A stretch of DNA of 64,000 nt, from assembly GCA_964016885.1 (NCBI GenBank), contig OZ024741.1, positions 177,630,001-177,694,000 of the forward strand. The letters run 5' to 3'. The notes beneath the pieces were generated by a model. The model saw only the letters and a program-made list of their open reading frames with translations, did not search any database and had not been told where the DNA came from. This stretch comes from Eledone cirrhosa (Eukaryota). The position numbers were made by a program, and so were the translations under genes. Positions 1-64,000 of the stretch are shown one piece after another. The first letter of the stretch is position 1, and every line of letters begins with the position of its first letter.

Positions 1-3
1 GCC

Positions 4-2240
4 ATGGAAATATTCAACTACTCTTCTTCCATGAAAGACATACCGATCCCGTCAGATAACACGTACATGAACCTGCTGTTATACCAGACCAACTCGTTCA
101 TCAGACGCTTGAGGTGGCGCCCGTATCACCACGACAGGCGGACACAACAACAAGCGCCAGACGCCTATCAGAACCGCCTAAAGCGGATTTTTAGATCGAG
201 AAGACACCCATCACACAATGCACAACTGGAGGAATTTGAAAACCGTCTTGTCAACATAGTTCGAAACATCAAGTTCCATAGGAATACTGCGCGATGGACA
301 AAATATCTCAAAAGTCTCGGATCCACCATCAAAAGCATGGAAAAATGCAAGGATGTACTCGTGCCCTCGGACAAGACCGGTAACGTATACATGCTTGACC
401 GTTTTACATATAATGAATGCTTAGGGAAGGAGATTAGGAAAAACTATAGGACTACTGGACAGACAAACTTAGATAGTATTAACGCCACGGCAAAAAGTAT
501 ACTGACGGGGCTAGAACTAGAGGATAGGACCGAGGTATATGTACCTAGAAGACCACGAATATCTATTAAGGACCACTAATTAAACTTTAAAACTAAACTA
601 CCTTTTAGTTTAATAGCACCCTCCAAATCCGACCTAGGAAAGACCAGTAAGAATATTATAGATAGGATAATACCGGTACTTAGAAACAAAACTAAGCTTA
701 GCCTATGGACCTCCACTAAGGAGGAAATTGACTGGTTCTCAGCAATAGATGACAAACACCAAGTAAACTTTATCCAGTTAGACATAGATAGCTATTACGC
801 GACGGTATCTCCGATACTAGTCAATAAGGCCCTAATAAGCGCCATGGCCAGATCTAGCCTCACTAGGGACGAGACCAACCTCATAGTAGCAGCCAAAAAG
901 ACGCTAATTAGTTTCGAAGACAAGTTATGGGAGAGGAGGGACAGACCCGACAGTTTCGATATCAACATGGGGTCAAGTGCCTCGGCACAGGTGACCGACC
1001 TGGTGGGGATATATCTCATCCATAGGCTGACGGGGGAGATCCCGGGGATCGGAGGTGGAATATACAGAGACGACGCACTTTTCACCTTGCGTTCCCTTAA
1101 CCCCAGTCAGATGGAGCGCATGAGGAAGTGCATATCGCATTTCTTTAAACAATACGACTTATCCGTGACAATTGACACTAGCACTAAGTCGGTCAATTTC
1201 CTGGAAATGAATACGGGCATCCACAGACCATACCATAAGCCCAATGAAAACCTGCAATATGTGAACAGGCAATCGAATCACCCTAAGTCAGTCATAGAAG
1301 CCATAGTTAAAGGGGTTTTAAAACGCATATCTACACTTTCGTCGAACGCAGAAGTGTTTAAACAGCACGCCGAATATTATAATGAGGCACTGCACAGGGC
1401 CGGTTACAAATACACCATAGTATATACCCCAGATAGAGTAGACCCTAACGATATGGTATGCAGAAATGCCAATAGTAAGGGCGCCTCCCTAGGTAGAAGA
1501 ATTGACCCGGTAGCAGTAGCCAGGAACACAAATAACAACACTACTAACTTTCATGACACAGGACCGACCCGAGATAGGACTAAGGCACCCATGGGAGCCA
1601 GACCACCCGGTGTGCGGAGGCATAGGCCTGGCACGCACACTGCATACTCGGTGGAAACTGGGACCTTGCAGAGATCTTCGACAAATAAAAACGGAACACA
1701 CGCCACGGAGCACGAACAGCCTAGTTCTAGTGCCACAGCACCGACAATAGCATCACATAGACCAAAGGGGAATAGACGTATAGATGACCACATAGAACGA
1801 CGTAAATTTACAACTGTAGAACTTAACCACGACGAATGTAGCAGGCAAATAGACAGGGACAACACACGAGACGACATTGACATTGAGGTGGGGCAGAGCA
1901 CTGGACCGACACCGAGCCCTAGACACAACAATATGAATCCACGCACACGAAGGAACAGATCTATGGCCGTTGCCTGGTTCAATGCGGCTTACTCCAAACA
2001 TGTACGCACCAATGTGCCAGGACTTTTCTTCCGACGCTGGATGAGTGCTTTCCGACGACAAATAAGTACCACAAAATCTTCAACCGCCACACGGTGAAAT
2101 TTTCCTTCTCCACTGCGCCGAATATGGCCGACTACATGGCTAGAACTAACGCGGTGAAGATGGCGCACACTAGCTGTCAACCGCGGCGACAGAGTGACCG
2201 GGTTTCGGAGCGAGGAGAACCAACTAGGGACCCGCCTTCA
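4..2240 (+). mobile_element. Penelope-like element, lineage A (YRDD-type RT, Naiad-like), frameshifted, 3'-truncated before GIY-YIG
   Basis: ORFs 4..579 and 844..2097 plus the frame between them: IPIPS..FIRRLRW, PSDKTGNVY, FDINMGS..SAQVTDLVG, GGIYRDD, PYHKPN..YVN..SNHP, WFN. Homologous to 5783-8984 and 48447-51005. Confidence 0.85.
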
Positions 2241-2637
2241 AATGACAACCCGACCACCAACTTTACATTATTTACAACCCGACCACCAACTTTACATTAT
2301 TTTTCTCTTCGTTAATTTTCAAATTCTTTTAATTTATACATTATCCTCCAACGGTTTTTCAACCTCCCTATGTAAAACAATATATTTTTCTCAGTTATAA
2401 AAGCTATCTCTCTCTCTCTATCAGCCATCTCTCCTCCTATCTCATCCTTCCTCATTATACTCCTCCCCCTCCACTTTTTACTCTCATCTCCTCCTCTTTT
2501 TCATCCTTTCCAACCTCCCCCCACCTCAAAAAATTTTTTTTTCCAAAATATCACACATCAATCTAAAACTACTTTTCATATGTTGATTTACAACTGCACT
2601 ATCCACAACTGTTTTTAACCTTCATATCATGGCCTCC

Positions 2638-2708
2638 TATTTTATCTGATGAAAACACAAATGTTATTGCATGATGATATTTGTTTTTGAAATGCGCATA
2701 ATAAAATA
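2638..2708 (+). ncRNA. Type I hammerhead ribozyme in a non-coding tail (2245-2740)
   Basis: tattttat-CTGATGA-[aaacacaaatgttatt..gatgatatttgttttt]-GAAA-tgcgca-TA-ataaaata. 8-bp stem I, palindromic stem III. Confidence 0.85.
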
Positions 2709-3177
2709 CATGGAACTCATTTATCCATCTTTTGATCTTATATATTATATATATAAATATATATATAAAAATTAACGTGTGTTTGTTTGTTTGTTTGTAT
2801 GTATGTCCAAGAAGGAAGGGGAATAACTCTTTATTTACTACGTGTATATATATATATATATATAAAATATTGAAAAACAATGAACAATTAAACAAATAAC
2901 ATTGTCTTCATATTAATCTATTGTACTTAAATTTGCTGTCCATTGGTCTGACCTAATTATCTTTCTCTACTGTAACCACCATACCATCCTTTTCCACAAT
3001 TGTTTTACTGTTTTCTTATTCTACACTGATGATAGAGGACTGAAGGAGGTAGGTTTGCATTTATCTCAGTATAATTTGTAAAATATAGTATATATGTATG
3101 TGTATGTATATATGTGTATATGTATATATATATATATGTATATGTGTATATATGTATATGTATATATATTTTTTTTT

Positions 3178-5507
3178 ATGAAGATGCATAAATCAATATT
3201 ATCAACGTTAGTATCAGGTGACACAAGTGAACCTAAACATTTCTTGGCAAACATACGCAAGTACAATTCATGTTTCCAAATGACATTGTTCGGTGCAACA
3301 AATATCGTGCGCGAGAATTACATGCCAACATTCAAAGTGCAAGGGCAAATTTATCATCGTGCTGGATCACTACCACCACTGCCGGACGCAGATCACAAAT
3401 TTCTTCAAATGTATTTCATGGGAAACACTGATGACCAAATAGATCAACGTTGCAAATTCAATAGGGGAACTAAACGAGAAATTGTTACTGCATTACAAAC
3501 TTTATTCAATCAACACAACAAATTAATTCGATTGTTCAGAGCTGCCCTTGAACAAATGCCAAGTGATGACTACACAATTGTAGTTAGAGCAGACAAAACA
3601 CCTGTTGGCCAACATCAAAGACAGTACAATGCACCAACAATTGATGAAGTGGCGATCGTTATTGTAGGTGAAAAATTTAACTCGCGCGATATAATTCTTC
3701 CCCGCGGAAATGGTGATGTTCAGCGAGTCTCAGAAACGCATCGGTCATACGATGGTTTGCAATATCAGATTTTATTTTGGCAAGGAGAAGATGGATATCA
3801 TTTCAACATCAAACTGAGAAATCCACAAACAGATAAGGAAACGAATAAGAAAGTCAGTGCCATGAATTATTATTCATATAGATTAATGATTCGTGAAAAC
3901 GGTGAAAATCATATTTTGAAATGTCGACAATTGTTCCATCAATACATTGTCGATATGTATGCAAAAATCGAAACCGAACGACTCCTCTACATTCGATTGA
4001 ATCAAACCAATCTACGTTCAGAAGAGTACATTCATTTACGTGATGCCATTGTTAATGATGGCAATATGAATCCTAATGATTTGGGGAAAATGGTCATACT
4101 GCCGGCTACATTTACAGGGAGCCCACGGCACATGCATGAATACGCACAATATTGCACTGGCAATCGCATCATCTGGGATTGCGGCAACTCTTTTGGATGG
4201 TGGCCGAACTGCACATTCAGCACTGAAATTGCCATTGAATATGCAAATCACTGAGACACCAACATACAATATCACCAAAAATTCTGGTATAGGTAAAGTA
4301 TTCCAATCATGTCAAATCATTATATGGGACGAATGTACTATGGCGCACAAAAAATCATTGGAAGCGCTTAATAACAAACTAAAAGATTTGAAAGGAAATG
4401 AACAGCTCTTCGGTGGCACACTCATTTTATTGTCTGGTGATTTTCGACAAACTCTACCAGTTATACCGCGATCAACACCCGCTCATGAGCTTAATGCATG
4501 TCTCAAATCATCAGTTTTATGGCGACACGTACAGAAATTAACTTTAAAAACCAATATGCATGTACAACTACAAAATGATGCATCCGCTGAACGTTTCACA
4601 ACACAATTGCTGGATATTGGGAATGGGAAAATGGTAATCGATGAATCCACAAAATGTATGACATTGCCAACAAACTTCTGTAGAATCACAGCAACCAGAG
4701 ACGAACTGATTCACAAAGTTTTCCCAAATATCGCGCAGCATTACAAAAATGTCAATGCCATTAATTTCAGCATTCAAAACAAAATACCAGGCGAAGCGAC
4801 AACGTATAAGTCCATCGATACTGTAATGAATCAAGACGAAATTATCAATTATCCAACTGAATTCTTGAATTCACTTGATTTGCCAGGCATACCACCGCAC
4901 ATTTTAACATTGAAAATTGGCGTGCCTATCATCCTTCTCCGAAACATCAATCAACCACAACTTTACAACGGTACCAGGCTTTCAGTGAAAAGATGATGAA
5001 CAATATCATCGAAGCTACAATTTTAAATGGAAAATTAAAAGGAGAAGATGTACTGATGCCACGCATCCCAATGATTCCGACAGATACGCCATTCGAATTC
5101 AAACGTTTGCAGTTTCCGGTGCGACTCGCCTTTGCAATGACTATCAACAAAGCACAAGGACAATCGCTACAAGTGTGTGGACTAAATTTAGAAAATCCAT
5201 GCTTCTCACATGGACAGCTGTATGTGGCTTGCTCACGCGTCGGTAAACCTTCTGATTTATTCGTGTACGCACCAGAAGGAAAAAGAAAAAAAATTGTGTA
5301 TCCAAAAGCACTTCAGTAAAATAAATTAAATGTTCTTATAACGAGTTTTCTTTAAATTCATCAGTCATTCAGTCATTTAAAGATAAATGTTAAGATCTAA
5401 AAAATAGAAACTAAATTAGAGAAGTTTTTAAATAACGATTAAAATTTTAATATTATTGTTTTCTAAATAAGCTTTTTAACACCGAGCGAAGCCGGGTAGC
5501 TTCGCTA

Positions 5508-5508
<1 letters not shown>
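3178..5508 (+). mobile_element. Helitron, internally deleted Rep/PIF1-helicase pseudogene with intact 3' terminus
   Basis: N-terminal Helitron region (FLANIRKYNS, FKVQGQIYH, YNAPT, LFHQYIVD, LPATFTGSPRHM) joins at ~4150 directly to PIF1 motifs (ASSGIAATLL, IIWDECTM, GDFRQTLPV, FAMTINKAQGQS, HGQLYVACSRV). 3' hairpin AGCGAAGC-cgggta-GCTTCGCT ends in CTAG at 5505-5508. Confidence 0.93.
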
Positions 5509-5578
<70 letters not shown>

Positions 5579-5599
5579 TATGTATATATATATTTTTTC

Positions 5600-5641
<42 letters not shown>

Positions 5642-5642
5642 G

Positions 5643-5673
<31 letters not shown>

Positions 5674-5722
5674 ACATATGCATATATATATATATATATA
5701 TATATACATATGTATATATATG

Positions 5723-5757
<35 letters not shown>

Positions 5758-5782
5758 GTATATATATATATACATATATATA

Positions 5783-8700
5783 TTACCGTGCTCCTTTTGT
5801 AGAGCATCTCACCTTTTTTTGCCATTATGTTGGAGAACCAGCCGTTACCCATGTCTCTCAAGTGTATCCCCTTACCCAGCAGAAAAACCTACCTCAAACT
5901 GCTTATAGACGCTACTAACTGGTTTATACGGAGAGTCAGATGGAAGGCCTACCACCTGGATAAGAACACCCGTAACCTTCCTAAACCGAAGGAGAGGTAT
6001 GGCTTCAAAACAAACCGAAACCCACCGCACAACACCTTACTGGACTGCTTTGAAGAGGACCTGCTGAAAATGATCAAAAACGTTAAGTTCAGAAAGAAAC
6101 ACCAATCCAGCAATCCATTCTTAACATCGCTTGATACACTAATAACTAAGATCAAAAATGACCCGCACCTCTTCGTCACCTCCGACAAAACCAAAAAGCT
6201 GTACAAGATGGACGCGAGTAAGTATAAACAATTCATCTGTAAGGAACTACACAAAGAGTACAAAAATACACCTAAATGACATAAATAGAGTAGGGAAGGA
6301 TAGAGTCGCCAGCTTAGAAATAGAAAAGTACACTAACCCGTACATCCCTCTGACGCCTAGATTCTCTCTTAAGGATCACACATGTAACTTTAATGAAAGC
6401 CCCTCTATTAGACTAATATACCCCTCTACATCTGATATAGGTAAGTTTAGCAAAGTGATCCTCGAGAGAGTACTACTGGAGCTTAATAGAAAGGCTAAGG
6501 TCTGCCTCTGGGTCAACATCGACCAGGCCATAAATTGGTTCACAGAGTTGCCGGATAAAGCGACACTGAAATTCATCCAGTTTGACATAGATAGTTACTA
6601 CGCCTCTATCTCCCTCATACTCTTAAATAAGGCACTCATCTTAGCTACATCTAACACTAGCCTCACTTAAAAAGAAATAGACATAGTTCTAGCGGCGCGT
6701 AGAACCATTATCCAGTTCGAAGGCTCCCACTGGACCAGTACCAACCGTCCTGATAACATCGATGGCACTATGGGGTCCAGTGACTCAGCGCAAGCAACTG
6801 ACCTGGTCGGGGTATACTTCCTACATAAGCTTAGGGACGAGATACCGGCCCTACACGGAGGTGTATATAGGGACGACGCCCTGTTTACCGTCAGGAACCA
6901 TAGCCCCCGTAGGATAGAGAACCTTAACAAACATATACACATGTTCTTCAAGTCATACGGCCTATCTGTATCTATGGACCTCAACCACAAGTTTGTCAAC
7001 GTCCTGGACGTGACACTGGAGTTGAATACGGGCTTATACAAGCCATACCATAAGCCTAGAGAGGGCCTCACTTATATTAATTATGCATCCAACCACCCTA
7101 AGCAGACTCTCAATTCCATAGTCTATAGTATCTCACATAGAATCTCGCGGCTATCCGCCAATGAGGATATCTTCAACCAAGCGGTAGATTACTACAATCG
7201 GGCCCTGATAAGCGCCCGCTTTAACCGAGGAATTTCCTACATCCCTAACGCTAGCTCTAGAAACCACCCCACTCATAAAACTAATGTTATAGTAAGCCAT
7301 ACCTATAACCGATCACGTGGCGACCTCGTTGAAGTCGGATATAATAGAATAGATAATCGCACTAAAAATCACGTGCCCGGCGACAGTGACCACTGTAGAT
7401 TACTCGAACTATTCCCCTATTACAAAACCAACAAAGGCGACGGCCTACTACCAACGCCTTCCAACCAACATCTTCCTGTACATAAACATGGAAGAGGGAA
7501 GAAGAGTGCACCCGAGCATAAAGTGAAAGGGGCACCTAACGGGCTACAGCGCATTAACACACATAAGAGTGGTCACCTAGATGGAAGCACCCGAAGCAAA
7601 CGTACAAGGACACGTAATCGCCACCGTAACGTCCTATGGTTCCCACCTGCTCTCGGAGTGATGCCTCCAACGTACCCCGGATGTTTTTCGAAGTCTTAGA
7701 GAAGAGCTTCCCGCCCAACCATTGGTATAGAAAAATTCTTAATAGGAACAATATAAAAATATCCTTCTCTACTACTCCTAACCTAGCAGACATCATAGGA
7801 ACAACGAACCACAGTAAGATCACCAAGACACAGCACCTCGACACAGACGCACCTACACCTGACAATAACTATATCGGCCTTAACAACTCCCTAGCAGCAT
7901 CCAATGGTGCTGGCAACGGCCTCCGCTGACGCAGCCAGCATAACCGCGAAATGATTGGGGAACATGCAGGACATGACGTGCGGAATAACAATCGCACCAC
8001 CCCGCGTGCTGTGGGTTGTAATGGTGCTAAACGACAACTGCGGGACCGTAGGTAACAACGTAGGCAGCAACAATGATAGCCTTACCGTGAGAAATAGATG
8101 GAACCGCGTCAGAAATTGCAACTGCCGAGACAGAGGACGCTGCCCTCTTAGAGGATACTGCTTGACTGATAGGGTTATATATAGATGCACTGTAACTAGC
8201 CACAATAACGTTAAATATTATATAGGGGCTACCTCCGGCCCGTTCAAAATTAGGTTTCGAACACATCTCCACTCTTTCACAAATAAACAACTAATACACT
8301 CCACTTCGCTCGCGGACTATATCACATCACTAAAGGACTTAAACATCAGCTTCTCCACGCACTGGGATATTGTCGGCTGGGCTGCACCGTACAACTTCAA
8401 GAGGAAATGCGATATTTGCCTCATGGAGCTCTACCACATCATAACAGCACCCCACGAGCTCATCAACAGCAGAGCTGAAACAGCGATAAATTGTACACAT
8501 CGCTTTAAAATATCCTTCTTCAGATGGGTTAAGGATGAGGAGTGAAACCGAGCACCGTATCTCCCTGCAACAAGTCTTAACACCCTGGCGGCAGGCGCTG
8601 CACAATAACACCCAAGAAAATAACCTTCCATACCAGACCCAGCCTCAAACGACACAGACAAACAGTTGCAGTTAACAAATGTCTCAAAATAAGCGTTGGT

Positions 8701-8984
8701 TACATGACCATGTGCGTATCGACAATGGTAAGGTTGTAACCTTATCTTGTATCGGATAAAAACTGCCCTAACACCGGCCAGAGTTACCTCCCTTGACCTG
8801 CAGCAAAATCAAAACAAACTATTTTTGCGAGCAATGAACCTTGACGTGAATTTAACCCCAAATACTCTTTCCAGGCAATGTGAGGAACACTTTTGGTTAT
8901 TTATGCCCTTGATAAACGTACGTAGGTGCTGTTTTAAATAAACATGTTTTAACGGTCTATTCTCCGATTTCTTACTTTCCCACG
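5783..8984 (+). mobile_element. Penelope-like element, lineage A, near full-length, disrupted ORF (RT + Cys-rich linker + GIY-YIG)
   Basis: ORF pieces 5827..6279, 6158..6670, 6770..7699, 7636..7929, 7955..8545. YRDD, CNCRDRGRCPLRGYC, VIY..YIG..FKIRF..H, CDIC..E, LINSRAE..C.H. Flanked by (TA)n on both sides. Confidence 0.92.
8905..8927 (+). ncRNA. Reduced hammerhead-like motif lacking stem II in PLE 3' end
   Basis: gccc-TTGATAA-ACGTACGTA-ggt. U3-A8 core fused directly to palindromic stem III; stem II and GAA are missing. Confidence 0.35.
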
Positions 8985-9013
8985 TATATATTCATATGTA
9001 TATATATATATAC

Positions 9014-9121
<108 letters not shown>

Positions 9122-9200
9122 GTATATATATCTATATATATACATATGTATATATATATAATATATATATATACATATGTATATATATCTATATCTATAC

Positions 9201-9272
<72 letters not shown>

Positions 9273-9290
9273 GTAATAGGAACCAGTAAG

Positions 9291-9384
9291 ACCCCGACAG
9301 CTGAGCTCAAGCCGTTTCGACGGCTAATTCTGGACTAAATGAAAATTTATCCTGGTATTTAAATAGCCGATCTTCTCAAGGGGT
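9291..9384 (-). ncRNA. Type I hammerhead, U3-A8 core (left arm)
   Basis: Reverse complement of 10788-10881. Confidence 0.7.
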
Positions 9385-10787
9385 AATTCCATATATGGTC
9401 AAAGTGATTGTCCAAAATCAGTAGTAATTCTGTGGTTGCAAATTAGTAGGGGAGATGGTGGCTAAACCTGCCAGTAGGAGAAAGAGGGGAGGGGGTGGAG
9501 TAGACCCAATCAAGCGTTGGTAGTGCCAGCTACAGCTGGGCATGAGGTCAAAGAAGATACAGGGGAGGGGGAGGGGGAGGAAGTCGGAACGGTAGGTAGA
9601 ACAATGGGGGGTAGAAATATATAGGAAAGAAAAAATACTGAGAGTGAAGAAAAGCAAATAAGTGTAAAGAAAAAAGTAAAGTAAATTAAATTCTACGACC
9701 TAGGTCTCAGGCTATTGTTAGGCTAGAATAAAATAAATAAAGAAAGAAAGAAGTAAAGAAAGAAAGAAATAAAGAAATAACGAAATAAGTAAAAGAACTA
9801 GTTGGGACGGAATAGGCAAGGACCCTTTTAAGAGGTATAAGTACGTAAATGATACGGTCACGGGTCAACAAAGGGGCCAAAATACTAAAGAGACTACCAC
9901 GAAATAAAAAATAAAGGTTTCCATCCCGGGCCAGCAACGACCCAGTGCAGCAAAGTGAACTTGTACGAGATAATAATTCTGAGTCCCGAGAAAAATATAT
10001 ACTAATGCTAACTCTAAAAGATCTTATGCCTTATTTTTTCGTTTCAGTATTTCTTGCTTCGCTTTTCTTCTGGGCGGGGTGGATTCTGAATTTATTTCTC
10101 CGTATTCTACCTTTATTTCGTACGAACTTTCATGTAGCTTGTTTAAGATCTTTTAGAGTTAGCATTAGTATATATTTTTCTCGGGACTCAGAATTATTAT
10201 CTCGTACAAGTTCACTTTGCTGCACTGGGTCGTTGCTGGCCCGGGATGGAAACCTTTATTGTTTATTTCGTGGTAGTCTCTTTAGTATTTTGGCCCCATT
10301 TGTTGACCCGTCACCGTATCATTTACGTACTTATACCTCTTAAAAGGGTCCTTGCCATATTCCGTCCCACCTAGTTCTTTTACTTATTTCGTTATTTCTT
10401 TATTTATTTATTTCTTTACTTCTTACTTTCTTTCTTTATTTTATTCTAGCCTAACAATAGCCTGAGACCTAGGTCGTAGAATTTAATTTACTTTACTTTT
10501 TTCTTTACACTTATTTGCTTTTCTTCACTCTCAGTATTTTTTCTTTCCTATATATTTCTACCCCCCATTGTTCTACCTACCGTTCCGACTTCCTCCCCCT
10601 CCCCCTCCCCTGTATCTTCTTTGACCTCATGCCCAGCTGTAGCTGGCACTACCAACGCTTGATTGGGTCTACTCCACCCCCTCCCCTCTTTCTCCTACTG
10701 GCAGGTTTAGCCACCATCTCCCCTACTAATTTGCAACCACAGAATTACTACTGATTTTGGACAATCACTTTGACCATATATGGAATT

Positions 10788-10881
10788 ACCCCTTGAGAAG
10801 ATCGGCTATTTAAATACCAGGATGAATTTTCATTTAGTCCAGAATTAGCCGTCGAAACGGCTTGAGCTCAGCTGTCGGGGT
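10788..10881 (+). ncRNA. Type I hammerhead, U3-A8 core (UUGAGAA)
   Basis: acccc-TTGAGAA-gatcggcta..tagccgtc-GAAA-cggc-ttgagctca-gctg-TC-ggggt. Confidence 0.75.
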
Positions 10882-11009
10882 CTTACTGGTTCCTATTACC
10901 CACTCTACTACCTCAAGTATTGAGTACTTTGGTGCGTTATGGTCCACCTGGTTCCTTACCACATTTCCTTCGTTATATACATATGTATATATATATATTT
11001 ATACATATG

Positions 11010-11074
<65 letters not shown>

Positions 11075-11115
11075 AGTAGTTTATGAAACGGAAATGCGCG
11101 TATAAAGAATGTATT

Positions 11116-11232
11116 AGGTAACAATTGTTTCTATAGTGTATGGGTTACCTATACCTCGCAATTTGAATAATATAAAAATATTATCATAAACCGAAGGTAC
11201 ACTGTAAGAAAACACACCATGTCTTCAGACCT
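11116..11232 (-). ncRNA. Type I hammerhead with ~90-nt stem II, within island 11072-11618
   Basis: Minus strand: aggt-CTGAAGA-catggtgtgt..atacactata-GAAA-caattg-TT-acct. Confidence 0.7.
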
Positions 11233-11657
11233 TTGTAGTGGAATGATATGAAAATATTTTATACACTAGATAAAAGAGAAAGAAGGAGGTAGGAAGGGAA
11301 GGGAAAGAGGGAAGCGAGTAAGGAGGAGTGAGTCCTAGGATTTAAGACTGTCAGAGTAGTAGAAATTGTAAGGAGAGAATGCTTTGGCAGCAGTTAGCTT
11401 AATGAGGCGTGTTAGGTTTGGCGGGGGAAGTAAATTCTTCTAGTGGTGTTGTGTGGACAAAATTTAGTTAAAGGGGTCAAAGTGGTACAGAGTTACAGAC
11501 AAGTTATTGGGGCCGTTATAGTAGCAGGTTATTTCTAAAGGGGTCCATAAACAGTGTTTAGTACTATTATTATAGAAAGCCATATCGTGTGTATAAACAT
11601 ATAAAACAGAAATTTGCAAATATATATATATATACATATGTATATATATATATATAT

Positions 11658-11722
<65 letters not shown>

Positions 11723-11727
11723 TATAC

Positions 11728-11801
<74 letters not shown>

Positions 11802-11836
11802 GTATATATATATATATATATATACATATTTATATT

Positions 11837-11946
<110 letters not shown>

Positions 11947-11966
11947 TATTTATATGTATATATATA

Positions 11967-12020
<54 letters not shown>

Positions 12021-12038
12021 CATATATATATGTATATA

Positions 12039-12152
<114 letters not shown>

Positions 12153-12426
12153 AAAGAATAGAGGTGTAACACACAAGTTATTATATATTGGTAAACGGAA
12201 TAGAAAATGCTGACAAATTGTTCACAGTTGAAAAATGGTTTAATTAGGAATAAAAGAGTATTAGTGATTGTATGGGTTAGTATTCAGTTGTGGTTTTAAG
12301 TATTTAAGTTTTTACCGGTTGCGCATTTCTAAATGCTTTTCGAAAATAATTTTGAGATAGAGTGTCCGTGCTGTTTGCTCTGATCTGATTAGTTTTGCGA
12401 ATTCTACCTGTTTTTATGTTAACAAA

Positions 12427-13450
12427 TGATGACACTAAGGTAGCACAGGCAATCAAAAACCCGACTGACGCTGACCTTTTACAGCAGGATCTGGATGCCA
12501 TATAGAAATGGGTAAATGGGCGGAAGAAAAAAACATGCAGTTTAATGCTGGCAAATTCCAAGCCCTACAATACATACCTCCAAACAAACCTGCAAACACA
12601 AATATAGTGGAACACAACTACACAGGACCAGGAGGGACTGATATCCCCGTGTCAAAATCTATACGAGACCTGGGCATAGACATGAGCGATGATGCATCTT
12701 TTTCTTCACACATCATGAAAGTGGCGACAATGTGCAGACGACTCGATGGCTGGATCTTGAGGACTTTCCGGACAAGAGATCGAGACATCATGTTGACACT
12801 ATGGAGGACATTTGTCCTAAGCCGCCTGGACTACAGCTCCCAGTTGTGGTCACCCCATAGTGTCAAACTAACCACGGAGCTTGAGGCAATCAGCGGAGCT
12901 ACACCAAGAGGATTACCAAGATGAGGGAGACAAGCTACTGAGAGAGGCTAAAGGAACTGAACCTCTACTCCTTGGAGTGAAGACGGGAGAGATACGCAGT
13001 GATATACATGTGGAAAATCCTGGAGGGACTAGAACCAAACTTTGGCTTTGGGAGCTGGACCAACCGTCGAACAAGACGTCACTGTGTGGTGCCAAAGGTT
13101 CCGTCTTCCACATCTAGAATAAGGAGCAGGTGTTGCAATAGCCTGGGATTCAAGGGCCCTCAACTCTTCAACAGGCTGCCGAGGGATTGGAAAGACTTGC
13201 ATGACGTGGAGGTGGATGTCTTCAAGAAACATCTCGACACCTTGTTATCCAGGATCCTGGATGAGCCCACAGCATGACACGAGGGAAACCTAAGGGCAGC
13301 AGCAACAAACTCCCTATTACACCAGTGGCCAAACTATACAAGCTGGAGATAAAATGTGTAGCAACAAGAGCGGTGCCCCAGCATGGCCTCAGCCGGATGG
13401 CTGAAACAGGTAAAACAGTAAAACAGTAAAACAATAAAACAGTAAAACAG
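12427..13450 (+). mobile_element. CR1-group LINE, 5'-truncated 3' end
   Basis: DDTK, KNMQFNAGKF, IRDLGI, VLSRLDY.SQLWSP, LYSLE.RR. (GTAAAACA)n 3' tail; same family as 28545-30710. Confidence 0.88.
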
Positions 13451-13602
13451 TATACATATATATGTATATATATGTATATATATGTATATATATATATAAG
13501 TATATATATGTATATATGTATATATATATGTATATATATATATAAGTATATATATATATGTATATATATATATATGTATATATATATACGTATATATATG
13601 TA

Positions 13603-13658
<56 letters not shown>

Positions 13659-13664
13659 CATATG

Positions 13665-13697
<33 letters not shown>

Positions 13698-13740
13698 GTA
13701 TATATATATATGTATATATATTTATATGTATATATATATG

Positions 13741-13796
<56 letters not shown>

Positions 13797-13840
13797 GGTA
13801 TATATATATGTATATATATATGTATATATATATATATGCA

Positions 13841-13928
<88 letters not shown>

Positions 13929-13968
13929 TATATATACATATATATATATGTACATATATATATATATG

Positions 13969-14041
<73 letters not shown>

Positions 14042-14186
14042 TTTGAGTATATGTTGGTTGTATACCACGCCTCAGTATGCTGGCTGGAGCACTCAACGAA
14101 GTGCGCAGGTTGGTTTGGTTACTCGGAGTAATGTAAAATAAAGTTAAATAAAAAGTCAAATGTTTAAAATTTAGCTTCGTTTATTG

Positions 14187-14239
14187 CTGCTATATATATT
14201 TCAGTGACAGCCATCTTTGGCTCTGACCTTTTAAGGCAG
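14187..14239 (-). ncRNA. Degenerate type I hammerhead in non-coding segment 14041-14345
   Basis: Minus strand: ctgc-CTTAAAA-ggtcagagcca-aaga-tggctgtcact-GAAA-tatata-TA-gcag. Core carries two substitutions. Confidence 0.5.
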
Positions 14240-14351
14240 TCCGAATTAGTGTGGTATAGACAAGTACATATCTTGTTGAGGTGTATAATATGGTCAATAC
14301 TCTGATATGCCCAGTTCCTGGTTGGGTTGTTATTTCACTGAGGAATTGGAA

Positions 14352-15872
14352 TCATATTATTCCAGTTCCTGGAAATATATGATTTGCAGATTTTTCACCC
14401 AGTTGTTGGGCGTCCATTCTATTTAGCTTGTTGCTATACTGTTTCATAATATTTCTAAGTTTAGATCTAGCTATACTAAATTGTGCTTCTGTCTGTTCAT
14501 CGACATGCGACAGCAATTGCGTGCGTTTCTTAAAAGCTAAAGTCGTGGTGTGGACTCGTCGTAGGTCGAAGGACACATCGGAAGGATTATAACAAGTAGA
14601 GTTCCAGGCTGCTGCTTTATGTGTACTATTGCTATTGTTATTGTTAGTTGTGTTGTTTCTATTTCTATTTCCCCCAACAGCTTCATGTTTGTTTCTATGT
14701 CTCTCATTATTACTTCTGTCTCTTTTCTCTGGCTCATTGTTATTATCTACTCTATTTTGGGTGTCTGTGTGTTCGTCCTGGTTATTTCCTCTGTAAGTAT
14801 CGATAGTCTCCCTTCTCCCTTCTCCTTTCAATCCTATTACCTTCCCTTATTGCTGTGTTACTGTCATTAACTGTTTTCCGTGTCTGTGTGTTTGTTAAGA
14901 TTGTGGTGGTGGTAAGAGGCATAGCATGTGTGTGTGTGTGTTGCTGTTGTTGGTGTTGATGTGTGTTGTTGTTGTTGTCTCCGTGTATGTTATTATTATT
15001 GTGTGTGCTGTTATTGTTGTGTGTGTCTGCGTGTCTGTTGTTGTTTCTAAGTATGTTATTATTGTTGATGTGTGTGTTGTTGTTATCGTTGTTTGTGTCT
15101 GTGTGTCTGTTATTGGGATGTGTGTTGTATGTGTGGGTGCGTATGTTGTTACTTTTGTTTTTGTTTTTGTTTTTGAGGCTCCAACGTAATTGAGTAAATG
15201 ATTTTTCAATTTCTGACAAGCATTTTATCATATTTACCTTATTATATGTGTCATTTTTAGGTGGTAGCTTTAATATTGATAATTCATCCGAGTCGAGTGT
15301 ATTGTTGCCGTATATATTTGTCTTGTTGTTGTTGAATTCATCTGTTAATGAGATGTCGGCCATATTTATAACGTCAATTTTGTCGGGATATCTATCGATA
15401 TTCTCTAAAGTATCTTGATTTAGTTTTAACTGTTTGAGCCACTTTAGTTTCTTGTTAAAGTGCTTGTCCCATTCTTGAACAATGTAATTTTCCTCAAGAC
15501 ATATACAGTTTATAAATATTAATTTTTCTCGTGGTGTGCTGATCTTAGTTAATTCTTGTATTAGGTTACGCTTAAGTTTTTCTTGATGACTTAATTCTCT
15601 GTAAATCTTCTTTTTTATGTTTAGAATTAGTGTTCGTTTTAGCCTATCTGCTTGCTTTTTGGTGAGTTGTAATTTTCTTGCGTCGGTGTTGATGGTGTTG
15701 GTGTAAACTCGTGACGAGGCACAATCTTTTATGAAGTGTAGTTGTCGAGATGTTATTGTATTTTGTAGACAACAGAACATGGCGGTTTTCATAATCTTGT
15801 TAGCCAGGCTAAAGCTTACGATAATGCGTAGTTCTGAATTTGTTTAGCGAGATTCTTTATCTGAAAACGCGT
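14352..15872 (-). mobile_element. Penelope-like element lineage B, N-terminal fragment
   Basis: [13 protein letters not shown] matches the ORF start at 35567-35650. EIEKSFTQLRW, Asn/Thr-rich tract and DEQTEAQFSIARSK match the 20707-22478 element. Confidence 0.75.
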
Positions 15873-17603
<1,731 letters not shown>

Positions 17604-18177
17604 TGGTGGCTGCCAACTCGTTTTCGAGTACGGCCACTACTTTAAATCCATGTAGGAGAACCCCTACCAATGCGCTGAACGAGTGTGACTTTTTAGTCCA
17701 GCCAGCGACTTGAAAACTCTGGTACAAACACCATACTTGTGACAATTATTGACACATAGTGTTGGGCACATGGTACCATGTGACGACAAGTGCAGAGAGA
17801 TCTCCAGATATAAAGCAATGCCTGTGCCGTGAAGCTTTTATAGTGAGCAAAGGCACTGTACAAAGCCAGTCCCACTCTTTTAACCAAGATGATATTTACC
17901 AAAAAGAAGAACAAGTCAACATCATTGGATACCATCAGGGTTGCAGGTGTTATATCAGAGTTTTCCTTCTCCTAGAATTCTGCCTTGACAAAGGCTAAGG
18001 GGTCATCTCTCCCGGTGATTTTGGATAGCCATTGACTCTTAAGAGCTCCTTTGCCCTTTGACAGGTTTTGTTTTTAGTCCTGCAGATGTCCAAAGTCACC
18101 CACCTCACCAAGAAACCTTGGTGGGGTTGCCAGTTTAGTCGCCAACGACCCGACCATGAGACAGGTTGTACTGGGAT
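17604..18177 (+). mobile_element. Non-coding interspersed repeat resembling an RTE-clade LINE 5' region
   Basis: Near-identical to 31111-31720 with a shared 5' start (tggtggctgccaactcg). The ttttccttctcctaga..caaaggctaa motif is recalled from RTE 5' regions and not verified by search. Confidence 0.45.
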
Positions 18178-18249
18178 ACATATATATACATACATACATA
18201 CATATATACATACATACATATATATATACATACATATATACATACATAT

Positions 18250-18320
<71 letters not shown>

Positions 18321-18361
18321 CATACATACATATATATATACATACATATATATATATACAT

Positions 18362-19660
18362 AAATGTAAGTATGCATGTATACGTACATACATATATGTA
18401 TACAGACGTACAGTAGCATGCACATATGTATATATATATACATATATATATACATATGCATACAGGTACACATACATATATGCACGTATCAGTTTAGCGG
18501 CGCTTATTATAACGTCGCTTTGTTCGTTTGTAAACAAACTGAACAGCCTGAATTTATGCCATATGGTGTTAAGGCAACCGCGTCACCTTTTTGTTCAACA
18601 CTGACACAGGAACGATGTACTAGTTTCAAGCTTGTCAGCTATCATCAGCACCGTTTACCCATCTGCCAGATAGTTGAACGTTCGAAAGTATATACTTTCC
18701 TTATGAAAATTAACGGCTGAGCAGCCTAATTTGCATATTGAGTGAGTTAAATCGGTCAGGCATACCGAAAACGATAAATTGAAACAAAATGAAAACGAAA
18801 TTTCATTTCTCACTCTTAGTATGGCACTTACTTAAATGTAAGTATCCATGTATACGTACATACATATATGTATATAGACGTACAGTAGCATGCACATATG
18901 TATATATATATATACATATATATATACATATGCATACAGGTACACATACATATATGCACGTATCAGTTTAGCGGCGCTTATTATAACGTCGCTTTGTTCG
19001 TCTGTAAACAAACTGAACAGCCTGAATTCATGCCATACGGTGTTAAGGCAACCACGTCAACTTTTTGTTCAACACTGACACAGGAACGATTTACTAGTTT
19101 CAAGCTTGTTAGCTATCATCAGCACCATTTACCCATCTGCCAGATAGTTGAACGTTCGAAAGTATATACTTTCCTTATGAAAATTAACGGCTGAGCAGCC
19201 TAATTTGCATATTGAGTGAGTTAAATCGGTCAGGCATACCGAAAACGATAAATTGAAACAAAATGAAAACGAAATTTCATTTCTCACTCTTAGTATGGCA
19301 CTTACTTAAATGTAAGTATGCATGTATACGTACATACATATATGTATACAGACGTACAGTAGCATGCACATATGTATATATATATACATATATATATATA
19401 CATATGCATACAGGTACACATACATATATGCACGTATCAGTTTAGCGGCGCTTATTATAACGTCGCTTTGTTCGTTTGTAAACAAACTGAACAGCCTGAA
19501 TTTATGCCATACGGTGTTAAGGCAACCACGTCACCTTTTTGTTCAACACTGACACAGGAACGATATACTAGTTTCAAGCTTGTTAGCTATCATCACCACC
19601 GTTTACCCATCTGCCAGGTAGTTGAACGTTCGAAAGTATATACTTTCCTTATGAAAATTA
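18362..19660 (-). mobile_element. Tandem array (~2.7 units) of a 474-nt hammerhead-bearing unit (retrozyme-like)
   Basis: HHRs at 18611-18655, 19085-19129 and 19559-19603 (third core mutated): aacggtg-CTGATGA-tagct-gaca-agctt-GAAA-ctag-TA-catcgtt. Another copy at 44956-45470. Confidence 0.88.
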
Positions 19661-22600
19661 ATGTTGTCTATGTTACCGTCATGTTGTTGTCTAGCATGTT
19701 CGTATAGTACTGACCCGTTTTTTCGTCCTTTTAGTTCCCCCCAGTGTTGGTCTATCCTTTCACCTATGCTACGAGCTGTCTCACCTATGTATGTTGTTGT
19801 CATGTTTCTGCAAGTACCCTCTGTACATGTTATGCTATAGACTACGTTTCTAGTTTTACAGTTTATCCGGGGGTTCACCTTACATATGATACCTTTCCTA
19901 TTGGTACAGTGGGTTTTCTTAAAAGGGTAGGTTTTGCTGATCAGGGATTTTATGGTGGTTCCTGGCTTTTCTACCACCTTTATTTTTAAGTGGGTCTTTC
20001 TCAGGGCCTTTCTACACTGGTTAGCTAATTTCCCTCCAGGGGTGGCGTCCACAAACATGACACTCTGATATCTCTGGTTGTCGTACCATGATGTGGCCTC
20101 CCTATCTTATGTCTAGCCCTATCTAAGCTATTCCATGATTTGCTCCTGTATAGTGGGCAAATTCCTTTCATGTCCAGTTCTATGAGGGTCTTATACTTTT
20201 CCATGGCTCCTTCGTATACTCTGACATTGTCTCTTTGGTTGTAGCCAGAGAACTGCATGCGGTGGATGAAGTGTTGGATGTGTCCTTCCATTTCTGTTGG
20301 GTCGCACATGCTGGACACATTCTTCATCACTCGTACCAAATCTGCGATCAGAATATTAAACTTAGCACTACTGGACATTGCTGAGTTTTTGAGTATCAGG
20401 TATTTGGAGGCCATGGGTTTAGCATAGTGTGAGTGGAGAATTTGGGCTCTCTCGTCTATAGTGTTAATCCAGAGTTCTGTGTCTAATACAGGTTGTCTAT
20501 TGTTAGGGTGTTTGGAAGGGAAGTCTATAGTTACAGTTATACTCTGGTGTATGGAAATAGCTATCTGCTGGATGCTTTCCATCGTGCTACGTTCTAAATC
20601 AAACTTGTTAGTGCTTTCTAGTGGGGGTGTTCTTATAACTATATTGATATCGTCTACATAACGAGAGTACATGATGAGGTCTATGGAGCTTTCATTAAGG
20701 AGATCTTTAAGTCTCCTTTCCCATCATACCATGAAGAGGTTGGCAACCAGCTATGCTGACGCCGATGGCTGCTCCCTCATTTTGGGTGTAGATTTTCTCA
20801 TTGAACTTAAATATGTGGCCCTTTAGGCTAGTTTTGATACTAGCCCCTATTGCATGTGCGACCATTTTTCTTACCTGATCAGTGTTTTGGGGGGTCCGTA
20901 TAGCTTTGGTCCATCCAATCCACCTTCCTATGGGAGTCTTTTTAGCCATTGAGGTTATGGTGGGGGGTCTACCTCTTATAGGTCTACTAGGGCAGAAACA
21001 TCTAAGGTCATGGCTGTCTAGGTAGTCAGTGTCGCAGGTAAGTCTAAGTAGGAGGCCCAGTTCGTCTGTGTCGACGTCGCAGAACTCCACCTCACTCTCA
21101 ATGATCATCTCCACACATCTTTTCACAGCAAAATCAATGTTAATGGATGGGTACAGTGACACCACATCCATGCTGCCTATTATGCAGTTGGATAGGCTCC
21201 TGTTTTTGTTGCACTCACTGATTCTGCTGAGGAGGTCCTCTGTACTTTCACATACATCTGGGGACATCTTGATTATGGGGCGTATAACTATTGAGAAGAA
21301 GTAGGAGATCCTGTAGTTGCTAGCTATATTAGCTCCGCATACGGGTCTTGTTGGTGGTCCTGTTGTCGGGTCGTCGACTCTCTTGTGGTCTTTGCGGAGC
21401 CCATACAAGGGTGGTATGCCATTGTTAGACGCCTGGAAGTTGTTGGCAGTGCGTCTGCTTGGCTTTAGGATGTCAGTCCACATCATCATGTGAGCGTTGA
21501 GGATTTTTTCTCTCCCATCGTGTGTTAGTTGTGCAACTTCGCTCGTGTTGGTGATGTGGGGTTGCATTGCCTCGATGTAGTTCGGCATGCTATCTATTGA
21601 CATCCTACCAGACTTATCTGTGGGTAGACACACTACCTCACCATCCCTTGTGCGCTGCTTGAGGCTAACCAAGCCTTCTACAGGTTTTATCCCAAGTTGT
21701 TGGGCCTCTGGCCTGCTCTGTCTCATAGTGTACCTGTCTACTGCTTGTCTAATCTTATTTCTAGCTATGGTGAACTGTGCCTCCGTCTCGTCATCTATTT
21801 GCTGTGGTATGCAAACTCTTTTATTAAAGGGTAACCTCGTAGGATAGATATTACCCATCTTATATGTTTTGTCAGCTGGGTTGAAAAATAGTTTCTCTAA
21901 GGGTTGTCGTTATTTCTATCGTCATAGTTGTGTGTGTTGCTATTATTGTTATCATGGTGGTTGTTGTTGTTTCTATCATTAGCATTAATATTATTATTGT
22001 TATGATTGCTAGATGTATTGTTGTTTACTTCACCGTTATTGTTGTTGTTGTTACTGCTATTTCTACCATTGTGGTTGTTACTATTATTATGTTTCTTGTT
22101 TTTGTTGATGTTGCTACATGTACTATTTCCATTATTACCACTGTGGTTATTGTTGTTGTTGTTCGTATTGTTACCGTTATTACTACTGTGGTTACTGTTG
22201 CTGTGTCTGTGGTTAACGTTTCTATTATTATTATTATTGTTGTTGTTGTTGTTCCGTCTATCGCTAGTATTATTGCCATTATCACTATTTCTCACTTTCC
22301 TGCCATTGTTATGGTTATGGCTGTTATTTCTATACCCAGAGTTATTGTTTATATTACTACTACCGTTATTATTGTTGTTGTTGTTTACCTTTGCATTCCA
22401 ACGTATTTTTGTGAAACACTTTTCCAGCTCCGTTTTATTCCATAAGAAAACCCACTGTACCAATAGGAAATGTATCATATGTAAGGTGAACCCCCGGATA
22501 AACTGTAAAACTAGAAACGTAGTCTATAGCATAACATGTACAGAGGGTACTTGCAGAAACATGACAACAACATACATAGGTGAGACAGCTCGTAGCATAG

Positions 22601-23377
22601 GTGAAAGGATAGACCAACACTGGGGGGAACTAAAAGGACGAAAAAACGGGTCAGTACTATACGAACATGCTAGACAACAACATGACGGTAACATAGACAA
22701 CATAGAAATTAGAATAATATCTAAACATAGGAATGACCCAGCAGATAGGCAAGTCAGAGAGGCCAGTGAAATAGAAATTAGAAGCTAAACAGAAAGAATG
22801 AGTGGAACAACAACACCCAAACAAACAACACTGACCTAAGAGAAGTATAAATAAGTAAATAAAATTAAATAAAATAAGATAAATAAATACATACACAAGC
22901 ACAATAACAACAAGCACATAAAAACACACTAGTCACCCAGCAGACACAACACTATACACACTAGTCACACATCACACATAACACTATACACACACGCAAA
23001 CGCATGCGCAAAAAAGACAAAATAAAATAAGATAGACAAACAAGCAAATAAATAAATAAATATATAGACAGACTGAACATAAAAAAAATGGCGTAGACAT
23101 ACAACACAACAGGAGGAACAATGAATATAACACCACTGACGATGTTGCAGATGTGCAACGAAAGATTTATGTAAATTATGTAAACTATATATATGTGTTT
23201 GTGTCTATATTGTATCTGTATTATTTTTGACCGTCGGTCAGTCAATGGCAACATTGAGTACCGAGTAAGTTAGATCGCAGATATAAAAGACAGCGAGAAG
23301 CGAAAACCAACCAAACAGTGAGTGTGTTCTGTTATTAATTCTGGCAATATTACGCAAATATGACCCTCCCCAAATAT

Positions 23378-23382
<5 letters not shown>
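19661..23382 (-). mobile_element. Penelope-like element lineage B (YVDD RT, GIY-YIG), rearranged: minus arm 19661-22442, plus arm 22443-23382 with 3' pLTR
   Basis: ORFs 20707..21858, 20025..20672, 19603..20058 (LYGLRKDHK, TRPVC, SMDVVSLYP, YSRYVDD, VVYSITC..YIGETARS). GIY-YIG segment is repeated inverted at 22444-22700. Confidence 0.9.
23131..23172 (+). ncRNA. Minimal hammerhead in lineage-B pLTR
   Basis: ca-CTGACGA-tgttgca-gatg-tgcaac-GAAA-gatt-TA-tg. Stem I weak. Homologue at 58065-58106; core deleted in the copy near 61170. Confidence 0.6.
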
Positions 23383-23412
<30 letters not shown>

Positions 23413-23568
23413 TATATACATACATATATATATATATATACATACATATGTATATATTTATATATACATACATATATATATATATGTATATATATACATA
23501 CATATATATATATATATACATACATACATATATATATATATTATATATATATATACATATATATATAT

Positions 23569-24856
<1,288 letters not shown>

Positions 24857-24877
24857 TATATATATATATATATATTT

Positions 24878-26027
24878 ATTTATTAAAATAACAGATTAAA
24901 GTTTAAGCAAACAATCGCTGCTTTCACCCTTAACGGGATCTTCTGAAACTAACAAAGTCAATCTGTAAACGCAGAACTGGATATTTCAAAAAACGTTGCA
25001 ACCGGAGGAAGACAGGAAGACGATACTTTGGTTCGTGGTAACGTTCGCTGGCAAAAAACGGGAAAAAACGAATAATACGTCATTAATAGGAGCGGTGAAA
25101 AACAATTACGCGCAAAGACAAAACCACGTTTATGGTATAAAATATGTCGTAGACTAATGTTCTCTTAGGTGGTGCATAGAGACGTTCTCTGGCAATGAAC
25201 GAAAAAACGAAGATAATAAGTCATATGTGGAGCGTGGAGAACAATAGCACGCAAAGACAAAACCACGTAAATGGTATAGCAGAAATCGTAGACTAAAATT
25301 CTAACTAGGAGACCAAATGAATCTCCGCTACAGAGTTAAGAACAAAGTAAATAAATACAATACATAAGTAATAGAAACAAATAAATACATACACGCAAAC
25401 AGATACGTACATACACAAGCATACGCAAAACCTTACCATGGGTATACAAAACCACGCACATATAATATGTGTGTGTGTGTATGCTTGTGTACAAATAAAT
25501 AAATAATTATATAAACGTATATAAGTAAATAAATACGTATATAACAAGCGCACACGCATACCTACATATAAATACACGAATGTTCGGAGACGTAAGTCAA
25601 CTAAAACAAGAAGTACACATAAACAGACAGCCACCATACGTACTAACCTGCACACCCACGCGGACGCAAAACTCCCGTAAAAACATAGCCAAACCCTGCG
25701 CGTAATTGATTTTCACCGCTCCTATTAATGACGTATTATTCGTTTTTTCCCGTTCTTTGCCAGCGAACGTTACCACGAACCAAAGTATCGTCTTCCTGTC
25801 TTCCTCCGGTTGCAACGTTTTTTGAAATATCCAGTTCTGCGTTTACAGATTGACTTTGTTAGCTTCAGAAGATCCCGTTAAGGGTGAAAGCAGTGGTTCT
25901 TTGCTTAAACTTTAATCTGTTATTTTAATAAATATTTGCTCTACGGTTCTTATATATTTGATATATGTTTTCCTTATCGAGCCCTCTTTGGATTTTAGTC
26001 TTCAATTTTATTATTATTACTATTATT
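24878..26027. mobile_element. Inverted-repeat non-autonomous element with CAGAAGA-core hammerhead-like motif
   Basis: ~24880-25113 is inverted relative to ~25696-25930. Motifs at 24900-24950(-) and 25861-25911(+): agttt-CAGAAGA-tcccgttaagggt-GAAA-gca..tgc-TT-aaact. Third copy at ~54200-54880. Confidence 0.75.
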
Positions 26028-26054
26028 ATATATATATATATAGATATATGTATG

Positions 26055-26085
<31 letters not shown>

Positions 26086-26102
26086 ATATATATATATGTA
26101 TG

Positions 26103-26180
<78 letters not shown>

Positions 26181-26277
26181 CATACATATATAAATATACA
26201 TACATATATATATATATATATATACATACATATATCTATATATATATACATACATATATATATATATATATACATAC

Positions 26278-26324
<47 letters not shown>

Positions 26325-26326
26325 CC

Positions 26327-26364
<38 letters not shown>

Positions 26365-26471
26365 CATAAATATATATATATATACTTATATATATATATA
26401 TACATACATATATATATATATATACATACATATATTTATATAGATACATACATACATACATATATATATAT

Positions 26472-26508
<37 letters not shown>

Positions 26509-26976
26509 TTATATATACATACAAATATATATATATTTAAATATACATACATATTTATATATATATACATACATATATATATATATATATTTATATATAC
26601 ATACATATATATATATATATACATATATACATATATATTTATATATACATACATATATATATATACATATATATATATATATTTATATGTACATACATAT
26701 ATATATTTATATATACATATTTACATATATATATATATATATGCATACATATATATATATATATATTTATATATACATACATATATATATATATATATTT
26801 ATATATACATATATATATATATATTTATATATACATACATATATATATATATATATATTTATATATACATATTCATATATACATATATATATATATATAT
26901 TTATATATACATATTTATATATACATATATATATATATATATATTTATATATACATACATATATATATACTTATAT

Positions 26977-27033
<57 letters not shown>

Positions 27034-27068
27034 CATACATATATATATATAAACATACATATATATAT

Positions 27069-27118
<50 letters not shown>

Positions 27119-27156
27119 ATATATATATATATATATATACATACATATATATATAT

Positions 27157-27251
<95 letters not shown>

Positions 27252-27270
27252 CATACATATATATATATAT

Positions 27271-28498
<1,228 letters not shown>

Positions 28499-28544
28499 GT
28501 ATACATACATATATATTTATATATATATACATACATATATATAG

Positions 28545-30707
28545 AGGCATATAGAAAGAGGCAAACAGTCACTAAAATCTTATTCCCAGAGATTGGAAAA
28601 TCCTTATGAGACGTAGAACTAAACTTTCAAACCAGTTGAATAGTCAACAAAACAAAAACAAGAAGGAATCCTATTTGAAACGTGCACTACTTGACACCGA
28701 GATTGCACTCAAACTTTCACAACATGAGAATGAGAGGGCAAAGAAAGAGAACAGGGCCATAGAAAACATTAAAACAAACCCTAAGGCCTTCTTTAAAATT
28801 GCAAAAGAAACTGCCTCAGTACACTGCAAGATTGGGCCACTCTTCCACACGGACGGTTCATTAACCGAAAATCCCCAAGAGATATGTGAAATACTGAACG
28901 AACAGTACAAATGTGTCTTCACATGTCAACTGAGGCACATGCAAATAACGAAGCCAGAGGAGTTCTTTGATGCCACAACACTACATCAAGAAATGGCAAC
29001 CATCAACCACATAGACATAACGGAGGAGGATGTGGTGTACGCCATTGATGAAATTAGAACAGACTCGGCTGCTGGACCTGATGGATTCCCAGCAGTTCTC
29101 CTAAAAATATGTAAGTGGGCCTTAGCAACTCCACTGAAGATGCTCTTCAGAAGTTCCTTGGCTAGCGGTGTACTACCCGGGGAGCTGAAAGAAGGTACAA
29201 TATGCCCTATCCATAAAGGAGGTAGTAGAGCGGAGGCCAAGAACTATAGGCCAGTCTCCCTGACGTCGCATATCAGTAAGGTCATGGAGTGAGTCGTCAG
29301 AAAGAAACTAATCACTTTCCTCGAAGAAAATGACCGCCTGACTAGCACGCAACATGGCTTCCGCCCAGGAAGAAACTGCCTTACACAGCTGCTACATCAC
29401 TACGACTGGGTACTGAGACAACTACTAGACAGCTCACATGTGGACGTGATATATCTTGACTTTGCGAAGGCCTTTGACAAGGTCGACCACGGAATGATAT
29501 GTCACAAACTACACGGACTCGGCATAACTGGAAAAGTAGGTGAGTGGCTGCATGGCTTCCCAAGCGACAGAAGCCAGGCAGTCGCAGAAAATGGGGCCCT
29601 CTCGAGGGAAACACCGATAACAAGTGGGGTGCCCCAGGGGACAGTCCTGGGACCACTACTGTTTTTGGTGGCTCTCTCGGACATTCCCTCTGTGGTGCAT
29701 GCAACAACATCCCTCACTAGCTATGCTGATGACACTAAGGTAGCACAGGCAATCAAAAACCCGGCAGACGCTGCCCTTTTATAGCAGGATCTGGATGCCA
29801 TATACAGATGGGCGGAAGAAAACAACATGCAGTTTAATGCTGGCAAATTCTAAGCCCTACAATACAAACCTGCAAACACAAATATAGTGGAACACAGCTA
29901 CACAGGACCAGGAGGGACCGATATCCCCGTGTCAAAATAGATACGAGACCTGGGCATAGACATGAGCGATGATGCATCTTTTTCTTCACACATCATGAAG
30001 GTGGCGACAACATGTAGACGATTCGCTGGCTAGATCTTGAGGACTTTCCTTACAAGAGACCGAGACACCATGTTGACACTGTGGAGGACTTTTGTCCTAA
30101 GCCGCCTGGACTACTGCTCCCAGCTGTGGTCACCCCAGAGTGTCAAACTAACCACGGAGCTTGAGGCAATCCAGCGGAGCTACACCAAGAGGATTGCCAA
30201 GATGAGGGAGACAAGCTACTGGGAGAGGCTAAAGAAACTGAACCTCTACTCCTTGGAGCGAAGACGGGAGAGATACGCAGTGATCTACATGTGGAAAATC
30301 CTGGAGGGACTAGCACCAAGCTTTGGCATTGGGAGCTGGACCAACCGTCGAACAGGACGTCACTGTGTGGTGCCAAAGGTCCCGTCTTCCACATCTAGAA
30401 TAAGGAGAAGGTATTGCAATAACCTGGGATTCAAGGGCCCTCAACTCTTCAACAGGCTGCCGAGGCATCTGAGAGACTTGCATGACGTGGAGGTGGATGT
30501 CTTTAAGAAACATCTCGACACCTTGTTATCCAGGATCCCGGATGAGCCCACAGCAAGACACGAGGGAAACCTAAGCGCAGCAGCAACAAACTCCCTCCTA
30601 CACCAGTGGCCAACCAATACAGGCTGGAGATAAAATGTGTAGCAACAAGGGCGGTGGCCCAGCATAGCCTCAGCCGGATGGCTGAAACAGGTAAAAGAGT
30701 AAAAGAG

Positions 30708-30710
<3 letters not shown>
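28545..30710 (+). mobile_element. CR1-group LINE, 5'-truncated ORF2 RT pseudogene
   Basis: NPKAFF, SAAGPDG, PIHKGG..NYRPVSLTS, QHGFR, YLDFAKAFDKVDH, GVPQGTVLGP, YADDTK. Several stops; (GTAAAAGA)n tail. Confidence 0.92.
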
Positions 30711-30749
<39 letters not shown>

Positions 30750-30880
30750 GGTGTTAAAGTTTGCTTGAAGCATTGTGAAATGTGTAAAAATACGTATTTA
30801 AGAAAGCCTGTTTTTCCTATCTATATTTCACTTCCTACCTCGAGATTTCCCTTTGCATTGTTGTGGCTTTCTTAAATACG

Positions 30881-30954
<74 letters not shown>

Positions 30955-30983
30955 CATATATATATATATACATACATACATAT

Positions 30984-31024
<41 letters not shown>

Positions 31025-31026
31025 CA

Positions 31027-31058
<32 letters not shown>

Positions 31059-31110
31059 CATACATAACTTTATATATATACATATATACATACATACATA
31101 CATACATATA

Positions 31111-31720
31111 TGGTGGTGGCTGCCAACTCGTTTTCGAGTACGGCCACTACATTATATCCATGTAGGAGAACCCCTACCGATGCACTGAACGAGTGTGACT
31201 TTTTAGTCCAGCCACCGACTTAAACTCTGGTACAAACACTACACTTGTGACAATTATTGACACATAGTGCTGGGCCAATGGTACCATGTGACGACAAGTG
31301 CAGAGAGATCTCCAAATATAAAGCAATGCCTGTGCCGTGAAGCTTTTATAGTGAACAAAGGCACTGCACAAAGCCAGTTCCACTCTCTTAACCAGGATGA
31401 TATTTAACAAAAAGAAGAACAAGTCAACATCATTGGATACCATCAGGGTTGCAGGTGTTATATCAGAGTTTTCCTTCTCCTAGAATTCTGCCTTGACAAA
31501 GGCTAAGGGGTCATCCCTCCCGGTGATTTTGGATGGCCATTGACTCTTAAGAGCTCATTTGCCCTTTGACAGGTTTTGTTTTTAGTCCTGCAGGATGTCC
31601 AAAGTCACCCTCCTCATCAAGAAACCTTGGTGGGGTTGCCAGTTTAGTCGCCAACGACCCGACCATGAGACAGGTTGTACTGGGATAAATGTTACCAGTA
31701 GCACCAACTGGTGACCTGAC
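31111..31720 (+). mobile_element. Second copy of the RTE-5'-like repeat
   Basis: Aligns by eye to 17604-18177 and extends ~40 nt further. Confidence 0.45.
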
Positions 31721-31786
31721 ATATATATACATACATACATATATACATACATACATTTATACATACATACATACATATATATATAT

Positions 31787-31817
<31 letters not shown>

Positions 31818-31846
31818 CATACATACAAACATATATATATATATAT

Positions 31847-31929
<83 letters not shown>

Positions 31930-32051
31930 CATATATATATATATATATTTTATATATATCTATAAATATACATACATATATATATATATATATATTTATA
32001 TATACATACATATATATATATATACATACGTATATATATATATTTATATAT

Positions 32052-32091
<40 letters not shown>

Positions 32092-32278
32092 CGTATATAT
32101 ATATATATATATATATTGTTATACTTTGGGAGGGTCATGTTGCCAATAAGAAACACACGCACCAGTAGCTTTCACTTCAAATTATTATATATTTATAAAA
32201 TTATAAATTTACAAATTTACAAACATATAAATTTCTGGTTGGTTGGTTGGTTCCACAACCAGATAGTTGTTTATATAT

Positions 32279-32323
32279 AGTCATAGTCCTTTCGTCACAC
32301 ACTCTGTGACCTCTTCAGTGACT
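32279..32323 (-). ncRNA. Minimal type I hammerhead, left pLTR
   Basis: Reverse complement of 35382-35426. Confidence 0.78.
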
Positions 32324-35300
32324 GGGGATTCCTTTCTTTGTTTCTGTGCCTTTCCTTTCTTCTATCCTACGCCATTTTGTTTCTGTGTGTGTGTTGTGTG
32401 CTCAGTTTGCGCATGCGCCACATCCGGGTGTCTGTGTGTGTTTGTGTTCATTTATCTATTTGTTTATTTATTCATTTATTTATTGTTGGTTGGTTGTTTG
32501 TTCTATGTGTGTGTGTGTTTTCATTTTGTCCTGTGTGTGTTTTCATTTTGTCCTTAATTGTAAGTTGTTTGTTCTATGTGTGTGTGTGTTTTCATTTTGT
32601 CCTGTGTGTGTTTTCATTTTGTCCTTAATTGTAAGTTGTGATGTTGCTGTTCCACTCATATTTTCTATTTAATTTTGGTTGTAATTCTTTTATGCTTACT
32701 GCCTCTGTAATTTGCCTAAACATTGCATCTTTTCTGTGTGTGGATTCTATTTTTATTTCTATGTTCTCTAATCTACCCCTGTGTTCTATCTTAGCATGTT
32801 GGTAGAGTACAGATGATTCTTTATTATCTTGGAGGTCTCGCCAGTGTTCATTTATTCGTTCCCCTATACTACGAGCTGTCTCACCTATGTACACTATATT
32901 TTTGATTCTACATTGTCCTTCAGTACATCTTATGCTATACACTACATTTCTAGTTTTACAGTTAATACGGGGGCTTATTTTACAGGTTATACATTTCTTA
33001 CCTATACATGAGGGTCTTTGAAAAGGGTATGTCTTGCTAATAAGTGTGTTTACGGAGGTACCTGGTCTTTCTACTATCTTAATATTGAGTTTATGTTTAT
33101 TTAGGGCCCTTCTAAATTTGTAGGCTAGTTCGCCTCTAGGGTTGTATTGATGAACATTACACTCTGGTATGTATTGCTATCATACCATGAGTTTATTCTA
33201 TTGGCCTTGTTCCTAGTTCTTTCTATTCTATTCCAAAATTTGCTCCTATACAATGGGCAGGTCCCATTTATGTCATTATTTACCATTTTTTCCCATTTGG
33301 TTCTGGCTCCTTTATACACTCTGATTCTATCTCTCTGATTGTAGCCAGAGAACTGCATACGGTGGATGAAGTGTTGTATGTGTCTCTCTAGTTCTTCGGG
33401 GTTGCACATGCGGGACACGTTTCTCATCACCCGTACCAAATCCGCAATTAGTATGTTGATTTTGGTATGGTCCGAAATGGCCGAGTTTCGGTGGATCAGA
33501 TGTTTGGAAGTCATGGGTTTGGCATAATGGGAATGGAGGATTTGTTTTTGGTTGTTAATGGTATCTAACCAGAGCTCTGTGTCTAGTACAGGTAATCGAT
33601 GGTTGGGGTGTCTACTTGGGTAGTCTATAGTAACTCTAATGTTCTGGTGGATGGAGTTTGCTATTTGCTGGATGCTTTCCATTGTATTTTTCTCTAGTTC
33701 CTGGCTGTTCTTTAGTGGGGGTGTCTTAACTACGATGTTTATATCATCTACGTAGCGGGAGTACATTATCAGGGTTAAGCTGTCTTGTAATTGTTCTTTA
33801 AGTTTTTGTTTAAGTCTACTGTCCCACCATACCATGAATAAGTTAGCTATGTCGCCTGCAATGCTAACACCAATGGCTGCTCCTTCCTCTTGGGCATATG
33901 TTTTACCATTAAATTTGAACATATGTTCCTTAAGGGTTAATTTTATGCTGGCCCCTACCGCATGTGCAATCATTTTCTTCAGTTCATCGTGGTTTTCGGG
34001 TGTCCGTATGGCTCTGGTCCACCCGTTCCATCTATCTGTGTGGGTTTTCTTGGCCATTGAGGTAATGGTAGATAAGAAATGTATAACCTGTAAAATAAGC
34101 CCCCATATTAACTGTAAAACTAGAAATGTAGTGTATAGCATAAGATGTACTGAAGGACAATGTAGAAACAAAAATGGGAGATGGTCTGCCTCTTGCTGGT
34201 CTTGTAGGGCACAGGTTGCTAAGGTCATAAGTGTCTAGGTAACTATTACTATGGGTAAGCTTAAGTAGAAGTCCCAGCTCACTGGTATCAATCCCACGGA
34301 ACTCAACCTTGCTCTCGCTGATCATTTCTACGCATTTATCCACAGCAAAATCCACGTCAATAGATGGATACAGGGACACAACATCCATACTGCCTATTAT
34401 GCAGTTTGTTAGGTCCCCAGATCGGTTACCCGCGCCGATTCTGCTGAGGAGCAAATAGGAGCAAATTTTGGAATAGAATAGAAATAACTAGGAACAAGGC
34501 CAATAGAATAAACTCATGGTATGATAGCAATAATTACCAGAGTGTAATGTTCATCAATACAACCCCTAGAGGCGAACTAGCCTACAAATTTAGAAGGGCT
34601 CTAAATAAACATAAACTCAATATTAAGATAGTAGAAAGACCAGGTACCTCCGTAAAAACACTTATTAGCAAGACATACCCGTTCCAAAGACCCTCATGTA
34701 TAGATAAGAAATGTATAACCTGTAAAATAAGCCCCCATATTAACTGTAAAACTAGAAATGTAGTGTATAGCATAAGATGTACTGAAGGACAATGTAGAAA
34801 CAAAAATATAGTGTACATAGGTGAGACAGCTCGTAGTGTAGGGGAACGAATAAATGAACACTGGCGAGACCATCAAGATAATAAAGAATCATCTGTACTC
34901 TACCAACATGCTAAGATAGAACACAGGGGTAGATTCGAGAACATAGAAATAAAAATAGAATCCACACACAGAAAAGATGCAATGTTTAGGCAAATTACAG
35001 AGGCAGTAAGCATAAAAGAATTACAACCAAAATTAAATAGAAAATATGAGTGGAACAGCAACATCACAACTTACAATTAAGGACAACATGAAAACACACA
35101 CAGGACAAAATGAAAACACACACACACATAGAACAAACAACTTACAATTAAGGACAAAATGAAAACACACACAGGACAAAATGAAAACACACACACACAT
35201 AGAACAAACAACCAACCAACAATAAATAAATGAATAAATAAACAAATAGATAAATGAACACAAACACACACAGACACCCGGATGTGGCGCATGCGCAAAC

Positions 35301-35381
35301 TGAGCACACAACACACACACAGAAACAAAATGGCGTAGGATAGAAGAAAGGAAAGGCACAGAAACAAAGAAAGGAATCCCC

Positions 35382-35426
35382 AGTCACTGAAGAGGTCACA
35401 GAGTGTGTGACGAAAGGACTATGACT
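35382..35426 (+). ncRNA. Minimal type I hammerhead, right pLTR
   Basis: agtca-CTGAAGA-ggtcaca-gagtg-tgtgac-GAAA-ggac-TA-tgact. Confidence 0.8.
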
Positions 35427-35646
35427 ATATATAAACAACTATCTGGTTGTGGAACCAACCAACCAACCAGAAATTTATAAGTTTGTAAATTTGTAAATTT
35501 ATAAATTTATAAATATATAATAAATTGAAGTGCAAGCAACTGGTGCGTGTGTTTCTTATTGGCAACATGACCCTCCCAAAGTATAACAATATCGGTTACA
35601 ACACACGATTTCAGATAAAGAATCTTGCTAAACAAATTCAGAAACG

Positions 35647-35745
<99 letters not shown>

Positions 35746-35826
35746 CATATATATATATATGCATACATATATATATATATATATATACATACATATATAT
35801 ATTTCATTTTCTCATAGCATTTTATA

Positions 35827-35914
35827 AGGGTCCTTAGAGCTGCCGATTATTAAGTCGGGTAGGATCGATATAGATCGAACCTTGAGCTGATCAGTGGCGA
35901 AACGCGCGTCACCT
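35827..35914 (+). ncRNA. Hammerhead-like motif with aberrant core
   Basis: agggt-CCTTAGA-gctgccgat..atcagtggc-GAAA-cgcgcg-TC-acct. Stems and 3' half are canonical; the 5' core is not. Confidence 0.4.
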
Positions 35915-36035
35915 ATCAATAAATGCAATGAAGGAATAATCAATCGTCCTTTTTATCCTTTCTATATATACATATATATATATATATTTATATATACATA
36001 CATATATATATATATTGATATATATATATACATAT

Positions 36036-36126
<91 letters not shown>

Positions 36127-36158
36127 CATACATATATATATATTTATATATACATACA

Positions 36159-36244
<86 letters not shown>

Positions 36245-36330
36245 GGAGGTGAGTTTTATTGTAGTACAATAAAGCAATGCAGATATCGGATAAGAAGCAC
36301 TCTACAGTTTGTAGGACTGGAGTATACATA

Positions 36331-36413
36331 ATATAAGATCAAAAGATGGTTAAAGGAGCTCCATGTATTTTAATGAAATACATGGAACTCCTTTAACCAT
36401 CTTTTGATCTTAT
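36331..36413. repeat. Short hairpin made of the 3' tail of an HHR element related to 2701-2740
   Basis: tataagatcaaaagatggttaaaggagctccatgtattt / aaatacatggaactcctttaaccatcttttgatcttata. Confidence 0.8.
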
Positions 36414-36435
36414 ATATATATATATATATACATAC

Positions 36436-36518
<83 letters not shown>

Positions 36519-36701
36519 ATACAATAACAGAGAAAGCTTTAAGCTAAACTCCGACTGGTAACCATCTCCCTCAACAAACATTAGGATATACTTAAGTATA
36601 ATCCCAATTTAGTGTTTGGGGTGCTAACTATATGTATTTTGTGGAAAGCCAGTTCTATTATTTTATATGAGATATAATTAAAATTAAAATATATCTCTCT
36701 T

Positions 36702-36824
36702 TCCAAACAATTGTTTCATTATAAGTTTTCTACAAGTTGGGAGAATGTTTCCAATTTATGTAGAAGCCTGACATATTTTCCTGTAAGAATATATGTAGGT
36801 GGGCACTTATAAATCATCAGTGGA
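36702..36824 (-). ncRNA. Type I hammerhead with ~95-nt stem II, in island 36517-37500
   Basis: Minus strand: tcca-CTGATGA-tttataagt..acttataaat-GAAA-caattg-TT-tgga. Island also has a ~253-nt direct duplication (37014/37267). Confidence 0.72.
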
Positions 36825-37830
36825 TGCCCATTAAACTTTGATATAAGAAAACATTCCTTACCGCAGTTATTTTTCGTGTCCGCTAAGTCATCCCTTCACG
36901 CATCGAATAACCGCCAAATTTGAAATTCCAGCAGTCTTTAGGCTGTGGAAATATCATAGCGTCACGAAGCGGAAAAGTGAGACAATCGCGAGTCACAGGA
37001 AAAGTAAAATAATATACACGTGGGTTAATTAGTTTTTTCAAAAACATTATCAATCCTGCGTGTTAAGAACTCAATTAATTTTTAAAAAATAAATGTATGC
37101 ATGTATTAATTACACACGCATATAGATATTTTTCCAAGCTAAAAACAGAGAAGTGACACAACGTAAATAACAAACAATATCTCATAACAGTAATAAATAC
37201 GGAAAGTTACGTTTAAAAGGCATCTGGAAACATAAATCTCTGACTAAATTAAGAGTAAAATATTTAATACACGTGGGTTAATTAGTTTTTACAAAAACAT
37301 TATCAATCCCGCGTGTTAAGAACTCAATTAATTTTAAAAAATTAAATGTATGCATGTATTAATTACACACGCATATAGATATTTTCTTAGGCTAAAAACA
37401 GAGAAGTGATACCTAAATAACAAACAATATATCATAACAGTAATAAATACGGAAAGTTACGTTTATAAGGCATCTGGAAATATAAATCTCTGGCCAAAAT
37501 ATATATATATTTATATAGACATACATATATATATATATATTTATATATACATGCATATATATATATATATAAAGATACATATATATATATATTTATATAT
37601 ACATACATATATATATATATAGATACATATATATATATATATTTATATATACATACATATATATATATATTTATATATACATACATATATATATATATAT
37701 ATATAGATACATATATATATATATATTTATATATACATACATATATATATATATTTATATATACATACATATATATATATATTTATATATACATATTTAT
37801 ATATACATACATATATATATATATTTATAT

Positions 37831-37871
<41 letters not shown>

Positions 37872-38009
37872 CATACATATATATATATATAATTATATAT
37901 ACATACATATATATATATATACTTATATATACATACATATATATATATATATACTTATATATACATACATATATATATATACTTATATATATATGCATAT
38001 ATATATACT

Positions 38010-38083
<74 letters not shown>

Positions 38084-38153
38084 CATATAGATAGATATAC
38101 TTATATGTACATTCATATATATATATATAAATGCATAAATATATATATATACT

Positions 38154-38185
<32 letters not shown>

Positions 38186-38193
38186 CATACATG

Positions 38194-38244
<51 letters not shown>

Positions 38245-38253
<9 letters not shown>

Positions 38254-38808
38254 TAAAAAAATAATGAATAAAACAATGAAACAGTTCCTTATATTAAACA
38301 AAAAAAGTTCATTATTTAACGATCGTTTCTAGGATATATATGTGTTAGAATTGGCATGCATATTCAACAGATCTATGTACAAAATTATACAAAATTATAC
38401 AAACTATCAAAATTAAGTATACATACCCAACACATATATATATGCCGTCTTCAGAAATAATCATTATTTCTGAAGACGGCATATATATGTGTTGGGTATG
38501 TATATTTAATTTTGATAGTTTGTATAATTTTGTATAATTTTGTACATAGATCTGTTGAATATGCATGCCAATTCTAACACATATATATCCTAGAAACGAT
38601 CGTTAAATAATGAACTTTTTTTGTTTAATATAAGGAACTGTTTCATTGTTTTATTCATTATTTTTTTAATATTTTATCTTGACTCTGTATTCCGTTTATC
38701 TTTCACCGAAAGTGATTTTTCATTGCATCTCTTCTTTCCATGATATCCGGATTACATTGAGTTCTTCATACGGATTGGACACTACCGTAAACTCTTGGTA
38801 GATTTATC

Positions 38809-38811
<3 letters not shown>
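38245..38811. mobile_element. Spacerless palindrome (~215-bp arms) of an HHR element
   Basis: Centre near 38462. HHR at 38461-38613(+): tcattattt-CTGAAGA-cggcatatatatgtgttgg..ctaacacatatatatccta-GAAA-cgatcg-TT-aaataatga. Mirror at 38309-38461(-). Confidence 0.82.
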
Positions 38812-38884
<73 letters not shown>

Positions 38885-39077
38885 CATATATATATATATA
38901 CATACATATATATATATATATACATACATATATATATATATACATACACATACATATATATATATATACATACACATACATATATATATATATACATATA
39001 TATATACATACATATATATATATAGATAGATATACATACATATATATAAATATTCATATATATATATATACATATAT

Positions 39078-40182
39078 ATAGATAATTTAATATATCTACT
39101 AACATAAGCGCACAGATGTACGCTAGCAAATACACAGGTTATATCATAGTACCTAGGTGGTTCAATGCAGGAGGATGCAGAACAATAATATATAAGACGT
39201 AAAATAAGAAAATTTCTTTAAAAAAATTTTTTTTAGAAAAATTAACTTACTTACTTAAATTTTCCCTCCAACTAATTAGTTTCTGCAATGGGATAAAGAC
39301 AGTTACGTAATGAACTGTTGAGAATTTCATAGCGTCATCAGGGAGGTCATTCTCAGCCGAGTCTCCAGGCGATGCGCGGACACTGGGGACTCATATAAAA
39401 ATAATAATAATTCGGCAACTGGAACAGCTATCGAGGACTGGATTCAGAGCCACTGAAAATTCTCACTGCCACTGATCATATGGCTGATTCTAAAGAATCA
39501 ATCACGTGACACAGAGGCTAGTCAGTAGGAATGGACTGCATTGAACCACCTAGGTACTATGACATAACCTGTGTATTTGCTGGCATTAGCGTACATCTGT
39601 GCGCTTATGTTAGTAGATATATTAAATTATCTATATTTATCTCCAAATCACTGATTTGTCGAGCAAACCCGCCAAAACCACTTCTAAAATTGTTTTGGGG
39701 GGTGTTAGTAGGCGTCTGTCATCTTACCATCCCATTCCTACTGACTAGCCTCTGTGTCACGTGATTGATTCTTTAGAATCGGCCATATGATCAGTGGCAG
39801 TGAGAATTTTCAGTGGCTGGAATCCAGTCCTCGATAGCTGTTCCAGTTGCCGAATTATTATTATTTTTATATGAGTCCCCAGTGTCCGCGCATCGCCTGG
39901 AGACTCGGCTGAGAATGACCTCCCTGATGACGCTATGAAATTCTCAACAGTTCATTACGTAACTGTCTTTATCCCATTGCAGAAACTAATTAGTTGGAGG
40001 GAAAATTTAAGTAAGTAAGTAAATTTTCCTAAAAAAATTTTTTTTAAAGAAATTTTCTTATTTTACGTCTTATATATTATTGTTCTGCATCCTCCTGCAT
40101 TGAACCACCTAGGTACTATGATATAACCTGTGTATTTGCTAGCGTACATCTGTGCGCTTATGTTGGTAGATATATTAAATTA

Positions 40183-40186
<4 letters not shown>
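39078..40186. mobile_element. Inverted plus partial-tandem HHR element (~559-nt unit)
   Basis: Minus arm 39078-39534. Plus arm 39536-40186 is terminally redundant (39536 = 40095). HHRs at 39265-39346(-) and 39919-40000(+): cctcc-CTGATGA-..-GAAA-ctaattag-TT-ggagg. Confidence 0.83.
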
Positions 40187-40222
<36 letters not shown>

Positions 40223-40264
40223 CATACATATATATATATATACATATATATATATATCTATATC

Positions 40265-40302
<38 letters not shown>

Positions 40303-40303
40303 C

Positions 40304-40515
<212 letters not shown>

Positions 40516-40519
40516 CTAC

Positions 40520-40594
<75 letters not shown>

Positions 40595-41149
40595 GTAATT
40601 CCGTCGGAAAAGTCCAGGAAAAAAGAGTGCTCTATGTAAGCAACAAAGCTATATTTTGCTAAACTTGAGAGACACTTCCGCTTGCTTTAATTCAAAGACT
40701 GAGATCTTCAGATGCTGTCCTCATCTGAGACCGCACCTGATCTGTAACTGGATTGACACTCCTATGAGAAATCAACCGCCTTGAACTCCTTCACCCGCTC
40801 TTTACTTCTGCTACGGTTTTTATTTTACTGTTTCTACGTTCTGTACTCTTGTATACCTACATTTATTATATATTTTTCTCCCTTACCTCCCCTTATATTT
40901 TACCTTTTCCTATGCGGCCCCCACATATATTCTTTTTGGCTTGCCCTCCACATACCTATGTGTATGTGTGTGTATATTTGTGTGTATATATGTGTATGTA
41001 TATATATATATGTATATATGTATATATATATAGATATGTGTGTGTATGTGTGTATGTATATATGTTTATACGTATGTGTGTGTGTGCCTGTGTGTATGTA
41101 TTTATATATGTATGTATTTGTGTGTGTGTGTATATATGTGTATGTGTGG

Positions 41150-41397
41150 ATAAGCCAGGTTTCTCTCATCCTGAAGATTGTAGGAAAATTTTTTTTGCTT
41201 TTAAGAAACCCTTGGTAAATGGAATAATTGCCTTATGTTGCTTTAATACTTTACTACTAATATACGTATATGTAAGGTCCTTATGGTTTATCTAAGATTG
41301 AGTTTTACATACACACACGCATATACGTGTGTGTATGCGTATGCATGTGTGTGGGCGTGGTTGTGTATGTGTGTATATGTGTATATGCATGTATATG

Positions 41398-41448
<51 letters not shown>

Positions 41449-41940
41449 GTGTATGTATATGTGTGTGTGTATATATGTGTGTGTGTACATATGTGCGTGT
41501 GTATATATTGATAATTGTATATGTGTGTGTGTGTGTATGTGTGCGTGTATGTGTGTGTATGTTTGTGTTCTGCTGTGCGTGTTTATGATATATACGTATT
41601 TGTATGTGTAAAATTGTTTAGCTATGTATGTATATGTGTGTGTATGTGTACGTGTGTATATATATGTGTGTGTGTACGTTTGTATTTATGTAATTATATG
41701 TGTGCTTATGTATGCATATATGTGTGTGTGTGCATATAGTTGTATACACATGTGTGTGTGTATAGATTGTACACTTGTGCGTGGTTATGCATGTATGCGT
41801 ATGTATGCGGTTATGTATTTGTATTTGAAACATTTTTTTTTATGTGTGAGTGTGTGTGAACGCGTTGACTATTTCGTGCGTATGTATATGTGCTTTTGTG
41901 TGTGTGTATGTGTGTTTATATATGCATGTGTGTGTGTGTA

Positions 41941-41975
<35 letters not shown>

Positions 41976-42690
41976 GTATGCGTGTGTGTGTATGTGTGCG
42001 TATGTGTGTGTGTGCGTGTGTGTGTGTGTGTGTATGTATGAATGTTTGTATATGTTTTTCTTAGAGGAACATAGGCAGACAGATTTTTGTATTCAGATTG
42101 GAGCCAATCCTTATCATTAGCTATCTCTTTAGCTTACAGGTGTCTATAAGATCAGTATGGGGTCAGTCATGGTAGATAGATTTGGAGGAAGGGGAGATTC
42201 CTTAAAAGATAAATTATTAAAGGTTCTAGTATATTGACGAAGGTTTAGGGAATTCTGTGGACAATTTCTAAGTATAATCTATACAACTGTAGCCATAAAT
42301 TCACGAGACACTTTCAACAGTACATACCCTGCGCGTATGCGCGCATGCACGCACACACATTTGTATGGGGGAAATATATTTATATTTGTATACGCGTGCG
42401 TGCGTGCGCGCATACACATGCGTGTGTGTGTGTGTGTGTTTGTGTGTGTGTATGTGTGTGTGTTTTCGTGTATGTGTGGTTGTATGGGTAGTCTTATTTT
42501 GTTTTTATTTTTTCCTTTCCATCTTCCTTCTCCAGCTTCACTTTCATATAGCTTGCTTTTTTTGTTTTTAAGATCCAAATTCAATAAACAAACCAGGATT
42601 TTTTCGTTCTGAGGGTTGAAAGCAAAACCTTTTGCTTTTAAGAAATCACTGGTAAATGGAATAATTGCCTTATGTTGTTTATTACATAAT
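41150..42690 (+). mobile_element. Old element with two diverged direct repeats, each carrying a hammerhead, around (TG/TA)-rich filler
   Basis: 41165-41224: CTGAAGA..ttttgcttttaa-GAAA-cccttgg-TA-aatggaa. 42603-42661: ttcgtt-CTGAGGG-ttgaaagcaaaa-cc-ttttgcttttaa-GAAA-tcactgg-TA-aatggaa. Confidence 0.6.
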
Positions 42691-42729
42691 AATATATATA
42701 TATATATATGTCTACATATATATATCTAC

Positions 42730-42770
<41 letters not shown>

Positions 42771-42791
42771 CACATATATATATATACATAC

Positions 42792-42898
<107 letters not shown>

Positions 42899-42989
42899 CA
42901 CATATATATACTTATATACATACACATATTTATATATATACATACATATATATATATATACATATATATATACATACATATATATATAT

Positions 42990-43064
<75 letters not shown>

Positions 43065-43075
43065 CATATATATAT

Positions 43076-43151
<76 letters not shown>

Positions 43152-43578
43152 TTATATACATACATATATATATATATATATACATACATATATATATATA
43201 TATATATACATGCTTATATATATATATATATTGTACATAAGAGGAACAATATATATTTTATATGACCCCAAACCTAAATCGAAACATGCGGAAACAGCAA
43301 AAGATATACATACGAACATTCATAACGTTTTATTGTGAATTAAAGCAGAAGAAAGAAGTGCTAGCTTGCCGCTGAGTTGAACGAAGGATGAAATCGGGTA
43401 AAATGTAAATGGCTACATCCTAACCATTCTGATGTATCAAGATTTTAAATGGATTACACGAATGCGTTTTTAATTTCAAAAACGTTGTAGTTATGCATAA
43501 GTGATAGAAATGACGAATTCAAACTTGAATGAAATTATTTTAGCATTACATCTATAGCAACTGAGAATGGGTTATTGG

Positions 43579-43624
<46 letters not shown>

Positions 43625-43626
<2 letters not shown>

Positions 43627-44307
43627 AAAGTTATATTTAAATTGTTGGGTTACAACGAGTAAATATTTATAACTGATATAAAAGCACTCAACAAGTATTT
43701 GGAGTATATTTACGATATTAAATAAATGGAAATTATATTTATAAAACCATATCTATTTCATTATATATATTTCAGGGATATCATATTAAAAATATGTTAT
43801 GCCTTCTTCAGACAAAATACAATATAGACAGTCTTATAAATAAATGTGTGATATAGGAATTTGCAGAGCTGATCACGTAAATTCACATCGATGTTTATAG
43901 TTTTGAATCCGGGATAACCTTCTATTTTATCTCAACTCTGATATAAACATATGAATTTTTTAAACTAGACATATGATCATTATTTGTTCACACATTATAG
44001 ATACGTGTCTCATTCGTGAATACTGATATTTACATTATAATGCCTGTTTTATACGAACTAATATTTCTACATTAATGAAACATAGTGTTTTTAAATCTGC
44101 CTCGTTTATGTCTGGTTATTTTTTTTATCTCTATATAACGGCTGTTTTTTCTCTCCTAACCACATATATCTCTCTTTACATTAATACTAGAGCTAAATAA
44201 ATAAATAAATAAATAAATGTATCATTGATACGTCATTCAACTGGTGCTCAACTACCTAGTTTCTCTATCTATATCTATCTCTCTATATTTTCTCTCTCTC
44301 TCTCTCT

Positions 44308-44358
<51 letters not shown>

Positions 44359-44715
44359 CCCTCTATTTGTTCCTCTCTCTATATATCTCTCTCTGTTTCT
44401 TTACATGAAGTTCTTCTCTTTATCTATCTTTCTATCTCTCTCTATTTAGTTGCATGCATTTCTTCTTTTTCTTCGTTTTTCTTCCTTTCTTTCTTTCTTT
44501 CTTTTTACGACTGTCCATAATATTTTTACTACCAAATCAACTTTTCAAATGCAAGTCGATGTTGAAAGGTATGTCGAATCTATTTATTTATAAGACTGTC
44601 TATATTGTATTTTGTCTGAAGAAGGCATAACATATTTTTAATATGATATCCCTGAAATATATATAATGAAATAGATATGGTTTTATAAATATAATTTCCA
44701 TTTATTTAATATCGT
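43625..44715. mobile_element. Element with ~130-bp inverted arms carrying a degenerate hammerhead
   Basis: ~43712-43843 is inverted relative to ~44583-44715. ttgt-CTGAAGA-aggcataacatatt..aatatgatatccct-GAAA-tatatataa; cleavage triplet does not fit cleanly. Confidence 0.5.
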
Positions 44716-44736
44716 ATATATATATATATATATATA

Positions 44737-44918
44737 ACGAAGGAAATGTGGTAAGGAACAGGTGGACCATAACGCACCAAAGTACTCAATACTTAGAGTA
44801 GTAGAGTGGGTAATAGGAACGAGTAGGACCCCGACGGCTGAGCTCGAGCCGTTTCGATGCCTAATTCTGGATTAGCCGTCGAAACGGCTTGAGCTCAGCC
44901 GTCGGGGTCCTACTCGTT

Positions 44919-44921
<3 letters not shown>
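44737..44921. mobile_element. Small inverted insertion of the 9275-10974 family (3' part only)
   Basis: Minus arm matches ~10837-10974; plus arm matches ~10844-10896. Confidence 0.8.
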
Positions 44922-45470
<549 letters not shown>

Positions 45471-48181
45471 GGGGGCGGGTTGTCGATAAATAAATCAGAA
45501 TAGACTTAGAAATAAAAATAGAATTAAAAATAAAAATAAAAATAAAAATAATGTTAAAATTAAAATTAAAGTTAATAATAATAAAAAAAAAATATAAAGA
45601 TAATAATAGAATAACGTAAGTGGCATAAAGTGTGTAATCTTATGTATACTAACAAGGTGTAATAGTGAAGACATAGATATGGTACAGTGGCCAAATGATT
45701 ATGAGAGCTAGAATGAAGAGTCATCAAAAACCAATGATAACATTAGTGTTGGCAAACAAAAGAACCCAAACAAAAAACTAAGTAATGGAATATATCTGCT
45801 AATGGGTACGATTTGTACTACTAGAACATTTGGGCTTATAATAAAAGTAAGAATTAGAAATGGCATGGGGGCAAGAAGAGAATATCTCAGACTTTCTATT
45901 CAGTAGGGTACGCTAGAAAAAATAATAGAGTGTGTCTCAAGTATACAGAGATTACAAAACTTACTATGTGCAGAATGGTGGTTAGATCGTGCTACTAAAC
46001 TCCAGTTAAGGCTATATGGTATATAAGCTCCCTTAAGATCCCAGATATAATGCGCTAGAGAGGTAGAATTCTTAAACCTAACATGTTTGAAGTTAGAGAT
46101 ATGAGAGTTAAACCTAGTCTTAAAAGTGTTTGAAGTAGATCCTATATACGTTCTTTTAGAGGAATTAGTTATAACCTCGCAAGCATAGACGATGTTCTTA
46201 GAAAGGCAGTTACCGTTTAGAGGGCAGTTAGCACTCACTCTACAATTGCCCTTCCGGGTGTTATTGGTTGGCTCGAGTGGTGATGTATTGCATGTAGGAC
46301 CTCTATTAGATAAGGACTGTTCTGGTGGTAAAGCATTGTCCGATGCATACAGACTAGTAGTATGTAGAGAGGAGAATCCATCCCTAATTTTCCTATTATT
46401 AGTGCTAGCTAAATGAGAACTAATATTAGGGGTGGTAGAGAATGAGAGTTTAATAACATTTTTATTAAAAATACCATGGTATTTGTGAGAAGGGGGGACA
46501 TTTTTCTCCAAGATAGTGAAGAAAGACCTAGGGATATGAGTTGATACATCCTGATTATATGGCGGGTTGAAATAAGTATTCAATCGCCTTCTATTTTCAT
46601 TTTTATTCTTATCGACCCTACCTCTATCAAATGTCCCACCGTCGAGACTAGGGTTACTATCGGGAATAGTTGAAGCCACATTCATAGAATCAGCCATAAT
46701 TTCGTTATGCCTATTATAGTTTCTACCTCTAGTAGATCCGCTGTTGTCCAGAATCCCTACAAGAGGATAAAGGCCAATGATAGGATCAGTAGGAGCAACA
46801 TTACTAGAATAAGATCCAGCCAAACCAACACCAATGCGTGAGCGCACAGGGGGCTCGACTTGTCTCTTAGAGATATTATATTTGTTATTACGAGTCCGGT
46901 GGGATAACTTATGGGTGGGTTCAAATACTGCTATATAAGTTCTACGGTTACTATGTTTGCTACTCCCATTCATGGCCATGCTATGTGATATAATGTTATT
47001 ATTATTAAGAGCAAGCGGAGACTTTCTAAAGTTACTATTATTATAATTTATTTTACTAGAGTGACCTGAATTTGCTAGGGCGTTATTGTAGTACTCCGCA
47101 TGTTCATTAAAAAGTTCCTATGTCCTTAGCTCACTCATCCACACATGTCTGTCTACTAACCTTGTAATTATATGTATTTATATATTTTATGCCAATTTTA
47201 AAATATATTACATTATGATATAGATCCTTATTACTTACCGTTTATTATATATAACATTATGATATTTAAACTTTATATATCATGTAAGATGTCTGGATTT
47301 TTTAATATTTTAATATTGTAATATGTAACATCATGATATTTAGACTTTACATATCATGTTAGATGTATGTATATTTTTTTCTGTAACATCATATTTTTTC
47401 TGTAACATCATAATTTTACCCTGTACCATTATAGTTTTTTTGAGTATTATATTATATGATTTATATTTCCTCATTTATTATGTAACCCAGTATGAATCAT
47501 TTTATACATATTGTTTATGGTAATTGTTAATATAATGTTAACATTTTATCATTGAATTTCATTATGGCATCTATATTGTTTCTGTAAATTAACCGGGATT
47601 ATCTATTCTACATTATTATATTGTATTGAATTATAAAATTTTGTTGTTTATTATTTGTTATAAGTGTTTCTTGTAATTATATCATATTATTGCCTCATGT
47701 ATATTGGGTAGATGTATTAGTATTATGTTCACTATTACCATGCTTATTTTTAATATTCAAACTTCTAATAGGGCTTAATTTCTGTGTAATAGAACATAGA
47801 TATGTGTATTGTTGTATGTGTGTGTGTGTGTGTGTGTGTGTGCGCACATATTTACATGTATATATTGTGCCTTTTGATTTTTAATTTGGAATTTTAATGT
47901 TGGTATAAATATATTATCATTATAATGTATTATATTGTGTTATATATAATTCCTGCTCTATATAACCAAATCTGTTTAGATTTAGGTTGGTGGCTTTGGA
48001 CTATATTTATAATATGGTTGTTAATGTTATCTACATCCTTAGTTATTATAATTTTATTATTTTTATCTTTATTTTCATTTTTATTATCGTATATCTTTGC
48101 AAGACATTAGTATATGTACACTCCATATTCTTCAGAGTTTCTGGCTTGTATCTGCCGATATTACCTCTTGTTGTTTTGATT

Positions 48182-48219
48182 GCCCTGATGAGTCCTTAAT
48201 AGGACGAAACATTGTCGGC
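48182..48219 (+). ncRNA. Minimal type I hammerhead, 5' pLTR
   Basis: gcc-CTGATGA-gtcct-taat-aggac-GAAA-cattg-TC-ggc, followed by AATAAA. Confidence 0.88.
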
Positions 48220-51200
48220 TAATAAAAACTTTTGATGTATTAAAGGATTCTTTGTTTTACTCTCTTAATTTTTTGGCTCTGTTTAACTGCATTGAGCTAT
48301 ACCTTTTACTGTCATTTCTATAATACGAAGAGGGTGTTTGACTCAAACACGCTCCAGTATTCTAATCCTTGTAACTGCTCCCGATAGGTTGAGCTTACTC
48401 ACATATATACTGGCATTTTGGCCTCTATATATTTTTATCTGACAGTATGCTGACAAAGAGTTACTTGCCTTTATCTCTGAAAAATATTCCCACCCCTCTA
48501 AGAATACTTACCCAAAACTACTGATAGCTAGTGTTAACTCCTTTGTAAAAAGGATTAGATGGCGTGCGTTTCACTACGATAGTAATAAGAATAGGAAGGA
48601 CCCTAGGAATAGAACAAATTTTAATAGCTACGGCTTCAAAACGTATAAGAGCCCACCACACAACATACTATTAGACAGTTTCGAAGGTGACTTACTCTCT
48701 CTGGTCAAAAATGTTAGGTTTAGGCCAAATGATACACATAGAAACAATAGTAATTTTGATAAATTCCAGTCCAGACTTAAAAATAGTGTTAAGGGTTTCG
48801 GTGAGAATAAGTCCATTCTGGTCCCGGCAGATAAGACTAAGAATCTATACCGCGATTTTATTTATAAAGAGTTATATAGAAACTATAAAAAAACTACGCT
48901 TGAGAATTTGAACCACATCAATAGTGAGGGCCTTAGAATAGTCTCTGACCTCGGACACGATAAGTATACCCAGCTATATTACCCTTGAGAACCGAGATTC
49001 ACACTTAAAGACCATAAGATTGATTATATTAGTAACCCCTCAGTTAGACTTATCTGACCTTCTAAGTCGGATATAGCCATTATCAGTAAAAAAAATCCTT
49101 GACTTTATTATACCAGATGTTAGGGATAAGGTTAATTTTAACTTATGGGGGAACACTAGGGAAGTTATAGATTGGTTTTCTGGGATTAATAGACTTGAAT
49201 CTAATAAGTTTATCCAATTCGATATTGATGCCTACTACACATCAATTTCACCCATCCTCCTCAATAAAGCCTTAATGTTGGCCATGAGAGTGTCCAGCCT
49301 TACACGATCGCAGGTAGATATTATACTAGCAGCCCGTAAAACTATTATTAAATTTGATGACACTTTTGGGACCCGTAAAAACACGCCCAATAATTTCGAC
49401 GTTACAATGGGTTCGAGTGATTCGGCCCAGGTTACTGATCTTGTTGGGTTGTTCCTCCCTAATGAACTATACGCTACCTTCCCGCACCTTGTAGGCGGAC
49501 TATATCGTGATGATGCATTGTTTGTAATTAACTCTAGTACCAACAATGTAGAACGTAATAAGAAGAAGCTTTATAAGTTTTTTAATAGCTACAACCTTTC
49601 AATCACGATAGATAGAAATGATAGAGCGGTTAACTTTTTAGATGTGACTTTGGACTTGGCCACTAATAGTTTTAAACCCTTCCATAAGCCTAATGAAATT
49701 CTTTCTTATGTTAGCCCCAATTCTAACCACCATAAGTCTGTGATAAACTCTATAATTAAGGGCGTTTCTAATAGGATTTCCACACTATCTAAGGACATAG
49801 GAACTTTTAAACAACACGCGGAGTACTACAATAACGCCCTAACAAATTCAGGTCACTCTAGTAAAATAAATTATAATAATAGTAACTTTAGAAAGTCTCC
49901 GCTTACTCTTAATAATAATAACATTATATCACATAATGGGAGTAGCAAACATAGTAACCGTAGAACTTATATAGGAGTATCTGAACCCACCCATAAGATA
50001 TCCCACCGGACTCGTAATAACAAATATAATACCTCTATGAGACAAGTGGAGCCCCCTGTGCGCTCACGCATTGGTGTTGGTTTGACTGGATCTTATTCTA
50101 GTAATGTTGCTCCTACTGATCCTATCATTGGCCTTAATCCTCTTGTAGGGATTCTGGACAACAACGGATCTACTAGAGGTAGAAACTATAATAGGCATAA
50201 CGAAATTATGGCTGATTCTATGAATGTGGCTTCAACTATTCCCGATAGTAACCCTAGTCTCGACGGTGGGACATTTGATAGAGGTAGGGTCGATAAGAAT
50301 AAAAATAAAAATAGAAGGCGATTGAATACTTATTTCAACCCGCCATATAATCAGGATGTATCAACTAATATCCCTACGTCTTTCTTCACTATCCTGGAGA
50401 AAAATTTCCCCCCTTCTCACAAATACCATGGTATTTTTAATAAAAATGTTATTAAACTCTCATTCTCTACCACCCCTAATATTAGTTCTCATTTAGCTAG
50501 CACTAATAATAGGAACATTAGGGATGGATTCTCCTCTCTACATACTACTAGTCTGAATGCATCGGACAATGCTTTACCACCAGAACAGTCCTTATCTAAT
50601 AGAGGTCCTACGTGCAATACATCACCACTCGAGCCAACCAATAACACCCGGAAGTGCAATTGTAGAGTGAGTGCTAACTGCCCTCTAAACGGTAACTGCC
50701 TTTCTAAGAACATTGTCTATGCTTGCGAGGTTATAACTAATTCCTCTAAAAGAACGTATATAGGATCTACTTCAAACACTTTTAAGACTAGGTTTAACTC
50801 TCATATCTCTAACTTCAAACATGTTAGGTTTAAGAATTCTACCTCTCTAGCGCATTATATCTGGGATCTTAAGGGAGCTTATATACCATATAGCCTTAAC
50901 TGGAGTTTAGTAGCACGATCTAACCACCTTTCTGCACATAGTAAGTTTTGTAATCTCTGTATACTTGAGACACACTCTATTATTTTCTCTAGCGTACCCT
51001 ACTGAATAGAAAGTCTGAGATATTCTCTTCTTGCCCCCATGCCATTTCTAATTCTTACTTTTATTATTAACCCAAATGTTCTAGTAGTACAAATCGTACC
51101 CATTAGCAGATATATTCCATTACTTAGTTTTTTGTTTGGGTTCTTTTGTTTGCCAACACTAATGTTATCATTGGTTTTTGATGACTCTTCATTCTAGCTC

Positions 51201-53026
51201 TCATAATCATTTGGCCACTATACCATATCTATGTCTTCACTATTACACCTTGTTAGTATACATAAGATTACACACTTTATGCCACTTACGTTATTCTATT
51301 ATTATCTTTATATTTTGTTTTTATTAATATTAACTTTAATTTTAATTTTAATATTATTTTTATTTTTATTTTTATTTTTAATTCTATTTTTATTTCTAAG
51401 TCTATTCTGATTTATCTATCGACAACCCCCCCCCCTGTCCCCCACCCCTCCCTCTCCCCCCACATGCACACATAAACTTATTGTCAACCCCTCCAGATTG
51501 AACATGATTATATTTAACCCCCCCCCCTCTTTTATGCTCCGTTCTATTATTTATTATAGTATATCGAATATATTTTATGCCACTTAGCACCCTCTATATA
51601 TTTTGTCAATTGTGTACCCATTAGCCTATCTTAACTCTACTTAAGTCAGTTTTTTAGATATCGTTGCGTATATGATAGTGTAATTTTATTTCTTTTTGTA
51701 AACATTTGTAATGATACATTAAAGTTTATATACTTTAATGACTTAAACTATAGCTAATATTATACTACCTTATCGGACGGGTTCGATATTTTTAATATTA
51801 ATTTATCAGATAGGGTTTGGGGTCATTTAAAATGATCGCTTTCCTTGGTGTTTACCTAATTTCTTAATGCACGCGAGGCCTAAATGTGTATACATTTGCT
51901 TTTGTTGTGTAATTTCCGGTTGATTGTATTTATTTGTTTTATTCTATATTCTATTTACTATTCACTGTCTGGCTTCGCTCACTCATCCCCACATGTCTGT
52001 CTACTAACCTTGTAATTATAAGTATTTATATATTTTATGCCAATTTTAAAATATATTACATTATGATATAGATCCTTATTACTTACCGTTTATTATATAT
52101 AACATTATGATATTTAAACTTTATATATCATGTAAGATGTCTGGATTTTTTAATATTTTAATATTGTAATATGTAACATTATGATATTTAGACTTTACAT
52201 ATCATGTTAGATGTCTGTATATTTTTTTCTGAAACATCATATTTTTTTCTGTAACATCATAATTTTTCCCTGTACCATTATAGTTTTTTTTAGTATTATA
52301 TTATATGATTTATATTTCCTCATTTATTATGTAACCCAGTATGAATCATTTTGTACATATTGTTTATGGTAATTGTTAATATAATGTTAACATTTTATCA
52401 TTGAATTTCATTGTGACATCTATATTGTTTCTGTAAATTAACCGGGATTATCTATTCTACTTTATTATATTGTATTGAATTATATAATTTTGTTGTTTAT
52501 TATTTGTTATAAGTGTTTCTTGTAATTATATCATATTATTGCCTAATGTATATTGGGTAGATGTATTAGTATTATTTTCACTATTACCATGCTTATTTTT
52601 AATATTCAAACTTCTAATAGGGCTTAATTTCTGTGTAATAGAACATAGATATGTGTATTGTTGTATGTGTGTGTGTGTGTGTGTGTGCGCACATATATAC
52701 ATGTATATATTGTACCTTTTGATTTTTAATTTGGAATTTTAATGTTGGTATAAATATATTATTATTATAATGTATTATATTGTGTTATATATAATTCCTG
52801 CTCTATATAACCAACTTTGTTTAGATTTAGGTTGGTGGCTTTGGACTATATTTGTAATATGGTTCTTAATGTTATCTACATCCTTAGTTATTATAATTTT
52901 ATTATTTTTATCTTTATTTTCATTTTTATTATCGTATATCTTTGCAAGACATTAGTATATGTACACTCCATATTCTTCAGAGTTTCTGGCTTGTATCTGC
53001 CGATATTACCTCTTGTTATTTTGATT

Positions 53027-53064
53027 GCCCTGATGAGTCCTTAATAGGACGAAACATTGTCGGC
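53027..53064 (+). ncRNA. Minimal type I hammerhead, 3' pLTR
   Basis: Identical to 48182-48219. Confidence 0.88.
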
Positions 53065-53211
53065 TAATAAAAACGTTTGATGTATTAAAGGATTCTTTGT
53101 TTTACTCTCTTAATTTGTTGGCTCTGTTTAACTGCATTGAGCTATACCTTTTACTGTCATTTCTATAATACGAAGAGGGTGTTTGACTCAAACACGCTCC
53201 AGTATTCTAAT

Positions 53212-53260
<49 letters not shown>

Positions 53261-53269
53261 TATCTGAAG

Positions 53270-53347
53270 ACATGTGGCAATCCTGATGTTGTAAATTCGA
53301 TTCCCGGACCGGGCTATGTGTTTTGTCCTTGAGCAAGACACTTTCAT
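53270..53347 (+). mobile_element. Degenerate tRNA-derived SINE fragment
   Basis: ttcgattcccggacc B box and gtccttgagcaagacacttt core, similar to 60875-61000. Confidence 0.5.
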
Positions 53348-53821
53348 TAATCTTAATATGTTTAAATTTCTTCGCACATTTTTACTTATTTATTTTCATA
53401 TTTTGTATTATTTTGTATCACCATCGATGTAACTTGTTTATTTATTTACATTTATTCATGTATTAACATTTATTCATTTATTGTTGATATCATTATTTTC
53501 CCTCTATTTTTCTTTTTCTCTACCTTTATTTCTCTGTTATCCTTTTCTCTCCTCCTTTCTCTATGTCTTTTTTCTCTCTATATCTTTCTCTGATTTCCTT
53601 TCTCCTTTCCTTTCTTCTTTCCTTTCTCCTTTCCTTTCTCCTTTCCTTTCTCTTTTTCCTTTTCCTTTTTCTTTCTTTTATCTATATCTCTTTCTTTTTT
53701 CCGCTCTCTATATGTATTATCAATATTATTAATGATGCTGTAATTTGAATTTGTAAATTTACCGGGTGGTTGTCTCTGATGATCTGATTAAGCTAACATC
53801 TTTTTGAAATTGAGTGGCACT

Positions 53822-54190
53822 GCTTCAACGACCCGACCATGAGATAGATTGTACTGGGATACATGTTACCAGTAGCACCAACTGGTGACCTGACACATAT
53901 ATATATATATAAATATACATACATATATATATATACATACATATATATACATATAAGAGACCCAGCATCTATCGACATGTCATGTAGCATCCAGCAACCA
54001 CGCTCAAATCTGTATAACTGCCCTCGTGCATGCCAGGAATATTTTTGTGACAGAGGTTAGAAGGACAGTCTGATGTAAATCCTTCGACCGGAGAACCTCA
54101 CAGTCACCACCGAAACTTGTGAGGTCATGACAGATGAAACTGGACTGGAAATAGTGGGGTCAAATCAAAGTACACAGCACTTCATGTAAA
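53822..54190 (+). mobile_element. Third RTE-5'-like fragment, split by a TA tract
   Basis: caacgacccgaccatgaga..ggtgacctgac matches 31652-31720. The sequence after the TA tract may be its continuation. Confidence 0.4.
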
Positions 54191-54199
54191 AACCACCAT

Positions 54200-54877
54200 A
54201 TTTATATGTGCGTAGTTTTGTATACTTATGGCAAGTGTTTTCGCGTATGCTTCTGTATGTACGTATCTGCATGCGTGTATGTATTTATTTAATTTCTATT
54301 ACCTCTGTATTGTATTTTTTTACCTTATTCTTAACTCTGAAGCGGAGATTCTTTCGGTTTCCTAGTTAGAATTTTAGTCTACGACTTCTGCTATACCTGT
54401 TACGTGGTTTTATCTTTGCGTGCAATTGTTCTCCACGCTCCACATATAGGGTATTATCTTCGTTTTTTCCGTTCATTGCCAGAGAACGTCTCTATGAAAC
54501 ACCTAAGAGAACATTAGTCTACAACATATTTTATACCATAAACGTGGTTCTGTCTTTGCGTGTAATTGTTTTCCACCGCTCCTATGAATGACGTATTATA
54601 TTCGTTTTTTCCCGTTCTTTGCCAGGGAACGTTTCCACGAACCAAAGTATCGTCTTCCTGTCTTCCCCCGGTTGCAACGTTTTTTGAAATAACCACTTCT
54701 GCGTTTACAGATTGACTTTGTTAGTGTCAGAAGATCCCGTTAAGGTGATAGCAGCGATTCTTTGCTTAAACTTTAATCTGTTATTTTATAAATATTTGCT
54801 CTACGGTTCTTATATATTTGATATATATTTTTCCTTATCGAGCCCTCTTTGGATTTTAGTCTTCAAATTTATTATTA

Positions 54878-54880
<3 letters not shown>
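54200..54880 (+). mobile_element. Copy of the 24878-26027 family
   Basis: Aligns by eye. CAGAAGA motif at 54723-54772 with GAAA changed to GATA. Confidence 0.75.
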
Positions 54881-54916
<36 letters not shown>

Positions 54917-55163
54917 ATATATATATATTAAAATAACAGATTAGTCTTCACATTTATTTTTTATTGTTATTATTATTTTTATTTTCTTTCATTATTGTTT
55001 GTGAGATATATGCCGAGTGTCTTCCTGACACCTAGGGCAAATAAATTCACAGTGTGCATTGGTAAGCCATTTAATATAGCACATTGATTATAATTAAAAC
55101 AAAACAGTATACCTATATACACATGTGCATATGCATATGAGAATACAAGGAGTGATATCAATC

Positions 55164-55860
55164 TTACATAGATAGTGCTCTTCTCAATACGTATGCTCTA
55201 CCAGTCAAAACAAATTGTTGCACCTCGCGCAGAGAGGGTAAACCAGGAATCATTCGCAAATATTGTTCTGTTCCTTTCTTGATCATTTCCAGTCCTGCCA
55301 CAATCACTGGTATTGTAATGGCATTGAGGTGCCACATTTTCTCAATTTCAATAAGCAGATCTTTATATTGTCAAATTCTTTTGCCACGATATTGTGATTA
55401 CATGGGATGCTCATATCTATCAATAAACAGACCTTGTTATGTTGATCTTTTACAATGATGTCAGGTCTATTTGCTTTTATGGTCCTGTCAGTATGTATAG
55501 GAAAGTCCCAGAGAATTGTTACTTTTTCTCCTTCAGTTACAACCTCAGGGTGATGATTTTACCACTTGGCTTCAGCTTCAATTTTGTAATGCCGACATAT
55601 TACCCAGTGTAGATATGGCCAACTCTGTCATGTCTATATTTGTATTCTACTGGTGCTAAAACTTTACATCCAGAGACTAAGTGATCCACTGTTTCAATCT
55701 CAACGTTGCAGAATCGACACTTTTGGTTTATTCACATTGGCCTGGTAATTACGAGTCAATAAGTTTGATCTTGGGCAGCTAAGATGAAGCCTTCACACTC
55801 CGCCTTTAGCCTTGAACTACTTAGCCGCTGATGGGTGTACCGCTGATGGGTGTACCTTTG
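55164..55860 (-). mobile_element. RLE-type non-LTR retrotransposon (R4/Dong-like) 3' fragment
   Basis: Minus-strand translation by eye: CRFCNVEIETVDHLVSGC..YKYRHDRV, ILWDFPIHTDRTIKANRPDII, LLIDMSIP. Confidence 0.82.
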
Positions 55861-56401
55861 ATGCTAATTGTCCTTGCCGTTTTCCTTTGCCAGTGATTTT
55901 ATGTGCCGAGCAGCATCAGTTGCAACGGTTTCATTAGTCTGTCAAGCCTGGGTATCAAGCATGAGATTATTATTATTATTATTATAAATATATATATATA
56001 CATATATATGTGAACACCCCTCCCTTGCCAAGTAACAATTACTTCATCTTCTACTAGTATTTTTTCATATTTCATTCACTGTTATCTTCTCATTGTTTTG
56101 TTGTTTATTATATTTTTAGTTTCCTAGCGATTTTTCTGTATAAAAATATTGTTATTCTATTTTTGATATACCGAAACAAATATGTTAAGACCGACTGATT
56201 TTTTGAGATAAGAAAGGAAATAGTTCTGACATTGTTTCTTTTAAATTCTCAATAAATGTTGTGTGTTTATTGTACCTGAATGTAAATTTAAAACTCACTT
56301 TTATACACGCGCATATTTATGTATCTATATATGTATATTGCATGACGCCATTTAATTACAGATGCATGTGTTGGAGCATACATACACATATATATAAATA
56401 A

Positions 56402-56448
<47 letters not shown>

Positions 56449-56545
56449 TGCATATGTATGTATATATCTACATATATACATACATATATATATAATATAT
56501 ATATATATATACATACGTACATACATACATTTATATACATAAATG

Positions 56546-56578
<33 letters not shown>

Positions 56579-56602
56579 GTATACATCTATCTATATATAT
56601 AC

Positions 56603-56713
<111 letters not shown>

Positions 56714-56818
56714 CATATATACATATATATACATATATATACATATATATATATACATACAAATATAAATATATATACATATATACATATATATACATAT
56801 ATATATATACATATATAC

Positions 56819-56883
<65 letters not shown>

Positions 56884-57138
56884 TACATACATATATATAT
56901 ATATACATACATACATATACATATATACATATATATACACATATATACATATATATACACATATATATACATACATACATATACATATATACATATATAT
57001 ACATATATATGTATACATACATACATATATATACATATATATACACATATATATATATACATACATATATATACATATATACATATATATACATATATAT
57101 ATATATACATATATATATATATTCATATATATATATAC

Positions 57139-57203
<65 letters not shown>

Positions 57204-57219
57204 TACATATATACATATA

Positions 57220-57867
57220 TAAACAAGGTTTAGCAAATAATGAAAAAGTTTCAAAATAAATTTTAAAAAATTGACTTTACCTACTATAGTTACCTTTACC
57301 GATCGGTTTCGAATCCCAAAAATAAAACGGAGACCATACGGCCTTCGTTTGCAAAGAAAGATTCTCGTCAGAAGGTTCTTTTCATTCAAAGAATATAAAA
57401 TTCCTGAATTAAATCACAGACTAGCGCTATCAAAACTGTTCCCGGGATGAGAGTGGATGATGTAGAAACAGGTTTATCAACGGCCGAAGCAAAGATAGAG
57501 GCAGAAGGAGGTAGGTCAAACCAGCCACAGCTATCGCTAGCAGCAGTCAGAACGACCAAATCTGTTCTCAACATTAGAAGAGGTAGTAGTAATAGGATAT
57601 GTGTTCCTTCACGCACAAGGTGCTAAGGTACGCATGTATTGTTCAACCAAATGCCAGTGTGGTTCAATGGCGGGTTAATAAATTAACGAGCCAGAACAAA
57701 TATAAACAAGGTTTAGCAAATAATGAAAAAGTTTCAAAATAAATTTTAAAAATTGAATTTACCCACTATAGTTACCTTTACCGATCGGTTTCGAATCCCA
57801 AAAATAAAACGGAGACCATACGGCCTTCGTTTGCAAAGAAAGATTCTCGTCAGAAGGTTCTTTTCAA
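57220..57867 (-). mobile_element. 1.3 units of a 482-nt hammerhead-bearing repeat (two HHRs)
   Basis: 57220-57385 recurs at 57703-57867. HHRs at 57292-57376 and 57774-57858: acctt-CTGACGA-gaatct..gggattc-GAAA-ccgatcgg-TA-aaggt. Confidence 0.9.
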
Positions 57868-57880
57868 TATATATATATAT

Positions 57881-58420
57881 GGGGAGGGTCATATTTGTGT
57901 AATATTGCCAGAATTATTAACAGAGCACACTCACTGTTTGGTTATTTTCTCTTGCGTGTCTTTTATATCGGTTAATTAATTTATTCGGACCTCAATGTTG
58001 CCATTGACTGACCAAGGGTCGAAAATTCAGATACAATATAGACACAAACACATATATATAGACTATCAAAGTTCTTTCGTTGCACACCTGCAACTTCGTC
58101 AGTGGTGCTATTGTTTCCTGCCGTTGCATTGTATGACTACGCCATCTTTATTTAGTCTGTTTATATATTTATTTGTTTATTTTTATGTCTTCTTTGCGCA
58201 TAAAATTGCGTGTGTGTATAGTGTGTTGTTTGATGTGTGTTCGTGTTTGGGTGACTGTGTATTGGTATTCTATATTTACTAGTGTGTGTTTATATGTGTG
58301 TGTTGTTATTGTGCTTGTCTATGTATTTATTTATTTATCTATTTTGTTATTTCTTCTCTTAGAACAGTGTTGCTTGTTTGGGTGTTGTTGTTATTCCATT
58401 CATTTTTTTATTATATAAAC
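57881..58420 (-). mobile_element. Solo 3' pLTR of lineage-B PLE with hammerhead (58065-58106)
   Basis: Homologous to 22790-23370; ends at atgaccctcccc next to TA. Confidence 0.75.
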
Positions 58421-58433
58421 CCGCGCAAAAGTA

Positions 58434-58471
<38 letters not shown>

Positions 58472-58501
58472 TCACACATATATATATACATATATATTTA
58501 T

Positions 58502-58532
<31 letters not shown>

Positions 58533-58556
58533 CACATATATATATACATATATATT

Positions 58557-58604
<48 letters not shown>

Positions 58605-58696
58605 TATATACATATACATATATATATATATACATACATATATATATATATACATACATATGTATATATATATATACATACATATCTACATATACA

Positions 58697-58739
<43 letters not shown>

Positions 58740-58741
58740 TC

Positions 58742-58788
<47 letters not shown>

Positions 58789-58877
58789 TATTTATATACA
58801 TACATATATATATACATATATATATATACATATATAGATATACATAGATACATATATATATATATATAAATATATAT

Positions 58878-58908
<31 letters not shown>

Positions 58909-58926
58909 CAGATATATATATACATA

Positions 58927-59359
58927 TGTAGTGACCTACATTCCGCGGGCTCACATACATTCTCTGTGCGTGATTTGGCTCAGCTCCGCCAATCAGCGCC
59001 AGTAGAAGATGATGTATCCCTACTCATGCTGAGGGAGAAATAGCCCGCAAAGATTTGAGGACGCCACTACTTCCAAGCTAGACTACTTCCAGGCTTGACC
59101 ATACTAAGTAAACACCTGCTTGTTCATTTGCTGCGCCAGCGCAAACAATATGTAACGACAAAACATTCCTACGGAGCTGGCTAAACGCCTTCAGCCAGTT
59201 GACCGTATTTTCTCTTGTAATCTTAATTGAATTATTTCATTTCTCTTCGCATTCCAGCTAAACCTTTGTTAATAAATAATGTAAAACAAGCTAAAAGTCG
59301 TTGTCGATATACGCTATCATATCTTTCTACCAAACCTGGTTCCTCGTGGCAACATTACA
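58927..59359 (+). mobile_element. Candidate solo LTR
   Basis: TGTAGTG...CATTACA termini, internal CCAAT and AATAAA. No partner LTR or clear target-site duplication. Confidence 0.35.
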
Positions 59360-59453
59360 ACAACTTCTGAAATATACTTCTCCGCTAAATCTGGTGACAA
59401 GGTTTCTTTCACCAAACATATATACATATATATATATACATATATATATACAT

Positions 59454-59484
<31 letters not shown>

Positions 59485-59629
59485 TATAAACATATACATA
59501 TACATATATATATATATATAAATATATACATATATATATACATATATATATACATATATACATATATACATATATATATACATATATATATACATATATA
59601 TATACATATATATATATATACATATATAT

Positions 59630-59686
<57 letters not shown>

Positions 59687-59767
59687 CATATATATACATA
59701 TTAATATATATGTATGTATATATATATATATATATATACATACATACATATATATATACATATATAC

Positions 59768-59804
<37 letters not shown>

Positions 59805-59811
59805 TACATAC

Positions 59812-59842
<31 letters not shown>

Positions 59843-59910
59843 CATATATATACATATATACATACATATATATATATACACATATATATATATATACATT
59901 ACATATATAC

Positions 59911-59963
<53 letters not shown>

Positions 59964-60090
59964 CATATATACATACATATATATATACATACATATATAT
60001 ATACATACATATATATATATACATACATATATATATACATATATATATACATATATACATATATATATATACATATACACATGTATATTC

Positions 60091-60121
<31 letters not shown>

Positions 60122-60147
60122 CATATACGTATATATATATATATTTA

Positions 60148-60181
<34 letters not shown>

Positions 60182-60384
60182 CATATACATATATATATAT
60201 ACATATATTTATACATATATATACATATATATATATATACATATATACATATATATACATATATATATATATACATATATACATATATATATATACATCT
60301 ATATATGTATATACATATATATATATACATCTATATATGTATATACATATATACATATATATATATACATCTATATATATATAC

Positions 60385-60417
<33 letters not shown>

Positions 60418-60457
60418 CATATATGTATATACATATATACATATATATATATACATC

Positions 60458-60542
<85 letters not shown>

Positions 60543-60655
60543 GTACATATATATATATATATATATGTTAATATATATATATATATACATACATATATAT
60601 ATATATATACACATATATATATATATACATACATATATATATATATACATACATA

Positions 60656-60687
<32 letters not shown>

Positions 60688-60714
60688 CGTACATATATAT
60701 ATTTATATACATAT

Positions 60715-60873
<159 letters not shown>

Positions 60874-60874
60874 T

Positions 60875-61000
60875 GGAGGCGCGTGGCTGAGTGGTTAGAG
60901 AATTAGATTCGCAATCGTGAGGTTGTGAGTCGATTCCCGGACCAAGCGATGCGTTATGACCTTGGGCAAGCCACTTTATTTCACGTTGCTCCTTCTACCT
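60875..61000 (+). mobile_element. tRNA-derived SINE, 5' portion
   Basis: A box TGGCTGAGTGG, B-box-like GAGTCGATTCCC, then CORE-like gaccttgggcaagccacttt. Confidence 0.75.
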
Positions 61001-61087
61001 GGAGTTGCGACCGATAGATAGTATTAGCAATTGGAAAGACCAATGGAAACACTGTTTCCTCGGTCCGATTTGACAAAATGTCGATTG

Positions 61088-61406
61088 CCTGTCGGTACAT
61101 ATATATACAGACTGAATAAAAAATGGCGTAGGCATACAACACAACAGGAGGAACAATGAATATAACACCACTGCAGATGTGCAACGAAAGATTTATGTAA
61201 ATTATGTAAACTATATATATATATATGTGTTTGTGTCTATATTGCATCTGTATTATTTTTGACCGCCGGTCAGTCAATGGCAACATTGAGGACCGAGTAA
61301 GTTAGATCGCAGATATAAAAAAAGACAGCGAGAAGCGAAAACCAACCAAACAGTGAGTGTGTTCTGTTATTAATTCTGGCAATATTACGCAAATATGACC
61401 CTCCCC

Positions 61407-61408
<2 letters not shown>
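61088..61408 (+). mobile_element. Solo 3' end of lineage-B PLE, hammerhead core deleted
   Basis: Near-identical to 23067-23370 but missing acgatgttg from the core. Confidence 0.8.
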
Positions 61409-61437
<29 letters not shown>

Positions 61438-61450
61438 CATATATATATAA

Positions 61451-63641
61451 ACGTTAGAATATGTGTAATAAGGCCAAGACAATGCAGATATGGACATAGA
61501 AAAAAGAATGCAATAGTGAAAGATATTGATGAGAATTCGTCTTTCAGCTTGAATTTATTTAAATGTCCTTAATTTTCGAGATAATATCTCTTCTTCGGAG
61601 GGAAGTAAAAGTCTCAGACCAGCGTCTAAATTTCCAATGAAGCCATGCTGACCGGAAATAGTATAGAGTTCTAACTTTAATATCAAAGAATTAAAATTAG
61701 GTGGGTAAAGAGTAGTCTCCCTTTAAGAGGGGTTTGTTTATGTTTTTGTTGTGTTTTTATAAATTTTATATGCGTGCCTGTATATGTGTGTGGGAGAAAG
61801 CATGAAGGTGTAGGTATGTGGGTGTGTGTGTGTGAGTGTGGGAAGATAGGTCTAATCGTAAAAGTGGGGGGTAGGTGTTATCTGGTGTTAGAACTGGTTT
61901 TGTGTGTGTATGTGTGAGAGAGAATAAGTGGAGGTGTGCGCGTGAGTGTGTGTGGGGTGTGTAAAGTGGGGCTAGAGGCCCTATCAGGTTATAAATTGGG
62001 TGTTGAGCTCTAGTCTATTATTGATTGGTGGATGTGTTCTATCTATAATGAGTGCTTCCTTGATTCTAAGATTGCCGAGGTTTCTTTCCTTAGTTTCTAT
62101 CCTAACTGTTATGTTTTTATCAGTGTTTTTGCATTTAACTAGGTGTTTCTTAAATGAGGAAGCGTTAGTATTGAGGTGTTCTTTTATTCTTATGTGGAGT
62201 GGTCTGGTGGTGCTACCTGCGTAGAAGTTGTTGCATTTGTCACACTCTAGTCTGTAAACTACGTAAGCCTGGTGGCATAGGTCTGTGTCGTTGATGGGGC
62301 AGTTGGCTAGTCTGCAGCAGTTGTCATGTCTGGTGGAGTGTCTCTTAGCTAGCCGTCCACGCAAAGAAGGACCCGAATGGGCCAGTTGAATATCCAGACC
62401 TTCTCGTCTGATGGCTCTGCGGATGGCTGTTGTTGTTTCTTCACTGAAGTGTGGGAGCTTCAGGAAGCAAGTGTTAGTGCCTCGGGTGTGGTGTCCTCTG
62501 TTCTTTCTGGCACGGTTTGTGGTGGATGTCGTGTATCCGTTCAGTTTGAGTACTTCCAGGAAATGTGTGGTGTGTGTGTCTCGGTCTCTGGCGTCGGTGC
62601 ATTTGTTCTTGATACGTGCCAGTTCGTTCTTTATGTATCCGAACTTGGCACCGAGTGGGAGGGCCGATCTGAAATGTACGAACAGGTCCCTGCTGGCGGC
62701 TTTTTTATAGAAGCAGGTGTGGATGTTGCCTTCCTCTGTTACCCTGAGTTGGAAGTCCAGCAGGGATAGGGATCCGCGGTCATCGGGGTGTTCTATGCTG
62801 AACTTTATACTGGCGTCCATGCTGGAGAATGTTGTGTATATTTTCTCTGCCTCCTCACGGGATGATGTAAGGATGAGTATGTCATCTACATATCGGGTGA
62901 AGAAGGCATGGGAATGGCAGGTGTTGAGGGCTCGGCATTCTAGTTGGTTCATGTAAGTGATGGCCAGCAGGCCAGAGAGGCTGGATCCCATGGGTAATCC
63001 TGTTGTCTGTCTGTATGTGTGGTGGTGGAAGGTGAAGTACGTGTTGTCGACTGTGAAGGACAAAAGTTGGTGTATGTCCGTCGGGTGGAGGCCGTAGCAG
63101 TGGATGTTCTCTGCGACCACGCAGTCCGTCAATAAATCGACAGCTGGGTGAGCGGGGACTGTAGTGTAGAGGGAGACAACGTCGAGGCTAAAAGCGTATT
63201 TATTAAGTTTAAGTTGTTCTGGCTGGAGTTGGTGTAATCTACGTATAACTTCGTCGGAGCTACTGACATGTCCGGGGAAGGTGGAGAGTAGAGGCTTGAG
63301 GACCTGGGAGAGAAGCCAGGAAATTTTGTATAGGGGTCCTTCTATGCTAGAGACGATGGGTCTTATATGCGTCTTAGTGCTATTCTTGTGGGTCTTGATG
63401 AGGTGGTAGAAAGTGGGCAGTCTGCTATTTCTAGTGGTGTAGTTGAGTTTAATTTTATTCGGGAGTTGTCTTCTCCTACAGATATCGAACCAAATGGAGT
63501 TGGTCTGTTTTTCGATTTGGGCTGCGGTCATGTCCGGGATCACTGTGTACAGTTCACTGTCGCTTAGGTGTTCGAAGGCTAGGTTATTGTATGTGGCTTG
63601 AGAGATGACGCAGAACTCTTTACCTTTGTCGGATGGTAAGT
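61451..63641 (-). mobile_element. Penelope-like element lineage C (Penelope/Poseidon-like), 5'-truncated, ORF open
   Basis: Real ORF 61984..~63641: [67 protein letters not shown]. The annotated N-terminus is TA repeat. Confidence 0.92.
61567..61601 (-). ncRNA. Minimal hammerhead (CCGAAGA core) in lineage-C 3' region
   Basis: cct-CCGAAGA-agagata-t-tatctc-GAAA-at-TA-agg. Confidence 0.62.
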
Positions 63642-63766
63642 AATATATATATATACATACATATATATATATATACATATACATATATATATATACATAC
63701 ATATATATATATACATATACATATATATATATACATATACATATATACATATACATATATATATAC

Positions 63767-63865
<99 letters not shown>

Positions 63866-64000
63866 CATAGATATTTATATACATATATATATATCCATAT
63901 ATATATATATATACATAGAGATATATATACATATAGATATATACATATATAAATATATATATACATAAATATATATATACATATATATATACACACATAT

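Follow-up and report, generated by a model that had tools for sequence, protein, structure and literature searches.

In the genome of Eledone cirrhosa, a family of small non-coding retrozymes inserts in the manner of Penelope-like elements (PLEs), namely as an inverted pair with an optional tail and in a microsatellite (TA)n target, features that together make up the insertion signature described for PLEs (PMC8557442; PMC3846280). From this we infer that PLE enzymes mobilise the retrozyme family, which is the firmest inference of the analysis. Within the 64-kb window (the whole stretch of DNA that was analysed), one array of this family is moreover fused in sense to PLE coding sequence. The fusion is a real feature, and the reading that the entire block at 18361-23382 arose in one insertion event, with the RT switching from retrozyme RNA to PLE RNA, seems to us evenly poised between right and wrong. 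The earlier case for PLE mobilisation of retrozymes rested on co-occurrence and pLTR similarity, whereas here the PLE insertion signature is seen directly and in thousands of copies. The weight lies more in this family-wide signature, together with a repeated three-part layout, than in the single junction.

The focal block is composed of the retrozyme, a PLE arm from which the last 679 nt are missing, and a second, inverted PLE arm whose end is normal, and it is bordered by microsatellite on either side:

18176-18360, no strand: (TA)n-type microsatellite, left target flank (sequence and TRF)
18361-19662, minus strand: retrozyme array, 2.75 units of 474 nt (tandem repeat and alignment analysis)
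18618-18648, minus strand: intact type I hammerhead core (unit 1) with a short palindromic helix III, predicted to cut after 18618
19092-19122, minus strand: intact type I hammerhead core (unit 2), with one change that weakens stem I
19566-19596, minus strand: hammerhead core of unit 3, with G in place of C3 and predicted to be inactive
19661-19662, minus strand: retrozyme/PLE junction at unit position 121 (the cut lies after 215), with a single base shared and TA absent
19662-22442, minus strand: long arm of the PLE (family PLE-B), with N-rich linker, RT, thumb and first part of GIY-YIG
22442-22443, no strand: inner junction at which the PLE-B arms meet head to head, single occurrence in the genome
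22443-23382, plus strand: short arm of PLE-B, with the end of GIY-YIG, 3' UTR/pLTR and a hammerhead-like core at 23136
23382-23770, no strand: (TA)n microsatellite, right target flank (TRF)

The array is called by TRF at 18357-19661 with a period of 474, 2.8 copies and 97 % matches. A sequence-only reading of this DNA had described about 2.7 units with one hammerhead ribozyme each; the unit number and the presence of a hammerhead in every unit hold, but only two of the three cores (units 1 and 2) are intact, and the C3-to-G change of unit 3 is reported to kill hammerhead cleavage (PMC11167929). In each unit, stem I closes round the core, stem II has 4 bp, and helix III is short and palindromic, as in hammerheads that are reported to act as dimers (PMC4209133). 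The assignment is based on motif and fold, and Rfam at gathering score gave 0 matches for the focal ribozymes. An ORF of at least 150 aa is absent from the array, save for microsatellite read-through. The family thus has the features of non-LTR retrozymes, being a small head-to-tail repeat without LTRs or ORF, with hammerheads in its units and with dispersed multiple copies. At 18361, the 3' end of the array RNA coincides with one of the family's two fixed ends and lies in (TA)n, in agreement with the start of the RT at a TA target that had been proposed. Because this end lies 257 nt from the nearest ribozyme cut, the template was likely a circular or multimeric RNA, as had also been supposed.

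The array runs into the GIY-YIG coding region of PLE-B, on the minus strand, at 19661/19662, which bears out the claim of a TA-free, same-strand join to the middle of this region. A pattern search found the junction once in the 3.0 Gb genome, and of 659 candidates for a chimeric query, the 40 that were scored included no further junction of PLE-B with the retrozyme. The long arm is 5'-truncated and its frame is broken, and the short arm terminates at the commonest 3' end of the family, in TA. That the PLE consists of two inverted arms, which overlap by 261 nt with 1 difference, is an addition to the sequence-only reading. By blastn comparison, the missing 679 nt are absent from the far side of the array. 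A retrozyme simply nested in a PLE, which had been named as an alternative, is ruled out by this absence of the PLE remainder beyond the array, and the same applies to two other loci (L044 and L160, see below).

A natural PLE-B copy (L101) has a 1,177-codon open frame with YVDD and GIY-YIG-type motifs, that is, an RT with a C-terminal GIY-YIG, and its translation contains a CX4CxxC linker as well as CCHH in the endonuclease. By the motifs described in PMC8557442, with the clade assigned by motif alone, PLE-B would be of the Neptune or Nematis type. The protein has 180 homologues, the best of which is an Octopus vulgaris RT-domain protein (68 %). Pfam found 0 families in the four focal PLE fragments and weak GIY-YIG matches in two other PLE ORFs of the window, where PLE coding remnants are abundant. 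Head-to-head pairs are frequent in PLE-B (72 loci examined, part of them chosen for a full 3' region and therefore unable to reveal fusions of the focal type), and three sites (+0, +45, +60) account for 91 of 99 3' ends. In 3/53 loci, a retrozyme lies across TA from a young PLE-B, so adjacency of the two is common.

Genome-wide, the ribozyme core has 10,660 exact matches, as compared to 0 for a control pattern. The retrozyme sample comprised 112 loci, of which 53 were clustered from the first 100 core matches on contig C1, 19 were further, new loci of the young retrozyme subfamily, and 40 were the first from a decay-variant pattern, excluding one already-sampled locus and one five-match cluster on C2. 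Head-to-head arms, recognised by marker words, are present in 77/112 loci. The 3' ends in TA occupy two fixed sites that are 59 nt apart and far from the ribozyme cut (71 and 20 cases by strict patterns), and the 5' truncation points (n=101) are scattered along the whole unit, which rules out a preferred template-switch site within it. In young arrays, the units are near-identical and both arms are usually of one haplotype, as would be expected if a single circular template had been copied; some copies are mutually identical and hence very recent insertions. A 60-unit retrozyme profile had no match in two PLE-B copies and the other PLEs of the window, its sole match in three PLE-A loci was the adjacent retrozyme copy, and blastn detected no similarity of the retrozyme to the PLE-B pLTR/tail. 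Given that the profile has no match in the tested PLE bodies, the retrozyme is not visibly derived from their pLTRs, and this lack of a match also weakens the earlier suggestion that the junction physically links a passenger to its helper.

The three-part layout recurs. A second locus of the window combines a retrozyme of the same family with a different PLE:

44956-45469, minus strand: second same-family retrozyme copy, about 1.1 units, long 3' end
45471-53218, two inverted arms: putative Hydra-type PLE pair
45471-47129, minus strand: arm of this PLE, missing its last 1,784 nt
47125-53218, plus strand: arm of this PLE with pLTRs at 47125-48373 and 51973-53218, normal end at 53218

Here, the retrozyme is joined in sense to the PLE arm with 3 shared bases and no TA. 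The same layout is found at L044, the only in-sense fusion to PLE coding sequence in the sample (1/112), where a third PLE family is broken in the endonuclease region and is about 1,100 nt or more short. A CxCX5C linker is present in both of these PLEs and DKT in the 45-53 kb element, and by motif alone both would belong to the Hydra type; together with PLE-B, they are 26-41 % alike over short stretches. Fusions of this kind thus involve three PLE families of two types, and which of them is the helper cannot be read from the junction.

When the 5' neighbours of the retrozyme were tabulated over the 112 loci, as the sequence-only reading had suggested, 16 TA-free joins to non-retrozyme DNA came to light, which involve many repeat families and in 15 of 16 cases no PLE coding sequence (L035, L038, L044, L055, L058, L060, L061, L160, L194, L197, L207, L211, L213, L215, L223, and L234); some of the partners, for example, those at L160 and L223, are older elements. 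The tally is a manual reading of the locus sequences and leaves out loci with a short AT spacer (L039, L056, L162, L209), with other DNA beside or between the retrozyme arms (L065, L068, L210), or with an N run (L184). A search with the partner arm of L055 gave no matches. Two joins of retrozyme and PLE-B, one between an older retrozyme and a younger PLE-B across six AT letters (L090) and one tail-to-tail with both ends lost (L216), need sequential insertion or deletion, and sequential insertion and deletion do produce seamless joins in this genome. As age-mismatched seamless joins exist, the absence of TA alone proves nothing.

The ages of the joined parts are therefore of interest. Private changes in the focal block amount to 13/1303 nt (1.0 %) in the retrozyme and 20/2962 (0.7 %) in the PLE (p=0.26), which probably indicates compatible ages, in a test that is of low power and in a setting where young neighbours are common. 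Measured against the overlap of the PLE arms alone (1/522), the retrozyme appears slightly older (p=0.08). At 44956-53218, the retrozyme has 2/304 changes, as compared to 60 differences over 2,909 aligned nt in the PLE arms and pLTRs (p=0.77), and at L044 the values are 2/342 for the retrozyme and 99 % identity of the PLE to its nearest copies. All three in-sense PLE fusions are thus age-matched. Of 49 neighbours separated by TA, 31 were measurable, and 11 of these differ from a relative by no more than about 2 %; with this baseline the chance of three age matches is 0.04-0.13. Five of the six three-part loci with some age measure match, including L194 and L060, whose partners are other repeats that are age-matched by their arms (for L060, no relative of the partner exceeds 96 %); at either locus, local DNA copied by fold-back could account for the structure without an RNA switch. 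The partner is older at L160, where its best relative among 40 scored of 2,234 is at 91 % and the retrozyme is at about 1 %, and likewise at the three-part locus L223 (partner arms 5/96 differences, retrozyme 0-2/350), while the partners at L234 and L207 are clearly older than the retrozyme. Young partners at seamless joins are not significantly enriched over TA-separated neighbours, be it among measurable loci (8/15 versus 11/31, p=0.34) or over all loci (8/16 versus 11/49, p=0.06), in a comparison for which the partner distances of L044 and L060 had been lowered by targeted searches.

If the block is the product of one event, a PLE enzyme would have cut both strands of the (TA)n tract. At the right end, priming at the usual 3' start of PLE-B RNA would have led to a copy of 940 nt; at the left end, priming on circular or multimeric retrozyme RNA, again at the normal start, would have yielded 2.75 units, whereupon the RT would have switched to PLE-B RNA at an internal site and copied a further 2,781 nt, and the two cDNAs would have been joined head to head. 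In favour of this course, each outer end is a 3' end in TA that is standard for its family, both families habitually insert as head-to-head pairs, and the layout recurs with two families of putative Hydra type at apparently compatible ages. RT template jumps usually land on an RNA 3' end, and the internal landing site counts against a single event. So do the apparently slightly greater age of the focal retrozyme relative to the arm overlap and the 16 TA-free joins, several of them to older partners, from which it is clear that a similar picture arises otherwise.

The main competitor, to which we give somewhat less than an even chance, is that two separate insertions entered one (TA)n tract and that the spacer and the outer 679 nt of the PLE were lost, either by target deletion at the second insertion or by later deletion in a fragile inverted-repeat/TA region. 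The age-mismatched seamless joins (L160, the three-part L223, L234, and L207), the sequential joins at L090 and L216, and the adjacency of young PLE-B and retrozyme copies across TA all speak for this and correspondingly against a single event. The window is furthermore rich in PLE coding remnants, microhomology-mediated deletions are described as frequent in PLE copies (PMC3846280), and the one to three shared bases are compatible with end joining. However, two insertions would have to account for age matches at all three in-sense PLE fusions and, in addition to the TA, for the removal of 679 nt at one fusion, about 1,100 nt or more at another, and 1,784 nt at the third, and the order with the retrozyme second needs an older PLE, whereas the focal PLE is not older. 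It is very improbable that the RT copied a pre-joined RNA in one run without a switch, whether by read-through of a chimeric locus or from PLE RNA ligated to cut retrozyme RNA. Such an RNA would place the join on one strand, as is seen, and ribozyme cutting is described to yield ligatable ends (PMC4209133); yet both junctions are single-copy and hence without a sibling or source locus, and the join is at unit position 121, whereas cutting by the ribozyme would have put the 5' end at 216. This position, with the cut after 215, rules out RNA ligation at the ribozyme cut. Harder still to credit is an assembly error joining two repeats. Among the contigs listed from four public short-read runs, whose individuals of origin are not given and which can inform on presence only, none bridges the junction, and in the matches listed from runs X1, X3, X5, and X6 each family shows its normal continuation at 19661. 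On the other hand, one shared base offers no overlap for mis-joining, units and arms bear private changes typical of one real locus, and the layout is found at two further places.

As a wider and distinctly tentative proposal, which we regard as rather unlikely in its full form, PLE enzymes would use two RNAs simultaneously to prime the two sides of a broken (TA)n tract, and a circular ribozyme RNA would ride promiscuously with enzymes of two or more PLE types (Neptune/Nematis-like, Hydra-like), so that the fusions would be fossils of single events. If the fusions are single events, two RNAs were used at one break, and head-to-head PLE structures would be tied to the priming of both ends. Should they instead be deletions, the PLE insertion signature stands and the focal junction is an accident.

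PLEs have been proposed as mobilisers of animal retrozymes (PMC7229834), and a 2026 preprint (10.64898/2026.07.22.740005) adduces co-occurrence and pLTR similarity as support, with the mechanism left open in the text available. The metazoan non-LTR retrozymes of these reports resemble the present family in their non-coding tandem structure, one type I hammerhead per unit (here predicted from motif and fold), and thousands of copies (PMC7229834; bioRxiv 10.64898/2026.07.22.740005). There, a PLE mobiliser is argued from co-occurrence, a common ribozyme type, and pLTR similarity (PMC7229834; 10.64898/2026.07.22.740005), whereas the present family resembles PLEs in the very way its insertions are built, and copies fused directly to PLE coding sequence are seen. 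In Xenopus, 24 of 57 retrozyme families are described to match known elements; the present family shows no similarity to the pLTRs of the tested PLEs. In titles and abstract openings, with subscription journals thinly covered, we found no literature on retrozyme-PLE fusions or head-to-head retrozyme arrays.

In U6/L1 chimeras, the autonomous RNA is reportedly copied first, with a jump onto the 3' end of the small RNA, and the 5' partner is said to be joined at its own 3' end. In contrast, the passenger would here be copied first and the landing site would be internal, with the join 679 nt inside PLE-B. Common to both is that two RNAs are fused in sense, in U6/L1 in one retrotransposition event, and template-switch chimeras are documented for LINEs (PMC4476161). 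The trans-mobilisation by Penelope elements described in Adineta vaga is similar in the movement of other sequence by PLE enzymes, in the presence of head-to-head structures, and in the template jumps that are proposed, but the cargo there lies between pLTRs (PMC3846280). That account derives the head-to-head pairs from antisense RNA through self-priming, which would be an alternative to priming at two ends (PMC3846280).

Purified Poseidon PAc was reported to cut both strands of AT-rich DNA and to extend them, to use two internal start sites, which accounts for the tail, and to do so with ribozyme cleavage dispensable (PMC11167929). This in vitro behaviour matches the fixed ends found here, which face outward and lie at a distance from the ribozyme cut. 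Poseidon PAc belongs to a different clade from PLE-B and the Hydra-type partners, and the text available of PMC11167929 describes neither trans-mobilisation nor switching between RNAs.

With EN+ PLEs of the Neptune/Nematis and Hydra types, as described in PMC8557442, the partners share an RT with C-terminal GIY-YIG, a partial tandem with pLTR, an inverted 5'-truncated neighbour copy, an optional 3' tail, and (TA)n targets; in PLE-B, the pLTR/partial tandem, the inverted 5'-truncated copy, and the optional tail are all present. The linkers agree as well, with CX4CxxC in PLE-B and CxCX5C plus DKT in the 45-53 kb element (PMC8557442). Unlike in EN+ PLEs, the 3' portion of one arm is here replaced by a retrozyme array, and PLE-B has three 3' ends rather than the one 30-40 nt tail described in PMC8557442.

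PLEs are abundant across the window, and hammerhead motifs there extend beyond the 474-nt retrozyme, the tandem family whose array is fused to the Penelope-like element PLE-B. The features concerned, together with a natural PLE-B copy from elsewhere in the genome (locus L101), are:

window 580-2097, 5803-8545 and 14352-15843: additional PLE coding remnants
window 27305-28374: hammerhead array unrelated to the 474-nt retrozyme, with 2.9 units of 312 nt that are 99% alike
window 32058-35212 and about 57867-58408: older relatives of PLE-B, 70-75% alike, inverted and rearranged
window 43603-44900: non-coding element with inverted arms, in which positions 43811 and 44616 each show a hammerhead-like motif
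L101:5284-8814: natural copy of PLE-B, open frame of 1,177 codons

Further fragments, judged by eye in translation, are Helitron-like for the Rep/helicase pieces at 3082-4996 and LINE-like for the RT pieces at 28576-30633.

The 312-nt array has a short, inverted second arm and is bordered by TA tracts on either side; it constitutes another retrozyme family, arranged head to head (two inverted arms of one element) like the 474-nt family. The non-coding inverted-arm element is followed by a short palindromic one, and TA surrounds both. Another seamless, in-sense retrozyme-PLE fusion was observed at 44956-53218. The PLE involved is of Hydra type, and its pLTRs contain a hammerhead core of canonical appearance, at 48185 and 53030.

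The open PLE-B frame at L101 contains a long asparagine-rich insert upstream of the RT. Such inserts have been reported in rotifer Penelopes, at other positions (PMC3846280).

Among the loci drawn for comparison, several short non-coding repeat families are inserted in TA (L038, L055, L058, L060, L061, L160 and many more), forming head-to-head pairs with fixed outer ends, and one of them terminates in (GAT)n; they resemble non-autonomous PLE derivatives. At L060:3130-3253 and L207:4859-4892, the adjoining element forms perfect fold-back palindromes directly at the retrozyme 5′ junction.

L112, L121 and L191 belong to a retrozyme family distantly related to the 474-nt one (profile E 1e-22), with which they share the palindromic helix III. 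A head-to-head retrozyme pair whose arms have about 7 and 8 near-identical units (G000:C5:19760864-19768074, L008-L022) is a very recent insertion, and in another retrozyme pair about ten copies of a 55-nt tandem repeat lie between the arms (L065:2563-3121).
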